DNA of 64,000 bases, taken from positions 67,946 through 131,945 of the forward strand of contig JADJQR010000011.1 in assembly GCA_016712675.1 (NCBI GenBank). Direction: 5' to 3'. Position 1 is the first letter of the stretch. Each line of letters starts with the position of its first letter. The translations under genes and the position numbers were made by a program. Shown in pieces: positions 1-64,000 of this stretch. This stretch comes from a bacterium. Its GTDB lineage: Bacteria; Krumholzibacteriota; Krumholzibacteriia; LZORAL124-64-63. The notes beneath the pieces were generated by a model. The model did not search any database and was not told the DNA's origin. It saw only the letters and a program-made list of their open reading frames with translations.

Positions 1-1
1 C

Positions 2-172
2 CGGGTCGTCATCGCCGTGGTGGACAACGAGCTGACGGTCAAGCGGCTCCATCGCCGCGACGGCCGCATCCGGCTGCTGGCGGAAAACGACCGCTACCCG
101 CCCATCGAGATCGGAAACGGCGTGACGCTGGAAATCTGGGGCGTGGTCACCGGTGTCGTCCACGCCCTCTAG
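2..172 (+). CDS. umuD: UmuD-like S24 peptidase, C-terminal fragment (5' end lies outside the window)
   Basis: Frame 2 reads RVVIAVVDNELTVKRLHRRDGRIRLLAENDRYPPIEIGNGVTLEIWGVVTGVVHAL*, a typical LexA/UmuD C-terminus. The stop at 170-172 overlaps the start region of the umuC-like ORF. Confidence 0.8.
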   Translation, partial: RVVIAVVDNELTVKRLHRRDGRIRLLAENDRYPPIEIGNGVTLEIWGVVTGVVHAL

Positions 173-1439
173 GCCGCCCGTCCTCGCCCTGGTCGACGCC
201 AACAATTTCTATGTGTCCTGCGAGCGGGCGTTCGCGCCGCGCCTGGAGGGACAGCCCGTCATCGTCCTCTCCAACAACGACGGCTGCGTGGTGGCCCGCT
301 CCGAGGAGGTCAAGGCGCTGGGGGTGGCGATGGGGGCGCCGGCCCGCGACATCCGCGAGCTGCTCCGGCGACACCGCGTGCGGGTGTTCTCGTCCAACTA
401 CGCCCTCTATGGCGACCTGAGCGCCCGGCTGATGGACGTGCTCGGCCGGTTCGCGCCGCGCGTCGAGGTCTACTCCATCGACGAGGCGTTTCTGGACTGG
501 TCGGGGTTCCCGGAAGACGGGCTCATCGAGTATGCCCGGGAGATGGTCGGCACCGTCCGGCGCTGGCTGGGCCTGCCGGTCTCGGTCGGGATCGCCCCCA
601 CCAAGGTGCTGGCCAAGGTCGCCAACCGGATCGCCAAGCGACGAAAAGTGCCGGGCGGCGCGGTGGCGCTGCTCGATGCGGACGGGCAGGCCGAAGCGCT
701 GGCCGACCTGCGGACGGCCGACCTGTGGGGCATCGCCGGGCGCTGGTCGGCCAAACTCGAAGCGCTCGGCATCGACACCGCGCTCCAGTTGCGCGACGCC
801 GACCCGCCGTTCTTGCGCTCGGCGTTCGGGGTGGTCGTGGAGCGGATCGTTTATGAGTTGCGAGGGATTCCGTGCCTGGCGCTGGAGGAGGTCGCGCCGC
901 CGAAACGGCAGATCGTCGCTTCCCGCTCCTTCGGCCGGCCGGTCGTGGAGCTGGGGGAGCTGCGCGAGGCCGTCGCGTTTCACGTCACCCGCGCGGCGGT
1001 GCGGCTGCGCCGGCAGCGCTCGGAGGCCGGGGGGCTTCAGGTGTCCATCGGCACGAATCCCTTCGCCCCCGACGATCCGCCCTACCACGGCCACTGCACC
1101 GTCGAGCTGGTTTCCCCCACGGCGGACACCCGCGTCTTGATCGGGCAAGCGCTGCGGGGGCTGGAGGCGATTTACCGGGGGGGCTATCGGTACCATAAAG
1201 CCGGGGTCATGCTGCTGTCGTTGACGTCGGCCGACCGCCGCCAGGGGGCGCTGTTTCAGCCGGGCGACCCCGCGCGCTCGCAACGGCTCATGACCGCCAT
1301 CGACCGAATCAACCACAGGATGGGACGGGGGACCGTGCGCTTCGGGACCGAAGGCTTCGGCCACGGCTGGGCGATGCGCCAGGCGCGCAAATCGCCGGCG
1401 TACACCACGCGCTGGAGCGAGCTGCCGCGAGTCGACTGA
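153..1439 (+). CDS. umuC: Y-family translesion DNA polymerase subunit UmuC
   Basis: 428-aa ORF. The N-terminus LALVDANNFYVSCERAFAPRLEGQPVIVLSNNDGCVVARSEE is the canonical UmuC/ImpB signature. The GTG start overlaps the umuD end. Confidence 0.9.
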   Translation: MSSTPSRPPVLALVDANNFYVSCERAFAPRLEGQPVIVLSNNDGCVVARSEEVKALGVAMGAPARDIRELLRRHRVRVFSSNYALYGDLSARLMDVLGRFAPRVEVYSIDEAFLDWSGFPEDGLIEYAREMVGTVRRWLGLPVSVGIAPTKVLAKVANRIAKRRKVPGGAVALLDADGQAEALADLRTADLWGIAGRWSAKLEALGIDTALQLRDADPPFLRSAFGVVVERIVYELRGIPCLALEEVAPPKRQIVASRSFGRPVVELGELREAVAFHVTRAAVRLRRQRSEAGGLQVSIGTNPFAPDDPPYHGHCTVELVSPTADTRVLIGQALRGLEAIYRGGYRYHKAGVMLLSLTSADRRQGALFQPGDPARSQRLMTAIDRINHRMGRGTVRFGTEGFGHGWAMRQARKSPAYTTRWSELPRVD

Positions 1440-1441
1440 AT

Positions 1442-1476
1442 TTCAATCGCAATTGAATTATATTCAATTCATTGGA
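1442..1476. promoter_or_regulatory. AT-rich array of alternating TTCAAT/ATTGAA half-sites; candidate operator or promoter ahead of the DUF5131 gene
   Basis: TTCAAT(1442) cgca ATTGAA(1452) ttat ATTCAA(1462) ttc ATTGGA(1471). Includes the palindrome TTGAAT-tat-ATTCAA at 1453-1467. It is the only AT-rich patch in a GC-rich context. Confidence 0.3.
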
Positions 1477-1482
1477 GAGGCC

Positions 1483-2361
1483 ATGTCCAAAAACAGCAAG
1501 ATCGAGTGGACCCATCACACGTTCAACCCCTGGTGGGGGTGCACGAAGATTTCGCCGGGGTGCGATTTCTGTTACGCCGAATCCTGGGCGGCGCGCGTCG
1601 GGTCGAACGTGTGGGGCGCCCAGGCGGGCCGGCGGTTTTTTTCGGAAGCCCACTGGAAAGAGCCGCTGCGGTGGAACGCGGACGCCGAAAAGGGCGGGCG
1701 GCGACGGGTGTTTTGCGCGTCCATGGCGGACGTGTTCGAAAACCGCCCCGAGCTGGACCCCTGGCGCGCCCGGCTGTGGGCGCTGATCGCGCGCACGCCG
1801 CACCTGGACTGGCTGCTGCTGACCAAGCGCCCCACCTTGGTGGCGCGCTACGCGCCCTGGCGCCAGGACTGGCCCGCCAACGTCTGGCTGGGCACCACGG
1901 TCGAATCCCAGGCGTGGGCCGAGCAGCGCCTGCCCGCGCTGCTGGCGCTTCCCGCCGCCGTGCGGTTCCTGTCTTGCGAGCCGCTGCTCGGCCCCCTGGA
2001 CCTGCGGCCTTACCTCCACCGGGTCGACTGGGTGATCGCGGGGGGGGAAAGCGGGGCGCGCGCGCGCCCCATGAACCCCGAATGGCCCAGAAGCCTGCGC
2101 GATCAATGCGCGCGCGAAGGCGTCGCCTTCCATTTCAAGCAGTGGGGGCACTGGCATCCGGTGAACCCTTCCGAGTTTCGGCGCGCGGTGCGCTTGCAAG
2201 ACGCGCGCGGCGATCCGATCTGGATGGCCCCGCTGGGCAAATCGGCGTCCGGCCGCAGCTTGGACGGGCGCGAGTGGGACGAATATCCGGGAGCGCTCCA
2301 CCGAGCCGAAAACGCGCCGGCCGAGCGACAGGGCTCTTTGAGCTTCGCGGATCGCGGTTGA
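1483..2361 (+). CDS. Phage Gp37/Gp68 family protein (DUF5131, three-Cys motif)
   Basis: MSKNSKIEWTHHTFNPWWGCTKISPGCDFCYAE is the characteristic N-terminus. A GGAGAGG RBS lies just upstream of ATG 1483. The track ORF start at 1453 lacks an RBS. Confidence 0.85.
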   Translation: MSKNSKIEWTHHTFNPWWGCTKISPGCDFCYAESWAARVGSNVWGAQAGRRFFSEAHWKEPLRWNADAEKGGRRRVFCASMADVFENRPELDPWRARLWALIARTPHLDWLLLTKRPTLVARYAPWRQDWPANVWLGTTVESQAWAEQRLPALLALPAAVRFLSCEPLLGPLDLRPYLHRVDWVIAGGESGARARPMNPEWPRSLRDQCAREGVAFHFKQWGHWHPVNPSEFRRAVRLQDARGDPIWMAPLGKSASGRSLDGREWDEYPGALHRAENAPAERQGSLSFADRG

Positions 2362-2455
2362 CGTTTGGCGGGAAGAGCGCCCGGGGTATCGGGGCGCAAG
2401 GGGGTCGCGGGCGCTCGACGGGCGGGCGATAACCGGTCGCTTTCAAGGGATCAGG

Positions 2456-3589
2456 ATGACAGCTAAAGACTTTTTTGAGGCGAGCAAAGAGCAATCCAAA
2501 ATAAAGGCCGCCATCGTCTCCAAGTATTTTTGGGCTTGGGCAAAAATCATCGCCGCGAGCCAGGACCGCTTCGCCCGCCAGCAGGATAAAAGAATCGCCT
2601 ACATCGACCTTTTCGCGGGGCCGGGCCGCTACGACGATGGCACCGTTTCAACGCCGCTGCTGGTGCTGGGAAAGGCGATTGACGACGCGATGATGCGCGA
2701 GCGTCTCGTCACCCTGTTCAACGACCGAGATCGGGAACACGCCACTTCGCTCGGAAACCGGATCGAGGCGCTGCCCGGAATCGAAAAGCTCAGGTACAAG
2801 CCCCGTGTAACGTCGGGCGAAGTCGGAAGAGAAATCGTCGAATTTTTCGACCAACTCCGTTTGGTTCCCACGCTTTTCTTTGCGGATCCGTGGGGTTACA
2901 AGGGGCTTTCGCTGGGGCTGATCAATTCGGTGATCAAAGATTGGGGATCGGATTGCATTTTCTTCTTCAACTATAACCGGATCAATATGGGTTTGACGAA
3001 TGCCTACGTCGAAAAACACATGAGCGCGCTTTTCGGAGAAGCGCGGGTCAAGGCATTGAAGCCGGCGCTATCGAACCTGGCGCCGGAGCACCGCGAACTG
3101 ACCGTCGTCGGGGAACTGTGCGAGGCGATTCGCGCGCTCGGCCCCCGGTTCGTCTTACCTTTCCGCTTCAGGGACGATCGGGGAACGCGCACGAGCCATC
3201 ACCTGATTTTTGTGAGCAAGCATTTTAAAGGCTATGAAATCATGAAGGAGATCATGGCCGCCGAATCGTCCGGCGCCGAACAGGGCGTCGCCAAGTTCGA
3301 ATACAATCCCGTTCAAACTCAAACCGCAAAGCCGCAGCAACTCTTGTTCATGTTATCGCGCCCGCTCGAAGAGCTGGGCGACATGCTGCTCAAGGATTTT
3401 GCGGGCAAGACGCTCACCATGTCGGATATATATCAACAGCACAATATAGATCGCCCCTATATAAAGAAAAATTACAAGCAAGTCCTCGCCCAATTGGAAA
3501 ATCAAGGGAGCATTGAAACAGGCCCTCATCGCAAAGGTACGTTTGGCGATAGCGTCGTCGTGGCTTTCAAGCCTTCCAAGGATTCATAA
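2456..3589 (+). CDS. tcmP: Three-Cys-motif partner protein (TcmP-like) with a methyltransferase-like DLFAGPG motif
   Basis: 377-aa ORF immediately downstream of the DUF5131 gene. The N-terminus SKIKAAIVSKYFWAWAKII...YIDLFAGPGRY matches my recollection of the TcmP family. GC is visibly lower than in the flanks. Confidence 0.7.
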   Translation: MTAKDFFEASKEQSKIKAAIVSKYFWAWAKIIAASQDRFARQQDKRIAYIDLFAGPGRYDDGTVSTPLLVLGKAIDDAMMRERLVTLFNDRDREHATSLGNRIEALPGIEKLRYKPRVTSGEVGREIVEFFDQLRLVPTLFFADPWGYKGLSLGLINSVIKDWGSDCIFFFNYNRINMGLTNAYVEKHMSALFGEARVKALKPALSNLAPEHRELTVVGELCEAIRALGPRFVLPFRFRDDRGTRTSHHLIFVSKHFKGYEIMKEIMAAESSGAEQGVAKFEYNPVQTQTAKPQQLLFMLSRPLEELGDMLLKDFAGKTLTMSDIYQQHNIDRPYIKKNYKQVLAQLENQGSIETGPHRKGTFGDSVVVAFKPSKDS

Positions 3590-3641
3590 GTGCCGAACAA
3601 GGTTAAATTTTTGGCCTGAAAGATCAATGGTGTTGTAAATC

Positions 3642-4055
3642 ATGCGCACCGCGTCTTTTTTCACCTACAGAGGCCCCGGCCGGGTCAGCGTCGCCCGCTG
3701 GGCACCCAGGGCGACGCCCGCCGGCTTTCGGGTCTACCGGCCGCTCAACCCCACGGCCGACATGCTCAAGCTGCCGCGCGAGCGCTACGAGCCGCTGTAC
3801 CGGGCGATCCTCGCGCGGCTGGACCCCCGCCGCGTCGAAGCCGACGTGGCGCGGCTGGCCGCGCCCCACGAGCCGGTCTTGCTGTGCTGGGAGCGCCCGC
3901 CGTTTTCGGAGGCCGTCTGGTGCCACCGGCGGATGGTCGCCGAGTGGCTCGCGGAAACGCTGGGGCTCGCGGTGCCGGAGATCGCCGGCGAGGCGGCCCC
4001 ATCGACCGACGACGACGACGCGCGGGCGGCACCCGGCGTCCGGCTTGCGCCGTGA
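3642..4055 (+). CDS. DUF488 family protein
   Basis: 137-aa ORF with MRTASFFTYRGPGRVSVARWAPR...LLCWERPPFSEAVWCHRRMVAEWL, the typical DUF488 layout. A sigma70-like TTGGCC-N17-TGTAAAT lies upstream. Confidence 0.65.
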   Translation: MRTASFFTYRGPGRVSVARWAPRATPAGFRVYRPLNPTADMLKLPRERYEPLYRAILARLDPRRVEADVARLAAPHEPVLLCWERPPFSEAVWCHRRMVAEWLAETLGLAVPEIAGEAAPSTDDDDARAAPGVRLAP

Positions 4056-4060
4056 AGCGC

Positions 4061-5101
4061 ATGATGGCCGCGCCGCCCGACGCGCGCGCCGCCCTCGAAG
4101 CGGCTTGGCGCCGGCAGGGGCGGCGGGAATCCTTGGTCCTGTTCGGCCCGCGCCGGCAGGGGAAAACCCACCTGATCCGCCAGCTCGCCGGGTCGCCCGG
4201 CGCTTTCGGCGAGGACGCGCGCGTGGCCACCCTCAACCTGCAAAGCGTCGCTTGGGCGGAGGGCGCGCGCGACCTGTGTCACGCCATCGCCGCCGCGCTG
4301 TGGGCGGCCGGCCCGGACGGCGGGGCCGAACCCGCGCCGGAGGCGTTCGCGCGGCGGCCCTTGGCGGCCCTGGACCGGTTTCTCGCCGGGCGCGCGCGCC
4401 GCTCGCCGCCGCGCCGCGACCTCCTGTTGCTGGACGAGTACGAGCTGCTGGCGGAGCTGCCCGATGCCCGGCAGGCCGGCCTGTTGCGCGCGCTCCTCGA
4501 CGCGCCGCACCTGGCGACCGGTTTCGTCGGCCTCCACCACCCCGACGAGCTGGCCCCGCCGCTGCGGGATGCCCTGGCCGGCTGCCCGGCCCTCCTCGTC
4601 GGCCGGCTGGACCCGGCGGCGTTCGCCTGGGCTCTGGCCGCCGGCGCGGGTGCCCGCGCCCCGCAGTTCGCCCCGGACGCGCGCGAGCGGGCGTTCGCCC
4701 TGACCGGCGGCCAGCCGTTTTTGGGCCGGGTGCTGGGCGAGGTGATGGCGATTCGCGACGCCGACCGGGCCGGTGCCGGCGCGGCCTTCGCCGCCGCCGA
4801 CGTGGACGCGGCGGCGGGATCGCCCGCGTTTGCCCTCGGCGCCCGCCCGTATTTCGCCGGCCACTGGGCGCGGGCCGACGAACGACCGCCGGGGCAGCGG
4901 GCGGTGCTGGCGGCGCTGGCCCCCCACGAAGGCGGGCTGGACGCCGGAAGGTTGCGGGCGGAAAGCGGCCTGGACCCGGCCGCGCTCGACGCCGCCTTGG
5001 CGTCGCTGGCGCGCCACGACGCGGTGGAAACCCGCGAGGGCCGCCACCGGTTCGGCGTCGAGCTGCTGCGCCGCCGGGTGGCGGCGGGCCTCGGGGGCTA
5101 G
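4061..5101 (+). CDS. P-loop ATPase (archaeal-ATPase/ORC-like) with a C-terminal winged-helix-like region
   Basis: Walker A LFGPRRQGKTHL and Walker B LLLLDEYE. An in-frame GTG at 4052 is an alternative start. The track start at 3884 overlaps the DUF488 gene and is rejected. Confidence 0.65.
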   Translation: MMAAPPDARAALEAAWRRQGRRESLVLFGPRRQGKTHLIRQLAGSPGAFGEDARVATLNLQSVAWAEGARDLCHAIAAALWAAGPDGGAEPAPEAFARRPLAALDRFLAGRARRSPPRRDLLLLDEYELLAELPDARQAGLLRALLDAPHLATGFVGLHHPDELAPPLRDALAGCPALLVGRLDPAAFAWALAAGAGARAPQFAPDARERAFALTGGQPFLGRVLGEVMAIRDADRAGAGAAFAAADVDAAAGSPAFALGARPYFAGHWARADERPPGQRAVLAALAPHEGGLDAGRLRAESGLDPAALDAALASLARHDAVETREGRHRFGVELLRRRVAAGLGG

Positions 5102-5104
5102 CGC

Positions 5105-6193
5105 GTGGCCGGAAAGCAGCGCGACCGCCCGCCCCTCGCCGAGCGCCTGCGCGCGGGGTTGGACCAGCGCCGCGCCCGGGGGGCCAGCGCCCGCGCGCTC
5201 GGCGAATACGCCCTCCAGTTCCAGCGCCAGTTCCGGTTGCCGGCCGCGCTGCCAGACGACCTGTTGGCCCCCGACGAGCGGGCCGCCGCCAGCGCGCGCG
5301 AGCGCGCGATCCGCGCGCGACAGGTGGAGCGCCGCCAGTTCGAAGCCGCCGAACGGAAACGGGCGCAAGCCCTCCAAGAACAGCGACGGCGGAACGACCG
5401 GCGGGCGCTGCACCGGCTGATCCTGCGCGCCCGGTCGGCGGGCACGCTCGCGCGCGAGTTGAGCTTGCGGGGGGAAGCGCGCGCGACGCTGGCGGCGGCG
5501 GTCGAGGGGTTGCTCGCCGAGGGAGAGTGGGCGGCCTTCGTCGCGCACCAGCGCCGCCTGCGGGCGGAAGGGCTGTCGCGGGCCGCCGCCCGGGAGGCCC
5601 TGGGCGCCACCGCCGCCGAGTTCGGGCGCTGGCTCGAAGACGGCCGCCTGGGGCCGGACGGCTTGCGTTTCGCCAACGTCGCGCGCGCGATCTGGATGAA
5701 AGTTTGGCTGCCCGAAACGGTGGCGGCGGCGCGCGCGCGGCTGGCCGAATGGCGCGCGGCGGACGCGGGGGCAACGCGCGCGGCGCAACCCGACCTCGCC
5801 CGCCGCCGCCGGCTCGCGGGCCGGGTCACGGCCCTGCTCAACCGCGTCCGGCGCTTGCCCGGCGACAAAATTCTGACGCTGGCGACGCAGACCCGCGCAT
5901 CCGCGTTCGACGTGTCGGCCGGGGGCGAAATCGGCCACGCGCCCGACCACAAAACCCGGCTGCGCCGCGCGCTGGCCGAGGCGATGGCGGAGGGCGGCAG
6001 CCTGATCGTGCGGCGGTTCTTGAGTTTGCGGGCGACGGCCGAGACGCCCGGCGGCCCGGCGCTCCTCCCCGTCAAGGAGCTGAGCGGCGTCGCGCTCGCC
6101 GGCGGCGATTGGCGGGGCTTGACCGCCGCCGAAATCCGGCGGTGCGTCGCCCCCGGCGAGGAAAACGTCACGTTCGGCGATTTTCCGCCCTGA
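5105..6193 (+). CDS. hypothetical protein
   Basis: 362-aa ORF. The GTG start is 3 nt after the ATPase stop, suggesting translational coupling. Composition is less skewed than in the overlapping artefact ORFs. Confidence 0.45.
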   Translation: MAGKQRDRPPLAERLRAGLDQRRARGASARALGEYALQFQRQFRLPAALPDDLLAPDERAAASARERAIRARQVERRQFEAAERKRAQALQEQRRRNDRRALHRLILRARSAGTLARELSLRGEARATLAAAVEGLLAEGEWAAFVAHQRRLRAEGLSRAAAREALGATAAEFGRWLEDGRLGPDGLRFANVARAIWMKVWLPETVAAARARLAEWRAADAGATRAAQPDLARRRRLAGRVTALLNRVRRLPGDKILTLATQTRASAFDVSAGGEIGHAPDHKTRLRRALAEAMAEGGSLIVRRFLSLRATAETPGGPALLPVKELSGVALAGGDWRGLTAAEIRRCVAPGEENVTFGDFPP

Positions 6194-6241
6194 GCGGCGA
6201 CGCGCGCCGCGCCCCGCTCACCCGTCAAGGTGCCGGCCGCC

Positions 6242-7072
6242 TCAGACCTTCGTCCCCCGGGCGTCGGGGGCCGCGTCCAGCCGCGTTTCCCCGCCCGCGC
6301 GGGCGATGCGCTCGTACACGCCCTGGGTCGGCGCGACCCACACCAGGCCCGGCCCGGTGAAGGTTTGCAGCAAAAGCTCGCCGCCGGTGACCGTTTGCAG
6401 CAGGCTCTTGGCCGATTGCTCGGCCTGAAACTGGACGCTCCCGGAGCGGACGAAGGCGAAGTTGCCGTCCACCGCGAGCTTCTCGCCCTCGGCCAGCTCG
6501 AAGGCCAGCAGCTCGGCGGCCGGCACCGGCGATTTGAGCACCAGCACGCCGCTGCCCTGCGCCACCGCCTGGAAAAACCCCTCCCCGCCGAACAGCGCAC
6601 CGGAGAGGCTCTTTTGCAGCCGGGCGCTCACCGCGACGCCGGCCGAGGCGCAGCAAAACGCGCCCTTGTCGAACACCAGCGCGTCCCGCTCCAGGCCAAA
6701 CAGCGCGTAGTGCCCGAAGCCCGGCTCCAGGTAGACCTCGCCGCGGCCGCCGATTTTGGACTGAAACAGGGTCTCGCCGGCGGCGAACTTGCGCAGCAGG
6801 CTCTTGGCCAGCCCGCCGGCCAGGCCGGATTCCAGGCGCAGCGGCCCCCGCATGAAATACAGCGCCCCCGGCTCGATCAGCACCTCGGCGCAATCGAGCG
6901 TCACCCGCACTATCTTCAGCCGGATGCGCGCCTGGTTGAGCAAAAAAACTTTCTCGGCCACCGCCAGGTCGGCCGAGCCGCGCAAGGCCGGGTATTGCAG
7001 CACCTCGAAGCGCGCCCCCGGGCTTTCCTGGGTTTGCAGCGTCTCGAAAGCGTCTTTCTCGGGCTGTTGCAT
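6242..7072 (-). CDS. AIM24 family protein (DUF124)
   Basis: Internal start MQQPEKDAFETLQ at 7072, preceded by GGAGGA. The body has ...IEPGALYFMRGPL...GEVYLEPGFGHYALF...GGEGFFQAVAQGSGVLVL...GPGLVWVAP, typical of AIM24. The upstream 147 codons of the track ORF are rejected. Confidence 0.8.
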   Translation of the reverse strand: MQQPEKDAFETLQTQESPGARFEVLQYPALRGSADLAVAEKVFLLNQARIRLKIVRVTLDCAEVLIEPGALYFMRGPLRLESGLAGGLAKSLLRKFAAGETLFQSKIGGRGEVYLEPGFGHYALFGLERDALVFDKGAFCCASAGVAVSARLQKSLSGALFGGEGFFQAVAQGSGVLVLKSPVPAAELLAFELAEGEKLAVDGNFAFVRSGSVQFQAEQSAKSLLQTVTGGELLLQTFTGPGLVWVAPTQGVYERIARAGGETRLDAAPDARGTKV

Positions 7073-7295
7073 CCTTCCTCCTACGGCCGGCACGGCACGC
7101 GGCGACCCGGCGATTATCGCCCGTTCGCGCGCCGGGGCAAGCGCCGCGCCTTGCCCGCCCGCCGCGCCGTGAGAGGCTGGGGCGATTCCCCCGCTCAAGG
7201 AGCCTCCCACGACCGCCAAGACGTTCGCCCACCCCCTCGCCGCCGGCGCGCGCCCCCTCGAAAATGCCGCCGGAAGGCGCGATCCTCTGTCCCCC

Positions 7296-7847
7296 TTGAC
7301 CCGCGAAGAGCCGTTCGGCGCGCTGGCCTCGGACGACCTCCGGCGCTGCATCGCCTCGCGGATCGCGCGGGAGCGGCGCGCGCTCGAACCGGAAACCCGA
7401 ACGGTCGAAACCCGCCGGCTCGTCCACCCCGACGACCAGGCCCGCGCCATCGCCGGGGCGTCCGTCACGCTGGCGAGCGTGGGGCACATCGTCCATCGGG
7501 TGATCGTCGGCACCCTGCCCCTTGCGCGGGCGCGGCCCCTACTGCGGCCCTTGGGGCCAGCGCTGTCCGAGGGCGGGTTCTACAGGATGCCCGAGGTGCC
7601 CGAGCGTCCGACCTTCCGGGTGCAAACCCGGGGGTTCGACGGCCGCGTCTTCGCCGAAGGCGCCGGCCTGATCGCCACGGCGCTCGGCCTGGAGCGGCTG
7701 AGCCGGATGGTCGGGGACGAGGGAGCGCTGGCGGTTCGCGACCGGGTGCTCGACTTCGCGTTCGCCCGCCAGGACCGCGACGCCGTGCTCGCGGCCGCCG
7801 GCGGCTACCCCCGGGCCGACGCGCCGGGATGGCCCGGCACCGGGTGA
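7296..7847 (+). CDS. hypothetical protein (start uncertain, TTG)
   Basis: 183-aa ORF in the only sensible frame between the AIM24 gene and the methyltransferase promoter. No motif recognised. Confidence 0.3.
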   Translation: MTREEPFGALASDDLRRCIASRIARERRALEPETRTVETRRLVHPDDQARAIAGASVTLASVGHIVHRVIVGTLPLARARPLLRPLGPALSEGGFYRMPEVPERPTFRVQTRGFDGRVFAEGAGLIATALGLERLSRMVGDEGALAVRDRVLDFAFARQDRDAVLAAAGGYPRADAPGWPGTG

Positions 7848-8033
7848 GGCGTGCCCCGCAAACCGGCGGCTAGCGCGCCGGCTGCCCCGGCCATCCCGGC
7901 CGCCCCGGTCATCGGCCGGTCGCGCCCGCCGTCTTTCGCTCAACTAACAGATGATATAAAAGCCGGGTACGCCTGTCGTGCACCGCGCCGCCAGACGCCG
8001 TGGCGGCGCGGCGCCCCGACGCCGGGCGCGCCC

Positions 8034-8061
8034 TTGCCCCGCGCGCGACCGGGGTTACGGT
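8034..8061 (+). promoter_or_regulatory. conserved promoter-like cassette copy 1 (TTGCCC-N16-TACGGT, followed by GGAACCCTCA)
   Basis: Member of a repeated motif cCTTGCCC-N16-xAxxxT-GG seen 7 times in the window, each about 30-60 nt upstream of a plus-strand start codon. Confidence 0.4.
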
Positions 8062-8090
8062 GGAACCCTCACCCACCGCGAGGGCACCCC

Positions 8091-8903
8091 ATGTCGAAGT
8101 CCACCGCCGCCGATCTCCCCGACGCCGCCCGGCCGCTGGCCCGCCTCCTCCAGAACCCCCGCCACGGCGCGCGCGCCCTGTTCGGCTGGCTGTTGGACGA
8201 CGTGCTGGCCGACCTGGCCGGGCGGCCCCCGGATCGCCCGCCGCCAGCCGAGGCGCGGCCCCTGGTTCGCGACCTCGCTGGAACCTACGCCCGCGCGGTC
8301 GCGGGCGCGCCGTTCGAGGACGTGCTGGGGCCGCTGTTTCTGGAGACGATCTGCCGGGGCGACCAGCGCTACCGGGGCCAGTTTTTCACGCCGTGGCCCG
8401 TCGCGCGGCTGATGGCCGAACTGGCGGGGCCGGGCGCGGCCGAGGCCGGACCCCGGCCGGGCGGAGGCTTGTGGCGGCTGTGCGAGCCGGCCTGCGGCTC
8501 AGGGGTGCTGCCGCTCGCCTTCCTGCACACCTTGACCGAGCGACACGGCCCGGGCGCCGCCCGGCGCTGGAGCCTCACCGCCGTCGACCTGGACGGGGAC
8601 TGCGCCCGGATGGCGGCGGCGCAGCTCTTGGCCAACGGCCTGATCCACGGGGCGCTGCCCGGCGAGCTGCTGGTCTACCGGGGCAACAGCCTGGGGCCGG
8701 CGGCCGACCTGACGCCCCTGGTCCACCTGGTCGCGCCCGATGGCCCGCCGGAGACCGTCGCACCGGCCCTGCACCCGGCGCGGGTCGAGGCGATCCGGGC
8801 GGCGGCGACGTCGGCGGGGCTCGACCTGTTCGGCTTGCCGCTGCCGGGCGCGGGCGAGGCCGCCCGAGATCGCGCGCGCGGCGGAGACGCCGTGACGCCG
8901 TGA
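8091..8903 (+). CDS. N6-adenine DNA methyltransferase-like protein
   Basis: GQFFTPWPVARLMAEL (HsdM-like FFTP motif) and CEPACGSG (SAM-binding motif I). ATG at 8091 lies after promoter cassette 1. Confidence 0.7.
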   Translation: MSKSTAADLPDAARPLARLLQNPRHGARALFGWLLDDVLADLAGRPPDRPPPAEARPLVRDLAGTYARAVAGAPFEDVLGPLFLETICRGDQRYRGQFFTPWPVARLMAELAGPGAAEAGPRPGGGLWRLCEPACGSGVLPLAFLHTLTERHGPGAARRWSLTAVDLDGDCARMAAAQLLANGLIHGALPGELLVYRGNSLGPAADLTPLVHLVAPDGPPETVAPALHPARVEAIRAAATSAGLDLFGLPLPGAGEAARDRARGGDAVTP

Positions 8904-8925
8904 CGCCGTGACGCCGTGACGCCGT
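8886..8925. repeat. perfect octanucleotide tandem repeat (GACGCCGT) x5
   Basis: Counted directly. It spans the methyltransferase stop codon. Every unit carries a TGA, so all three frames are closed. Confidence 0.95.
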
Positions 8926-8940
8926 GCCCGGCCACCGGCC

Positions 8941-8968
8941 TTGCCCCGGCCGGCCCCGGCGCGATGAT
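8941..8968 (+). promoter_or_regulatory. conserved promoter-like cassette copy 2 (TTGCCC-N16-GATGAT)
   Basis: Same motif as copy 1. It lies 31 nt upstream of the ThiF-like ATG. Confidence 0.4.
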
Positions 8969-8998
8969 GGGATCACCCCCCCTCGACGGAGAACCCCG

Positions 8999-9775
8999 AT
9001 GGCCCACTTGCAGATTCCCGACGCCTGGCTGGTGCGCCCCGTGCGGGTGCTCCTGGCCGGCGCGGGCGGCACCGGCTCGCACCTGTTCGGCGCGCTGGTC
9101 TCGCTCGATTGCGCCCTGCGCGCGCTGGAGCATCCGGGGCTGGCCGTGACCGTCTACGACCCCGACCGGGTCGGCCCGGCCAACGTCGGCCGCCAGGCGT
9201 TCTGGCCGGGCGAGGTCGGCCAGAACAAGGCCGTGACCCTGGTGCAGCGCGCCAACCTGGCGATGGGCCTGGACTGGGCGGCGGTCCCCCGCCGCCTCGA
9301 CCCCCGGCGCGACCTGCCGGGCGAGACGGACGTGCTGGTGACCGCCGTGGACCGGGCCACGGTGCGCGCCGCGATCGGCCGGCGCGGGCGGGCGGTCGCC
9401 GGCCCCTGCCACCGCCCGATCTGGTGGCTCGACACCGGCAACTCGGAGCGCGAGGCGCAAGCCGTGCTGGGCCACTGGCGGGCCGAGGGGGGCGAGAGCT
9501 GGGTACCCAACGTGTTCCAGCTCTACCCCGAGCTGGCCGCGATGGGCGACGCCCACCGCGCGCCCTCCTGCTCGGCGGCCGAGGCGCTGGCCCGGCAGTG
9601 GCTGCCCGTCAACCGGGTCGTGGCCGACGTGGCGCTCACCTTGCTGTGGCGGCTGTTCCGGGAAGGCCGGCTCGACCAGCACGGCGCGTTCGTCGATCTC
9701 GCGACCCTGAGCGTGCGCGCGCTCCCCGCCGACCCGCGGGTGTGGGCCAGCTTCGGCTGGGCGAACCCGGCGTGA
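8999..9775 (+). CDS. ThiF/E1-like protein of the PRTRC-system type
   Basis: VRVLLAGAGGTGSHLF (Rossmann GxGxxG), VYDPDRVGPANVGRQAFWPGEVGQNKA and a WWLDTGN segment match my recollection of PRTRC ThiF-family proteins. Confidence 0.75.
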   Translation: MAHLQIPDAWLVRPVRVLLAGAGGTGSHLFGALVSLDCALRALEHPGLAVTVYDPDRVGPANVGRQAFWPGEVGQNKAVTLVQRANLAMGLDWAAVPRRLDPRRDLPGETDVLVTAVDRATVRAAIGRRGRAVAGPCHRPIWWLDTGNSEREAQAVLGHWRAEGGESWVPNVFQLYPELAAMGDAHRAPSCSAAEALARQWLPVNRVVADVALTLLWRLFREGRLDQHGAFVDLATLSVRALPADPRVWASFGWANPA

Positions 9776-9900
9776 ACGGGAGACTTTGGCCCGTCGCCGG
9801 CCGGGCGAGGCCGGCCGAAACCCCGAACCCGCCGCGACCCGAACCGGCGTCGCGGCACCCGACTTTCAAACGCGCGCCGCTTGCGGCGCGAGGAGCGCCC

Positions 9901-10233
9901 ATGAACGCCCGTTCACTCCCACCCGATCCGCGCCGCGCCGCCGAGGCCGCCGCGACCCGCGACCCGCGACCCCGGCGCGCCGCGCCAAAACCCCGGTGGC
10001 CCGCGCCCAAAGCCCGGTGGCGCCGCCGGCCCGACCCGCGCCGCTCCGCCTGCCGGCGGCTGCTGGCGCAGGGCGATGTCCTGATCAAATCGCGCGGCGG
10101 CCGGCTCGTCGCCCGCGCCCCCCGCTGCCCGCCGGTCGCGTTCTGGCCCGCCACCGGCCGCTGGGCCGCGCGCGGGGGGCCGACGCGCCGGGGCTTGCGC
10201 AAGCTGCTCGATTTCCTGCACCACAACCGGTAG
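9901..10233 (+). CDS. hypothetical small basic protein
   Basis: ATG-initiated 110-aa tail of a longer track ORF. Very Arg/Pro-rich, so it may be a GC artefact. Confidence 0.25.
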   Translation: MNARSLPPDPRRAAEAAATRDPRPRRAAPKPRWPAPKARWRRRPDPRRSACRRLLAQGDVLIKSRGGRLVARAPRCPPVAFWPATGRWAARGGPTRRGLRKLLDFLHHNR

Positions 10234-10243
10234 GGGGCGCGCC

Positions 10244-10552
10244 GTGACGACTGAAGACCCCGTGCTGCTCGAAACGCCGACCGCCCTCATCGGCTGCCAC
10301 GAGTGGCGCTTGCAAGTCTACGTCCACCCCCTCTACGGGCGGTGCACCCGGTATCTCTGGCGGCGGGCCGGCGACGCCGGTTGGCGGGAGGACCGCGAGT
10401 GGCCCGCTTTCGACGGCGACGACGGCGTGACCGGCGGCCTCCCCCGCCGGCTGGCCTCCCTTTACGGGCGCCATCGCGCGGCGGTGCGGGCGGCGCTGGA
10501 GGGCCGGCCGCCGCCCCGGCAAGGCGGCTTGTTCGGCGAGCCCGAAGCCTGA
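10244..10552 (+). CDS. hypothetical protein
   Basis: 102-aa ORF with mixed composition ([24 protein letters not shown]). GTG start. Confidence 0.35.
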
Positions 10553-10559
10553 CCCGCCC

Positions 10560-10586
10560 TTGCCCGAGGCGGCGAAGCCGTATCCT
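10560..10586 (+). promoter_or_regulatory. conserved promoter-like cassette copy 3 (TTGCCC-N15-TATCCT)
   Basis: Upstream of ssb. Confidence 0.35.
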
Positions 10587-10653
10587 GAAATCGCCTCGAC
10601 CCTTTTGTTGGAGCGGGGCAATCGAACGGGTCCACATTTTTCGGAGCTTCTTT

Positions 10654-11220
10654 ATGGCCAGCGTCAACAAAGTCATCCTGATCGGCAATCTGGGCAAAGA
10701 CCCGGAGGTGCGCTACATGCCCAGCGGCCGCGCCGTCGCCAACGTCACTCTCGCCACCAGCGAAAGCTGGACCGACAAGACCACCGGCGAGCGACAGGAG
10801 CGCACCGAGTGGCACCACGCGGTGTTTTACAGCCCCCTGGCGGAGATCGCCGGCCAGTACTTGCGCAAAGGCTCGCAGGTGTTCGTGGAAGGCCGCCTGC
10901 AAACCCGCAAGTGGCAGGACAAGAACGGCCAGGACCGCTACACCACCGAGATCGTCGCCAGCGACATGAAAATGCTGGGCGGGCGCGCCGCCACCGGCGC
11001 CGCCGCGCCGTTTTCGTCGGAAGGCGACGCGGGTCCCGCGCCCCCCTCGGCCCCGCAACCGCACCCTCCGCCCGCCGCGCCCCGCGCGCCGGCCCGGTCC
11101 CGCCGGGCATCGCCCCCCGCCCCGGCCCCGGCGGTCGCGGCCGCGCCGGACGGCGGCCGCTGGGACGAAGACGACATCCCCTTCGTGCGCCCGACCGCCC
11201 TGGACGGCTTGCCCTGGTGA
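10654..11220 (+). CDS. ssb: single-stranded DNA-binding protein
   Basis: [42 protein letters not shown]...TEWHHAVFY...[17 protein letters not shown], then a Pro/Ala linker, then DEDDIPF. Unusually, 11 further residues follow. Confidence 0.9.
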
Positions 11221-11349
11221 CAGCCCCGGCGCTTTGCCGGCCGCCGCTTGCCCGCCGACGCAAAACGCTGGCGGGCGAGGCCGATCCGGTTAAGATGGGC
11301 CTTCCCGCGCCAATCGGCCGAACTCGAACGTCACCGACGGAGACCCCCG

Positions 11350-11604
11350 ATGACCCCGCTCACCCTCCAGCTCCCCGAAGCCGTTTTCGCCGCGCTGCGC
11401 CAAACCCCCGACGAATTTCTCCGGGAGATGCGGGTGGCGGCGGCGGTGAAATGGTACGAGCTCGGCCAGATCTCCCAAGGCCGCGCCGCCGAAATCGCCG
11501 GGTTGAGCCGGGCGGCGTTCATCGACGCGCTCGGCCGCTATCGGGTCAGCCCGTTCCAGTGTTCGGCGCACGACTTGGCCGAGGAGCTGCGGGATGCGGA
11601 TTGA
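11350..11604 (+). CDS. UPF0175 family antitoxin-like protein (copy 1)
   Basis: LQLPEAVFAALRQTPDEFLREMRVAAAVKWYELGQISQGRAAEIAGLSRAAFIDALGRY is the typical UPF0175 pattern. It overlaps the downstream DUF3368 ORF. Confidence 0.75.
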   Translation: MTPLTLQLPEAVFAALRQTPDEFLREMRVAAAVKWYELGQISQGRAAEIAGLSRAAFIDALGRYRVSPFQCSAHDLAEELRDAD

Positions 11605-12079
11605 GCGGGTCGCGGTCAACGCCTCCCCGCTGATCACGCTTTTCAAGAGCGGGCAAAGCGATCTCCTGCCCCGGCTGTTCGAGGCCGTCGTGGTGCCCGA
11701 AGCCGTCTGGCAGGAGGTCGCGGCGGCGGGCTCGGACGACGTGGCGAGCCTCGGCCTGACCCGCTGCGGCTGGCCGATCCGGGCGCACGTTTCGCCGTCG
11801 CCGCGCGTGGAGATCTGGAATCTCGGCGCGGGCGAAACGGCGGTGTTGAGCCGCGCGCTCGCGCATCCGCCGGAGCGGGCGCTCGTCGATGACGCCGCCG
11901 CGCGACGCTGCGCCAAGACCTTGGGCATCCCCGTCCTGGGAACCGGGGGCCTGCTGGTGCTGGCCAAACGGCGCGGCTTGATCGCGTCCGCGACCGCCGG
12001 GTTGGAGCGCTTGCGCGCGGCGGGGCTTTGGCTGTCGGACGACCTGTTCGCGCTGCTGCGCGCGCAGGCCGGCGAATGA
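11594..12079 (+). CDS. DUF3368 PIN-like toxin-like protein (copy 1)
   Basis: VAVNASPLITLFKSGQSDLLPRLFEAVVVPEAVWQEV...GAGETAVLSRA...DDAAARRCAKTLGIPVLGTGGLLVLAKRRGLI. Confidence 0.75.
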   Translation: MRIERVAVNASPLITLFKSGQSDLLPRLFEAVVVPEAVWQEVAAAGSDDVASLGLTRCGWPIRAHVSPSPRVEIWNLGAGETAVLSRALAHPPERALVDDAAARRCAKTLGIPVLGTGGLLVLAKRRGLIASATAGLERLRAAGLWLSDDLFALLRAQAGE

Positions 12080-12167
12080 CCCGCGACCGCGGCCATCGAA
12101 ACCCGCCCGCCGCCACCCGCCCCGGCTGAAGCTCGGCTCCCGAGACCGGCACCCGCCCGCCGCCCCC

Positions 12168-12195
12168 TTGCCCGCCCGGCCTTCCGTGCGACCTT
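12168..12195 (+). promoter_or_regulatory. conserved promoter-like cassette copy 4 (TTGCCC-N16-GACCTT, followed by GGAACCATCA)
   Basis: Upstream of the 12223 ORF. Confidence 0.35.
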
Positions 12196-12222
12196 GGAAC
12201 CATCACGCCCGAGGATCGCACC

Positions 12223-12534
12223 ATGGCCCAAACTGCCCCCGCCGCCCCCGCCGCCCAACCCCCGGTCGGCGTCCCCTGCGAGCTGGCCGCCGGCCGGCTG
12301 GAAGACGCCATCACCCTGCTGCGGGTGATCGAGCAACTGCCGGCGCTGTCCGCCACCGAGGGCCTGACCCCCGACTGCGCTTTGCGGGTGCTGGCGGTGA
12401 TCCACGGCAACCACCTCCACCTCGCCGCGCACGCCCGCGCCCTGCTGGTCGCTTGCCCCGAGCGGGCGCGCCCGAGCCCGCCGGCGCGCGAGACGGATGC
12501 CACCCACCGCCCGAACCGGAGAGTTGATTTATGA
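12223..12534 (+). CDS. hypothetical protein
   Basis: 103 aa, with a GAGGA RBS. The stop overlaps the next ATG (ATGA). Confidence 0.45.
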   Translation: MAQTAPAAPAAQPPVGVPCELAAGRLEDAITLLRVIEQLPALSATEGLTPDCALRVLAVIHGNHLHLAAHARALLVACPERARPSPPARETDATHRPNRRVDL

Positions 12535-13430
12535 CCGCCACCGCCACCGCCCCCTCGCCCGCCACGGCGCTCGCCGCCCTCAACCCCCGCCTGGCCGCCA
12601 TGGGCCTGCCGGCGCTGTCGGAAGCCGCGCTGGCGGCCCGGCCGGACCTCTCCCCCGAACGCCTTCGGCACGCGCTGGACAAAGCGGAAACGGGCGACGG
12701 CGGCGCGCGCGCGTACCTGGCCCGACAGGTGGGCGGCGCCGCGCCCGACGCGGCGACCGCCCCGGCCGCGCGCCGGCCAACGGAACCCTCCCCGGCGCCG
12801 CCGCCATCCGGCCGCCCCGCGCCGTCGCCGGTCCCGCACGCCCCGGCCCGACCCCCGGCGCAACCGACCGGCGCCGCCGCCACCGGACCGGCCCGACCCC
12901 CGGCGCAACCGGCGGCCGCCCCCGCGCCGCCGGCCCCGGCGAGCCGCCCGCCGGATCGGGTGCAGTGCCGCATCTACGGCGGCAAGGCGGCGCTGTGCGC
13001 CGAAAGCGACCTCACCCGCCAAAACGAGCCGACCCTGCGCCTGGAAGCCGCCCCGGCCACCGGCCCGCAAACCTACGACTGGAAGCGCAAGCGCAGCCTG
13101 CAACTGACCCGCGAGGAGCTGCCGGTCGTCGCCGCCGTCGCGCTGGGCCTGCTCCCGCGCTGCGCGTTCAAAAACCACGGCCCCGACAACGACAAGGGCT
13201 TCGAGGTCGAGCACCAGGGCACCCACCTGTTCGTGCGGCTGTTCCAGAAAGACGCCGGCGTTTTGGCGCTGCCGGTCGGCCCCGCCGACAGCTATCACCT
13301 CGCGGCGCTGTGCCTGCGCCAGCTGCGCCGGGGCGCGCCGTGGCTCACGGACCTCGGCGCGCTGGCGCTGCTCAAGGCCACGGTGCGGCCGATGCTGGCG
13401 GCGGCCCAGAAAGGGGGAGCGCCGGGCTGA
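12531..13430 (+). CDS. Whirly-like ssDNA-binding domain protein with an Ala/Pro-rich N-terminal half
   Basis: The C-terminal ~170 aa read CRIYGGKAALCAE...LEAAPATGPQTYDWKRKRSLQLTREEL...CAFKNHGP...KGFEVEHQGTHLFVRLFQ...LPVGPADSYHLAALC. These line up motif by motif with plant Whirly proteins as I remember them (YKGKAAL, FAPxxGxRQYDWxxKQxFxLSxxE, CEFFHDP, KVLKVEP..GHFFNLSV). Confidence 0.5.
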   Translation: MTATATAPSPATALAALNPRLAAMGLPALSEAALAARPDLSPERLRHALDKAETGDGGARAYLARQVGGAAPDAATAPAARRPTEPSPAPPPSGRPAPSPVPHAPARPPAQPTGAAATGPARPPAQPAAAPAPPAPASRPPDRVQCRIYGGKAALCAESDLTRQNEPTLRLEAAPATGPQTYDWKRKRSLQLTREELPVVAAVALGLLPRCAFKNHGPDNDKGFEVEHQGTHLFVRLFQKDAGVLALPVGPADSYHLAALCLRQLRRGAPWLTDLGALALLKATVRPMLAAAQKGGAPG

Positions 13431-13440
13431 GCGCGGTCGC

Positions 13441-14163
13441 TCAGCCCGCGAGCCCGCTTTCGCGCAGCAGCCACAGCGCGGCGAGATGGGCGGGATAGTA
13501 GGCGTAGAAGGCCCAGCGCAGCCGGGGCAGCGCCAGATCGAACCGGGCGGCCAGCCCCGCCAGCGGCAGCGCCGCCAGCGCCCACGGGTTGCCGTTTAGC
13601 CAGCAAAGCCCCGCGAGCGCCGCGCCGAGCAGCGCCAGCGCGCGCCGGGACGGCCGGCCGCAGTAGCTCCAGGCCGCCACGCCGAGCAGCGCCCCGACCC
13701 AGAAATACTCGACGAGCGCGCCGCCGGCCGCGAACAGCGGGCCGGCCGCCAGCGCGCGCGGCCCGCCGCCCGCCAGCAGGCCGGTCACCCCGGCGATCAG
13801 GGCGAGCAGGAACATCGCGTCAAGCGGCCACGCCCCCTGAAACGGGCCGCCCAGCGCGACGAAAAAGGGCGTGGCGAGCAGGCCGGCGGCGGCCATCCGC
13901 GCCGCCGCCCGGCCGTGCGCGCCCCGCGCCAGCGCCCCCGGCCGGGCCAGGTTGTAGGCGAGCACCAGCACGAACAGCGGCAGGGCCAGCCGGCCGGCGG
14001 CGAACAGCGCCGGAAATCGGTACCCCCACCAAAAGGCGTTGAGGTGATCGGCGGTCATGGCGGCGAGCGCCAGCCATTTCAGGGCCTCGACGCTCCCGTC
14101 CGACAGCGCCGGCGTCGGGAGCGCCCGGGGCGCGGGGCGATTCGGGGCGAGCGCGCTGTCCAC
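13441..14163 (-). CDS. traX: TraX family membrane protein
   Basis: 240-aa polytopic protein with LKWLALAAMTADHLN near the N-terminus and FYAYYPAHLAALWLL near the C-terminus, as in TraX. Confidence 0.7.
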   Translation of the reverse strand: MDSALAPNRPAPRALPTPALSDGSVEALKWLALAAMTADHLNAFWWGYRFPALFAAGRLALPLFVLVLAYNLARPGALARGAHGRAAARMAAAGLLATPFFVALGGPFQGAWPLDAMFLLALIAGVTGLLAGGGPRALAAGPLFAAGGALVEYFWVGALLGVAAWSYCGRPSRRALALLGAALAGLCWLNGNPWALAALPLAGLAARFDLALPRLRWAFYAYYPAHLAALWLLRESGLAG

Positions 14164-14172
14164 GATCGCGCC

Positions 14173-15525
14173 TCACGAGGTGCTGGTGAAGCAGTAGCGC
14201 AGCGGGATGAACCCGACGAAAAACCCGATCTCGCTCAGGGGGCACTGGAAGTAGGGCCAGATGTTGTGGCCGTAGCCGCCTTCCGGGTCGACGGGGGTGG
14301 GCAGGTCGGCGATGTTCGCGGCGCAATACGCGGTCGCCTGGGGGGAGAGGTTTTGCCAGTCGCCGCTGGCGTAGGCGGTGGTCAGCTTGGGGCGGAGCTT
14401 GACCTTCTCGTCCGCCAGCAAATTCGCGCCGCGCGCCGCGACCGCCGGGGCCACCCGGCCGGGGTGGTCGTTGTTGACGAAGCCGTGGCGGGGATAGATG
14501 TGCGCCCAGGTTTCCGCCCCGGTCCCGATCCGGTCCCCGGAGAAAGGGTTGAGCATGGTGAGCAGGTGCTCGATGTCGGTGATCGGCGCGCCCGAGCGCC
14601 AGAACAGCGCATCGACCCCGGAGAGGTAATAGGGGAAAAAATAGTACACGTCGTTGGGGCAAAGCAGCCGGTCGATCTTGACCCCGCCCCCGGCGCCCGC
14701 GTTGTCGGCGAGCTTGTTGCCGAGCTCGCGCATGACTTTGGACATGTTTTTGAAATCGACGCCGCTGCCTTTCACCGCGCCGATGATGGTGTCGATCCAG
14801 TCTTCGATCCGCAGCACCTGGCCGATCACGCCGCTCGGGAAGGCCGGCGCGACCGAGCATTTGTCCGGCCCCATGAAACAGCCCACCGACCAGCTCGACC
14901 ACAGGTCGATGAAGCCCGTCGCGTCGGAAGCGCTTTGGCCGAAGTTGCCCCCCAGGTGGCCGGTGTCGCGCGTGCCGCGCGTGCCGCCGGTTTCGCCGTC
15001 GGTGTAGGTGTCGGCGGTCATGTCGCCGTTTTTGTCCACCAGCGCCGGCAGGATGGCCACCGGGTGGCCCATGTACTCGGCTTCCTTGAAATTGGTCGAC
15101 TGGTGCTCGCCGTATTGCTGCTTGCGGCTGCGCCCGCCGCCGCTTTCGGAAATGGAGGTGCCGCCCAGCGCCACCGGCACCCGGTGCGCCATTTTGTCCA
15201 GCAGCTTTTTCTGGATTTCGCCGACCAGCCCGGCCCACTCCCGGTAAGCTTCCTCGGGGAAGCGGTCGGAGGTCATGGCGTGCAGGGCGACCATGTGGTG
15301 CTCGACCCGGGGCACCAGGTAGACCTCGACGGTGAACCCGGTGTAGCGGATGCGGATCTCGAAGCCCAGCAGGCAATACTTGATGCACCGGGGCAACGCT
15401 TTCACGGTCTTGACGATCAGGTCGCGGGTGTCGTAGGTGACGCCCGGATCGACCGGGGTTTGAGCGGGCGCGGCGGGCGCGGCGAGCGCGAGCGCGAAAA
15501 AGAGGGTGCGCGAAAAAGAGGTCAT
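14173..15525 (-). CDS. TraU-like conjugative transfer protein (ICE type), secreted
   Basis: Internal ATG at 15525 gives the signal peptide MTSFSRTLFFALALAAPAAPAQ. The body (CIKYCLLGFEIRIRY..., FPYYLSGVDALFWR, IYPRHGF) resembles TraU/PFL_4710-type proteins. The 671-aa track ORF start is rejected. Confidence 0.6.
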   Translation of the reverse strand: MTSFSRTLFFALALAAPAAPAQTPVDPGVTYDTRDLIVKTVKALPRCIKYCLLGFEIRIRYTGFTVEVYLVPRVEHHMVALHAMTSDRFPEEAYREWAGLVGEIQKKLLDKMAHRVPVALGGTSISESGGGRSRKQQYGEHQSTNFKEAEYMGHPVAILPALVDKNGDMTADTYTDGETGGTRGTRDTGHLGGNFGQSASDATGFIDLWSSWSVGCFMGPDKCSVAPAFPSGVIGQVLRIEDWIDTIIGAVKGSGVDFKNMSKVMRELGNKLADNAGAGGGVKIDRLLCPNDVYYFFPYYLSGVDALFWRSGAPITDIEHLLTMLNPFSGDRIGTGAETWAHIYPRHGFVNNDHPGRVAPAVAARGANLLADEKVKLRPKLTTAYASGDWQNLSPQATAYCAANIADLPTPVDPEGGYGHNIWPYFQCPLSEIGFFVGFIPLRYCFTSTS

Positions 15526-15713
15526 GGTGCGTCTCTCACAACGGGGCGGGCGCGGCCCGCGGGCGCCTCGGGGCGGCGCGGTCAGGTCGCGCGCCCCCAG
15601 GCGGTCAAAGGGAGGGAAAGCGGGTCCCCCGGCCCAGCCCTCGCGGGCGCGCCGGATCGCCTGACCCGACCCGGCGGCCCCGCGCGGCGAACCTGCCGCC
15701 GCGCGGGACACCT

Positions 15714-16136
15714 TCACTCTCTCACGCCGGCGCGATGGGGCCAGCGCCGGCGATGCCGGCGCGCGCCCGGAAGCGCCACCGCCGCCCAGACGGCCTCGAC
15801 GCGCGCGCGCGGGACGTTCAGCAGCGCCGACAGCGCCGCCGCGTCCGCCGGCCAACCGCCGAGGAGCGCGGCGGCGGTGGCGCCGGCGCGGGCCAGCGCC
15901 GCCTCCGCGTCCCGGCACCGCTCGGCCCAGGCCGCGAGAAGGCGGCGCGCCGCCGGCTCCCGGAACCGGCCGACCCCGAGGCGCAGCCGCCGCCGCACGC
16001 CCCGGTGCCCCGCGCGGGCGTCGTCGAGACAGCGGACCCACTCCCGGCACACCCACCGGCACACCAGCAGGAGGTCGTCCGGCGTCCGCGAAGGCGCGTC
16101 GCGCTCCAGCCAACCGATCAATCGTTCGAGCTTCAT
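15714..16136 (-). CDS. hypothetical protein
   Basis: Internal ATG (MKLERLIGWLERD...) preceded by GGAGGA and a T-tract. Confidence 0.4.
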   Translation of the reverse strand: MKLERLIGWLERDAPSRTPDDLLLVCRWVCREWVRCLDDARAGHRGVRRRLRLGVGRFREPAARRLLAAWAERCRDAEAALARAGATAAALLGGWPADAAALSALLNVPRARVEAVWAAVALPGARRHRRRWPHRAGVRE

Positions 16137-16155
16137 GCCATCCTCCAAAAAGGGG

Positions 16156-16214
16156 GCGGCCAACGTCCCCGAGCGGGGGCGCGGCCAACGTCCCCGAGCG
16201 GGGGCGCGGCCGCC
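16156..16214. repeat. 25-bp tandem repeat (GCGGCCAACGTCCCCGAGCGGGGGC) x2.3
   Basis: Counted directly. It lies in the leader immediately upstream of the T-tract/SD of the 15714..16136 ORF. Confidence 0.85.
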
Positions 16215-16225
16215 CCGGTCGGGGG

Positions 16226-17014
16226 TTACGGCTGCCGGCGCTGGATCAGCGCCTTGAGCGCCGCCCGGGCCTCCTCGACGGTCGTCGCGGGCGGCGGCTC
16301 GATCCCGAGCTGCCGGGCGTGGGCGGCGATCTGCTGGCGCAGCAGCGCGAGCGCCCGGTCGCCGGTCGCCGCGGGGGGAGCCGCCCGCGCGCGCGCGGCC
16401 AGAAGGTCCGAGGGCGCGGCCGAAGCCGCGCTTTCGCCGTCGGCCGTCTCCGGCTCCGGTGGCTCGACCGGCTCCACGCTGTCCGGGCACGGCGCGGCCG
16501 TCTCCGGCTCCACCGGCTCCACCGGCTCCACCGGCTCCACCGGAACCGGGCCGTCCGGCGGCGCTTCGCGCAGATCGCCGTCCGCCCAGTCGCGCCGCTC
16601 GTCGTCTTCCAAGAGCTCGCCGCCGATGCCCACCGCCGCCAGCAGCCGCTGGCGGGCGGCGGTTTCCAGCGCCTCCAGATCCTTGTGGGCGCGCACCTCC
16701 TTGGCCGCCGTGGCGGTGGCCAACACCCGGCCGTTCGCGTCCTCCAGCGCGGCGCGGCAGACCATCAGGCCGGCGGCCTGGGCCAAAGGGGGCAACCCCA
16801 GGTCCTCCGCCTTGCGGCCCTCGCGCGCGGCGACCTCGCAGAGGCGCAGCAGGCCGGGGCGAAAGCTCAGCAGGTCCGCGATTTCGGTGCGGACCGCGAA
16901 GCCCCGCTCCGGCCCGAAACGGGCCAGAAACTCCGGCAGCCGCGCCGCCAGGGGCCGGTAGATCACCAGGTCCCCGTCCGTCGTGTACAACTCCACCGTT
17001 TGTGGTTTGCTCAT
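16226..17014 (-). CDS. hypothetical protein with an acidic (VEP)n repeat linker
   Basis: 262 aa. The start MSKPQTVELYTTDG is preceded by GAGGAG. A 9-bp in-frame repeat at about 16500-16545 encodes VEPVEPVEPVEP. Confidence 0.5.
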   Translation of the reverse strand: MSKPQTVELYTTDGDLVIYRPLAARLPEFLARFGPERGFAVRTEIADLLSFRPGLLRLCEVAAREGRKAEDLGLPPLAQAAGLMVCRAALEDANGRVLATATAAKEVRAHKDLEALETAARQRLLAAVGIGGELLEDDERRDWADGDLREAPPDGPVPVEPVEPVEPVEPETAAPCPDSVEPVEPPEPETADGESAASAAPSDLLAARARAAPPAATGDRALALLRQQIAAHARQLGIEPPPATTVEEARAALKALIQRRQP

Positions 17015-17128
17015 GCTTCGCTCCTCGTCAAAGCCGGGGCGCGCCGCCCCCGACGGGGCGATCGCGCGCGCCCCGGGCGGGCAGTGAAAAAAAAGCCGCG
17101 AAAAAAGGCCGGCGCCGGGGGAAGCCCC

Positions 17129-18895
17129 CTACGCCGCCCGCGTCAACCGGCGCTCCAGCAGGCCGAACAGCGCCGGCGCCAGCTCCTCGATGGCCCCGAT
17201 CGCCGCCGCGTCCCGCGCGCCGAACACCTCGCGCACCGCGTCCAGGCTCTGGCCGATGCCGAGCCCCATCACCTCGATGCCGCCGGCGCGGCAGCGGGCG
17301 AGGAGGTCGCGGGCGGCCTCGACGCTGCACGGCCGGCCGTCGGTGGCGACCACCAGCAACCGCCGGGGCTCCGGCCGGCGCAGCAGCTCGTAGGCCGCCC
17401 GCCACAGGGCGTCGGCCAGGGGCGTGCCCCCGTGAGCCGACAGCGCGAAGCGGCCGGCCACCCGCGCCGCCCGCGCGGCGAACGGCTTGAGGGGAACGAT
17501 CTCGCCGTCGCGCCCGCCCGGAAACGCCGCCGCCCAACACGCCACGTCCGGCACCGTCTCCAGCGCCAGCGCGGTGGCGAGCACCGCGCGCGCCGCCAGG
17601 CCGATCACGGGCGACATCGACCCGCTGCGATCCAGCAGCAGGCCCACGGCCGTGCGCGGCGCGGCGCGGGCCTCGCGCGCGCAAAAGCGCACGGGTTGCC
17701 CGGCGCAAGGCCGGTGGAGGCTGCGGGTGTCTGGCCGGCGACCGCGCCGGCCGCACCGCCGGTCGTCCTCCGCGCTCGCCTGCACCAGCGCGCCCAGCCG
17801 GCGGCGCAGCGCCGCCGTGGCCGCGCGCGCCGCCGCCGCCGCCGCCGCGCTCCCGCGCTCGGGCGGCGGTTTGCCGTATTCGGCCAATCGAGCCCGCGCC
17901 GGCCCGCCGCGCCGCGCCGCGGCGGTCACGCGCGCGCTCGCGCGCTCGCCGACGCCTTCGAAGCCGCCGGGCGCGTCGGGCTCCGCCAGCATCGCCGCCA
18001 GAGCGGCGCGCCGGGCATCGAGACCCTGAGACGCCGCGCCCGCGCCCGCACCGGGCGAACCGGCACCCCCATCCGAGGATGCCGCGCCCGAATCGGGACC
18101 CCCGGTGCCCGAGGGACCACCGGCACCCGCACCGGGCGAACCGGCACCCCCATCCGAGGATGCCGCGCCCGAATCGGGACCCCCGGTGCCCGAGGGACCA
18201 CCGGCACCCGCACCGGGCGAACCGGCACCCCCATCCGAGGGCGCCGCGCCCGCACCCCCATTCCCGTCCGGGGGCGGGCTCGCTTCCTCCTCCAGCAGGG
18301 CGACCATGCGCCCGGCGAGCGCCACCGCCTCGCCGGTCGAGGTGGCGTGGCGCACCTCGAACGCCAGCGCCAGCAGTTTCGCCACGGCGCCCGGCGGCAG
18401 CGCGGCGTCCAGCCGCGCCTCCAGCGCGTCCGCCGCGGGCGACAGGGCACCCTGGCCCGACAGGCGCGCCCGCAGCAGGCAATCGACCGCCCGCACCACC
18501 TGCGCCGACAGCGGCGCGCCCGGCGGCGGGAGGCACGGTTCTTGGGCTTCGAGGGCGGCCACCATCGCCGCCAGGTTGTCGCGGCAGCCCGGATAGCGCG
18601 CGCAAAGCGCCCGCTCGACCCGGGCGTCTTCCAGGACGTTGGCCAGCTGGCCGGCCAGGCCGTCGCCTTTCGGGACGCCGAAGTCCGTGAAGCGCACGTG
18701 CGCGGCTTCGTGGTCGATGAAGCCGTTGGCGAGCGCCGCCAGCGCCGCGTCTTCCGCCGGCAGGGCCGGGAGGTGGATCGTGTCGCCGTCGGTCTCGGCC
18801 TCGTCGGTTTGGCCGATCACCACCCGCACGCCGAGGCGGTCGCCGACCGCTTTGGCGATGATCGGCAGCGCGCCGAGCAAGGGGTTCTTCTTCAT
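17129..18895 (-). CDS. CobT-like von Willebrand factor A domain protein
   Basis: The C-terminal vWA has the MIDAS motif LLLDRSGSM...GGTPLADAL...VATDGRP. The N-terminal region (IDHEAAHVRFTD) is like the CobT-like partners of CobS-like ATPases. Confidence 0.8.
   Translation of the reverse strand: MKKNPLLGALPIIAKAVGDRLGVRVVIGQTDEAETDGDTIHLPALPAEDAALAALANGFIDHEAAHVRFTDFGVPKGDGLAGQLANVLEDARVERALCARYPGCRDNLAAMVAALEAQEPCLPPPGAPLSAQVVRAVDCLLRARLSGQGALSPAADALEARLDAALPPGAVAKLLALAFEVRHATSTGEAVALAGRMVALLEEEASPPPDGNGGAGAAPSDGGAGSPGAGAGGPSGTGGPDSGAASSDGGAGSPGAGAGGPSGTGGPDSGAASSDGGAGSPGAGAGAASQGLDARRAALAAMLAEPDAPGGFEGVGERASARVTAAARRGGPARARLAEYGKPPPERGSAAAAAAARAATAALRRRLGALVQASAEDDRRCGRRGRRPDTRSLHRPCAGQPVRFCAREARAAPRTAVGLLLDRSGSMSPVIGLAARAVLATALALETVPDVACWAAAFPGGRDGEIVPLKPFAARAARVAGRFALSAHGGTPLADALWRAAYELLRRPEPRRLLVVATDGRPCSVEAARDLLARCRAGGIEVMGLGIGQSLDAVREVFGARDAAAIGAIEELAPALFGLLERRLTRAA
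18041..18250. repeat. 81-bp in-frame tandem repeat, about 2.5 copies, inside the CobT-like gene
   Basis: Encodes SDGGAGSPGAGAGGPSGTGGPDSGAAS repeated. The units are near-identical at the DNA level. Confidence 0.85.
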
Positions 18896-18965
18896 GGTGC
18901 CTCCTCCAAAAGCGAAGGGACGGCGCCGCCCTTGCCGGGGCGACGCGCGCCCCGAAGGGGATGGG

Positions 18966-20000
18966 TTACGCGAAATACCAGCCCTCGTCCTCGCCCTCGA
19001 CGGTCGCGAGGGTCGCGAGGGTCGCGGGCGCGGGGGGACCGCCCGCCGCCCGTGGCGGGTCGGCCGGGACCGGCGCGGCGACGGCCGCCGGCGCGCGCTC
19101 GGGCGCGCCGTCGAACAGGTCGCCCGGCGGCGTCCAGCCCGCCTCGGTCGCGGCGACGGCGTAGGTCCAGAGACCGTCCGGCCGCGCGGCCAGGCACAGG
19201 AACTGGCGGCAGGCCGCCAGGTGCGCCCCCTCGATCGCGGTCCGGTCGCCGACGCCGGCCAGCAGCCGCTCCAGGTCGGCCACCACCGCCCCGAACCGCC
19301 GATCGACGAACGCCAGGCCGTCCAGCTTGTCCCGGATGGCCCGGAGCGGCCCCAGGGTCTGCCCCGTCACCGCCTCGCGCCCCTCGAACGACTTTTTCAA
19401 CGTCTCCCGGGCGACTTGGCCGACGTCCCGGACGATCTGCCCGCCCAGGCCGCCCAGGGCCCGCGCGAGCCCGCCGTGGTCCGTCACGGCGGGTTCGGGG
19501 GCGCGGACGCGCGCGGCTTGCACCGCGAAGGTCAGCCGGCCGCCGACGTGCTCGACCGGGACCAAGGCGCCCCGGATGATCCCTTGCCACTCGGCGGGCT
19601 GGCGGTCGGCCCACGCGCCGATCTGGGCCTCGTAGTCGGCCAGGAAGGCCGCGCGCGCGACGGCGTAGTCGCCGCCCAGGGCCGAGAGGCCGTCCAGCAG
19701 GTCGCGGGCCTTGGCGTCCGGCACCGCGTACCCGCCCATGAACCGGGTCCCGACCGCCAGGCAGCGGCGGCGGGCGGACCGGCGGATCGAGGTGAAGGCG
19801 CGCAGGCGCTCGGGGTCGACGAGCTGCTTGTCCCCCAGCGACACCAGCGTCTCCGGGGGCAAGCGCGCCCGGTCCAGGCCCAGATCTTCGGGGGTCAGGC
19901 TTTTTTTGCCCGACCAGCAGGTGATGTCGAGGTTGACCAGCACCAGCCGGTCGGCCAGTTCCGCCCACGCGCACGGCGAGGGCAACGTTTGCTTTTGCAC
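18966..20000 (-). CDS. DUF3150 family protein
   Basis: GTG start. LVLVNLDITCWSGKKSLTPEDLGL...LVSLGDKQLVDPERLRAF matches my recollection of DUF3150. It sits in the usual position next to CobS/CobT-like genes. Confidence 0.65.
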   Translation of the reverse strand: MQKQTLPSPCAWAELADRLVLVNLDITCWSGKKSLTPEDLGLDRARLPPETLVSLGDKQLVDPERLRAFTSIRRSARRRCLAVGTRFMGGYAVPDAKARDLLDGLSALGGDYAVARAAFLADYEAQIGAWADRQPAEWQGIIRGALVPVEHVGGRLTFAVQAARVRAPEPAVTDHGGLARALGGLGGQIVRDVGQVARETLKKSFEGREAVTGQTLGPLRAIRDKLDGLAFVDRRFGAVVADLERLLAGVGDRTAIEGAHLAACRQFLCLAARPDGLWTYAVAATEAGWTPPGDLFDGAPERAPAAVAAPVPADPPRAAGGPPAPATLATLATVEGEDEGWYFA

Positions 20001-20078
20001 GGGAATCTCCTCGAAAAGGAGGCGCCCCGGCCCGCCCCGTCCGGGCGGCGCGGCCGGCGGGCGCCCGGACAGAAAACA

Positions 20079-20804
20079 CTAGGAAAAATACCAGCCGTCT
20101 TCGCCGTCGCCGCCTCCGGCGGCGAGCAGCGCGTTCAGGTCCCGGGCCTTCAGGCCCAGGCCCTCCAGGGCGCCCGGCGGCGCCGCCAGCGCCTCGGGCC
20201 AGCCCGCGGGCCGGCCGTCCTCGCCGTAGACCGAGACCTCCGGGCACGCCCGCGCCAGCGCGAGCCAAAAGGCGATCGGGGGCTCGGCGCCGGGCCGGAT
20301 CGGGACGGTCCCGCCCAACAGCCCGCCCGCGAGCGCCGCCCACGTCGCCGGGCCGTCCGCGCCCGGCGGGAGGTCCAGCCGCCAGCCGGCCGCCGCGACC
20401 TTCGCGGCCGCTTCGGCGGCCGCCGCCCCGATGGCCGCCGCGAGGGCCGCCGCGCCGCCCGCGGGTTTCCACCGCCAGTACAGGCACGGCGGACCCGCGG
20501 TCGCCGGCGGCGCCGGCGGCGCGTCCGGCCCGGCCTCGGGGACGAGCGTCCGGCGGTCGTCGGCCAGCGCGTGCTGGCCCAGGTCCCGGTAGCCCTTGAC
20601 GAGCTTCTCGTGGACCCGCGCGTCCCGCTCCCGCACCGGGTCGCCGCCCGCGCATTTCCCGCGCGGCGTGCGCGCCAGGCGCAGCGGTTTCCCGGCCCGG
20701 CCGAAATAGACGTCCAGGCCCTCGGGGTCGGGCGCGACCGGCACCGCCCAGTCCTTGGCGGTGCCGTCGGGGTTTTGGTGGCGGAACAGGCGCACCGCGA
20801 TCAC
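20079..20804 (-). CDS. hypothetical protein with a WGR-like N-terminal domain
   Basis: MIAVRLFRHQNPDGTAKDWAVPV...LDVYFGRAGKPLRL...HEKLVKGY resembles the WGR pattern. Tentative. Confidence 0.45.
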   Translation of the reverse strand: MIAVRLFRHQNPDGTAKDWAVPVAPDPEGLDVYFGRAGKPLRLARTPRGKCAGGDPVRERDARVHEKLVKGYRDLGQHALADDRRTLVPEAGPDAPPAPPATAGPPCLYWRWKPAGGAAALAAAIGAAAAEAAAKVAAAGWRLDLPPGADGPATWAALAGGLLGGTVPIRPGAEPPIAFWLALARACPEVSVYGEDGRPAGWPEALAAPPGALEGLGLKARDLNALLAAGGGDGEDGWYFS

Positions 20805-20805
20805 G

Positions 20806-21759
20806 TCAGGCCCCTCCCCCGCACAGCCGCTGCACGATCCCGTGGATCGCCTCGGCCGTCTCCGGCTCGGCCCGGTTCGTCAGCGCCCGCCGGAGGCTGT
20901 AGTCCAGGGGCTGCGGCGCGCCCCGGAAGCGCTGGGCCAGCAGCGCCCAGCGCAGCAGGGTCCGGGTGGAGAAGGTCACCTCCACCGCCGGCCCCTCGCC
21001 GGCGGCCGCGAACAGCTTGCGGACTTCGCCGGCCACCTCGACCATTTTCTCGACGATCGCGGCCGGCAGGGCGGGCGCGGCCGCGCGCAGGACCTCGATT
21101 TCCCGCGCCGGCGGCGGGTAGTCCACCGCCAGCACCCAGAACCGGTCCATGAGCGCGGCGTTCATGCGCTGGGTCGCCGCGTAGAGGCCGGAACCGTCCC
21201 CCAGCCCCACCGTGTTGGCGGTGCAGAGGATGCCGAAGCCCGGCGCGGGCCAGACGACCTCGCCGCCGTTTTCGGGGATGACGAGCGGCCCGCCCTCCAG
21301 CAGGGTGTTGAGGCCGGCCAGCTCGCCGGGCTCCACCAGGTCGGCCTCGTTCACGAGCAACCACCACCCGTTGCGGGCGGCCGTCGTCAGCGGCCCGTCC
21401 TCGAACAGGACGTCGCCGCCGACGGCGGTGAGGTGGCCGACGAGGTCGGCCGTTTCCAGCCGCCTTTTGCCGTTGACCTGCGCCACGTTGAGGTTCAAGC
21501 GGGCGGCGACCTGGTTGACGAGCGCGGTTTTGCCCGACCCCATGGGGCCGGCCAGCCAGACGCCGTCCCGGTGGGCGCCGGTCAGACGGCCCTGGTGCCA
21601 GCAGAGCAGGTCGGCCGTCAGGTCCTTGTCGAACAGGTAGCGCGGGTCGACCGGCGGGGTCAGAGGCCCCGGCGCGGCGAGCCCGGACGCCTTCGCGTTC
21701 TCCGGCACGGGCAAGGCGAACAGCGCCTTGATCGAGTGCTGCACGAAATTCTGCTGCAT
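20806..21759 (-). CDS. AAA+ ATPase, CobS/MoxR-like
   Basis: Walker A LAGPMGSGKTAL and Walker B WWLLVNEADL. The layout is typical of CobS-like ATPases. Confidence 0.85.
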   Translation of the reverse strand: MQQNFVQHSIKALFALPVPENAKASGLAAPGPLTPPVDPRYLFDKDLTADLLCWHQGRLTGAHRDGVWLAGPMGSGKTALVNQVAARLNLNVAQVNGKRRLETADLVGHLTAVGGDVLFEDGPLTTAARNGWWLLVNEADLVEPGELAGLNTLLEGGPLVIPENGGEVVWPAPGFGILCTANTVGLGDGSGLYAATQRMNAALMDRFWVLAVDYPPPAREIEVLRAAAPALPAAIVEKMVEVAGEVRKLFAAAGEGPAVEVTFSTRTLLRWALLAQRFRGAPQPLDYSLRRALTNRAEPETAEAIHGIVQRLCGGGA

Positions 21760-21777
21760 GGTCGTCTCCTTTCAACG

Positions 21778-21821
21778 AAAAAAGGGGACATGCCGCCCCC
21801 CTCGGGGCGCGGCGCGTCCCC
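21778..21821 (-). terminator. GC hairpin plus T6 (minus strand) directly upstream of the SD of the AAA+ ATPase gene
   Basis: Minus strand: GGGGACGCGCCGCGCC...GGCGGCATGTCCCC-TTTTTT, then GGAGA and ATG. Confidence 0.5.
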
Positions 21822-21828
21822 GGGGGGG

Positions 21829-22239
21829 TCAACGTCCGGCGGCACCCGCCGGGTGGCGGGCCGCCAGGACTTTCGAATGGGCCCGCCGCACCGCGTGCCG
21901 GAACGCCGGCAGGTCGATGCGCGGGTCGTACAGGTTCAGGCACGCCTGCGCGCTGAACGCCGCCGGCGATGCCGCCGCCGGCGCCTCCAGCCAGGCGAGG
22001 ATGTCGTCCCGCTCCTCCGGCTCGGTGTGCGCCGAGGCCAGCAGGCGCAGGTTGCGGACCAGCACCCACACGTGCAGGTCCGACCAGGCGTCGGCCATCG
22101 TGGCCAGGTCGCCCACGTAGCCCCGGTACTGGGCCTGGGGCGCGACCGAAACCGGCGGCTTGACGGTGGCCGGGCGGGCCGGGCGGGCCGCGCGCGGCGG
22201 CGGGTCCGGCAAGCCTTCGAACAAGGCGAACTGAAACAT
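21829..22239 (-). CDS. hypothetical protein
   Basis: Internal ATG (MFQFALFEGLPDPP...) preceded by GTGGAGGG and T6. Confidence 0.45.
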   Translation of the reverse strand: MFQFALFEGLPDPPPRAARPARPATVKPPVSVAPQAQYRGYVGDLATMADAWSDLHVWVLVRNLRLLASAHTEPEERDDILAWLEAPAAASPAAFSAQACLNLYDPRIDLPAFRHAVRRAHSKVLAARHPAGAAGR

Positions 22240-22251
22240 GGCGCCCTCCAC

Positions 22252-22280
22252 AAAAAACCGGGGCGCGCCGCGCCCCCGGC
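22252..22280 (-). terminator. GC hairpin plus T6 (minus strand) upstream of the SD of the 21829..22239 ORF
   Basis: Minus strand: CCGGGGGCGCGGCGCGCCCCGG-TTTTTT-GTGGAGGG-N5-ATG. Confidence 0.45.
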
Positions 22281-22360
22281 CGGGGGCGGGCACCGCCCCG
22301 GCGGGGTTGCGTTCAAAACCGTCGTGTCATGCTGGCCCTTCACCCATCACGGAGACCGGC

Positions 22361-22490
22361 ATGAACGCGACCGCGACCGCGCGGCCGGCGGCGGACGGGG
22401 AAACCCCGCTCGCCCTCGACCGCTATCTGCTGCTGGACCCGGCCGCCCCTCGGGGACGCGGAACGTCCCCGGCAGGGGTTTTAAAACGTC
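22361..22490 (+). pseudogene. probable remnant of the YFLLDP small-protein family (P1)
   Basis: Only LDRYLLLDPAAP and the conserved upstream cassette are retained. The rest of the track ORF runs antisense into the SH3 lipoprotein gene. Confidence 0.3.
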
Positions 22491-22493
22491 GGA

Positions 22494-22850
22494 TCAGGGC
22501 TGCGCGAACAGACCCCGATCATCTTTTCCGTCGGCCCGGAGATCGCGGGAGCGGACATACCCGCTCTCCGGCCCGACCCGGACCGCCCGCCAGGCGCCGA
22601 CCGACCCCAGGGGGGTCACCGCCTCGCCCGGCAGGAGGTCGCGGATCGCGGCGTGCCCCGTGCCGGGGCCGGCCCGAAGCTTGACGGCGGCGCCGGCTTT
22701 CGCCGGGCGCACGACCCACGCCGGCGCGGGCCGCAGCCAGCCGGAGCGCTGGAGCCGGGCCGACACCCGCTCGTCCAGCACCCGGACCGTCTGGCAGCCG
22801 CCGAGACCGAGCACCGTCAAAAAAATCCAGACTTTTTTCAGAGGCTTCAT
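22494..22850 (-). CDS. SH3-domain lipoprotein
   Basis: MKPLKKVWIFLTVLGLGGC lipobox, then an SH3b-like ...VKLRAGPGTGHAAIRDLLPGEAVTPLGSVGAWRAVRV..GYVRSRDL. Confidence 0.6.
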   Translation of the reverse strand: MKPLKKVWIFLTVLGLGGCQTVRVLDERVSARLQRSGWLRPAPAWVVRPAKAGAAVKLRAGPGTGHAAIRDLLPGEAVTPLGSVGAWRAVRVGPESGYVRSRDLRADGKDDRGLFAQP

Positions 22851-22924
22851 TCGCGTATCTCCCATAAATGGGGACACGCCGCCCCCGGTCGGGGACGGTC
22901 GCGTCCCCGGTCGAGGGTCAAAGG

Positions 22925-23392
22925 TCAAGCCGCCGCCGGGCGATCGGCGAACGGCCGGTACGGCGCGGTGGTCCAGGGGCTGGCCCGCACCCGCAGGGGG
23001 TAGCGGAGCAGGAGCCGCAGGAACACCGCCCTGGCGGCGCGAGGGAGGTTGGCCACCGCCAGCGGGTGCGGCCCGCCGGCCTCGCCAAATCCCTCGCGCG
23101 GCGCCACCGAGAGGCAAAAATCGCCCTCCCACCAGGTGACGCCAATCTCGAATAGCCGGCTCTCGGCGATGGCCGCCGAACCCCGGCCGCGGTGGCGCTC
23201 CACCGCCCGGTAAGCGGGCGGCAGGCGCGCGCGCACGTCCTCGACGAAGTCCCGGTAACGCGACCGGAACTCATCCGGCGCGCCGATCTCCGCGGACCCG
23301 AACGGGCTCGCGGGGTCGAACTCGCCGTAAACGGCCTCCGAACCGACGAGGACCGTCTCGGCGCCCTTCATGACAAAAACGCCTTTTCCCAT
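22925..23392 (-). CDS. hypothetical protein
   Basis: ATG at 23392 lies 6 nt after GGAGG. Composition is mixed. Confidence 0.4.
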   Translation of the reverse strand: MGKGVFVMKGAETVLVGSEAVYGEFDPASPFGSAEIGAPDEFRSRYRDFVEDVRARLPPAYRAVERHRGRGSAAIAESRLFEIGVTWWEGDFCLSVAPREGFGEAGGPHPLAVANLPRAARAVFLRLLLRYPLRVRASPWTTAPYRPFADRPAAA

Positions 23393-23489
23393 CACGCACC
23401 TCCCGCTGAACCGGCCGGAGGCGCGCGACCCCGGCGGGGAGGCGCGCTCCCCGGCCGGGACCGACGAAAAAACGGACGGCCCAAACCGC

Positions 23490-24365
23490 TCACGCGGCGC
23501 GGGCCGCGCCCGGCTCGGCCTCGGGGACGATCAACCCCTCGGCGTCCCCGGCCCGGCAGTAGCCTTCCACGGCGCACAGCCCGCAGGGCGAGTTGTGCGC
23601 CATGAGCGACCGCCGGGGGAATCGCCCCCGGCGCAGGTCCCCGGCGATGCCGCGCAGCTTCGCCAGGTACTCGCCCACCGCCTCGGGCGAGCGCCGGTCC
23701 ACCGAGACCGGCGCGCGCACCTCGGGGCCTTGGCCTTTCGGGGTGACCTTGCGCTTGACCAGCTCCAGCAGCCCCAGCCGCTCGACCCGGGGAAGCCCCA
23801 GGCGCTCGGCGTGGGCGTCCAGCAGGACCTGGTAGGCGGTGAGCTGGTCGGCGAGGGCCAGCCACGCGGGGTCGGCCGGCGCGGCGGGGGTTTTGAGGTC
23901 CAGCACCTCCAGCCGCCCTTCCGGGTCGAACACGACCAGGTCGGGCTTGCCGACGACCACCAGGTCCGGGCCGACCCGCGCTTCGAGCTTGCGCTCGATC
24001 AGCGGCTCGCCGTGCCGGTCGAGGGCCGGGAGCCGCCCGAAGCCGGGCCAGCGCTCGGCGAACCGCGCGGCCAGCGCCCGCCCGGTCGCCCCGAGCGTTT
24101 CCGGCGACTGGGAGGCCGAGTACTCGACGCCCTCGGCCTCCCGCGCCGCCCGCCACTCCCGGTCGAACATCGCGGCCGGGTCGAACGGCTTTCCGGCCAT
24201 CCAGCCCTTGATCCACTCTTCCACCACGAGGTGGAGCACCCCGCCGAAGGCCAGGTTGGCGGGGCGGTGCGCCGGGCGAATCTTGCGCACATCCTCCAAC
24301 AGGTACTGCCGGGGGCAGGTCTCGTACTTGAGCGCCCCGGTCGGGGACAGGCGCGCGGGCTTCAC
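23490..24365 (-). CDS. PD-(D/E)XK nuclease, Cas4/RecB-like, with a C-terminal Cys cluster
   Basis: N-terminal YETCPRQYLL. Core GKPDLVVFDPEGRLEVLDLKT (D...E-x-K) and QLTAYQVLL (QxxxY). C-terminal SPCGLCAVEGYC. The GTG start overlaps the upstream stop (GTGA). Confidence 0.7.
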   Translation of the reverse strand: MKPARLSPTGALKYETCPRQYLLEDVRKIRPAHRPANLAFGGVLHLVVEEWIKGWMAGKPFDPAAMFDREWRAAREAEGVEYSASQSPETLGATGRALAARFAERWPGFGRLPALDRHGEPLIERKLEARVGPDLVVVGKPDLVVFDPEGRLEVLDLKTPAAPADPAWLALADQLTAYQVLLDAHAERLGLPRVERLGLLELVKRKVTPKGQGPEVRAPVSVDRRSPEAVGEYLAKLRGIAGDLRRGRFPRRSLMAHNSPCGLCAVEGYCRAGDAEGLIVPEAEPGAARAA

Positions 24366-24820
24366 GGCGAGGCTCGCGCCGGCGCGAGCCCGAGCGGTTT
24401 CCCGCCCGGCCCCGCCGGCAGCGTCACCCGCACGCCCGGCGGGGCCGCCGGCAAGCGCGGGGCCGGGGCCGGCGCCCCGGCGCCCGGCGCGGCCGTTTCG
24501 CGCGCGGCGAGCGCGCGGGCTTGCGCCAGGCACGCCTCGCTCTCGCCGGCGTAGCGGGCGACGGCGTCCTCGTAGGTCTCCTCGCCCAAGTCGATCCAGC
24601 TGCGGATCTTGCTTTTGAACATCACCGCCACCCGGACCGGGGGCCGGTCCAGCGGCGGGAGCGCCGCCGAGAACTCCCAGACCTGCACCCGGCAGGTCGG
24701 GAACGCGAACGCCGCCCAGCGGGTGACGGTCATCCCGCTTCCCGCGCGGCGGGCGATCCCCATGACCGCCTCGATCGGCGAAACGTGCAGCTCGCCGAGG
24801 GCTTGCGAAACCGGTTTCAT
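24362..24820 (-). CDS. hypothetical protein
   Basis: 152 aa. The ATG is preceded by GAGAGGAGA and T7. It is coupled to the nuclease gene. Confidence 0.5.
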   Translation of the reverse strand: MKPVSQALGELHVSPIEAVMGIARRAGSGMTVTRWAAFAFPTCRVQVWEFSAALPPLDRPPVRVAVMFKSKIRSWIDLGEETYEDAVARYAGESEACLAQARALAARETAAPGAGAPAPAPRLPAAPPGVRVTLPAGPGGKPLGLAPARASP

Positions 24821-24834
24821 GGTCGTCTCCTCTC

Positions 24835-24879
24835 AAAAAAAGGGGACGCGCCATTCCCCCAAGGGACGGCGGCGTCCCC
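24835..24879 (-). terminator. GC hairpin plus T7 (minus strand) directly upstream of the SD of the 24362..24820 ORF
   Basis: Minus strand: GGGGACGCCGCC...GGCGCGTCCCC-TTTTTTT-GAGAGGAGACGACC-ATG. Confidence 0.5.
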
Positions 24880-24942
24880 GTGGGGTGGTCGAAAATCGGA
24901 ACGTGCTATGCTGGCGCCATCTCCATCACGGGAAATGACGCC

Positions 24943-25323
24943 ATGCGCGAGCACGACGACGAGAGCGCCCCGGAGGGCGCGGGCGGTCCGGGCGATGCGG
25001 ACGAGCCGTTTTACCGGCTGGACGCCGGCGGCCGCCTGACCTGGACCGAAGAAGGGCTGCGCACCTACCGCCGCCGCTTCGCCCGGTTCGGCGTCCGCAT
25101 CGAGGCCGTCGAGACCTTCGATCAGTACCGGACGGCGATGCGGCTTTCGGCCGGCGTCTTCGCGCAAGACACCCTGGAACAGCTGGCCGAGCGCGCCCGG
25201 GGGAAACCCTGGCGCGAGCTGGCGGAAGCGGCGTTCGCCGGCGACGCCGAGGCGATCGCGCGGGCGCGGCGGCGGCTTGAAGCGCGCGGGCGACTCAAGG
25301 TCGTGTCGGGGTCAAACGGGTGA
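24943..25323 (+). CDS. small protein of the YFLLDP paralog family (P2)
   Basis: MREHDDESAP...FYRLDAGGRLTWTEEGLRTYRRRFARFGVRIEAVET aligns with P3 and P4. The conserved upstream cassette is present. Confidence 0.5.
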   Translation: MREHDDESAPEGAGGPGDADEPFYRLDAGGRLTWTEEGLRTYRRRFARFGVRIEAVETFDQYRTAMRLSAGVFAQDTLEQLAERARGKPWRELAEAAFAGDAEAIARARRRLEARGRLKVVSGSNG

Positions 25324-25498
25324 GCAATTCCTCGTCGACCTTCGCCGTGAGCCACCGGAGCGTTTTTTGGAACTCCCGATCCGGCGTCTCCTGCGCGAGC
25401 TGCCACAACAGGGTGCGACGCTCGCGCAATTCGCTCTCGGTCGCCCGTTCCAGAAAGGCGAAAAACTGCTTCAGGTAGTCGTTTGAAAGCAAGGGCAT
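25295..25498 (-). CDS. hypothetical small protein
   Basis: 67 aa with non-skewed composition (MPLLSNDYLKQFFAFLERATESELRERRTLLWQL). Preceded by GAGAGGAGA and T7. Confidence 0.45.
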   Translation of the reverse strand: MPLLSNDYLKQFFAFLERATESELRERRTLLWQLAQETPDREFQKTLRWLTAKVDEELLTRLTPTRP

Positions 25499-25512
25499 GA
25501 TCGTCTCCTCTC

Positions 25513-25559
25513 AAAAAAAGGGGACGCGCCGCACCCGCGCGGGGGCGGCGGCGTCCCCG
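25513..25559 (-). terminator. GC hairpin plus T7 (minus strand) directly upstream of the SD of the 25295..25498 ORF
   Basis: Near-identical copy of the 24835-24879 element. Confidence 0.5.
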
Positions 25560-25621
25560 TGGGGTGGTCGAAAATGGGAACGTGCTATGCTGGCGCCATC
25601 CCCCATTTCGAGGAGGCCGCC

Positions 25622-25936
25622 ATGCGCGAGCACGACGATGACAGCGCCCCGGCGGGCGCGAACGGGCCGGACGGGCCGTTTTGCCGGCCAGCGACTTACT
25701 TCCTGCTCGATCCCGCCAGCGGCCGGCTGCGGTTCACCGCCGCCGGACGCCGGGTTTTAGGCCCGCGCTTCGCCCGCGCCGGGATCGACTTGCGGGCCTT
25801 GAAAACGCTGGCGCAAGCCCGCGCCGCCGCCGCCGAGGTCGCCCACCGGGAGCTGCGGGCGCTGGCGTCGGAGCTGAAAGGCCGCGACCCGGCGCTCGAC
25901 GCCGCGATGGCCGAGCTGCCGGAGTGGGGGGATTAG
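25622..25936 (+). CDS. small protein of the YFLLDP paralog family (P3)
   Basis: MREHDDDSAP...ATYFLLDPASGRLRFTAAGRRVLGPRFARAGIDLRALKT. GAGGAGG RBS. Confidence 0.5.
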   Translation: MREHDDDSAPAGANGPDGPFCRPATYFLLDPASGRLRFTAAGRRVLGPRFARAGIDLRALKTLAQARAAAAEVAHRELRALASELKGRDPALDAAMAELPEWGD

Positions 25937-26112
25937 CGCTCGCCGAACAGCTCGCGCAGCGCGATCGCCTCCCGCACTTTTTGCAGGGCGATCAAGGCGT
26001 TGGTGCCGGTTAACAGGCCGGCGTCCACCATCGTGTCCAACCGCTCCTCAATGGCTCTGAGCTGTTCGAGCGCGGCGGTTTCGCAAAACTTCTCGATCTT
26101 CCACAATTCCAT
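25933..26112 (-). CDS. hypothetical small protein
   Basis: 59 aa, MELWKIEKFCETAALEQLRAIEERLDTMVDAGLL. GAGGAGGA RBS. Confidence 0.4.
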   Translation of the reverse strand: MELWKIEKFCETAALEQLRAIEERLDTMVDAGLLTGTNALIALQKVREAIALRELFGER

Positions 26113-26199
26113 GACGGTCCTCCTCGGCAAGCGGGGACCGTCGCGTCCCCCGGGGGACCGGCCGGCCCCCTCGGGGATTGACACGCGCGCGGCCGCCCG

Positions 26200-26463
26200 T
26201 CACGGGCGCCGGTCGCCCTCCTCCGGTCGCTCCCCGAGATAGCGCTCGGGGTAGCGGCGGACGAAATGGGCGATGGCGGCGGCGATGGCCTGCGCCACCG
26301 CGCCCACCGCCAGCAGGTGAGCGAACGGGGTCGGCAGCCCGAAGGCCGCCAGCAACCCGCTCGCCAAGCCCGCCGCCGCCAGCGCGGACGCGGGGATAAA
26401 GACGAGGGCCGTTTTGCCGGCGTACAGCCGGGCGGCCCACAGGATCAACGAGTCGTTTTTCAC
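26200..26463 (-). CDS. small membrane protein
   Basis: 87 aa with two hydrophobic helices. GTG start after GTGGAGGTG and T6. Confidence 0.4.
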   Translation of the reverse strand: MKNDSLILWAARLYAGKTALVFIPASALAAAGLASGLLAAFGLPTPFAHLLAVGAVAQAIAAAIAHFVRRYPERYLGERPEEGDRRP

Positions 26464-26590
26464 GGTTGCACCTCCACAAAAAACGGGTTCGCGCCGCGCC
26501 CCCGAGGGACGGGCGCTCCCGCGGGTTCAAAAACGGTTTGCCGGCCGGCCGATCCGTGCTATGGCTGAAGCGTTTTGCTCCGGAGCCCAC

Positions 26591-27019
26591 ATGGATACAC
26601 CGACCTACTTTCTCCTGGACCCCGCCCGGCCCGACGCTTTCCGCCTGACGCGAAAAGGCCGGGAGGAACTGGGTCCGCGCTTCGCCCGCCACGGCTTCCA
26701 GCTGGACGCGCTGCGCACCGCCGACCAAATCGACGACGCCATCGCCGCGGTGATCGCGGCGGAGCTGCGCGCGCTGGCGCCCGAGCGGCTCGCCGAGGGC
26801 GAGACCGCGAACCGCATCTTCGATTTGCAGTTCGCGACCGACCCGCTGCGCGGCGTGCCGCCCCAGCCGCTGCACGAGCGGCGGGCGGCGCGGCGGGCGG
26901 TGCTGCGCGAGCTGGTCCGCCCCTACCTCCCGCCGCCGCCCGAGCCGACGCCCGGAAGGTCGGGCGCGCTCCGGCGGCTGGCGCGGGCGGCCCTACGGGC
27001 CTTTGCGCGGTGGCGCTGA
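26591..27019 (+). CDS. small protein of the YFLLDP paralog family (P4)
   Basis: MDTPTYFLLDPARPDAFRLTRKGREELGPRFARHGFQLDALRT. Confidence 0.5.
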   Translation: MDTPTYFLLDPARPDAFRLTRKGREELGPRFARHGFQLDALRTADQIDDAIAAVIAAELRALAPERLAEGETANRIFDLQFATDPLRGVPPQPLHERRAARRAVLRELVRPYLPPPPEPTPGRSGALRRLARAALRAFARWR

Positions 27020-27460
27020 GCCGTTGGCGCGGCGCGCGGCGCGGCGCTCGTCCAGCGTCCGGTAAAGGAGCCGGCGCTGCTGGGACAAGTCCTGCCGGTC
27101 CCGCTCGGAGACGGGCCCTTGCAAGGTCTGGGCGATGCCGTCGGCCATCCGCCGGAGGTCGGCGTCGGGCAACGGCCGCAGGGCGGACACGAACGCCGCC
27201 TCGTCGAAGGGCGCGGCGGGCGCGGCGGACGGCACCGGCGGGGTCGCGCGCGCGCGCCAGGGCAGATACGGCACCAAAAGCGCGGTGAGGAACGCCGCCC
27301 AAAACTCCCCGTGCCGGGCGTACAGCGACACCCAGACGACGGCGAGGATACCCGCGTTGCGGGCGGGCGGGCTCGACGCGGCGCGCCGGAGCGCGGGCGC
27401 TGGCGGATGGCGGGCGAGACTTGAAAGCAGGGCGCCCAGCCAAAAGAGATAGGGGTGCAT
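26993..27460 (-). CDS. hypothetical membrane-associated protein
   Basis: Internal ATG (MHPYLFWLGALLSSL...) preceded by AAGGAGA and a T-rich tract. The 273-aa track ORF start is rejected. Confidence 0.4.
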   Translation of the reverse strand: MHPYLFWLGALLSSLARHPPAPALRRAASSPPARNAGILAVVWVSLYARHGEFWAAFLTALLVPYLPWRARATPPVPSAAPAAPFDEAAFVSALRPLPDADLRRMADGIAQTLQGPVSERDRQDLSQQRRLLYRTLDERRAARRANGSAPPRKGP

Positions 27461-27473
27461 GGGAGTCTCCTTC

Positions 27474-27523
27474 AAAAAAGAAAGGGACGCGCCACGCCCC
27501 GGACCGGGGATCGGAACGTCCCC
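27474..27523 (-). terminator. GC hairpin plus T-tract (minus strand) upstream of the SD of the 26993..27460 ORF
   Basis: Minus strand: GGGGACGTTCCGATCCCCGGTCCGGGGCGTGGCGCGTCCC-TTTCTTTTTT-GAAGGAGA. Confidence 0.4.
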
Positions 27524-27785
27524 GGACGGGAAGAAAAAACGGTGGGCCGGCGGGGCCGGCGAGCGACGTGGCCTCGGCCCGTCGCGGGTCTTGCGGGTGG
27601 CCGCTTCCGTCCTCCCCCGGACCGGCGCCCTCGGGCGTCCGGCCTTGGCTCGGGACTTCGGATCGCGGTCTCGGTGGCGGATTTTACCGGGTTGACCACC
27701 TCTACCCCGGATAGGCGTCCTTGCGTTGCGCTGCCGCCGAGCGAGCGGCTGTCGTGGGCCGGTTTTTAGCGTGGGTCCGACCGCC

Positions 27786-27899
27786 ACGCCGATTCGTTTC
27801 TGTCGGATCGGCAACCGACGTGAGCCCCTCTTTTTTTACGTAGGCCGGACGCCCTACGCCGATTCGTTTCTGTCGGATCGGCAACCGACGTGAGCCCCC
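27786..27899. repeat. two perfect 44-bp direct repeats (27786-27829 and 27856-27899), period 70 bp
   Basis: ACGCCGATTCGTTTCTGTCGGATCGGCAACCGACGTGAGCCCC occurs twice. A T7 run follows each copy, within 2 nt of the first and about 30 nt after the second. The repeats lie in the 640-bp divergent intergenic region. Confidence 0.9.
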
Positions 27900-28100
27900 C
27901 GATTAGGCAGACCGGACGCTCTGCCCCCGCTTTTTTTGGATAGGTGCGAGGAAACCTATTGAAACGTTTCGACTATAGGGCCGGGACGGGGCCAGGTCAA
28001 GCCGGCGGGCCGGTTCCCCCGGCCCCGGCGGCGTGGTATGTTGGGGCCATGATCGCCCTGGACCCCCGGCGGCGGGAGGCCCTCCCGCCGCGCCCCGTCC

Positions 28101-29246
28101 GTGTTTAGCTTTTTCGCCCGCCGGCCCCGCGCCGCGCCGGCCCCGCCGGCCGCGCCCGCCTGGCCGGCGACCGGGGCGCGGGAAGAGCGCGCGGCGCGCT
28201 GGTTCGCCACCGAGCCGCCGGAGACGGTCGCGCTGGCGGTGGAGAGCCTGCGCGCGCTGGCGCGCGCCGGACCCCGCGCCGCCGGCGAAACGCGGCCCGA
28301 CCCCGCGCCGCCGGACTGGCTCGACGGCGCCCTGGACCGCCTGGAGCGCATCCCCGAACCCCTGCCGGTCCCCCCGCACCTCCCGCGCCTGCCCTGGCGG
28401 TACCTGGTGTTCGTCCGGGCGCTGTGCGACGCCCTGGAGACGGCCCACGGCGAGCTGCGCCGGCGGGGGATCGCCGCGCCCTGCCCGCTGACCGACCGGC
28501 CCGACCCGTTCCCGCCCCCGCGCGCGCCGCGCCGGGCGCCGCAACCCCCGGTCGGCCTGGGGGCGCTGGTGGCGGGCGCGCGCTTGCCGGAAGACGGCCT
28601 GCGCCTGCTGCTGGCGGCGTGCGCCGCGGGCATCCCCTGGCCCGACGCGGCCGCCTTCTGGGGGCGGCTCGCCGCGCCCGGCCCGGCGCCGGAGACGGCC
28701 TCGCCCTCCGAGCCCGACCGCGCGCGCGACGACCCGCCGGCGGGAGCCCCGCCGATCGTCCGGGGCGTCGAACCCGCCCCCGCGCGCGACGGCCCGCCGG
28801 CGGTCGCGCCGGACCCCGTGACCGCCCCGGCGGCGGCGCGCGACCCCCTGGACGCCGCGGCCCGCGCCGCGCTGGCCGCGCTGGTCGCCGCGCCCGGCTT
28901 CAACCGCCAAGCCGGCGACGCCTGGCGCCACGGGGGCGCGCTCTACGTCGCCGCCCGAGCCTTCGCCCGGGAAGTGGGCGCCCACCCCTGGGTCCAGGGG
29001 CGCCCCGAGCTCGGCAACCGCAAGGCCCTCTACCGCCACCTGCTCCGGCGCGGCCTGATCGTGCCCGACGGCGGCCAGCGCATCTGGCCGCTGTGGGTCT
29101 GCGAGGACGGGCAGCCCGACCCGCGCTACGTCTCGGCGCTGAAAATGGCCGCCGGCCCGTCGGCGGGGCTGGACGCCGGCCCGGCGTTCCCCGGCTGGCT
29201 GCGCCCGGCCACCGCGCGCGAGATCCGCGCCTGGCGCGCGCGATGA
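28101..29246 (+). CDS. hypothetical protein (Pro/Ala-rich; the C-terminal ~110 aa look globular)
   Basis: 381-aa ORF with a GTG start. The C-terminus WRHGGALYVAARAFAREVGAHPWVQG...LYRHLLRRGLIVPDGGQRIWPLWVCEDG may be a DNA-binding module of ICE proteins. Uncertain. Confidence 0.5.
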   Translation: MFSFFARRPRAAPAPPAAPAWPATGAREERAARWFATEPPETVALAVESLRALARAGPRAAGETRPDPAPPDWLDGALDRLERIPEPLPVPPHLPRLPWRYLVFVRALCDALETAHGELRRRGIAAPCPLTDRPDPFPPPRAPRRAPQPPVGLGALVAGARLPEDGLRLLLAACAAGIPWPDAAAFWGRLAAPGPAPETASPSEPDRARDDPPAGAPPIVRGVEPAPARDGPPAVAPDPVTAPAAARDPLDAAARAALAALVAAPGFNRQAGDAWRHGGALYVAARAFAREVGAHPWVQGRPELGNRKALYRHLLRRGLIVPDGGQRIWPLWVCEDGQPDPRYVSALKMAAGPSAGLDAGPAFPGWLRPATAREIRAWRAR

Positions 29247-29449
29247 ACCTCACCCTCAACGGCCCCCAGGCCACGCTCCGCCAGCTGGAGGACGCGCTGT
29301 CGGCCACCGGGCTGGTCACCCACCGCAACTACCCGGCCAAAGCGTCCAAGCAGGCGATGCTGCACCTCACGGTCGAAACCGGCGCCCAGCTGCAACAGGC
29401 GGTCGCGGCGCTGGCGGCCCTGGCCCGCCGGCCGGGAGCGCCGCTTTGA
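29243..29449 (+). CDS. hypothetical small protein
   Basis: 68 aa. ATGA overlap with the upstream stop. Composition is mixed. Confidence 0.4.
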   Translation: MNLTLNGPQATLRQLEDALSATGLVTHRNYPAKASKQAMLHLTVETGAQLQQAVAALAALARRPGAPL

Positions 29450-29546
29450 GCGGCCGGCCGGCCAGGAACGCCGCATCGCGCGCTCGAACCTCGCGCCGCG
29501 CGCCCCGCCGGCCCGGCTTGCCCCGATCGTTTTCAAGGAGACCCCG

Positions 29547-31310
29547 ATGAAATCCCTCCGCTTCGCCCTCGCCCTGGCCGGCGCGCTCGCGCTCCCCGCG
29601 CTCGCCGCGGCGCAAACCCCGCCGCCGGCGGCGCGCGCCCGGTCCGAAATGATCGTCACGACCCACCCGCTGGCCACCGAGGCCGGGGCGTGGGCGCTCA
29701 GGCTCGGCGGGACCGCGGCGGACGCGGCGGTGGCCGCGCAGGCCATGCTGGGCCTGGTCGAGCCGCAGTCGAGCGGCCTCGGCGGGGGCGCGTTCGCGGT
29801 CTACCACGACGCCCGCACCCGCGCGGTGACCACCTTCGACGCCCGGGAAAAAGCCCCGGCGGCGGCGACCGAGGGCCGCTTCCTGGCGCCGGACGGCCGG
29901 CCGCTGCCGTTCGTCGCGGCCTGGCAAAGCGGCCTGTCGGTCGGGGTGCCCGGCGTGCCGCGCCTGCTGGAAACGCTGCACCGGCGCGGCGGGCGGCTGC
30001 CGTGGCCGGCGCTGTTCGCGCCCGCCATCGCCAGAGCCCTGGCGGGCTTTCCGTTGTCGGAGGCGACCCACCGCGAGGCGGCGTGGCTGCTCGGCCTCAA
30101 CCCCTCGTGCGCGGACGGCGCGCGCCTGTTCTTCCGCGACCAGACGGCCTTCGCGTATTTCGCCGCGCCGGATTGCACCGCCAAGCCGGCCGGCACCCCG
30201 ATCCGCAACCCGGCCTACGCCGACACGCTCGTCCGGCTGGCCTGGCAGGGCGCGGCGGCTTTTTACGGCGGGGCCGTGGCCGAGGACGTGGTGGCGGCCG
30301 CGCGGGACGATCCGGCGATCCCGGGCGACCTGACGCTCGCCGATCTCGGCGCCTACCGGGTGATCGAGCGCGCGCCGGTGTGCGTCGGCTATCGCGGCCG
30401 CACGGTCTGCGGCATGGGGCCGCCCTCGTCCGGGGGGCTGGCGGTGGGCCAGATGCTGGGCCTGCTGGAAGGCTTCGATCTCGGCGCGGACCCGCTGGGC
30501 GCCGGGGCGGTCCACCTTTTCGCGCAAGCCGGCCGCCTGGCGTTCGCCGACCGCGACCGCTACGTCGCCGACCCCGACTTCGTGGCGGTCCCGGCGCGCG
30601 GGATGCTGGACCCGGCGTATCTCGCCGCGCGCGCCAAACTCATCGGCCCCGACGATATGGGCGCCGCGCCGCCCGGAACCCCGCCGGGCGCCTCCGGCGG
30701 GTTCGCGTCCGATTCGCGGGCCGAAAACGGCGGGACCAGCCACCTGTCCGCCGTCGACCGCTACGGCAACGCGCTGGCCTTGACCACCTCGGTCGAAAGC
30801 AGCTTCGGCAACGGGGTCATGGTCCCCGGCCGGGGCTTTTTGCTCAACAACCAGCTCACGGATTTTTCCTTCGCCCCGCGCGACGAAGCCGGCGCGCCGG
30901 TCGCCAACCGGGTGGAGCCCGGGAAGCGGCCGCGCAGCTCCATGGCGCCGACTTTGGTGTTCGGCGCGCGCGGGCGCCCGGAGATCGTGACCGGCTCGCC
31001 CGGCGGCCCGCGCATCATCGGCTACGTGGCCCAGTCCCTGGTCAACCTGATCGATTTCGGGCTCGACCCGCAAGCGGCCATCGAGATCCCCCACCACCAG
31101 AACCGCAACGGGCGCACCGAACTCGAAATCCCGGTTCCGGGCGCGACGCGGCCCTACGACGCCGACGCGCTGGCGCAAGCCCTGACCGCGCGCGGGCACG
31201 CGGTCGAGCTGGGCGCGCAGCCCAGCGGCTTGGGCGTCATCCAGGCCATCGAGGGCGGTTTCCTGGGCGGCGCCGATCCCCGGCGCGGCGGCGCGGTCGG
31301 GGGTCGCTGA
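29547..31310 (+). CDS. ggt: gamma-glutamyltransferase
   Basis: Signal peptide MKSLRFALALAGALALPALAAAQ. LGGGAF motif. Autoprocessing site GGTSHLSAVDRYGNALALTTSVESSFG. Confidence 0.9.
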   Translation: MKSLRFALALAGALALPALAAAQTPPPAARARSEMIVTTHPLATEAGAWALRLGGTAADAAVAAQAMLGLVEPQSSGLGGGAFAVYHDARTRAVTTFDAREKAPAAATEGRFLAPDGRPLPFVAAWQSGLSVGVPGVPRLLETLHRRGGRLPWPALFAPAIARALAGFPLSEATHREAAWLLGLNPSCADGARLFFRDQTAFAYFAAPDCTAKPAGTPIRNPAYADTLVRLAWQGAAAFYGGAVAEDVVAAARDDPAIPGDLTLADLGAYRVIERAPVCVGYRGRTVCGMGPPSSGGLAVGQMLGLLEGFDLGADPLGAGAVHLFAQAGRLAFADRDRYVADPDFVAVPARGMLDPAYLAARAKLIGPDDMGAAPPGTPPGASGGFASDSRAENGGTSHLSAVDRYGNALALTTSVESSFGNGVMVPGRGFLLNNQLTDFSFAPRDEAGAPVANRVEPGKRPRSSMAPTLVFGARGRPEIVTGSPGGPRIIGYVAQSLVNLIDFGLDPQAAIEIPHHQNRNGRTELEIPVPGATRPYDADALAQALTARGHAVELGAQPSGLGVIQAIEGGFLGGADPRRGGAVGGR

Positions 31311-31320
31311 GCGGCGGCCC

Positions 31321-31348
31321 TTGCCCCGGCCGGCTCCGGCGGGATGCT
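31321..31348 (+). promoter_or_regulatory. conserved promoter-like cassette copy 5 (TTGCCC-N16-GATGCT, followed by GGAACCCTCA)
   Basis: Upstream of the 31380 ORF. Confidence 0.4.
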
Positions 31349-31379
31349 GGAACCCTCATCCCCCACCGGAGCGCCCGCC

Positions 31380-31961
31380 ATGAAACCCGAACCGGCCCCC
31401 GCCGACCCCGCCGCCCTCGCCTGGCAAGCCGCCGCCCGCCGGCGCGCGGCCGAAGCCTTCGGCGGCCACCTCAAGTGGACCGCCATCGCGGACGCGCTGG
31501 CGGCGTTCTTCTTCCGCCCCGAGCGCCCGCCGCTGCGGTTCACCGACATGGAGGCGATCGCGGGCGCGCTGAACGCCCGGTTTGCGGGCGACGCCGGATC
31601 GTTCCGGTTCGACTGGCAAGACGTGCGCGTGACGCTCAATTTGCTGGGCGATTTGGCGGATTGCGTTTTTCGGCGATTCGACCCCGATACCGGCCTGCCG
31701 CTCGACGAGGTGCCGGCCGAGGTCGTCGGCCTCCTGATCGGGGCATTGGGCCAGGCGGGGCCGGAGGGCGAGCGCGCCCGCGAGGCGCTGCGGCGGATCA
31801 CCATCGATTGGCGGCCGGTCGCCGCCGCGCGCGAGGCGGCCCTTGCCCCGGCCGGACCCGGCGGGATACTGGAACCCTCTTCCACCGCTGGAGCGCCGGG
31901 CCATGCAACTCGACACCCTGATCATCGGCAGCCCCAAAGGCAGGCCGGCCCATCATTTTAA
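31380..31961 (+). CDS. hypothetical protein
   Basis: ATG at 31380. The 3' end runs through cassette copy 6 and overlaps the ATPase start by 59 nt, so the true stop/function is uncertain. Confidence 0.4.
   Translation: MKPEPAPADPAALAWQAAARRRAAEAFGGHLKWTAIADALAAFFFRPERPPLRFTDMEAIAGALNARFAGDAGSFRFDWQDVRVTLNLLGDLADCVFRRFDPDTGLPLDEVPAEVVGLLIGALGQAGPEGERAREALRRITIDWRPVAAAREAALAPAGPGGILEPSSTAGAPGHATRHPDHRQPQRQAGPSF
31843..31870 (+). promoter_or_regulatory. conserved promoter-like cassette copy 6 (TTGCCC-N16-GATACT, followed by GGAACCCTCT)
   Basis: Upstream of ATPase paralog 1. Confidence 0.4.
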
Positions 31962-33012
31962 AAACCTCGAAGACCTCGCCCTCGATTTTGGGAGCGGTCG
32001 CGGGGTGACCGCGCTGGTCGGCGAAAGCGGGACCGGCAAATCCAGCATCCTGGAGGCGCTGGCGGTGATTTTTCGCGACCTGATGCGGGGATCGCCAGAA
32101 CCCGCCTTCGCCTATCGGCTCGCCTATCGCATGGGCGTTGGCCCGCGCGGTCATCTCGTCCGGATCGACGCGGACCCGGATCGCGACAACCCCTACCGCA
32201 TCACCGCTTGCGACGCGCCGGCGGCGCAGGACGAACCGGCCGACCCGGCCGGGGGCGCACCCCTCACGCTCGCCGAGGTTCTGGCGGCGAGCGCGACGCT
32301 CTTGCCGCGCCGGGTAATCGGCTACTCGCCGGGGGCGAGTTCCCAATCGGGCGAGATGCGCGGCCACGAGAGCGACGGCGAACGCCAAAAGCGGGCGGTG
32401 CTGGACGCGCTGCGCCAAGCCGCCGACGGCGAAAGCCTGATCTTGCTCGACGGTCCCGACTCCCACTTGCACCCGCAGGACCGCAGGATTCTCGCGGCCA
32501 AGCTGACCGCTTTCGCGGGCGCGGGCGGCACGGTGCGGGCGCCGGGCCACATCGTGGTGGCCACCCACGAGCCGATAACGGTCGGCGGGCTACGGCGCGA
32601 GCAAGTCCGCATCCTGCGCCGCGAAGGCCAGCGCACCGTGGTCGATATGCCGGACGAGCACCCGCAAGGCATGGGCGTGACCGGCTTGCTGAAAAGCGAG
32701 CTGTTCGGCCTCTCGTCCACGCTGGATATAGAGACCGAACGGCGACTGCTGCGCCGCAACGCATTATTCGTCAAACAGCCGCGCAGCCCGGAAGAAGGCG
32801 CGGAGCTGGCCCGGCTTTCCGCCGAACTGGCCGATTTGGGTTTCTCCAGCGCCGATTTCCGCGATCCGATGTACGCGCTGTTCGCGCGCAAGATGGCCGA
32901 GCGCCGCCAGTTCTGCCAACCGGCGCTCACCCCAGAGCAGCGCGCCGAGCAGGATCGAATCGCCAGCGAAATTATCGACGAGGTCCTGCGCGAGGGCGCG
33001 GCCTCAATGTAA
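31903..33012 (+). CDS. ABC/SMC-like AAA ATPase, paralog 1
   Basis: Walker A ALVGESGTGKSSILEAL, Walker B/D-loop LILLDGPDSHLHPQD and H-loop VVATHEP. It aligns along its full length with the 57876..58994 ORF. Confidence 0.7.
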   Translation: MQLDTLIIGSPKGRPAHHFKNLEDLALDFGSGRGVTALVGESGTGKSSILEALAVIFRDLMRGSPEPAFAYRLAYRMGVGPRGHLVRIDADPDRDNPYRITACDAPAAQDEPADPAGGAPLTLAEVLAASATLLPRRVIGYSPGASSQSGEMRGHESDGERQKRAVLDALRQAADGESLILLDGPDSHLHPQDRRILAAKLTAFAGAGGTVRAPGHIVVATHEPITVGGLRREQVRILRREGQRTVVDMPDEHPQGMGVTGLLKSELFGLSSTLDIETERRLLRRNALFVKQPRSPEEGAELARLSAELADLGFSSADFRDPMYALFARKMAERRQFCQPALTPEQRAEQDRIASEIIDEVLREGAASM

Positions 33013-33298
33013 GCGTCCAACCTAGGCCGTCTGGACGATTGGGCCGAGCGCGCCGAGACTGCGAGGAGCGGCTGCGCGGGACCTCCGCTGGACGGGAAGG
33101 AGCGGTCATGGCAGAGCAGATAGTCATCGAATCCGGGACGGACCGGATCGAGGTTCGGCGACGCGAGCCGCCAGCGTCCGCCGAAAAGCGGTCGCCTTTT
33201 ACCCGAACCTCAAACCGAACCCTCGATGTACACCCATGTGTTTATTGAAATCGAATGGCGTGTTAAATTGTCGTTAATCCCATTCTGGAACTCCTTCA

Positions 33299-33535
33299 AT
33301 GCCGACGACGAGAGCCTTCAAAAACGGAAACTCGCAAGCGGTTCGGATTCCCGCCGAACTGGCGTTCGAGCGGACGGACATCGAGCTGGAAATCGAGCGG
33401 GTCGGGGCCGAGCTCCGGATTCGTCCCGCGCGCCGGTCCCTCTCCGGGGTGCTGGGCAAATTCGCGCGATTCTCGGCGGAGGTCATGGCGCACGGGCGCG
33501 GCGAGCACGAGCAAGCCGAGCGCGAGGGCGGCTGA
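33299..33535 (+). CDS. vapB: VapB/AbrB-type antitoxin
   Basis: MPTTRAFKNGNSQAVRIPAELAF is the SpoVT/AbrB swapped-hairpin signature. The stop overlaps the vapC ATG. Confidence 0.8.
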   Translation: MPTTRAFKNGNSQAVRIPAELAFERTDIELEIERVGAELRIRPARRSLSGVLGKFARFSAEVMAHGRGEHEQAEREGG

Positions 33536-33942
33536 TGCCAAGGTACATGCTCGACACCAACATGTGCATTTACCTGATGAAAAACCAGCCCGAGCCCGTC
33601 GCCCGGCGCTTCGCCGAATGCTACGTGGGCGACGTGGTGATCTCGGCGGTGACCTACGCCGAACTGGAGTACGGGGTCTCCGTGGCCGACGACCCCGAAA
33701 AGGAGCGGTCGCATCTGGCCGCCTTGGTGGAGGACATCCCGGTCGCGCCCTTCGACCGCGCGGCGGGCCGCGCTTACGGCCCGATCCGCCAGGCGACGCG
33801 CGAGAGCCGCAAGGATCACCTGGACAAGCTCATCGCGGCGCACGCGGTTTCGCTGGACGCGGTCCTGGTCACCAACAACCTGAAGGATTTCGCGAAATAT
33901 CCCGGCCTCAAAACCGAAAACTGGGCGGTCGAGCCTCCGTGA
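33535..33942 (+). CDS. vapC: VapC PIN-domain toxin
   Basis: MPRYMLDTNMCIYLMKNQP...ISAVTYAELEYG...AHAVSLDAVLVTNNLKDF carries the four PIN acidic positions. Confidence 0.85.
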   Translation: MPRYMLDTNMCIYLMKNQPEPVARRFAECYVGDVVISAVTYAELEYGVSVADDPEKERSHLAALVEDIPVAPFDRAAGRAYGPIRQATRESRKDHLDKLIAAHAVSLDAVLVTNNLKDFAKYPGLKTENWAVEPP

Positions 33943-34111
33943 GACGGTTGAGCGCCTCCGGTCGGATCACCGCGCGGGCGGTTCCGGCGCCCCGGGCGAA
34001 ACCGACGCTCGAGCTTGGCAAGAAGCGCCCAATGATCCCCCTTCACGAACGACCCAATTTGCGGCTCGCCATTTCGGATGGTGATCGCGGACCCGACGGA
34101 ACGCGCCGCGG

Positions 34112-37100
34112 ATGACGGCACCCGAAAACGCCGGTTCCAACAATACTCAACCGCGCTTGGCCATTTGCACGGCGCTTCCCCACGAACTCGCGGCATGTCA
34201 ATTGATGTTTGACGACCTTGCGGAGGTCAACCCTCCCTGCGCCGACGACGGGAACCAATATTGGTATGGAACCCTGCCCAGCCGTGCGGATGGCTTACCC
34301 CACCCAGTGTTGCTGACCTCGCTGGCTAAGATGGGCAACAACGTCGCGGCGGCAGCCATCACGAATCTCGTTCGAAGCTTCCCGTCTGTCGAGCACGTCC
34401 TCATGGTCGGCATCGCCGGAGGTGTACCCGACCCGCGAAGCCCCGCAAACCATGTTCGGCTCGGGGACGTGGTGGTCAGCAACGAAAAGGGCGTCCTGCA
34501 ATACGACAACGTCAAAATGACACCCGGCGAAATCGAGATTCGCGACACTTCGCAAAAACCGGGCGCCGCCTTGATCGCGGCCGCCAAGGCTTTGGAAGCG
34601 CAACGCATTCTTGGTTTTTATCCTTGGGAGACGCATCTCAAAAGGGCCGAGCAGCACCCAGATTTTCGGCGGCCTGCGTGCAAAACCGACGTACTGCACG
34701 ATCTCCAAGATCAGTCTAAAAAAATCCGACATCCGAAAGACTCCTGGCGGACTCGACATCCGACAAGTCCGAAAATTCATTTGGCGGCTATTGGATCGGC
34801 AAACACCCTTCTCAAGGATGCGGCTCGGCGAGACCAGTTACGAGATGGATACGGCGTTCGGGCCATCGAAATGGAGAGCTCTGGAACGGCGGATGCCGCC
34901 TGGAGCGCAGGACGAAATTACCTGGTGATCCGTGGAATCTGCGATTACTGCGACATCCATAAAAACGATGATTGGCAATACCATGCAGCGCTGGTGGCCG
35001 CCGCCTACGCGCGGGCCTTGATCGAAAACCTCCCCTCTTATCCACCGCACCAAGCTTACGATGCGGGTCTGACCGGATCCCCAGCGCTCGATAAAGCCAA
35101 TGCCCGATCCGTCGTCCGGTCGGCGGAAACCGCCATCGAGCAGCTTCAATCGGAACTCGGCGAGGTTTATGCCGGGCAACTGGAAGCGATCGTCGAACAG
35201 CGAGGCCGTGGCGATTTCGATGCGGCTGAGAACGCGCTCAATTCTGCATTGGCGGAACTGGCAGACAAAAACGTACCCGATCAAGTGAAAGCTCGCTTTT
35301 ACTACCAAGCCGCGCGCTGGTCGCAGGAGGATGGGAAACCGGCTTCGCCGCACGCAAGATATCACCGGTCGGCCATGCGCCTCGACCCGAACTTTGACGA
35401 TCGAACCTATCGCGCGTTCGAAGCGGTCGCGGCCGGGCGCCTCGACGACGCCATCGCTATCTTGCGCCCCTTCGATACGGAATCGGTGGTCCTCAACTTG
35501 TGCCGCCATTTGCTGGATGCCGGGCGATCGCCTGAAGCGGAGGGTTTATTGGAACCCCCGGAGACTCCCCTCACCGATGAAATTCGGCGTCTGCGCGCGC
35601 TGTGTCGTTTGGCGTCGGCCGATCCCGAAGGGGCTTGGCGGATGCTTGAGCCGGCGATGCCCGCTCAAAAGGGCAATCCGCTCTTTCAATTGACGGCGGG
35701 CTATATCGCCTTTTGGCGGGCTATACCCGAAGAACTCCGAAAATCGAAGCTGGGGCCAGCGCTTTTTCAGCCGGGCACCATTTCGCTCGATGCGGAGCGC
35801 GCCCGATGGGCCAGCGAATCCCTCGAATTCTTTCTCGCCGCCCTTGCTCTGGTGCCGGCCCATTCGACGAACGAACTGTGGCGACCCGCCAGGGATGCGG
35901 TCCTCGCCGCGGGCATTCTGCTTCCAGAACACCGCGCCAAAACCGCCGAGAGAGCGAAGTCGTCCCTCGCCCACGATCCCGTCGAATCGGTTCCCGCGTG
36001 GTGTTTGCTCCTGTTGGGAACCGATTACGACTGGACCCGCACGCTCGAAGCCTTGATCGCTATTTGTCGCGAGCCCTATCCCCCGTTGTGGGCCCTGGAT
36101 CTGCTGACCGAACTGCTGCTCAAAACGGGCCAGCCGGAGTCGGCCTGGCAGCATCTGGAAAAATTCCGGTACCGCTACTCGACGGACGACGAAAAAGGTT
36201 GCTGGTTCGAACGCGCGATCCGTTGTCTCGGGCCGCTGGGTCGGCTCGCGGAGTTGGAGCCGAGCCTGGCGGTTTTGGGCGATAGCGTCGATCACCGTCG
36301 CTTGCAGGCCGCTTACTGGAACGCGTGCGGGAACATAGAAAGAACCCTCGTCCTGGCGAAAGGTTTGGCGCGGGAACCCGGCGAGCTGATCGACCACGTG
36401 AATTTGATCCATCTTTACGGCCGGCAGCTGATGTGGAAAGAGGTGACAGCTGCGGCCGACGGTTGCCTGCGCCGGTTCGCGGGCGCGCCCGCCGAAGTCG
36501 CCGACGCCCTTGTCCGCGCCCGGCTGGAGCTAAGCGATCCGGCGGTGGCTTCAGAAATCTTGCAAGCTTACCGATCAGCGTATGAACGCGATGGAATGCT
36601 CGACGATTATCATGCGCGTTGCCTGTCGGTTTACGGGGTTACGGGCGATCACCAAAAAGCGTTCGACGCCAGCGAATTCCTGTGGGCGCGCCACCCCACC
36701 GAGCAGCTGTTGACGCGGCGCGCGCACCTGCAATTTCTTTTGGGCGAGACGCCGAGCGCCTTGGAAATACTGAAACAGGGCTTTGAGCAAGGGTACCAAA
36801 CGCCTGAAATTCTGATAGCCATCGCCCGGCATTGCTTGAGCCAGAGCCGTGAGGAAGCGTTCATGTGGGCGCAGCGAGCCGTTGACCTTTTTCCGGTTGA
36901 TCCGCAAGTCCGCGCCAGTGCCATGGAAATCGCTTTCGATGCCGGTCATGGCGACTGGGCGTCCGCGCAGCTGACCACCCTCACGGAGGATTTCCCCGAT
37001 AGCGGTTTTCTCAAAGCCGTGGACGCGCCGACCGTATTGGAGTGGCTGCGCGCGCAACAAGCCCAAAACGCCACACACGGGCAAGCGTTCGCCGAAGGCC

Positions 37101-40100
37101 GATACCCGTTTCATCTCTGGGTTGACAGCGTGAACGGAAATCTCGGCGCCGAATTCTACTGGCGCTGGCACGTCAACCGAGAACGGCCACCGCGCGCGCG
37201 CGCGTTTTTTCCGTTGGCTTTTGGCGGCCGGCCGGCGACCTCGCAATTCGCCGAGTGGAAAGGCGCCGCGTTGATCATGGATTACACGGCCTGCTTGTCG
37301 GCTCACCTGCTCAAGCTTTACCCGTCTTTGGAAAACGCGCTGGACGAAATTTTCGTCCCGCCCTCTTTGTTCGCGATCGTTCAAACCGAAATCCTGCGTT
37401 TGTCGCAGAGCCAAACCGACCGAATCGAACAGGCCGAGGCGTTGCTTGCCTGGCTGGAAAAAGGCGCTGTTACGCTTCTGCCAGCCCCAGACCTGGAAGC
37501 GGGCGACTTTTCGGGCCTACAGCACGCGGATCGCATCAAATGGCGGTTGGCGGAGCAACGCGATCTGCGGATTGTCGACGATTGTTTCGCGACCGAACTG
37601 TTCCAGACAGGGGAGATCCCCCCCGCGCTCGATGCGTTGCGAATCGCTGAAACGGCTGTCTTGGACGCGCTGCAATCCTCCGGCGATTTAATCCTTGAAG
37701 AGCAAGGAAGCACGAGGCCTTCTGATCGGGTATCGCCGGCCTCGGGCGACGCGAAACTCGAATCGGGGGCCGCTCTCCTCGTTGACCGCCCGTTCTTGGA
37801 GCGACTACTCGATTTAGACGGGCTCGATGCGACGGCCGCTCACTTCAGGCTGTTTTGCATCAGCCATGTTTGCGAACAACTCCGCGACGAAATCGAACAA
37901 GCTCGCCGCCGCGGGAAAATCAGGGCGTGGTTAGAGCGATTGCTCGCCGAGCTCAAGCGTTTGCGGTCAAACGGAAAGCTCAAAACGCTGACCGTTCGGC
38001 ACCCGCCCGACCAATCCGATGCCCATCAGGTTTTGCACCACGAGCTGACAGAACTTTTATCCGGTGCGGAAGATTCAAGCCATCCGGTTTGGATCGACGA
38101 CCGCATGATGAGCAGTCACTCCGCACTTGGCCATCGTTCCCCGATTGTCGGCATCCACGACATCGTGGATCTCCTGCGGGTGCGACGGGCGATCACAGAG
38201 GGAAAGTATCGCGAATGCCATCGGGAGATGATCCGTTCGGGCGTCGGCTGTCGGCTGCCTCCGCCGGACTACCTGCTTGACGAGCTAAAACAGGTTCCGT
38301 TCGATCCAAACGCAGGAGTGTTGGTCGAGAGTTCGGCGCTATCGCGGCTACGCCAAAGCGTGGCGGCGATCTTGGCCTCTGACGCGCTTGGGAAAATGCC
38401 CTTGCGCCCGGGCACAATGTCAGAAGCGATGCAATTCAAACTGGCGTTGCAGCGTTTGATCGACGACGCGATGGCGATGATTTGGCTGGCGGCTGACCTG
38501 GAAGATCGGCGACGCGCCGCGATGGCGGATTGGCTCTTTGAATGCTTTTTTCCAAACGGTGCCCGTTTTGTCAGCTTTGAGGGTTTCGAAAGCGATTTGC
38601 TCAAGGGCCTGGCGTTCGAACACTGCTTTCGAATTTATTTGGGCTGGCGTTTTATGCGGCAACCTCGCGTCGCAAAAGCCTATTATTCTTGGCTCTTTGA
38701 CCGCTTGTGGCCGGCATGGCAAACCCATCCGAACCTGTATGCTTCCGTTTTAGAGCATTTGTCAGAATCCGTTTTTCAACATTTGAAAAATTTCTCTGCG
38801 CGCGCGAACGGCGAGCTATGGGTACAAGCGTTCGTTGATCCCTTGATCCATTTCCCGCCCGACCTGCTCAAAATCATAGTCTTTCATCGAAAGCTCAAAC
38901 CCTTGCTCCAACCTCATTTCACCGTGGGCATGCGGGTTGACGCATTCGACTTGTTTATCCCGAAAAGCCAATGGACCGATCTGCTGAACGCTTGTATCGA
39001 ACAGGAAAAACCGGTATCGATCACGTTAAATGAGCGATCGATCGACGGTGAATTTAGAGCCGGTGGCGGCGTGGGGGATCTCCTGATCCTAGCCGGCGAG
39101 ACGGCGAACGGCGAACGGGTCGAGATCCACTTTCTCGTCCCTTATGCGCGCTTGAACCATCGGTCGGCGCAGCACCGCCTCGCGTGGCTGGGCGATTTGG
39201 AAGATGCCGCGCTTCTGGACCCTGGAGTCGCGGTTCAGTGGCGCGAGGCCCTCGAAGAGCACAAACCGGTTACCGCGATGGAGGCTCTTCGCGAAGCGTG
39301 CGAGCGTTCCCCGAAGTTTTTCTTTGCTCGCGCGGCCTTGGCGCTCACTACACCGAAGTCGGAGACTCTCGATTGGAGCGACGTCCTCCCCGATCGCCGC
39401 GAGATTCTCGACGCGGTAGCGCCTTGCGGCGAGACTGGTGAAGCGGTCACGCATAGCCTCGTTGCCCGCGACGGGTCTATCGCCGAGATCGCGGCATCCG
39501 TCACACCGCTCGCCGTCTTCCCCTGGGGGCCTCCCGACGATCTGGCGACGAAAATTCTGAGCGAGGTTTGTAGCGACACCGCCTGTTCTGAAGCTTTGCG
39601 AAACGTGGTCGAGGATCTTGCCCGCTCCAGCTTCAATCCGGTGGTGTTGGAAAACGTGCTGGCCTTATTCCTCCGAGCGCCTGACGGATTTGATCGAGCG
39701 CCCTTCGACAAACTCGTGCGCAATCTTTTGGCGGTTGCTCCAGAGGCCCCGTATGCGGAGGCATTCGATCTTTATATCGAGTTGCTACATTTGATTTGGA
39801 ACCATTTTCGGCTGATGCCCGAGTTCGGTGACCAAGGCTACGAACAGCGCGTGATTTGGGCCTACACCTACGCTGACAAAATGCTGGAAAATCTGATCGA
39901 TCGAGCATCGGATGTTCGGGGGTGCTTGGCAGGCGCCGCCGGAGCGATCAAGGCAATTAACCGCGAACTCGAAAAGCGAGTGAACCCGTTTGGTGAATAC
40001 GGGCCGGAAGTCGATGCGGATGTCACGCTCCCGTGCGAGGCATCGCGGTGGAGAATCGCGATCGGCGGCACTTTGAGTATCATCAAACGCGACGTCGCGG

Positions 40101-40807
40101 TGATTGACCCCATCCGAAAGAGCGTGCTGGACGCTCTGGAATTGTTTCTGAACGAATTAAATCGACGCGATGTGTTAACGTGGCCTGGAACGGAGTGCTT
40201 CGCGTTGTCGGATTTGCCGGGCGGCCCCAAAAACAGCCCGTTAAACAATCGAGGTTGGGACACCGCTTTGGAGCTTCATGCCCTGCTCTCCGGCCAAAAA
40301 GAGCCTCCCGATACTCAGCTCCACGATGTCTGGTTGGCTGCTCTGGACCAACAGGATCTGGATGTCATCGGCGGCTTTTTTCTTTTCGTAGCCCGCTATC
40401 CTATACCGGCCGACAAACAAAAATCGCTCATCGAAATAGCCGAAAAATGCGTGTGCGATCATGCGTTCAATCCAGGTACAAAACGATTTTATTGGAGCGT
40501 CGCATCTTTGCTCTCATCTTTGACCGATCAAACCATAATGGATTTGCGGGATAGCCTTCTCCAGAGAGCCTTTTCGGCTGTTGACGCGGATCACTCCCTC
40601 TGGATCGATGTCTGCGAATTGGCATTTCGGATCGGCTATCTAAAATCTTCGGAAGAAAGGGTTAACCATTTTTTAGCCACCCTGCAAAAAGTGGCATCAA
40701 TACTGCCGGTCGATTCTAAAGAATATGGAGCTTTCTTGTCTTTCAAGCGGCGCATAGAAGCTCAACTACCGCTGTGGGCCTACCCAAGGTTGTGGAATGT
40801 AGCGTAG
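34112..40807 (+). CDS. giant (2231 aa) protein: N-terminal nucleoside phosphorylase-fold (PNP_UDP_1-like) domain, TPR-like repeats, and a long unassigned C-terminal region
   Basis: Uninterrupted ORF with normal amino-acid composition and GC visibly lower than the backbone. The N-terminal motifs LMVGIAGGVPD, RAIEMESSGTA and VIRGICDYCD match the phosphate-binding, EME and catalytic-Asp motifs of MTA/AMP-nucleosidase-type folds. Residues ~340-1000 are helical-repeat (TPR-like). I found no Walker A. Confidence 0.85.
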   Translation: MTAPENAGSNNTQPRLAICTALPHELAACQLMFDDLAEVNPPCADDGNQYWYGTLPSRADGLPHPVLLTSLAKMGNNVAAAAITNLVRSFPSVEHVLMVGIAGGVPDPRSPANHVRLGDVVVSNEKGVLQYDNVKMTPGEIEIRDTSQKPGAALIAAAKALEAQRILGFYPWETHLKRAEQHPDFRRPACKTDVLHDLQDQSKKIRHPKDSWRTRHPTSPKIHLAAIGSANTLLKDAARRDQLRDGYGVRAIEMESSGTADAAWSAGRNYLVIRGICDYCDIHKNDDWQYHAALVAAAYARALIENLPSYPPHQAYDAGLTGSPALDKANARSVVRSAETAIEQLQSELGEVYAGQLEAIVEQRGRGDFDAAENALNSALAELADKNVPDQVKARFYYQAARWSQEDGKPASPHARYHRSAMRLDPNFDDRTYRAFEAVAAGRLDDAIAILRPFDTESVVLNLCRHLLDAGRSPEAEGLLEPPETPLTDEIRRLRALCRLASADPEGAWRMLEPAMPAQKGNPLFQLTAGYIAFWRAIPEELRKSKLGPALFQPGTISLDAERARWASESLEFFLAALALVPAHSTNELWRPARDAVLAAGILLPEHRAKTAERAKSSLAHDPVESVPAWCLLLLGTDYDWTRTLEALIAICREPYPPLWALDLLTELLLKTGQPESAWQHLEKFRYRYSTDDEKGCWFERAIRCLGPLGRLAELEPSLAVLGDSVDHRRLQAAYWNACGNIERTLVLAKGLAREPGELIDHVNLIHLYGRQLMWKEVTAAADGCLRRFAGAPAEVADALVRARLELSDPAVASEILQAYRSAYERDGMLDDYHARCLSVYGVTGDHQKAFDASEFLWARHPTEQLLTRRAHLQFLLGETPSALEILKQGFEQGYQTPEILIAIARHCLSQSREEAFMWAQRAVDLFPVDPQVRASAMEIAFDAGHGDWASAQLTTLTEDFPDSGFLKAVDAPTVLEWLRAQQAQNATHGQAFAEGRYPFHLWVDSVNGNLGAEFYWRWHVNRERPPRARAFFPLAFGGRPATSQFAEWKGAALIMDYTACLSAHLLKLYPSLENALDEIFVPPSLFAIVQTEILRLSQSQTDRIEQAEALLAWLEKGAVTLLPAPDLEAGDFSGLQHADRIKWRLAEQRDLRIVDDCFATELFQTGEIPPALDALRIAETAVLDALQSSGDLILEEQGSTRPSDRVSPASGDAKLESGAALLVDRPFLERLLDLDGLDATAAHFRLFCISHVCEQLRDEIEQARRRGKIRAWLERLLAELKRLRSNGKLKTLTVRHPPDQSDAHQVLHHELTELLSGAEDSSHPVWIDDRMMSSHSALGHRSPIVGIHDIVDLLRVRRAITEGKYRECHREMIRSGVGCRLPPPDYLLDELKQVPFDPNAGVLVESSALSRLRQSVAAILASDALGKMPLRPGTMSEAMQFKLALQRLIDDAMAMIWLAADLEDRRRAAMADWLFECFFPNGARFVSFEGFESDLLKGLAFEHCFRIYLGWRFMRQPRVAKAYYSWLFDRLWPAWQTHPNLYASVLEHLSESVFQHLKNFSARANGELWVQAFVDPLIHFPPDLLKIIVFHRKLKPLLQPHFTVGMRVDAFDLFIPKSQWTDLLNACIEQEKPVSITLNERSIDGEFRAGGGVGDLLILAGETANGERVEIHFLVPYARLNHRSAQHRLAWLGDLEDAALLDPGVAVQWREALEEHKPVTAMEALREACERSPKFFFARAALALTTPKSETLDWSDVLPDRREILDAVAPCGETGEAVTHSLVARDGSIAEIAASVTPLAVFPWGPPDDLATKILSEVCSDTACSEALRNVVEDLARSSFNPVVLENVLALFLRAPDGFDRAPFDKLVRNLLAVAPEAPYAEAFDLYIELLHLIWNHFRLMPEFGDQGYEQRVIWAYTYADKMLENLIDRASDVRGCLAGAAGAIKAINRELEKRVNPFGEYGPEVDADVTLPCEASRWRIAIGGTLSIIKRDVAVIDPIRKSVLDALELFLNELNRRDVLTWPGTECFALSDLPGGPKNSPLNNRGWDTALELHALLSGQKEPPDTQLHDVWLAALDQQDLDVIGGFFLFVARYPIPADKQKSLIEIAEKCVCDHAFNPGTKRFYWSVASLLSSLTDQTIMDLRDSLLQRAFSAVDADHSLWIDVCELAFRIGYLKSSEERVNHFLATLQKVASILPVDSKEYGAFLSFKRRIEAQLPLWAYPRLWNVA

Positions 40808-40938
40808 CAATCCCGCAAACGGCTGCAAGCGTTCGGTTTGGTAGCCGTCTACCCTGGCCATCCGGACGGCTTGAAGCGCGGCAGCAAAACTGTGGCGAGC
40901 GGCGGCCGTGCGGGGCATCCGTTTGACGGCGGGCAGTC

Positions 40939-41271
40939 ATGCCGGAGCGGACGGTCATCGGATCGGGGGTGATCCGAGTGGACGCCCCGGGCCGACGGCA
41001 GTACAGCGTCGAGTTCAAACGGCGGCTGGTTGAGCTGGCGCTGGAACCGGGGCCGCCGGTGGCGGGGATCGCACTGGCGCACCGGATCAACGCCAACCCG
41101 GCTGGACGCGAGCCAGCGCCCCCTAAAACGGCCGCCGCTCGTCGGCGAAAGGTACACGCATCCTGGGGCAGCGGCGCGCTGCGCAACCGCGTATCGTTTC
41201 CGGCGCGCGACACCGAGCCGAAGCAGTCGCGACTGGCGTCTCGCAGCACCACCACCGGTTGCTACAAATAA
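40939..41271 (+). pseudogene. IS3/IS66-type transposase helper (HTH OrfA) remnant, frameshifted
   Basis: RRQYSVEFKRRLVELALEPGPPVAGIALAHRINAN matches transposase OrfA N-termini. Similarity is lost after INAN and no partner ORF follows. Confidence 0.4.
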
Positions 41272-43040
41272 GCCAACAGACGGTCGAGGCACCGTCGGAT
41301 GAACGCTTCCAACCCGCGATTTCGTTCGATCAACGGCACGAGGCGGGGGGCTAGCGCATAATAGCCGTCGACGAGGCGGCGACCTATCCAAGAGCGACCC
41401 AATGTCCGATCTCGCCACAGTCGCAGCGCGAGGGTTTCGGGAGCCTGCGGCCCGTAGACCGCGGACGCGATAAAACAGTGTTGGGTGTTACAAGCGCGCG
41501 TTGCAGGCGTTGAAGATCTGGCATTGCCGGCAGGTTGATGGGCCGGCGAGGCCACCGGGGCCGGCGGCGGATTTCCTTTCATGGCCCGAAGCGTGGTTTG
41601 ATTCGCGGTGACGCGCGCGCGGGATGATGTCGTCGGCCGAGCGGACATGGCCCGACCGCCGCGCATCTCCCGCAACACTTCCCGATTGGTGTCGGACGGG
41701 AGCGAACCCGCATCCGGCGATCTCGCATCGCCCAACCGAAATAGCGCTTCCGCCTCGGAAATCAAATGAAGCTGGTTCGCGCGAATGATGCTGATCGACA
41801 GGTGCGAATAAAGAAATTTCGGATTTTGATACGGCGGTTCCAGCAGGCCGACCGCGCTGATCCAGCGCCCGATCCAGCCGGCGTCCGGGCGGTGCGCCAG
41901 CGCGGACAACCCCTGATGCCAGATGCTGATTTTGACGATGTGGCCGCGCCAGTGCCCGAAATTTATAAAGACGTAGGGCCTGCCTTGACTCGTCTTCGCT
42001 TGTTTGACCTCCACGATCTTGCCGACCAGCTCGACCCGATCACCGACATAAGGGCGGCATATCGCATAGTGGGCCGCGTTCAGAACGGGGAACGCCGACA
42101 GATAGCGCGCCGGCGCCGCGACCGACCGTGGCGTCGCGACACGCGGAACGTTTTTCCCGGCGAGAAAATCTTCCAGGGTCGGAACGGCCGCGAAATCCGC
42201 TTGGCACACGGCCGCGAAACGCCTCGCGTCATCCGCGCAGTGGGGCTGCCCGAACAGCCGATCAAAAAGATGCGATCGCGCCGGGTCGGCATAATCGTTC
42301 GCCTTGAAAAGCACCGCGTCGCCATCGGATTGGGTTTGACGCCACAGCGCCGGTTGCGTTTCCAGGGCGAGAAGCGCGCAGTGGAGGGCGATGAAGGAAA
42401 AGCGGTCGAGCCGCGCGTCCCAGGCGCCCGCGGCCCGCTGGGGATGCTGGAAATTTCGGTGGCCGAGTTCGGCGCCGCCGAGCGAGGCGAGCGCCTCGAC
42501 AAACATGCCGTCATAATCGATCAGCTGAAGCGAGCGGCCCCCGTCCGATACCATGACGTTTCCGGGTTGGACGTCGCCGTGCGCCAGCCGCTCCGACTCC
42601 AGCAGCGCGGCGAGAGCTCGGAGCGAGGCGCGGACCTGTCGGAGTACATTTTTGTCGGCGTGAAACTCCTCCAAAAACTCGCCCAAGGTTTTCCCGGCCG
42701 CCCACGTCATTTTGACCAGAGGAAACAGGTCGCCATCGACCCGAATGCCGCGCGCTTGAAACTCGAAATCCAGAAAATGCGGGGAACGCAGCGCGCGCAA
42801 GCGACCGGAAATCGCCCGGTAGCGCTGCTCGAGCGCGTGAGATTGTTTGTGAAAACAGCGAACGGCGAATTTTGCCTGCCCGACTTCGAGCGTGTAGGTC
42901 AGCGCGAAGCCCCCGCACAGCGCGAGCGGCAACCCCAAGCCCGTCGTGACGACCGTTCCCCGCCGCAGCTCCGGGTCGATCAGCGCCGTTTGCGGGTGCT
43001 GAAGCGCTTCGTTATATCGCTCGAGCGTCGGGTAGCTCAC
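41262..43040 (-). CDS. Ser/Thr protein kinase of a TerY-type triad, with a C-terminal OB-like region and a Cys-motif tail
   Basis: Kinase motifs FAVRCFHK (VAIK-like), LAHGDVQPGNVMV (HRD-like), IDYDGMF (DFG-like). The tail is CNTQHCFIASAVYGPQAPETLALRLWRDRTL... GTG start. Confidence 0.8.
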   Translation of the reverse strand: MSYPTLERYNEALQHPQTALIDPELRRGTVVTTGLGLPLALCGGFALTYTLEVGQAKFAVRCFHKQSHALEQRYRAISGRLRALRSPHFLDFEFQARGIRVDGDLFPLVKMTWAAGKTLGEFLEEFHADKNVLRQVRASLRALAALLESERLAHGDVQPGNVMVSDGGRSLQLIDYDGMFVEALASLGGAELGHRNFQHPQRAAGAWDARLDRFSFIALHCALLALETQPALWRQTQSDGDAVLFKANDYADPARSHLFDRLFGQPHCADDARRFAAVCQADFAAVPTLEDFLAGKNVPRVATPRSVAAPARYLSAFPVLNAAHYAICRPYVGDRVELVGKIVEVKQAKTSQGRPYVFINFGHWRGHIVKISIWHQGLSALAHRPDAGWIGRWISAVGLLEPPYQNPKFLYSHLSISIIRANQLHLISEAEALFRLGDARSPDAGSLPSDTNREVLREMRGGRAMSARPTTSSRARVTANQTTLRAMKGNPPPAPVASPAHQPAGNARSSTPATRACNTQHCFIASAVYGPQAPETLALRLWRDRTLGRSWIGRRLVDGYYALAPRLVPLIERNRGLEAFIRRCLDRLLAYL

Positions 43041-43773
43041 GTTCGCATCTCTCCACCAGCACCAGCGTGATCAGCGTCGTATCGTCGACTCGCAAGGCTT
43101 TCGTCCGCCGCTCGTCGAGCACCAGGGCTTCAAAATCGGCTGCCCGAGCGATGCCGGCGAGCCTCTCCCAGACGGGCCGGCCTTCTTCCTCACGCCGCAG
43201 CGCCCACTCGCCGAGCGCATCGGTCATGCAAAGCACCACCGGCCTTTCCCGATCCGAGTAGCGCCACGTCCGGTGGTGTCGAATAAAAAAATCGGGCGCG
43301 TTGAAAAAGTCGTTCAGCGCGCCATCCGTGCCGAACAGTTCGGGGCGTCGTTGGAACTCTGCCGCGCGTTCGTAGGGAAACGAGGCGACCCGCTCGTTTC
43401 CGTCCAGCAGCACCGCCAAGCTGTCTCCCACACACACGATATCGACCGTTTCGCGCTCGACGCACTGCTCGACGCCCAGCAGCGTCGCGAAGCTGCCCCG
43501 GTCGAAGGCCGCCTGTCGGGACCAGGACATCCGCCCGCGATCATGGTGGCCGCGATAATCGGTGACGGCCCGATCGAGCCAATCCGCCGTCAGCGCCGGA
43601 TCGCGCACGAAACCGTCCACCAGCCGGTTAGCCCACGTTTTGGAATCAAACGATTCGGAAGCGCCGTCGCTCAACGCCGCCAATCCGATCTCGATCGCCA
43701 GCCGGTAAGCGTCTTCCCCGGCACCCGGATCGGACGGCTCTTTGGCCACCTGACCCGCAAAGCGCGCCTTCAC
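43012..43773 (-). CDS. PP2C-family protein phosphatase
   Basis: GEDAY..., LSDGASES, CVGDSLAVLL and MTDAL resemble PP2C/SpoIIE metal-binding motifs. It sits between the vWA and kinase genes. GTG start at 43773. Confidence 0.65.
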   Translation of the reverse strand: MKARFAGQVAKEPSDPGAGEDAYRLAIEIGLAALSDGASESFDSKTWANRLVDGFVRDPALTADWLDRAVTDYRGHHDRGRMSWSRQAAFDRGSFATLLGVEQCVERETVDIVCVGDSLAVLLDGNERVASFPYERAAEFQRRPELFGTDGALNDFFNAPDFFIRHHRTWRYSDRERPVVLCMTDALGEWALRREEEGRPVWERLAGIARAADFEALVLDERRTKALRVDDTTLITLVLVERCERELPDARAI

Positions 43774-43783
43774 ATCGCGGCCG

Positions 43784-44614
43784 TTAGCGCAACTGGGCCG
43801 CGCGCGTGCCGATATCGAAAAAATCCACCATTTGGACGGCTTCGGCGTTGAACATAAAACCCCGCGACTCCAAGCCCACCTTAAAACCCTTGTCTTGCGC
43901 GAACCGGATAAGATGTTCGGGCAAGAGGCTCGACATGCGGAAAAGCAACCGGGCGTACGCATCGGGCAAACCCGATTCGGAGACCGGAAACTCGATCGGC
44001 GAAGCGCCCGAAGCGCTGACGTGCAAGTTGAACAACAAGACGGGTCCATCGGCGGTCTGAATTTGGCGGAGCTGCGCGGCGAGGGTTTCCGGATCGCCGT
44101 CCGTCGATTCGCCGTCGGTGATGTGCAAGACCGTGGGCGGATAGCTGTCCGGATGGGTGTCGCTCCACTCGACCAGCGCCTCCGCCGCTCGCGTGATCGC
44201 CCGGCACATCGGCGTGCCGCCGCTCGCTTGCGGCTCGAACCAAACCGGGAACTTGATTGTTTGCATGACCAATCCTCCCGCGCCGTCATCCACCTTTTTT
44301 CGGCGATCCTCGACCCGCAACGGCGAAGCCTCCAAAGCGGAAATGGGATGAAGGATGGCCGAGCCGAGCGGCCCTTGAACGCCGTTATAGGCGTCCTCGC
44401 CGCTGTAACCGATGACCCCGACTTCGAAATAGTCGCGCGTCCCCTCCGCCTTGGTGCAACGGGTGATGAGGGTGGCCAACGTCCGGTTGAGAACATCGGC
44501 GACGTGTTGCGCTTTCGAGCGCTCCGACGACATCGCGTCGGCCATCGATCCGGACTGGTCGATCAAAAAGAGAAACGCCGTCGGGTGGCTACGACTGATT
44601 TCCGCCGTGTACAT
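43784..44614 (-). CDS. TerY-like von Willebrand factor A protein
   Basis: MYTAEISRSHPTAFLFLIDQSGSM (MIDAS DxSxS), GGTPMCRAI and LHITDGESTD. GGAGGA lies 6 nt upstream of ATG 44614. Confidence 0.8.
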   Translation of the reverse strand: MYTAEISRSHPTAFLFLIDQSGSMADAMSSERSKAQHVADVLNRTLATLITRCTKAEGTRDYFEVGVIGYSGEDAYNGVQGPLGSAILHPISALEASPLRVEDRRKKVDDGAGGLVMQTIKFPVWFEPQASGGTPMCRAITRAAEALVEWSDTHPDSYPPTVLHITDGESTDGDPETLAAQLRQIQTADGPVLLFNLHVSASGASPIEFPVSESGLPDAYARLLFRMSSLLPEHLIRFAQDKGFKVGLESRGFMFNAEAVQMVDFFDIGTRAAQLR

Positions 44615-45256
44615 GATAAATCCTCCTTCGTGTCCGGCTTTTAACTCTATAAAGATCGCCGAAGCGTCTTTAAAAAAATATAAACCGATTTTCACCCGAT
44701 AAAAAAGAATCGACCGCAAAACATTTGACCGAGCACATCCGCAGCGTCGCCGCGAAAGGTGCGCAGCTTGAGGGTAACCGTCTATCAGGGCCGCCCGCTA
44801 GCGTTCCGGATCGCTGAAGGTTTTATCGGCGGTGAAGGCGATGACCGGCGCACCTTCGCCGGGGCCGGTCGGCTGGCGGAGGCGGCGCGCACTCTCCGCT
44901 CCAATCCCCGCGCGGAAACGGCGGAAAGTCGGCTTGACCGCCACTCACAACCGCTTTCACAATCCGCAAGCATTCGGGCAATGCGTGAAAAGCGCGTCGA
45001 AAGGGATGGAACAGTAATGGCGGATTGCAGCGGGTCTGCTTTACCGGTCGGGAGCTTCATCGTACGTTCGGCGTAACCCGCCGCCGCGACGCACCGCCCC
45101 GTTTTTTCTCGAATTAACCCAAAACGCCACCAGGAAAACCGTTGCCGGCCCGCCGGGCAAGGCCGTTAAATATCCGCTCGATCCGGGCGCCGGCGCGTCG
45201 GACAAACCCGCACGACACGACCCGTTCCAACAACTGCGCACTCCGAGACCGCAATC

Positions 45257-45502
45257 ATGGCCGTGGTGATACCCGACGAAACTCTTTTTGCCGCACACCT
45301 GACCGCGACGGAATTGAAGCGAGAATTGGCGGTGATGCTGTTCGAGCGAGACCGGCTGACCTTGATGCAGGCCGCCGAACTCGCGGAAATGAGGCCCATC
45401 CCTTTCCAGCACCTGCTCGCCAGCCGGGGCATTTCCCCCCATTACGACGTGCCGGAGCTTGAACAGGACATGGCCACTCTGCAGCGATTGGGAATGCTTT
45501 AA
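45257..45502 (+). CDS. UPF0175 family antitoxin-like protein (copy 2)
   Basis: MAVVIPDETLFAAHLTATELKRELAVMLFERDRLTLMQAAELAEM... Confidence 0.75.
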   Translation: MAVVIPDETLFAAHLTATELKRELAVMLFERDRLTLMQAAELAEMRPIPFQHLLASRGISPHYDVPELEQDMATLQRLGML

Positions 45503-45985
45503 TTGATCGTCAGCAACACCTCGCCGATCATCAATCTGGCCTGCATCGGCCGGCTCGACCTATTGCCCGCCCTGTTCGGCGAGATCACCATCCCCGAGGC
45601 GGTATTCCACGAAATTGCCGTTATCCAGCCGGGCGCGCCGGGCGCCTCGGAGGTGCGAGCGGCCTCTTGGATTCGCCGTCACGCCGTCGGCAACCGGCCC
45701 TTGGTGACCTCGTTGCGCTTGGAGCTCGACTCCGGCGAAGCGGAAGCGATCGCTTGCGCGGTGGAAGCCAAGGCCCGTTTGCTGTTGATCGACGAGCGCC
45801 GCGGCCGCGCGGTCGCCCAACGCCTGGAATTGGCCACCACCGGCTTGATGGGCGCGCTATTGCTGGCGCGCAAAAGAAACCTGATCGAGTCGATCCGCCC
45901 CTTATTGGACGACCTCCGCCATGTGGCCGGATTCTGGATCGGCGACGCCCTCTACTCGAAGGTGCTGCGCGATGCCGGGGATTGA
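45503..45985 (+). CDS. DUF3368 PIN-like toxin-like protein (copy 2)
   Basis: IVSNTSPIINLACIGRLDLLPALFGEITIPEAVFHEI...SGEAEAIACA...DERRGRAVAQRLELATTGLMGALLLARKRNLI. TTG start. Confidence 0.75.
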   Translation: MIVSNTSPIINLACIGRLDLLPALFGEITIPEAVFHEIAVIQPGAPGASEVRAASWIRRHAVGNRPLVTSLRLELDSGEAEAIACAVEAKARLLLIDERRGRAVAQRLELATTGLMGALLLARKRNLIESIRPLLDDLRHVAGFWIGDALYSKVLRDAGD

Positions 45986-46283
45986 TCTTGGAACATCGCG
46001 AATTGATGACCGAGCTGGAAATTCAGGCGCCGACACCGGCCACCGGCGCGCCCCACAGGTGTTGGCAATCTTCCGGTAGCCGCCGGCGCGATTGCGGCCG
46101 CGCTCGGCGGGGATTATCTCCTGACTTGGAATTGCAAACCTATCGCTAACGCCTATCGACGCGCCCGGATCGAGACCGTTTGTGGGGTGCTGGCTTTTCA
46201 ATCGCCGGTGATTTGCACGCCGGTTTAGTGTTGCGATTCGTGGGTCGACGTTCATTTCCGAAGGTCCGGAGAGGCACCGACAG

Positions 46284-47033
46284 TTATTCGGAATCAAAAC
46301 TTGTCAATGGTGGCTCGTCGTCTTGATCGATTAGGCTCTTCCCAGTTTGGGCCGATGCCGGCGCCTGAATTTCCAGCTCGGTCATAAATTCGCGCTCCAA
46401 CTCGATCATACTTTGCAACCGGCTCGCGAGCACGCTTTCCATTTTATCGGGATTGTTGAGGGCGTCGCCTAACGGACAGGGCAACAGGTGCGACTCAAGA
46501 AAGTCCTGTCCATGATCCTGAATCTTTCGTAACAGGGTGCGCGCCTGGCCAGGTTCTTCTCCAAAAACATTAAACATTCGATTGGCTGGGCTGGATCTCA
46601 ATGACGGGGAGCCAACCCAGAGGGTCCGCATGGCCTCGGGTCCATTGCGAGCGAAATCATCGGCGATGGCCGCCACATTTTTGTGCTCGCCGTTCGGCTC
46701 GACGACTCCGTGGCGAGCCAGCAGGCAAAGCAGGGTTCGCACTCGGGCACTGCGCAGATCATAGCGTTCGGGAAACGGCTCTGTCGGGGTATTCCAGGGA
46801 AGGTGCTCCAGCCTCTCCGGAACCGCAGATCCCTGCTGGGTCACCTTGCGAGCCTGATCGCGCAGTTCGGCGAGTACCGCAGCATAACGGGACGGGTTCC
46901 CCTGGCCGAACCAACTGGCAAACCCGGTCAGCCAGAGCCAGCGCCGCAGCAGTTTCCTGGCGGCTTCGCCGGGATTCGGGTCTTCCCCGAGCCAGGCGCT
47001 CAATCCCACCAGTTGCAAGCCATAGGGCAACAT
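46284..47033 (-). CDS. hypothetical protein, possibly the 5'-truncated C-terminal part of a larger gene
   Basis: 249-aa ORF with normal composition. No RBS or N-terminal domain is recognisable. AT-rich junk lies upstream. Confidence 0.35.
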   Translation of the reverse strand: MLPYGLQLVGLSAWLGEDPNPGEAARKLLRRWLWLTGFASWFGQGNPSRYAAVLAELRDQARKVTQQGSAVPERLEHLPWNTPTEPFPERYDLRSARVRTLLCLLARHGVVEPNGEHKNVAAIADDFARNGPEAMRTLWVGSPSLRSSPANRMFNVFGEEPGQARTLLRKIQDHGQDFLESHLLPCPLGDALNNPDKMESVLASRLQSMIELEREFMTELEIQAPASAQTGKSLIDQDDEPPLTSFDSE

Positions 47034-47388
47034 CCGCCGATTGTGTAAGCACAGTGATTCGGTATAGGCTCGTCATCGCCACAATATTCTTTTCTGTCAA
47101 TAATTTAGGAAAATTACGCTGACGTTCGCTGAGGTGCGAAATGGGCTTGGATTGACATGTTTTGGCGGGCAATTTGCCCCAAATTTGCCCCACGAGATCG
47201 CCCCGGAAACTGGGGCATAGCCTAGCGTGTGATGGCGTACTTTGACGGCGCTCGCCGGGGCTTCCCGCAGCACGTTCCAGCCTCCCCTACACCCTCAATC
47301 AGTTAGCCCTTTCCGCCCGTGGTTGGCGGAATCTTGTCACCTCCAAGATGTCAGAAACTGGTGTATCATTTCTCACTGAGAGGTTCTC

Positions 47389-47985
47389 ATGAACACGCTG
47401 CCCAAGACCATCCTTCTACAAGCGCGCTCCCTCCCCGAGGGCGGCGTACTGTCGCCCAAGGAGTTCTTGCACCTGGGTAGCCGGTCGGCGGTGGATCAGG
47501 CGTTCTCGCGTCTCGCCAAGGCCGGCACGCTGCTGCGCGTGGCGCGGGGCGCCTATGCCGCCCCAATCTCCAGCCGCTTCGGCTCGCGCGCTCCCGCGCC
47601 CGAGAAGGTCGTCAAGGCTCTAGCCGAACAAAGCGGCGAAATCGTCGTGCCGCACGGCGCCAACGCGGCCAATGCGCTGGGCCTGACGCAGCAGGTGCCG
47701 ATCCGCGAGGTCTATCTGACATCCGGCCGGACCCGCAAGCTGAAGCTCGGGCGTTCCGAGGTGCTGGTGAAGCATGCGCCGCGCTGGATGCTCGCCCTGG
47801 GCACGCGACCGGCTGGCGCGGCCGTGCGCGCGCTGGCCTGGATCGGACCCACACACGCCGGCCAGTCGCTGGCATCGCTGCGCCGTACCCTTCCCCGTTC
47901 CGAATGGCAGGCGCTGGCCGCGGCACGTGCGACGCTGCCCGGCTGGATGGCACAAGCCATCGGCGAGGAAGCCGCGCGTGGCTGA
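47389..47985 (+). CDS. abiEi: AbiEi-type (type IV TA) antitoxin
   Basis: GVLSPKEFLHLGSRSAVDQAFSRLAKAGTLLRVARGAYAAP is the AbiEi wHTH pattern. It overlaps the AbiEii start. Confidence 0.75.
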   Translation: MNTLPKTILLQARSLPEGGVLSPKEFLHLGSRSAVDQAFSRLAKAGTLLRVARGAYAAPISSRFGSRAPAPEKVVKALAEQSGEIVVPHGANAANALGLTQQVPIREVYLTSGRTRKLKLGRSEVLVKHAPRWMLALGTRPAGAAVRALAWIGPTHAGQSLASLRRTLPRSEWQALAAARATLPGWMAQAIGEEAARG

Positions 47986-49000
47986 GTATTTCTTTGACCT
48001 GAGCAAGAAGGATCAACGCGAAGCGCTGGAATACGGGCGAGCCGAAACCGGCCGCCCCGTCCACTTGCTCGAAAAGGACGTGTGGGTGGTGTGGACACTG
48101 CGTGCCTTGTTCGAGTCGCCACTGTCGGCCCACTTGACCTTCAAAGGCGGCACGTCGCTGTCGAAGGTCTACAAGGTCATCGACCGCTTCTCCGAAGACA
48201 TCGACCTGACCTACGACATCCGAACGCTGATCCCGGACCTGATCGGCGAAGGCGGCGAGCTGCCGGCAAGCCGCAGTCAGGCTGGCAAATGGACGCAAGC
48301 TGTGCGGCATCGACTGCCGACCTGGATCACGCAAGACGTGCAGCCAGTGATTCAAGCGGCGTTGGCCCATGAGCGATTGAGCGCACGACTTGAACTCGGC
48401 GGCCAAGACAACGACAAACTGCTCTTGCACTATCCTGCTCAGGCACAGGGCACGGGATACGTGGCACCTGTCGTCACCTTGGAGTTCGGCGGCCGAGCCA
48501 CTGGCGAGCCGCATCAGGTATTCCCGGTCGCTTGCGACATCGCGGCCCACCTGGCCGCCGTGTCTTTCCCCGTCGCCTCACCACTGGTTATGAGCGTCGC
48601 GCGGACCTTTTGGGAGAAGGCTACGGCTGCGCATGTGTTCTGCGCGCAAGGCCGCATCCGCAGCGAACGCTATGCGCGGCACTGGCACGACCTGGCCGCG
48701 ATCGCTCGAAGCCCTCATTTCGCAGCCGTGATCGCGGATCGTGCGGTGGCCGCCGCCGTCGCCCGCCACAAGTCGTATTTCTTCATCGAGAAGGATGCGG
48801 ATGGCCGAGTCATCGACTACGGGGCCGCGACCACGGGGCATCTGAAAATCGTCCCCGAAGGCGAGGCTAAGGCAGCTCTCGCCAAGGACTACGCGGCCAT
48901 GCTGGCAGACGAAGTGATGGTGGGCGATGCCCTATCCTTCGATGAACTGTTAAAGGCATGTGCTGACCTGGAAGCCAAGGCGAACAGGGCTGCCGTGTAG
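47978..49000 (+). CDS. abiEii: AbiEii/DUF1814 nucleotidyltransferase toxin
   Basis: LTFKGGTSLSKVYKVIDRFSEDIDLTYD is the signature NTase motif. The GTG start at 47978 overlaps the abiEi stop. Confidence 0.8.
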   Translation: MAEYFFDLSKKDQREALEYGRAETGRPVHLLEKDVWVVWTLRALFESPLSAHLTFKGGTSLSKVYKVIDRFSEDIDLTYDIRTLIPDLIGEGGELPASRSQAGKWTQAVRHRLPTWITQDVQPVIQAALAHERLSARLELGGQDNDKLLLHYPAQAQGTGYVAPVVTLEFGGRATGEPHQVFPVACDIAAHLAAVSFPVASPLVMSVARTFWEKATAAHVFCAQGRIRSERYARHWHDLAAIARSPHFAAVIADRAVAAAVARHKSYFFIEKDADGRVIDYGAATTGHLKIVPEGEAKAALAKDYAAMLADEVMVGDALSFDELLKACADLEAKANRAAV

Positions 49001-49036
49001 CGACAACAAGATCAACAAGGACTGCTTGGGGGAGCC

Positions 49037-50872
49037 ATGCGTGTTTCGCGATTGCAGATAGATAACTTCCGCGGCATCAAGAAGGCGGAGCTTCATTTTT
49101 CAGGGCATACGCTTCTGATCGGCGGCAACAATGTCGGCAAGAGCACGATCTGCGAAGCACTCGATCTTGTGCTTGGCCCGGATCGCCTGAATCGAACACC
49201 CCCCGTTGAGGAGTTCGATTTCCGCAATGCAGGCTATCTAAGCGAAGACGGCGAAACACCCATTTCTATCCGCATCGAAGTTGTCCTCGCCGATCTCACC
49301 GACGATATCAAGAAGCTCTGCGCAGCCAACCTGGAGTTCTGGCACAAGGCTGACAAGCGCCTTCTCGGCGAAGGCGAGATTGGCAACGCCGACGATCCCA
49401 ACGTGGAACTCTGCCTTCGCCTGATCACGGTCGCCCAATACGACATCGAAGAAGACCAGTTCTTCGCCAAGACGATCTACGGCCGAAACGACGACGATGA
49501 TGCCGCCGATCCCAGGTCGATCCCCACCAAGGTCAAGCGAGCGATAGGCTTCCTTTACCTACGCACCATCCGTACCGGCTCGCGTGCATTGAGCCTGGAG
49601 CGCGGCACGCTGCTCGACAACATCCTGCGGATGAAAGAAGCCCGCAAAGGGATGTGGGAGAGCATCCGTCGCCGACTGGCAACCCTCAATCCACCGATAG
49701 ACGCCGACGCCACGGAGCTGGGGCCGATCCTGGATGAAATCGAGGCCCGGCTGGCGGAGTACATCGCACCTGGCGGCGCGGGCCGCTCGACCCGCCTGTT
49801 CGTCTCGCAACTCACGCGCGAGCACTTGCGGAAGACCATCGCCTTCTTCCTGACGATGGGCCGCGGCGAGGAAGCCGTGCCGTTCCAGCAGGCCGGCAGC
49901 GGAACGCTGAACACGCTTCTGCTGGCACTGCTGACCTTCATCGCCGACCTCAAGAAGGACAACGTCATCTTTGCGATGGAAGAACCCGAGATCGCCCTCC
50001 CACCCCACACGCAGCGGCGGATTGCGAACTACCTTCTCGAAGAAACCTCGCAGTGCTTCGTCACATCGCACTCGCCCTACGTCATCGAACGATTCGAGCC
50101 TGACGGGATTCTGAAACTCAACCGCGACGAACAAGGCACGTTGACCGGCACAGCGATCAAGCTCCCCGCCGGAATGAAGGCCAAGAACTATCGACAGAAC
50201 TTCCGCCGGGCCATCGCGGAAGCCATGCTCGGCCAAGGCGTGATCGTCGGCGAGGGCATCACCGAACAAGATGCCTTGCTGGTGGCTGCACAGAGGATGG
50301 AAGACAACGACCCTGCCCTGGTTCCCTTGGACGTGGCCGGCCTATGCGTCATCAACGCTGACGGCGACGGGAATCTGGAGAAACTGGGGGCCTTCTTCAA
50401 GGAGATCGGCACGCCGGCCTTTGCCTTCTTCGATCGCAAGAAACGCACGGATGCGGAAGTCACTGCCCTGCAGAGCAGCTACATGGTAGCCAAGGAAATC
50501 CAGCAAAAAGGCGCCGAGGTGCTGATGGCCGAAGAAACGCCGCTGGATCGCCAGTGGCAGTATCTGGACGCTCTGCGCGCCGAGGACACCGATGGCCGGT
50601 TCGGGATTCCGGCAGTCCGCCCTGCTGACGACGAACTACGCAAGCTGACCACCTCCACGCTGAAAGGCCTAAAAGGTGAAGGCGGCGCGGCGAAGCTGCT
50701 GCAACTCTGTTCTGTGGCTGAGTTGCCCAAGACCATCACCGACTTCCTCGCCGACATCTATCAACGCTATCCGAAGCCAAAGCGCAAGGAAGTACCTGCC
50801 CCGCCAGCCGAGGCCCACGTAGACGCGGCAGGTAACAACGAGGCAACGGCCGACGACTCCGAGGAACTCTAG
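49037..50872 (+). CDS. gajA: OLD-family ATP-dependent nuclease (ABC ATPase + Toprim), GajA-like
   Basis: MRVSRLQIDNFRGIKKAELHFSGHTLLIGGNNVGKSTICEAL, Walker B FAMEEPEIALPPH, SHSPYV, and Toprim VIVGEGITEQD...INADGDGN. Confidence 0.8.
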   Translation: MRVSRLQIDNFRGIKKAELHFSGHTLLIGGNNVGKSTICEALDLVLGPDRLNRTPPVEEFDFRNAGYLSEDGETPISIRIEVVLADLTDDIKKLCAANLEFWHKADKRLLGEGEIGNADDPNVELCLRLITVAQYDIEEDQFFAKTIYGRNDDDDAADPRSIPTKVKRAIGFLYLRTIRTGSRALSLERGTLLDNILRMKEARKGMWESIRRRLATLNPPIDADATELGPILDEIEARLAEYIAPGGAGRSTRLFVSQLTREHLRKTIAFFLTMGRGEEAVPFQQAGSGTLNTLLLALLTFIADLKKDNVIFAMEEPEIALPPHTQRRIANYLLEETSQCFVTSHSPYVIERFEPDGILKLNRDEQGTLTGTAIKLPAGMKAKNYRQNFRRAIAEAMLGQGVIVGEGITEQDALLVAAQRMEDNDPALVPLDVAGLCVINADGDGNLEKLGAFFKEIGTPAFAFFDRKKRTDAEVTALQSSYMVAKEIQQKGAEVLMAEETPLDRQWQYLDALRAEDTDGRFGIPAVRPADDELRKLTTSTLKGLKGEGGAAKLLQLCSVAELPKTITDFLADIYQRYPKPKRKEVPAPPAEAHVDAAGNNEATADDSEEL

Positions 50873-50875
50873 ATC

Positions 50876-52651
50876 GTGGCCCTGGTCATCTGCGCGAAGC
50901 GACAAAGCATTCTCGACGAGGACGGTGCCATCCTCGTTACGGGTTGCCCAGGCAGCGGCAAGACGACCATCGCATTGGCCAAGGCCAGACTCATCATCGA
51001 ACGGGGTTTGTCATCTGGTCAATCAGTCCTTTTTCTCAGCTTTTCGCGCGCCGCCGTTGCGCGCGTTGTCGAGGCGAGCAAGACGCAGTTGCCCGCCGCT
51101 CTGCAAAGCAAACTGTCAATTCAAACCTTCCATTCGTTCTTCTGGCGCATCTTGCAGGCTTATGGATACCTGCTCGGCACCCCGCGGTCGTTGCGGCTAC
51201 TGATGCCTCACGATGAGGCCGCGATGCGGCACGAGTTCGAGAACAGCGGTGGCGATTGGAACGTGGAGCGCGAGCGTCTGTTCCGAGAGAGAGGAATGGT
51301 CGCGTTCGACCTGTTCGCCCCAAAGGCTCATGAGCTACTTTCCCGAAGCGCGCGTCTGCGAGAACTTTTCTCGTCGTGCTTTCCGCTGATTGTTGTGGAT
51401 GAGGCGCAAGACACCGCAGAAGATCAGTGGCAATGCGTCCGGCTGCTATCCGCCGGCACTCAGATGATGTGCCTCGCTGACCTGGACCAGCAAATTTACG
51501 ATTTCAGGCCAGACGTCAGCTCAGACCGGGTGACGCACATCATGGCTGCCCTGAAACCGCTGCAAGTGGATCTGGCGGGCGAGAATCACCGAAGCCCTGA
51601 CTCAGAGATTGTCGCCTTTGCCAACGACGTGCTACTGAATACACCGCGAGGAGCAGCCTACCGAGGTGTGTCGCGCATGAACTATCGCGCCAATCGAGAA
51701 TATCGTGACCGCGCGATCCGCCAGTCAATTGGAATCGCTATCCAGCGCGCCAAGGAGGCGGCTCAGGGCGACATCGAGAGCGTAGCCGTACTGGCGACAT
51801 GGGGGCGCGGTGTCAACGTCATCTCCCGCGCACTGACCGGCGATGGTACGAACCTGATCCCGCATCGGGTGATGATCGACGAAGCATCAGTGCTGCTTTC
51901 CAGTCGCATGGTGGCGTTCATGCTGGAGCCGCGCAGACCAGCAGCGGATGAGCTGTTGGAACTGGCCGATGGGCTTGATCTTGCAGCGACGGTCTTTCGG
52001 GCGCGAGGCGGAAACACTAACCTTGCTACGGCACAGCGGTTGGCAGCGAGCGCGATACAAGGCCGCGGCGGAACTTCCCCTCGCGCTAACGGAGTGGCAT
52101 CCAAGCTCTTGGATGCACTGCGCACACTGCGTACCCACGAGTTCACAGGAGAACCGAAGCGCGATTGGCTGGACGCGCGCAGCATCCTCCGCAACGCGGG
52201 TGCCAACCCATTTCAATCCATTGCCGAGGATGCCGAACAGCTTGTCGCTTTTCAGCGCGGTCGCCGCATTTCCGCGGCGCTGACCGAACTCTGGCAGACG
52301 AAGGGAGCCTATCGAAACGCCCGCGGCGCGCTCGATGCGGCGATTGCCGAAGACCAGCTGCTGTCTGGCGGAACCGACCTGAGAGACATCCACGTCATGA
52401 CCATCCACAAGTCGAAGGGCAAAGAGTTCGACGCGATCATCATCTTCGACAATTCCCAAAGCAGCCCGCTGCTTTCTCCTCGTGAGTCAGCGCCCCATCC
52501 ACGCAGCCGCAAGCTGGTGCGCGTCGGGATCACTCGCGCCCGACATCACGTTTTGATGCTGTGCGATGCCTATACACCAACCCTCCTGCTGCAAGGCCAT
52601 AGACTGCGTTGCTGTCTTGAAGCCGTAGCAACGCGACTACTTCTGCTCTGA
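50876..52651 (+). CDS. gajB: UvrD/PcrA-like superfamily 1 helicase, GajB-like
   Basis: ILVTGCPGSGKTTIA, LIVVDEAQDT and MTIHKSKGKEFDAIIIF...VGITRARHHV. It starts immediately downstream of the OLD nuclease gene. Confidence 0.75.
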   Translation: MALVICAKRQSILDEDGAILVTGCPGSGKTTIALAKARLIIERGLSSGQSVLFLSFSRAAVARVVEASKTQLPAALQSKLSIQTFHSFFWRILQAYGYLLGTPRSLRLLMPHDEAAMRHEFENSGGDWNVERERLFRERGMVAFDLFAPKAHELLSRSARLRELFSSCFPLIVVDEAQDTAEDQWQCVRLLSAGTQMMCLADLDQQIYDFRPDVSSDRVTHIMAALKPLQVDLAGENHRSPDSEIVAFANDVLLNTPRGAAYRGVSRMNYRANREYRDRAIRQSIGIAIQRAKEAAQGDIESVAVLATWGRGVNVISRALTGDGTNLIPHRVMIDEASVLLSSRMVAFMLEPRRPAADELLELADGLDLAATVFRARGGNTNLATAQRLAASAIQGRGGTSPRANGVASKLLDALRTLRTHEFTGEPKRDWLDARSILRNAGANPFQSIAEDAEQLVAFQRGRRISAALTELWQTKGAYRNARGALDAAIAEDQLLSGGTDLRDIHVMTIHKSKGKEFDAIIIFDNSQSSPLLSPRESAPHPRSRKLVRVGITRARHHVLMLCDAYTPTLLLQGHRLRCCLEAVATRLLLL

Positions 52652-52864
52652 CCACTTTCGGCGAAAGCCTCGATCCCTTGCCATGAACGCCTCCAGCATG
52701 TGCGGGATCAGCGTGACGGCATCGACCGCTTCGCCATACGCCTGCGCGTGCAGCGCGGCGTAGCGGTCGAGGTCGGCTTTCAGACTGGCCGGGCACGCGA
52801 AGGTCAGCTTGATGCTCTCGGTCTTGGGCAGCGGCCCCAGGCGCAGCTTCTTGGTTGTGCTCAT
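52637..52864 (-). CDS. DUF2274 family protein
   Basis: KLRLGPLPKTESIKLTFACPASLKADLDRYAALHAQAYGEAVDAVTLIPHMLEAFMARDRGFRR. This family normally follows trbI at the end of Tn4371-type T4SS clusters. Confidence 0.7.
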   Translation of the reverse strand: MSTTKKLRLGPLPKTESIKLTFACPASLKADLDRYAALHAQAYGEAVDAVTLIPHMLEAFMARDRGFRRKWSEQK

Positions 52865-53560
52865 CGTGCAGTCCCCCGGTTGAAGAACAACGGCTGATAG
52901 GGCCGCAGCACCAGATCGCGCTTGACGATGATGCGCACCGGCAGGCCTGGCCGCTCGGTCAAGGTCGGCTGGACGTTAAGTTTGCGCCGGGTCACTTCCT
53001 GCCCGACTTGGTTCACGCTGTCCTGCAAGCTGTCCCGCCCGGCGATGATGACGCGATTGCCATCCTGCCGGTTCTCCGGCGCAGCCAGCTCGGCGCTGAC
53101 GCCCAGCAGCGTCGTGAGTGTGCCGCGCCGGCGAAGATGCGATCCCAATGCCAATCGACACCATCCTCCAGGCCGGCGTAGTCGGCCGGATCGGTGCCCA
53201 TAAGGTTGTCGAGCGCCGGCGAAGACGTGTCCGGCAGGATGACGCGGTTCCACAACACCTGCACCCGGCTTTGCCCGTAGCTGACCTGGCTATTGTAGCG
53301 CCCGAAGATGCGCGAACCCTGCGGGATCAAGAGGAAGCGCCCGGTCGCTGTGTCGTAGACCGGCTCCGTCACCGTGGCGATCACGTCGCCCGGCAAGTCC
53401 GACTTGATGCCCGTGACCAGCGCGCCGGCGATCCCCGTGCCGGCCATGACCTGGTACGGCGACGCGGGCAGCGTCAGACTCCCAGAATTACGGGTTTCCG
53501 TGGTTCCGCCTTTCTGGAACGCCTCTTTCTGGTCTTGCCGGTTCTGCTGAGAAGTCGGGT
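52861..53560 (-). pseudogene. trbI: trbI/virB10 remnant (N-terminally truncated, frameshifted)
   Basis: Two frames together read ...YQVMAGTGIAGALVTGIKSDLPGDVIATVTEPVYDTATGRFLLIPQGSRIFGRYNSQVSYGQSRVQVLWNRVILPD...YAGLEDGVDWHWDRIF // LLGVSAELA...RDSLQDSVNQVGQEVTRRKLNVQPTLTERPGLPVRIIVKRDLVLRPY. The frame break is near 53130. Confidence 0.7.
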
Positions 53561-53574
53561 CGGCCGGCTGACGG

Positions 53575-54056
53575 GAAAACCGATCTGGCCGGCCTCGCCG
53601 GCAACGGAACCATTTACTACACAACCGACTTGCGTTCCTGGCGAAATATTCCCGGCGTGCTGAACCAGCTGGTGGCCGGCGACTTCGACGGCGACGGCAC
53701 AGCCGATCTAGCCGGCCTCGCCGGCAATGGTCAAATCTTCTATTCCCTCACCTTCCGGCTGGCAAAACATCCCTGGCATCTTGAACCGGTTGGTGGCCGG
53801 CGACTTCGACGGCGACGGCACAGCCGATTTGGCGGGTTTGACTGCTAACGGTGGCATCTACTACTCGACCGATTTCGTCCGCTGGCAAAACATCCCCGGT
53901 ATGCTGGTCCGGCTGGTGGCCGGCGACTTCGACGGCGACGGGCAAGCCGACTTGGCCGGCCTCGCCGGCAACGGGGGAGTTTATTATTCGACCAGCTTTA
54001 CTAACTGGGTCTACGCGACCGGCGTTTTAGCCAACCTCGCTGGGAGCAGCGAATAG
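53575..54056 (+). pseudogene. FG-GAP/VCBS-type repeat protein fragment (four ~120-bp repeats, frameshifted, no start)
   Basis: Repeated VAGDFDGDGTADLAGLxxNGxIYYS units are spread over two frames. The fragment abuts the trbI remnant. Confidence 0.55.
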
Positions 54057-54204
54057 AGGGATCGCCACCCACGCACCGCATGAAGGCCCGAGCCGCGCGG
54101 GCGAGTGCGGGGGGCCGAGTGTCCGCGCATGTCGAGCGCGGAACCTTCCAGGCGGGCGCGGGTGCGTGTCCGCGTGCAACGTGCGCGGACACGTGCAAGC
54201 GGGT

Positions 54205-54660
54205 CTAAAAACCTATGAAATCGAACGGCCGGATCGGAATAGCGGCTCTTTCGAAAGCGTCGGGAACGACGGTAAGGCTATGGATCAAGCAGGGTAAAAA
54301 ATACAAAAAACCGACGGCAAGAGGTTTGAGCAGCAAGCCATCATGACAACCAAAACCCCCGACCGTCGCCTGGTTCGCACCAGCTGGCAACGGCGCGAAC
54401 CGCGCCACCAGGACATCGGGGATCAGGACGCTGAAAAACATCAGGGCGAACACCATGCGCGCCGGAACCGGCGGGCGCGACGGGCGAAGCCGGGCCGCGA
54501 TCAGGTAATAAACCGCCACCAAACTATAAGCGGTTCCCACCGACACCGGACTGTCGATCACCTCGGTCGCGGCAAAGGCCATGAAGGTTGCCGCCAGCCA
54601 CAGCAGGCCGTCCGGACAACGCATTTTCTTGCAGATGCCGATCGAGAAAAACAGCGCCAC
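54205..54660 (-). CDS. hypothetical membrane protein
   Basis: 151 aa with 4 predicted hydrophobic helices. Confidence 0.4.
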   Translation of the reverse strand: MALFFSIGICKKMRCPDGLLWLAATFMAFAATEVIDSPVSVGTAYSLVAVYYLIAARLRPSRPPVPARMVFALMFFSVLIPDVLVARFAPLPAGANQATVGGFGCHDGLLLKPLAVGFLYFLPCLIHSLTVVPDAFERAAIPIRPFDFIGF

Positions 54661-54712
54661 CGAACACGGCAGCCAAAAACCGACCAGATCAATTGGAATC
54701 CGCGCCTTTCAT

Positions 54713-55936
54713 CTACGCGGCCCGTTCCAGACCGGCCGCTTCGATGAATTTTTCGGCATCGGTTCGCGCTTCAACGGGGGTGGGTGATTCATGATCGCCC
54801 AAGTTCTTGCCCCCTCCACGCGCATGACATCCGGCGTTCCCCGCCGTAGCAAGTTTCAGAATCACGTTGGCCGCGTTCACGTCCCGGTCATGGCGCGTCT
54901 GGCAGTCGGGACACGTCCATTCCCGAACCGACAGCGGCATTCGCCGTTGGTGGCTCCCGCAATGACCGCAGGTCTTACTGGTGGGCGCCCAGCGATCCAC
55001 GACAACGACCTTGCGCCCAGCCCAGGCGGCTTTGTATTCGATCTGGCGGCGAAATTCGCCCATGCCCACATCGGCAATCGCGCCAGCCAGATGGTGATTC
55101 TTCAGCATTCCCTTGACGTTCAAGTCTTCCAAGGCGATGACATCGGCCCGCCGCACCAGGGCTGTGGTGGTCTTGTGCAGAAAGTCCTGACGCATGGCGG
55201 CGATACGGGCATGCATCCTTGCAACTTTAAGCCGTTGCCGGTATCGGCGGTGGCTGCCTTTTTGCTTGCGGGACAAAAAGCGTTGCTGGCGCTTCAAGTG
55301 CTTCAACTGGCTTTTGAGGTGACGAGGATTTCCCGACTTCCAGCCGTCGCTACTGACCGCTACGTCTTTGATGCCCAAATCCACGCCTATCGTCTGACCC
55401 GTCAGCGGCAAAGAACTGATTTCGACCTCACAGGCGAAGCTGACGAAGTAGCGACCATCGGGGGTCTTGCTGACCGTGACCATCTTGGGTGTTCCAGCGG
55501 GGATTTGCGACCAGCGGAGGTTGAGCGTTCCGAGTTTGGGCAGCTTAAGCGTTTCTCCAGCATGGTAGGTGCGCTCAATCTGGCGTTGATCCAACTGATA
55601 GCGGATGGCTTGCCGGTCATAACGGCTTTTGAATTTGGGGTAGTGGCCGCGCTTCTCGAAGAAGTTTTTAAACGCCTTGTCCTGATCCAGAAGCGCTTGC
55701 ACCAAACAGACCGCCGTCGAATCAGCCAACCACGGAAATTCACCGCGTTTCCACTCTGTAACCAGCCGATTGAGCGAGACGTAGTTATGCCGATCTTGCC
55801 GTTCTGCCCACGCTTTGCCTCGAAGATCAAGGCAGCGATTCCAGACAAAGCGCGCATGGCCAAATTCCACCGCCAATTGCCGACGCTGAGCGAGTGTTGG
55901 GTAGAATCGGAATTTGTAGGCGCGCTGAATCAACAC
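54713..55936 (-). CDS. tnpB: TnpB (IS200/IS605-family OrfB, RuvC-like RNA-guided nuclease)
   Basis: LIQRAYKFRFYPTLAQRRQL..., IGVDLGIKDVAV (RuvC-I), VIALEDLNVKGM (RuvC-II), zinc finger CGHCGS...CPDCQTRHDRDVNAANVI (RuvC-III). The GTG start at 55936 is preferred over the track start. Confidence 0.85.
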   Translation of the reverse strand: MLIQRAYKFRFYPTLAQRRQLAVEFGHARFVWNRCLDLRGKAWAERQDRHNYVSLNRLVTEWKRGEFPWLADSTAVCLVQALLDQDKAFKNFFEKRGHYPKFKSRYDRQAIRYQLDQRQIERTYHAGETLKLPKLGTLNLRWSQIPAGTPKMVTVSKTPDGRYFVSFACEVEISSLPLTGQTIGVDLGIKDVAVSSDGWKSGNPRHLKSQLKHLKRQQRFLSRKQKGSHRRYRQRLKVARMHARIAAMRQDFLHKTTTALVRRADVIALEDLNVKGMLKNHHLAGAIADVGMGEFRRQIEYKAAWAGRKVVVVDRWAPTSKTCGHCGSHQRRMPLSVREWTCPDCQTRHDRDVNAANVILKLATAGNAGCHARGGGKNLGDHESPTPVEARTDAEKFIEAAGLERAA

Positions 55937-56193
55937 ATTGAAAGTATAACACAAACGGGTGTTTCTAGCCGTACAGAGGCGCGACTCCATGCCGAAAAAC
56001 CGGCGCGGATAACATTAAACAGCCGCCCGTCGGCGCGCTCTGGACAGAATCGCCGCGCCCGCCCATCAAGGCGGGCGATCCGAAGGCCCTTTGCCTCGCC
56101 TCAAGCGGGCGGGGTCGTCCTCCATCCCTGGAGTCCTTCAATGCAAAGGATGCACGACTTCCCTCCCCTGTGACGCCCGACAGCGGCTTACGC
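54719..56193 (-). mobile_element. solo-tnpB IS200/IS605-type element (~1.47 kb). Boundaries are inferred from an uninterrupted paralogous site.
   Basis: The flanks 54701-54718 and 56194-56231 rejoin to give the sequence present intact at 56662-56717. The junction is ambiguous by 5 nt (TACGC). Confidence 0.6.
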
Positions 56194-56316
56194 CCGCGCC
56201 CGCCCACAGCGTCCCCGGTGGCCGCAGCGCCGGCAGAGATTGGCGGTTATCGCCGCGCCCGTTTGCTGGCCTCTTTTTTCGTGCCACACTACGATGACAT
56301 AATCGGGGCACAACTC

Positions 56317-56568
56317 ATGACGACCATCACTTTTGATGTCGATCCGTCCGCATTCAGCGCGCTGCGGCTATCGCCCGCCGAATTCGCCCGCGAAATGCGG
56401 GTCGCCGCCGCCGTCCAATGGTACGCCCAGGGCACGGTCTCTCAAGGCAAAGCCGCCGAATTAGCCGGCTTGGCGCGGGCCGACTTCCTCGATGAACTCC
56501 ACCGTCGCCAGGTACCCGCCTGCCAAGTGACCGTCGAGGAGCTGGCGGACGAAATCAGTGGCGTCTGA
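56317..56568 (+). CDS. UPF0175 family antitoxin-like protein (copy 3)
   Basis: MTTITFDVDPSAFSALRLSPAEFAREMRVAAAVQWYAQGTVSQGKAAELAGLARADFLDELHRR. Confidence 0.7.
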   Translation: MTTITFDVDPSAFSALRLSPAEFAREMRVAAAVQWYAQGTVSQGKAAELAGLARADFLDELHRRQVPACQVTVEELADEISGV

Positions 56569-57165
56569 GGCGTGGGTGAGCGATAGCTCGCCGCTCATCC
56601 TACTCGGCAAGACAGGAAGTCGGCGAAGGATAGCCGCCCGCTCGGCGTTCCCCTCAACCGCCCGCGTTTCATCTACGCCCGCGCCTGCCCGCAGCGTCCC
56701 CGGTGGCCGCAGCGCCCAGTAGCGGCGGTGCAGCGCGACGACCCGCCCCGCGTCCCACAGCGCCACCCGGCGGTAGACCACGCCGCGCGCGGTGACCAGC
56801 CGCAGGTAGCCGTACCCCGCGAGGTCCCCATCGCGAAAGGCGCGCTGGCCGGCCAGCAACAGCCGGTAGGCCGAGAGCTGGGCGATGTCGGCGTCATGCA
56901 CCTCGGGCCTCGGCCGGCGCTTGGTCTCGACCAGCACCGCGCGGCCGTCCGCGAGCCCGTAGATCTGGTCGGGCGCGCCGGCGAGCGCCACCGGACGCTC
57001 GCAGCGGAAGTGCCGCTCGCTGGCCAGCAGCCGGGCCGACACGAGTTCGTCCGGCATCCGCTCGCGGGCGAGCCAGGCCGCGCGCCCCCGGCCCCGGCCC
57101 CGCCACAGGACGGCGGCGACCACGATCAACAGCACAACCCAACCGGCCCAATGTTCCACGCTCAC
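56461..57165 (-). CDS. membrane-anchored PD-(D/E)XK nuclease-like protein (the 3' end probably altered by the adjacent repeat/TA insertion)
   Basis: N-terminal TM helix WAGWVVLLIVVAAVLW. Core GAPDQIYGLADGRAVLVETKRR (D...E-x-K) and QLSAYRLLL. GTGA coupling to the upstream ORF. The last ~80 codons run antisense through the TA remnant. Confidence 0.5.
   Translation of the reverse strand: MSVEHWAGWVVLLIVVAAVLWRGRGRGRAAWLARERMPDELVSARLLASERHFRCERPVALAGAPDQIYGLADGRAVLVETKRRPRPEVHDADIAQLSAYRLLLAGQRAFRDGDLAGYGYLRLVTARGVVYRRVALWDAGRVVALHRRYWALRPPGTLRAGAGVDETRAVEGNAERAAILRRLPVLPSRMSGELSLTHASDATDFVRQLLDGHLAGGYLATVEFIEEVGPRQAG
56576..56620 (+). pseudogene. DUF3368 toxin remnant (first ~14 codons only)
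   Basis: VSDSSPLILLGKTG matches DUF3368 N-termini. Similarity then stops. Confidence 0.5.
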
Positions 57166-57599
57166 CCCCCCCGCCGTTCGAGCCGGCGCACCGCGCGATC
57201 CAGCAGCCACCGCGCCGCCCGCCGCCACCGGGGATGGCCCTCCAGCAGTCGGGCCAGCGGCGGCGAGAGGCGGTAATAGAGCCGGATCGCGCCGCGACCC
57301 CAGGGAGTGGGCCGCAGCGCCCGATCCCGCCAGGCGCGCAGCGCGTCGGTTTCGCGAGCGGATTCGCCGTACGCGGCCGAGGCCACGAAGCATCGGCGGT
57401 CGCCCGCCGGCGCGCCGCTTTGATAGCGCCTGGCCAAGGCGTCGTGGCGGGCGTGCTCGACCTTGCCGGCCGCCGCCAGCCGCTCCCGGTCGGCCGGGCG
57501 GTTTTTGCCGTGCGCCAGATCCAGCAGTATCTGCTGCTCGCAGCGGGCGAGCTGGGCCAGGTCGGACACCGCCACCGGGCGGCGGTCGGAATCGCTCAA
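57162..57599 (-). CDS. small protein with a CF[IV]ASA[AV]YG...LRxWRDR Cys-motif domain
   Basis: TTG start 7 nt after GAGGGGA. RRCFVASAAYGESARETDALRAWRDRALRPTPWGRGAIRLYYRLSPPLARLL aligns with the C-terminal tail of the kinase at 41262..43040. Confidence 0.45.
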   Translation of the reverse strand: MSDSDRRPVAVSDLAQLARCEQQILLDLAHGKNRPADRERLAAAGKVEHARHDALARRYQSGAPAGDRRCFVASAAYGESARETDALRAWRDRALRPTPWGRGAIRLYYRLSPPLARLLEGHPRWRRAARWLLDRAVRRLERRGG

Positions 57600-57813
57600 G
57601 CTAAAATCCCCTCGGTTTTTTCTGCGCCGGTTCCGCCTCGATCCGCTCGCGCAAATCGGAATTGGCCGCGAACCGGGCCTTGCCGTCTTTGCGGATCGGG
57701 CTCGGTTCGGCGTCTGACGCGGCGCGGCAAATCTCGCCGTAGCGCCGGCGCAGGGCCGAGCGGCGCACCGGGTCGGCGCGACGCGAGCCAGAACGCCGGG
57801 CGGCGGCACGCGC

Positions 57814-57841
57814 TTGCCCCGGCCGGCTCCGGCGAGATGCT
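57814..57841 (+). promoter_or_regulatory. conserved promoter-like cassette copy 7 (TTGCCC-N16-GATGCT)
   Basis: Upstream of ATPase paralog 2. Nearly identical to copies 5 and 6 over about 60 nt. Confidence 0.4.
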
Positions 57842-57875
57842 GGACGCATCGTCCACCACCGGTACCAGACCCGCC

Positions 57876-58994
57876 ATGAAACTCGAACAGTTCACCATCG
57901 GCAGCCCCAAGAACAGCCCGACACACTGCTTCGGACCCCTGAAAGCCGTCACCCTCGATTTCGCCCGAGATCGCGGGGTGACCGCGCTGGTCGGCGAAAG
58001 CGGCACCGGCAAGTCCACCGCGCTGGAGGCGCTGGCCGTGCTCTTTCGCGACCTGATGGCGGGAAAGCCCGCGCCCGCCTTCGCCTACACCCTCACCTAC
58101 CGCGCGGGCGAAACCCGCCTCCGCATCGACGCGGACCCGGATCGCGAAGACCCCTACCGCATCGCCGCCGCGCCGGCCTCGGAGGATGGGCCGGCCGAGG
58201 GGACGCCCCTGGCGCTCGCCCATTTTCTGGATGCCGGCGGGGCCTTTTTGCCGCGCCGCCTAATCGGCTATTCGTCGGGGACGAACCCGCGACCGCGCGA
58301 TGTTTTCGAGCCCGGGCGCTTCGAAGGCGCGCCCGACGATGCGGCGAGCGACAGCGAGCGCCAAAAGCGGGCGGTGCTGGGCGCGCTGCGCCACGCGGCC
58401 GAGGGCGGAAACCTGGTCTTGCTCGACGGCCCCGACTCCCACTTGTACCCCCGCGACTGCGCGACTCTGTCGGACCGGCTGGCCGCTTTCGCGGGCGAGA
58501 GCATCGCAGGGCGCGCCCCGAGCCACATCGTGTTCGCCACTCACCAGCCCATCACCGTCGCCAGCTTATTGAAAGAGCAGGTCCAAATTCTGCGCCGGAC
58601 CCCCGGCGCGCGGCGGATCGATGCGGCCCGCCCGATCATCAACCCGCGCGGGATGGGGTTCGCGGGCGTGCTGACCAGCGAGGTGTTCGACCACGCATCG
58701 TGCCTGGACCGGCCCACCCAACAGGATGTGGCGACACTCCACCGGCTGTCGGCTCGCACCGAGCTAGACGAAGCGGAACAGTCGCAACTGCGAGCGCTGC
58801 GCCACCGGCTGGAGGGGCTGGGCTTCAACTTCGCCTCGGCCGACCCCCTGGAACAAGACTACCTTCGCGCCCGCTTCGACTTGGCGGAGGACGTGCCCCC
58901 CGACAGCCCCCTCCTCGCGCCGGAGAACCGACGAAAGGCGCTGGCGGCTCTAGTGCGAATCCTGCTCGTCGGCGCACAAGCCGGGAGCACGTGA
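57876..58994 (+). CDS. ABC/SMC-like AAA ATPase, paralog 2
   Basis: ALVGESGTGKSTALEAL, LVLLDGPDSHLYPRD and VFATHQP. It is collinear with the 31903..33012 ORF. Confidence 0.7.
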   Translation: MKLEQFTIGSPKNSPTHCFGPLKAVTLDFARDRGVTALVGESGTGKSTALEALAVLFRDLMAGKPAPAFAYTLTYRAGETRLRIDADPDREDPYRIAAAPASEDGPAEGTPLALAHFLDAGGAFLPRRLIGYSSGTNPRPRDVFEPGRFEGAPDDAASDSERQKRAVLGALRHAAEGGNLVLLDGPDSHLYPRDCATLSDRLAAFAGESIAGRAPSHIVFATHQPITVASLLKEQVQILRRTPGARRIDAARPIINPRGMGFAGVLTSEVFDHASCLDRPTQQDVATLHRLSARTELDEAEQSQLRALRHRLEGLGFNFASADPLEQDYLRARFDLAEDVPPDSPLLAPENRRKALAALVRILLVGAQAGST

Positions 58995-59195
58995 GGGCGG
59001 TTGCAGGCGACGCGACCGGCGCGCCGCGCCGGCCGCTGAATCCGATCTTGATTTCCAGCGTCCATTCGTCTGGCTTCACCGTTTCCGCCGCCTGGTGCAC
59101 CGTGCTCGCCAAGGCGCTGATAACGGCCTTGATCCGCTCCCCGGCATCCGAAAATCCGCGATCCGCCGAGGTGTTTTCATAGCCTTCCAGGCCGG

Positions 59196-59972
59196 CTATT
59201 TCGCCGGTCGATCCCGGTTCGATGCCCGCGACTTCAACGTAGACGATCTCAGCCCCCAGCTTGCTCCGCCTGAAGTCGGCAGTCTTTCGGAACGGCTAGC
59301 GTTCTTGCCCGCCTCCCCCTCGATCTCTTCCCGCAAATCGGAATTGGCCGCGAAGCGCGCGCGGCCTTCCTTTCGAATCGGGCTCGGTTCGGCGTCGAGC
59401 GCGGCGCGGTAAATCTCGCCGTAGCGCCGGCGCAGGGCCGAGCGGCGCACCGGGTCGGGCACGCGCGCCAGCAGGCCCTCGATCCACGCCGCGTCCAGCG
59501 GGTGGTGCGGGACTTCGCCGATGTGCCCCACCGCGTCCTCGGGGCCGGCTGCGCCCCCGGCCGCCGCGACGCGGGCCAGAACGCCCGGGGACCCGGTGTC
59601 CGGCGACGCGCGCCGAGGGTCCGCCCGCCCGACGGTCGCCGCGCCCATCTCCCCCGGCACGGCGATGGCCGGGGCGCTTTCCGGCGACCGGTCCGGGTGC
59701 CCGGTCGTGAAATACTCCGGCAGGCGCGGCCAGCGCTCCCGCAGGCGCGCCCGGACAAAGGCGAGCGAGGGGATCGCGAGACCGCCCCGGCGCACCAGGC
59801 ACCAGGGGCACTCCGGCAGCTCGCCGTAATCCTGGCCCTCGCCCGGCAGCAGCACCGGGCCGCAGCGCCGGCAGAGGCCGCAGCTCAGCCACTTCACCGG
59901 CACCCTGCCCGCCCGCAGCCGCGCCACCGACCGGGGGTCGAGCTTGGGCGGGTAGCGCGCGGGCGCGGCCAC
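59196..59972 (-). CDS. hypothetical zinc-ribbon protein downstream of the integrase
   Basis: CGLCRRCGPV...CPWC. The GTG start is 3 nt after the integrase stop. The 3' third is duplicated at 57633-57776, and the extreme 3' end appears replaced by unrelated sequence. Confidence 0.45.
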   Translation of the reverse strand: MAAPARYPPKLDPRSVARLRAGRVPVKWLSCGLCRRCGPVLLPGEGQDYGELPECPWCLVRRGGLAIPSLAFVRARLRERWPRLPEYFTTGHPDRSPESAPAIAVPGEMGAATVGRADPRRASPDTGSPGVLARVAAAGGAAGPEDAVGHIGEVPHHPLDAAWIEGLLARVPDPVRRSALRRRYGEIYRAALDAEPSPIRKEGRARFAANSDLREEIEGEAGKNASRSERLPTSGGASWGLRSSTLKSRASNRDRPAK

Positions 59973-59975
59973 CGC

Positions 59976-61898
59976 TCAGCGCCCGCGACGGCCCGGCGGG
60001 ACCAGGCCGGACCGCGCCAGCAGGTAGGCGTCCCGGTCGAGGGATTCGGGCGCCGGGGCCCCGGGGTCGCGCAGCGCGGCGAAGGCCGGCCCGCCCGGGC
60101 CGCCGATGCCCCCGACGCCCCGCAGCAGGTCGTAGACCTTGCGCAGCCAGGTGGCCGTCGACAGGCCGGGCGGGCAGACGCTCTCCCGGGGGTCCGGCAG
60201 CAGCGCCAGCGCTTCCGCCAGCACCGCGCGCGGGCGCTCGCCGGCGACGGGGACGCGCAGCACCCGGCCCTCGGGCGCTTCCCAGATCACCTCCAGCGCG
60301 CCGTCGCGGTAGGCCGCCGCCGGTTGCAGCCGCGCGGCCTGGCGGTGGGTGAGGTCGAAGGTGCGGACCAGCGACAGGTGCAGGGCGGCGCGGGGGTCGA
60401 CCGCGCGGATCGCGTCCAGGCGGGCGCGGATTTCTTCCTCGGGCCAGGGGCCGGGCGGCGGGGGGGCGGCGCGGCCCGCCCGGCCGTCCGCCCAGGCCGC
60501 CCGGGCGCGGCGCGCCAACTCGGGCCGGTCCAGCCAGCCGCAGAGCTGGGCCAGAAACTGGACGTGGTGGCGCGCGGTTTGCGGGGCCAGCCCCCGCCAG
60601 CCGGCGAGCAGGCGGTCCACCTGCGCCGCGCGCAGGCGCTCCGGCGCGAGCAGCGGGTCGCCGGCGCGGGCCAAGGCGTTGACGATCCCGTCCAGCAAAC
60701 GCTCGCGCAGCGCCAGCGTGCCCGGCGCCACCGGACCCCGGCCGTCGGCGCGCAGGCCGACGCGCGCGCGCACCCGCTCCCCCAGCACCTGCCGCTGCAC
60801 CCGGCGCTCGGCCCGCGACACGGGGCGAACGCCCTCGGGCGCAGCCGCCCGCGCGGCGGCGGCATCCGCGGGCGTCGGCGCGGCGCTTTCGCCCGCGCCC
60901 GGCTTGCCGTAGTAGGCGCGGGTGATCGAGGGGCGGGCGTGGCCCAGCCGGGCCGAGACCTCCAGCTGGGCGCGGCGGTGGTCGTCGCCGGCCACCGCCG
61001 CGCCGCCGCGCACCGGGCTGGGCTCGCCGGTCAGCTCCTCGTAGCGGTCGTTGGCGTACTGGTGGCGCAGGCCGTGGCTGACTAGGCCGCCTTCGCGGGT
61101 GATGCCGCAGCGCCCGAACACGTGATAGCAGCGGTCCAGCCACTGCTTGAGGTCGTACCGGGGCGGGATCATCGAGCGGCCGGTGGCCCCGGCGTGCCGC
61201 GCGGCCTCCAGGAGCGCGGCCCGCTGGCTTTCGGTTTCCACCGGCACCGCGCGCGGCCGCCCGCCCTTGGTGCCGGCCGTCACCCGCAGCCAGCCCGCGC
61301 CGTCCCAGTCGCGCTCCGGCGCGAGCAGGGAGGCTTCCTGCACGCGCAGGCCAAAGGCGCTCTGGAGGCGCAACACCCGCGCCACGTCCGGGTCCGCCCG
61401 CGCGACTTCGGCGATTTTTTCGTCCGGGTCCACCCCGGCCGCCGTCCAGGAGCGGTCGCGGGTGGCGGCGTAGCCGCGCCGGAAAGCGTCGGGGTTGTTC
61501 AGATACGACGGCCCCGGCCGCAGCATGCTCGCCTTGCCGAGCCAGCGGCAGAGCAGGGTGAGGTAGGAAAAGCGCTTCTGGAGGGTCGAGGCCGACAGCC
61601 CCTCCGCCTCCCAGCGCCGCATCAGCGCTTCGACGTGCTTGGGTTTGAGGTTGCCGACGTCCTCGAACCGGTAGCCCAGCTCGTGGAGCTGGCGCACCAT
61701 GCGGCTGTAAAACTCCGCCCGGTCGGCGACGGTGGCGTTCGCCACCACCTTGCGCCCGTCGGCGCTGCGGCGCAGGTGGGGTTTCAGGACGGCGTTGAGC
61801 GTGGCGAAGGCGCGGCCGCGCTTGCCGGCGGGCGCCGGCGGTTTGTCCGCCGCGCCCGATGCGCCCGGCGCGCGCGCCCGCCCGGTCGGCTTTGTCAC
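59976..61898 (-). CDS. tyrosine recombinase/integrase (ICE/plasmid Integrase_1-like) with a long C-terminal extension
   Basis: GLRVQEASLL (catalytic R), SHGLRHQYAND (HxxR) and LGHARPSITRAYYG (H...Y). The GTG at 61898 is preceded by AGGA. The track start at 62054 is rejected. Confidence 0.8.
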   Translation of the reverse strand: MTKPTGRARAPGASGAADKPPAPAGKRGRAFATLNAVLKPHLRRSADGRKVVANATVADRAEFYSRMVRQLHELGYRFEDVGNLKPKHVEALMRRWEAEGLSASTLQKRFSYLTLLCRWLGKASMLRPGPSYLNNPDAFRRGYAATRDRSWTAAGVDPDEKIAEVARADPDVARVLRLQSAFGLRVQEASLLAPERDWDGAGWLRVTAGTKGGRPRAVPVETESQRAALLEAARHAGATGRSMIPPRYDLKQWLDRCYHVFGRCGITREGGLVSHGLRHQYANDRYEELTGEPSPVRGGAAVAGDDHRRAQLEVSARLGHARPSITRAYYGKPGAGESAAPTPADAAAARAAAPEGVRPVSRAERRVQRQVLGERVRARVGLRADGRGPVAPGTLALRERLLDGIVNALARAGDPLLAPERLRAAQVDRLLAGWRGLAPQTARHHVQFLAQLCGWLDRPELARRARAAWADGRAGRAAPPPPGPWPEEEIRARLDAIRAVDPRAALHLSLVRTFDLTHRQAARLQPAAAYRDGALEVIWEAPEGRVLRVPVAGERPRAVLAEALALLPDPRESVCPPGLSTATWLRKVYDLLRGVGGIGGPGGPAFAALRDPGAPAPESLDRDAYLLARSGLVPPGRRGR

Positions 61899-62144
61899 AC
61901 GTGTCCTATCCCGGCGGCCGGCGGCCGCCCAACAGGCGCCCGCGCGCGAGGGGTCGCGGCCGGCGCGCGAAACACCGAAAAACCCGAGAAGGAGCGCACG
62001 GATGCGCGACGACCCGGCCGGCTTGAGCCATCGCGTAGAGACTCGACGCCACAACGCCGCGCCGTGGCGCGTTCGTGGCGTCGCTCGGAGCGGGGCGTCC
62101 GGCCGCCCGATCGTTCCGTCGCCGCCGTCTTTTCGCTCGGTTGG

Positions 62145-63434
62145 CTACATCGCGTAGCCATACCCGTCGCCTCGCTGTATCAGGGTGAAATTCTTGTGGC
62201 TGGCGGTGATCGTGGCGGTCGCGGTCGCGATGTCGAGCTGTCCGGTCGCCCTGATTCCCGCCAATCGGCCAACGTGGACGCCCGCATACTTGCCGGCCGG
62301 TTGCACCAGCCTGACTCTATCGCCCGTCGAAAACCCGAAAACCCGCTTGATGCGACCGGCCTTGCCGCGTGGGAACCCGTATTTGTCGGTGCGGACCACC
62401 TGACGGGTTCCGCGTCCCTTGGCGACGATGCCCAGCGGCCTGAAGCCGTCGCGGATCGTCACCCGCTCGCCGGAATCGCTGACGCAAGCCGCGTCGATCC
62501 AATGGTCTTTCGCAAAACCTTGCCGGGTCCGGTTGAACTTGGTGCGCCCACCGCTCCCGAACGCGGTCGGCCAGCGGGCCTTGAGCCGGTCGGTCAGCGC
62601 CCACCGGGGCGCGTTGACCGCCGCCGCGTCTTTCAGCGGCGCCTTGGCGTGGGCCAGCACGCGCTTGAGGGTGTCCGGCTTGGTCTTTAGGAAGTCTTCC
62701 ACCGGCCGCGCGCCCTTGCGCTGATTGCACGGCTGGCAAGCCAGCGTCAAATTGCTCACCCGGTCGCTCCCGCTGTTGGTCCTCGCCCGGATGTGCTCGA
62801 CTTGGAGCGGCACGTTCTCGGCGTCGCAGTACACGCACTTGCGCGCCCACTTTTCGAGCAGGTATTCCCGCAGCTCGTAGCCTGCCAGAGTGCCTTGCTG
62901 GTACTCAATTCCCGATATTTCCGGGTTTTCCATCGCCTGCATGTCGAACTTGACCAGCTCGACGGCGGCAAGGGTGATCGGGCAACGGGCGGCCAGCTTG
63001 GCGGCCACGGACTCCACGTTGTGCACCCGGCTTTCGACGCTGGGCGGCAGCCAGCCGGCCGGCCGCGTCCGGTTGAGGAACCGGGCCTGCCGGTATCGGG
63101 TCTTGCGCCCGCGCCGGCCACGGCGCAACGAGCGGCGGGATTCCAGGTTGTTCTTGATGACCTGCCCGCGATGGGTGAGGTTCGCGCCGAACAGCACCAC
63201 CGCACCTTGCTGCTCGAAATGGCCGACCAGGGCGATGCCGGTCGTTTTGCTGCCGGGGTCCACCTTGATTTCCACGTCCTGAACCTCGCCGTCGGCGCGG
63301 TCTTTCAAAATGATGGTGAAGGGCTGTTGCCGGTAGACGGCGGCCTTTCCCGCCGTCAACAGTTGCCGCGCCCTGGCGGGCCGGCACGGCATTAGCGGCT
63401 TTTTTGTGCTGCTCAACACGAGCACCGAGTTCAT
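62145..63434 (-). CDS. iscB: IscB (OMEGA-system RNA-guided nuclease: PLMP, RuvC and HNH domains)
   Basis: N-terminal KKPLMPCRPARARQLL (PLMP), KVDPGSKTTGIAL (RuvC-I), Arg-rich bridge RRSLRRGRRGRKTRYRQARFLNR, HNH CVYCDAENVPLQVEHIRAR...NLTLACQPCNQRKG, and DHWIDAACV (RuvC-III). Confidence 0.85.
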   Translation of the reverse strand: MNSVLVLSSTKKPLMPCRPARARQLLTAGKAAVYRQQPFTIILKDRADGEVQDVEIKVDPGSKTTGIALVGHFEQQGAVVLFGANLTHRGQVIKNNLESRRSLRRGRRGRKTRYRQARFLNRTRPAGWLPPSVESRVHNVESVAAKLAARCPITLAAVELVKFDMQAMENPEISGIEYQQGTLAGYELREYLLEKWARKCVYCDAENVPLQVEHIRARTNSGSDRVSNLTLACQPCNQRKGARPVEDFLKTKPDTLKRVLAHAKAPLKDAAAVNAPRWALTDRLKARWPTAFGSGGRTKFNRTRQGFAKDHWIDAACVSDSGERVTIRDGFRPLGIVAKGRGTRQVVRTDKYGFPRGKAGRIKRVFGFSTGDRVRLVQPAGKYAGVHVGRLAGIRATGQLDIATATATITASHKNFTLIQRGDGYGYAM

Positions 63435-63700
63435 GCGATTACTCGCTCTCCAAATGGGTAAAGGTCACCTCGCCGGGAGTGCAACGGTCGGTCAGGCTAA
63501 GGATTGGGGCTTGTACCGCATCGCCCACCATTCCCTTCGCCCACGGAGCCGGCGACTGGTGAAGCATCGCCGGGCGTGTCGCTTTCGCGTCTCGTCGCAT
63601 CGTTTACTCGTTTGGTTATGGAGTCGGCTGGTTGAGTCTCGGACCCGTTGCCGCCCGCATCCGTGCGAACGGCAACGGGTCACGGCGGCGACTCAACTGG
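63435..63700 (-). ncRNA. candidate IscB omega-RNA scaffold
   Basis: Non-coding stretch immediately 5' of iscB, with lower GC. Nested perfect stems: 63641-63652/63669-63680 (12 bp) enclosed by 63630-63637/63689-63696 (8 bp). The position matches where IscB omega-RNAs are encoded. Confidence 0.5.
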
Positions 63701-64000
63701 GGCTCACCTTGAGGGCTCGGCGTGCGATGGCGGTCTTGCCCCAAGACCCGACCACCCCCCGACGGTCCCGCGCTTCCCCGTCCGGGCCGGTTTCGAGAAA
63801 CCGGACATTCACGATCGTGAACCTCGCTCCTTCCCCGTCCGAGCGGCCCCGAAGGCGTCGCCCGCGAACCCCTACCCGGCCGCCGCGACCGTGGGTCGCC
63901 GGCGGGTCCGGTCAGCTCCCCAAGAGCTGGCGGCGGTCCTGTCAGGGTGCGGTTGGCGCGCGGCGCGCGGGGCGGTCCTTCCCCCCGGCCGGGCCGGGAG

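Follow-up and report, generated by a model that had tools for sequence, protein, structure and literature searches.

A 2231-aa protein encoded in the window, the 64,000-nucleotide stretch of bacterial DNA that was analysed, is probably, on the strength of its domains and relatives, a stand-alone, NTPase-free anti-phage protein of the abortive-infection type, from a giant branch related to the TGP conflict systems. In order from its N-terminus are a PNP head, a TPR array, an HTH, two PIN-like domains, a helical domain, a permuted-GreAB-C-like β-domain and a helical tail of ~540 aa. A sequence-only reading had proposed an effector-plus-sensor conflict protein, and the conserved PNP catalytic residues, the absence of an NTPase and the defence-island context bear this out.

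The gene and its surroundings

The ORF list and translation show a single complete ORF, intact and initiated by ATG, at 34112..40807 on the + strand (stop codon included). Its full-length homologs have 43-65% identity to it with a coverage of 98-100%. It lies in a stretch of ~60% GC, at about 33-56 kb, while the surrounding DNA is 70-80% GC. The GC3 of the gene is 0.65 and that of the neighbouring GGT gene 0.93, which indicates horizontal acquisition. Directly upstream of the giant gene, 170 nt away and on the same strand, is a VapBC pair, its antitoxin, of the MazE/AbrB type, encoded at 33299-33535 and its PIN toxin within 33226-33942. A PtuA-like ATPase is also encoded upstream, and downstream are a TerY-P-like kinase with a PP2C phosphatase, PDC-S70, PDC-M55C, AbiE and Gabija. 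The region is a defence island. The single ORF, the low-GC island and the preceding vapBC pair are as the sequence-only reading had them, and the gene it called the largest is the longest among the ORFs listed for 28000-58000.

The N-terminal head

The head has the PNP_UDP_1 fold (nucleoside phosphorylase / nucleosidase) and occupies aa 16-306 (34157..35029, +), with the match to Pfam PF01048 extending over aa 16-303 (E 5.6e-13). The three motifs from which the fold had been proposed, the last with the catalytic Asp, were all found: MVGIAGG at aa 98-104, IEMESSG at aa 252-258 and IRGICDY at aa 273-279. Conservation singles out E25, E253-M254-E255 (nt 34868-34876, +) and D278 (nt 34943-34945, +) as catalytic candidates. 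In an alignment of 15 full-length family members, 14 of them homologs, G100-G104, E253, M254, E255 and D278 show no variation and the conservation of E25 is at least 90%, so that the Glu/Glu/Asp set whose loss would have told against an active head is kept in the 14 homologs. Both the EME and the D motif line up with their counterparts in 4g41, an MTA/SAH nucleosidase. The PADLOC model 'Effector PN-superfamily' (PDLC00759) matches the head with an E of 2.1e-23, the housekeeping MTAN model of NCBIfam gives 55.7 bits, far under its cut-off of 169, and the best homologs, at 45-50% identity, are the heads of NACHT/NB-ARC, TIR, TGP-type and fungal NLR proteins. On these three counts the head resembles immune, not housekeeping, PNPs.

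Immune PNP domains have been shown to be ATP nucleosidases, and PNP effectors of the Cap17 / DtcC type occur in CBASS, Detocs, Avs and fungal NLRs (Rousset et al., bioRxiv 10.1101/2023.01.24.525353). The giant head shares with these the N-terminal position of its PNP_UDP_1 domain and, by sequence comparison, the predicted catalytic Glu/Glu/Asp; like immune PNPs it matches the PADLOC effector model, the likeness being one of profile and identity. However, it is fused to a TPR-double-PIN core, whereas Cap17 / DtcC-type heads are joined to a SAVED, receiver or STAND sensor.

A constant core with exchangeable heads

The family defined by the ~1190-aa core comprises, counted as clusters at 50% identity, 744 clusters at E <= 1e-30 and 2013 at E <= 1e-3, most of them 2000-2300 aa long. 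The heads carried by the core are PNP, a second PNP type, TIR_2, trypsin, α/β-hydrolase, DUF4062, SMEK_N and NNH2. Judged from these sequences, it is the N-terminal head that changes, from one typical immune effector to another, and the core stays the same. All seven homologs whose loci were checked are, like the window gene, in defence islands or mobile elements and not in the housekeeping contexts that would have spoken against a conflict role; BREX, a canonical TGP gene with integrase, Mrr and SLFN, an HsdR fragment, TA modules and a conjugative element are represented.

The gene could instead form a TA or addiction module with the upstream vapBC pair, or encode a housekeeping nucleoside-salvage or regulatory protein, with no part in immunity. 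The same-strand MazE/AbrB-like and PIN toxin genes fit the former, as do TA genes near several homologs, but their type and position differ from locus to locus and no partner gene is conserved across the window locus and the seven homolog loci. With the low MTAN score of the head, the horizontal acquisition indicated by GC3 and an interchange of head types (TIR, trypsin, hydrolase, PNP) that is typical of immune proteins, such a non-immune role is very improbable.

The TPR array and the absence of an NTPase

The TPR-like helical repeat array that had been described behind the head is at aa ~340-970 (35129..37021, +), with matches to TPR_19 (E 1.1e-9, four stretches), TPR_4 (E 2.3e-6) and TPR_14 (E 5.3e-5) that include aa 438-482 and 866-906. 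Avs / NLR-like STAND proteins with a PNP head likewise have an N-terminal effector and a long repeat-rich sensor in one polypeptide, and their PNP heads are homologous to that of the giant protein. What defines them is a central STAND NTPase. Consistent with the earlier failure to see a Walker A or B by eye, a pattern scan of the 2231 aa found neither, and profile searches of the same 2231 aa gave no significant NTPase family, the sole match being to AAA_16 at E 0.14. For aa 1040-2231 AlphaFold gave two PIN-like α/β units, helices and a single small β-domain; no part of these models, or of the one for aa 1040-1700 (pLDDT 81.9), was assigned as an NTPase, and comparison of the core profile with the PDB found no NTPase. 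A STAND/NACHT NTPase is absent from the protein.

That this is nevertheless an ordinary Avs/NLR-like STAND protein, with an NTPase too divergent to be seen, is largely refuted and hardly credible. Many of the closest head homologs do carry NACHT/NB-ARC NTPases, but the weak AAA_16 match that might have betrayed a hidden one (aa 1246-1326) lies within PIN-like domain 2. As the STAND NTPase is lacking, any oligomerisation switch must differ from that of Avs / NLR-like proteins.

The HTH and the tandem PIN-like domains

The array is followed by an HTH at aa 974-1040 (37031..37231, +) that matches Pfam PF24407 (HTH_upst_double_PIN; "HTH upstream of double PIN") with 33.0 and 36.1 bits, the gathering cut-off being 27; the match is precomputed on most full-length homologs. 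PIN-like domain 1, a β-α unit in the AlphaFold model, is at aa ~1053-1200 (37268..37711, +), and PIN-like domain 2, which has a long helical insert, is at aa ~1221-1400 (37772..38311, +). In hhalign comparisons domain 1 aligned with the canonical TGP PIN at a probability of 85.8% (E 5e-6), domain 2 did so at 97.4% (E 1.4e-11), and the two aligned with each other at 95.9% (E 6e-9). Pfam PF20698 (PIN-TPR-GreABC) matches domain 2 at aa 1259-1337 (E 4.6e-6), its 27.4 bits being just under the cut-off of 27.8, and matches 10 of 12 homologs. By these alignments the tandem pair is an internal duplication homologous to the TGP PIN. Foldseek of the modelled core against PDB and viral structures gave no significant match, with PIN folds absent from the top 50, so it is profile comparisons that carry the PIN assignment.

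The acidic residues that are conserved fall partly in one copy and partly in the other. In domain 1 the β1 Asp, D1057 (nt 37280-37282, +), is Asp in 134 of 138 family representatives, and the distal acidic position, D1157, is Asp in only 59. In domain 2 it is the β1 Asp, D1225, that is mostly lost (29/138), while the W1327-I-D1329-D1330-R1331 motif is conserved, with D1329 in 137/138, D1330 in 136/138 and R1331 in 137/138 (nt 38096-38104, +, for these three). The poor conservation of D1225 and D1157 makes PIN nuclease activity doubtful, and because of this division the pair may possess no more than a single active site, composite or partial, or serve for binding only.

It is possible, though clearly less likely than the reading preferred here, that the pair is catalytically dead and is a sensor or scaffold binding nucleic acid or protein, in a protein of the same class whose swappable head alone kills. 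The complementary acidic loss, the exchange of the head among classic effectors and the finding, in the Bab/Agp work considered below, of no Bab-independent activity for the TGP protein all accord with this. However, D1057, D1329, D1330 and D/E1350 (the last also in copy 2) are each kept in at least 133/138 representatives, which exceeds what a pure scaffold needs, and the four together could form a single PIN-type metal site.

The remainder of the C-terminal half

The sequence-only reading had found no recognisable motif past the TPR region and left ~1200 aa unassigned. Profiles now account for part of this as the PF24407 HTH, the two PIN-like domains and a permuted GreAB-C-like domain, and two stretches have no match. 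One is a helical domain at aa ~1401-1586 (38312..38869, +), modelled by AlphaFold as all helices with a pLDDT mostly of 82-94, to which Pfam, hhalign and Foldseek gave nothing. The other is the α-helical C-terminal region of ~540 aa, aa 1695-2231 (39194..40804, +), which AlphaFold models as all-helical, at low confidence around aa 1960-2080. It has no Pfam or PDB sequence match, and Foldseek gave only non-significant HEAT/ARM-type matches, the best with an E of 1.5e-3 at TM 0.12. Family members conserve it in both length and sequence, and it may form a solenoid with a trigger-sensing or scaffolding role.

Between the two is a small β-rich domain, aa ~1587-1694 (38870..39193, +), of six strands and one helix (AlphaFold, pLDDT ~76-88). 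Though its own segment does not match 'Permuted GreAB-C' (PF24388), the equivalent segment does in 22 of 43 family members (best E 2.2e-8), and the profile of the window subclade aligns with that of the main clade (probability 97.4%, E 1.2e-11). The domain is, through these relatives, a predicted homolog of Permuted GreAB-C. No similarity to the canonical TGP GreAB-C region was seen, even with a tandem-duplicated profile built for permutation. RNAP binding is, for both these reasons, a second-hand deduction.

Relation to TGP proteins

The architecture had been thought undescribed. However, Kaur, Iyer, Burroughs & Aravind (eLife 2021, PMC8195603) had defined a class of proteins without an NTPase, 'variable effector + TPR + GreA/B-C + PIN', and PNPase is among the 13 heads that they list. 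In their source table are 41 entries of the form PNPase+TPR+GreAB-C+PIN and one 'SIR2+TPR+PIN+PIN' protein of 2304 aa (PMC8195603). Agp, of the Bab/Agp pair of E. coli ECOR25, defends E. coli against phage T5, and mutation of its GreA/B-C residues abolishes defence (bioRxiv 10.1101/2024.11.07.622273). The TGP idea, put forward as a prediction by Kaur et al. (2021), has been validated experimentally for the short Bab/Agp form only. Pfam already has domain models named for the giant form (PF24407 and PF24388); a literature search found no paper describing or testing the giant branch.

Both the TGP and the giant protein are products of a single stand-alone gene without an NTPase, have a variable N-terminal effector followed by a TPR array and a PF20698-type PIN, and come from defence islands or mobile elements; a GreAB-C-related β-domain is present in the giant family also. 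The giant protein is, however, about 800-1100 aa longer (2231 as against ~1100-1590 aa), has an HTH ahead of its PIN, and has the PIN duplicated with complementary loss of acidic residues and, unlike canonical TGP, a PF20698 score below the Pfam cut-off. Its GreAB-C-like domain, circularly permuted according to the name of the Pfam model, is ~200 aa after the PINs, not before the PIN as in TGP, and the ~190-aa helical domain and the helical tail have no TGP counterpart. On sequence grounds it is a member of an oversized, rearranged relative of the TGP family.

Proposed action

Kaur et al. (PMC8195603) have published for TGP a hypothesis of two tiers. The core would be the primary defence, its GreAB-C-like domain binding hijacked RNAP and its PIN cutting phage transcripts, and the PNP only a back-up suicide effector for the case that the first tier fails. 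The PIN-like and GreAB-C-like modules of the giant protein are homologous to those of the TGP family, and the GreA/B-C mutations in Bab/Agp fit the model. But Agp had no detected first-tier activity, the PIN sites here are partly degenerate, and the GreAB-C-like domain is permuted, comes after the PINs and cannot be recognised from the window protein's own sequence. For the giant protein the model is unlikely.

In the preferred reading, of an abortive-infection protein that acts through its head, the rest of the protein would keep the PNP head inactive in the uninfected cell. The HTH, double-PIN and GreAB-C-like module would engage nucleic acid or the secondary-channel region of RNA polymerase, as proposed for TGP, and the TPR array and C-terminal helices would bind a phage-derived or phage-altered trigger, on which the head would be released or oligomerised. 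The head, like the PNPs of Cap17/DtcC, would then cleave ATP/dATP or a related nucleotide at its N-glycosidic bond, starving the phage and arresting or killing the cell; the PIN pair may also cut transcripts. The giant and canonical forms can be neighbours: at one homolog locus the giant member lies directly after the canonical TGP gene.

The gene and its nucleosidase head

The giant gene (34112..40807, + strand) is a single ATG-initiated ORF of 2231 aa, the longest among the ORFs listed for 28000-58000. The surrounding DNA is ~60% GC over roughly 33-56 kb, flanked by DNA of 70-80% GC, and third-position GC is 0.65 in the giant gene against 0.93 in the adjacent γ-glutamyltranspeptidase gene. 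As this difference and the step in GC content testify, the giant gene has been acquired horizontally.

The PNP_UDP_1 head that the sequence-only reading had recognised from three motifs is borne out. Pfam places the family (PF01048, E 5.6e-13) at aa 16-303 and all three motifs are present. In an alignment of the window protein with 14 full-length homologs of 20-65% identity, there is no variation at G100-G104, E253, M254, E255 and D278, and conservation at E25 is 90% or more. The head has the fold with its catalytic acidic residues (E25, E253, E255 and D278) intact, a feature of immune PNP domains. The EME and D motifs of the head line up with their active-site counterparts in the MTA/SAH nucleosidase 4g41 and, from what is established for that enzyme family, their residues are the catalytic Glu/Glu/Asp of the MTAN-type fold. 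The head matches the PADLOC 'Effector PN-superfamily' model (E 2e-23), scores far below the cut-off for housekeeping MTAN, and has as its nearest relatives the heads of NACHT/NB-ARC, TIR, fungal NLR and TPR-GreA/B-C-PIN (TGP) proteins. Between this effector and the C-terminal core, within aa ~340-970, Pfam finds TPR_19, TPR_4 and TPR_14.

In one homolog of 63% identity (P0005, at ~9240-10230 of locus L002, a contig of a conjugative element) two frames encode the PNP head, with aa 2-151 in frame 3 and aa 166-330 in frame 1, and the gene start has been called at the internal Met of the EME motif. The likely cause is a frameshift in the head or else a mistake in the assembly. The database entry that is 100% identical to the window protein (P0001) is also recorded from the EME-motif Met; the window ORF is nonetheless intact.

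Absence of an NTPase

Avs and NLR-like STAND proteins have a central P-loop NTPase (NACHT / NB-ARC / AP-ATPase) which is absent from the window protein, as had been noted on reading its translation. Walker A and Walker B patterns occur nowhere in the 2231 aa, no NTPase family reaches significance, and no region of the AlphaFold models of aa 1040-2231 and aa 1040-1700 is assigned as an NTPase. A cryptic STAND NTPase, which would make this an ordinary protein of that kind, is rejected on these three grounds.

Domains of the C-terminal core

The last ~1200 aa had been taken to be unassignable, the only factual part of the sequence-only reading that did not hold. Here profile searches led to a different result: an HTH, two PIN-like domains and a β-domain resembling permuted GreAB-C were assigned. 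The HTH (aa 974-1040) is that of PF24407, "HTH upstream of double PIN", with 33-36 bits against a gathering cut-off of 27. It lies directly upstream of two tandem PIN-like units, which are seen with AlphaFold and hhalign. PF20698, the "PIN domain associated with the TPR-GreAB-C-PIN system", aligns to aa 1259-1337 with E 4.6e-6 and 27.4 bits, 0.4 bits under its cut-off, and matches 10 of 12 homologs. PIN-like domain 2 is close to the canonical TGP PIN in hhalign comparison (prob 97.4%, E 1.4e-11), and PIN-like domain 1 more weakly so (prob 85.8%, E 5e-6). Since the two units also match each other (prob 95.9%, E 6e-9, hhalign), they derive from an internal duplication.

AlphaFold2 models, built from small but diverse alignments, have pLDDT 68.8 for aa 1040-2231 and pLDDT 81.9 with pTM 0.64 for aa 1040-1700. 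From the N-terminal side they show two β-α units (aa ~1053-1200 and aa ~1221-1400), then a domain of helices reaching aa ~1586, a β-domain of six strands and one helix (aa ~1606-1675), and then helices to the C-terminus. In the segment equivalent to the β-domain, 22 of 43 sampled family members match PF24388, "Permuted GreAB-C" (best E 2.2e-8). The window protein's own segment has no match to PF24388 at E ≤ 0.1; the profiles of its subclade and of the main clade do align with each other (prob 97.4%, E 1.2e-11, hhalign), and it is through this homology, rather than a match of its own, that the window protein receives the GreAB-C assignment. The β-domain has no detectable similarity to PF01272, and hhalign gave no signal against the GreAB-C region of canonical TGPs, even with a tandem-duplicated profile allowing for circular permutation.

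Nor did hhalign give a signal between the helical domain (aa ~1401-1586) and canonical TGP proteins. Searches with Pfam, PDB sequence profiles, hhalign and Foldseek left this domain and the last ~540 aa unmatched, and the profile of the whole core found nothing among PDB sequences. Foldseek with the aa 1040-2231 model against PDB returned only non-significant HEAT/ARM solenoid matches. The best E values for the aa 1040-1700 model were 0.2 (PDB) and 0.037 (BFVD), with no PIN in the top 50, and the β-domain gave only weak local matches of Pur-α/Whirly-like or pilin-like type. As no part of the core has a significant Foldseek match, only sequence profiles underlie the labels PIN and GreAB-C.

The acidic residues of the PIN pair are unevenly kept among 138 family representatives. 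In copy 1, D1057 (after β1) is Asp in 134 of the 138 and D1157, at the distal acidic position, in 59. In copy 2 the residue after β1, D1225, is Asp in just 29, while D1329 and R1331 are each present in 137, D1330 in 136, and position 1350 is acidic (D/E) in 133. Going by these columns, the four-acid site usual for PIN domains is depleted in a complementary way in the two copies, and the pair may form either one composite site or a binding module.

A large family with exchangeable heads

With a profile of the core (aa 1040-2231, ~1190 aa), a search of 1.84 billion representative proteins retrieved 2013 clusters when the limit was E ≤ 1e-3 and 744 when it was E ≤ 1e-30; with clusters defined at 50% identity, the latter is a lower bound on family size. 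Members are mostly of 2000-2300 aa and their core starts near residue 900-1000. The core hardly varies in length, 1187-1197 aa, in the 18 closer homologs aligned (35-58% identity to the window core where measured) and is longer, 1217-1276 aa, in the five most distant relatives. A scan of GTDB genomes with a peptide pattern derived from the core was too narrow, giving two loci only, both in methanotrophs.

The signature of prokaryotic conflict systems is a core that stays constant while its effector varies. The same core here carries PNP heads of two types (the second in Methylomonas sp. CM2), α/β-hydrolase, TIR_2, DUF4062, trypsin-like protease, SMEK_N and NNH2; another common head type has only a weak Mrr-like match. 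DUF4062 is a NADase according to a 2026 preprint. A BLAST comparison of N-terminal heads put 80 of ~100 in one cluster, and its reading as one head type was discarded because a shared TPR-like lead sequence confounds it. The family, of at least 744 clusters, shares swappable heads (TIR, PNP, trypsin, hydrolase, DUF4062) with known immune systems.

Relation to TGP systems

The sequence-only reading knew of no described system with this architecture. There is a precedent in the TGP systems, which combine one of 13 N-terminal effectors, PNPase included, with a constant core of TPR, GreA/B-C and PIN, and whose genes are mostly stand-alone (PMC8195603). They were proposed to bind hijacked RNA polymerase and cut transcripts, with the effector as back-up (PMC8195603). 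The table of that study has 41 PNPase+TPR+GreAB-C+PIN entries, of which the example shown is of 1492 aa, and a single 2304-aa "TM+SIR2+TPR+PIN+PIN+TM" protein (PMC8195603). The latter probably belongs to the giant branch.

Likeness to TGPs extends to the variable N-terminal effector on a constant C-terminal core, the TPR array between the two, a PIN of the PF20698 type (two in the window protein, one in TGPs), and a stand-alone gene found in defence or mobile contexts without conserved neighbours. What is missing between the TPR array and the PIN is the GreA/B-C (FKBP-like) domain; there the window protein has instead an added HTH. In addition, its PIN is duplicated, its GreAB-C-like domain is permuted and has shifted to a place behind the PINs, and it has an extra helical domain and a ~540-aa helical tail. 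Because GreA/B-C between TPR and PIN is one of the defining features of TGPs in their original description, the window protein is a rearranged, oversized variant and not a plain member.

The names of the Pfam models PF24407 and PF24388 show that the giant form had already been seen by curators; a literature search on these two families, the double PIN and permuted GreAB-C turned up no paper in which the giant branch is described or tested. The gene is less novel than on first reading, being a variant of a computationally predicted kind within a large family, and it extends the TGP concept rather than adding a new kind of system.

A possible mode of action

The giant protein probably belongs to a TGP-related family and acts in defence through a PNP effector. 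We also favour, with less assurance, this statement combined with the specific steps that follow. Immune-type PNP heads have been shown to be ATP/dATP nucleosidases (bioRxiv 10.1101/2023.01.24.525353). Members of the Cap17 / DtcC clade, to which the window head may belong judging by its PADLOC match and its nearest relatives, cleave ATP/dATP to adenine and ribose-5'-triphosphate. Beyond the domain order, head residues, split PIN acids, exchange of heads on a constant core and island context, which are observed, we infer both an activity of the head and a sensing function. The head would be a nucleosidase of ATP/dATP, or of related substrates, kept off until infection is detected. Detection would fall to the TPR array, the C-terminal helices and the module of HTH, PIN and GreAB-C-like domains, and may take place at the transcription complex. 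The activated head would then deplete nucleotides and so abort the infection.

The nearest tested case is Bab/Agp, a short TGP with a Bell-like executioner that protected E. coli against T5 (bioRxiv 10.1101/2024.11.07.622273). Its defence requires GreA/B-C residues and was also lost in a PIN mutant, but the mutant protein was unstable (bioRxiv 10.1101/2024.11.07.622273).

If the reading holds, a single polypeptide both detects infection and breaks down nucleotides, and has no need of the ATP-driven switch of NLR/Avs proteins. How the TPR / PIN / GreAB-C-like core detects phage, possibly via the transcription machinery, and what role the duplicated, half-degenerate PIN domains play become tractable questions. 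A bolder proposal, which we regard as speculative and rather unlikely as a whole, is that the giant HTH/double-PIN/permuted-GreAB-C proteins are a distinct and widespread class of NTPase-free immune sensors. In it the split PIN pair would be a composite site or a nucleic-acid clamp, the ~540-aa tail and helical domain a new type of receptor for phage proteins or hijacked transcription complexes, and the whole an NLR/Avs analogue that switches its head without ATP.

Genomic context

All eight loci considered (seven homologs and the window) are defence or mobile contexts. One homolog adjoins BREX (PglX, PglZ, BrxL), one has an HsdR fragment alongside, one is flanked by HicAB and HigBA TA modules, one is in a conjugative element, and two are in integrase- or IS-bearing islands. 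At the remaining locus (L003), with integrase, Mrr and SLFN genes, a canonical TGP gene (1197 aa, TPR + PF20698, 6323-9916) is followed on the same strand by the giant double-PIN homolog (10001-17098), showing that the canonical and giant forms can be neighbours. No neighbour gene recurs across the eight loci, the window included, and the giant gene therefore appears to act alone.

In the window the gene is inside a dense defence island. It had been noted as the largest gene in the window, right after a vapBC pair in a low-GC island, and the ORF, the ~60% GC stretch and the pair (VapBC-like, 33299-33942) were all found. The pair, just upstream, consists of an antitoxin of MazE/AbrB-like type (33299-33535) and, within 33226-33942, a PIN toxin. 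An operon partnership with vapBC is rejected, the neighbours not being conserved. A 183-aa GTG ORF without family match (33564-34115, +) runs across the VapC frame and shares its last 4 nt with the start of the giant gene (ATGA overlap); it is probably a spurious high-GC ORF. Further upstream, a 389-aa PtuA-like ATPase (31843-33012, +; AAA_21/AAA_15) has Septu PtuA models among its matches (best E 2e-88). As the PtuA profile is covered in two pieces only, the ATPase may be truncated; no PtuB partner was identified for it.

Directly downstream on the opposite strand are a kinase and a PP2C phosphatase (41262-44496, −; PADLOC STK_OB E 1e-210, PP2C E 2e-85) which resemble components of TerY-P-type defence; the PP2C domain is preceded by 240 aa that have no assignment. 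Then come a DUF3368 protein of the PADLOC candidate system PDC-S70 (45503-45985, +; E 7e-57), a 249-aa ORF matching the C-terminal part of PDC-M55C (46284-47033, −; E 7e-24), and AbiEi/AbiEii (47389-49000, +). In the latter the AbiEi antitoxin/regulator (DUF6088/AbiEi_4, PADLOC E 1e-65) overlaps the AbiEii nucleotidyltransferase toxin (E 4e-97). A complete Gabija pair (49037-52651, +) consists of a GajA-like ATPase with an OLD/TOPRIM domain (49037-50872, +; PADLOC E 3e-235) and a GajB-like UvrD helicase (50876-52651, +; PADLOC E 2e-201).

Between the giant gene and the kinase gene, ARAGORN called a 97-nt tRNA-Ala(CGC) at 41051-41147 (−). Rfam finds no tRNA there at its gathering threshold; the call is probably false, or the gene degenerate, and its candidacy as an integration site is rejected for want of the Rfam match. 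Near the high-GC boundary of the island are an isolated TrbI-like conjugation fragment (53013-53624, −) and an IS605-type TnpB (54713-55990, −; OrfB_IS605 + Cas12f-like TNB domain), which suggests a decayed mobile element.
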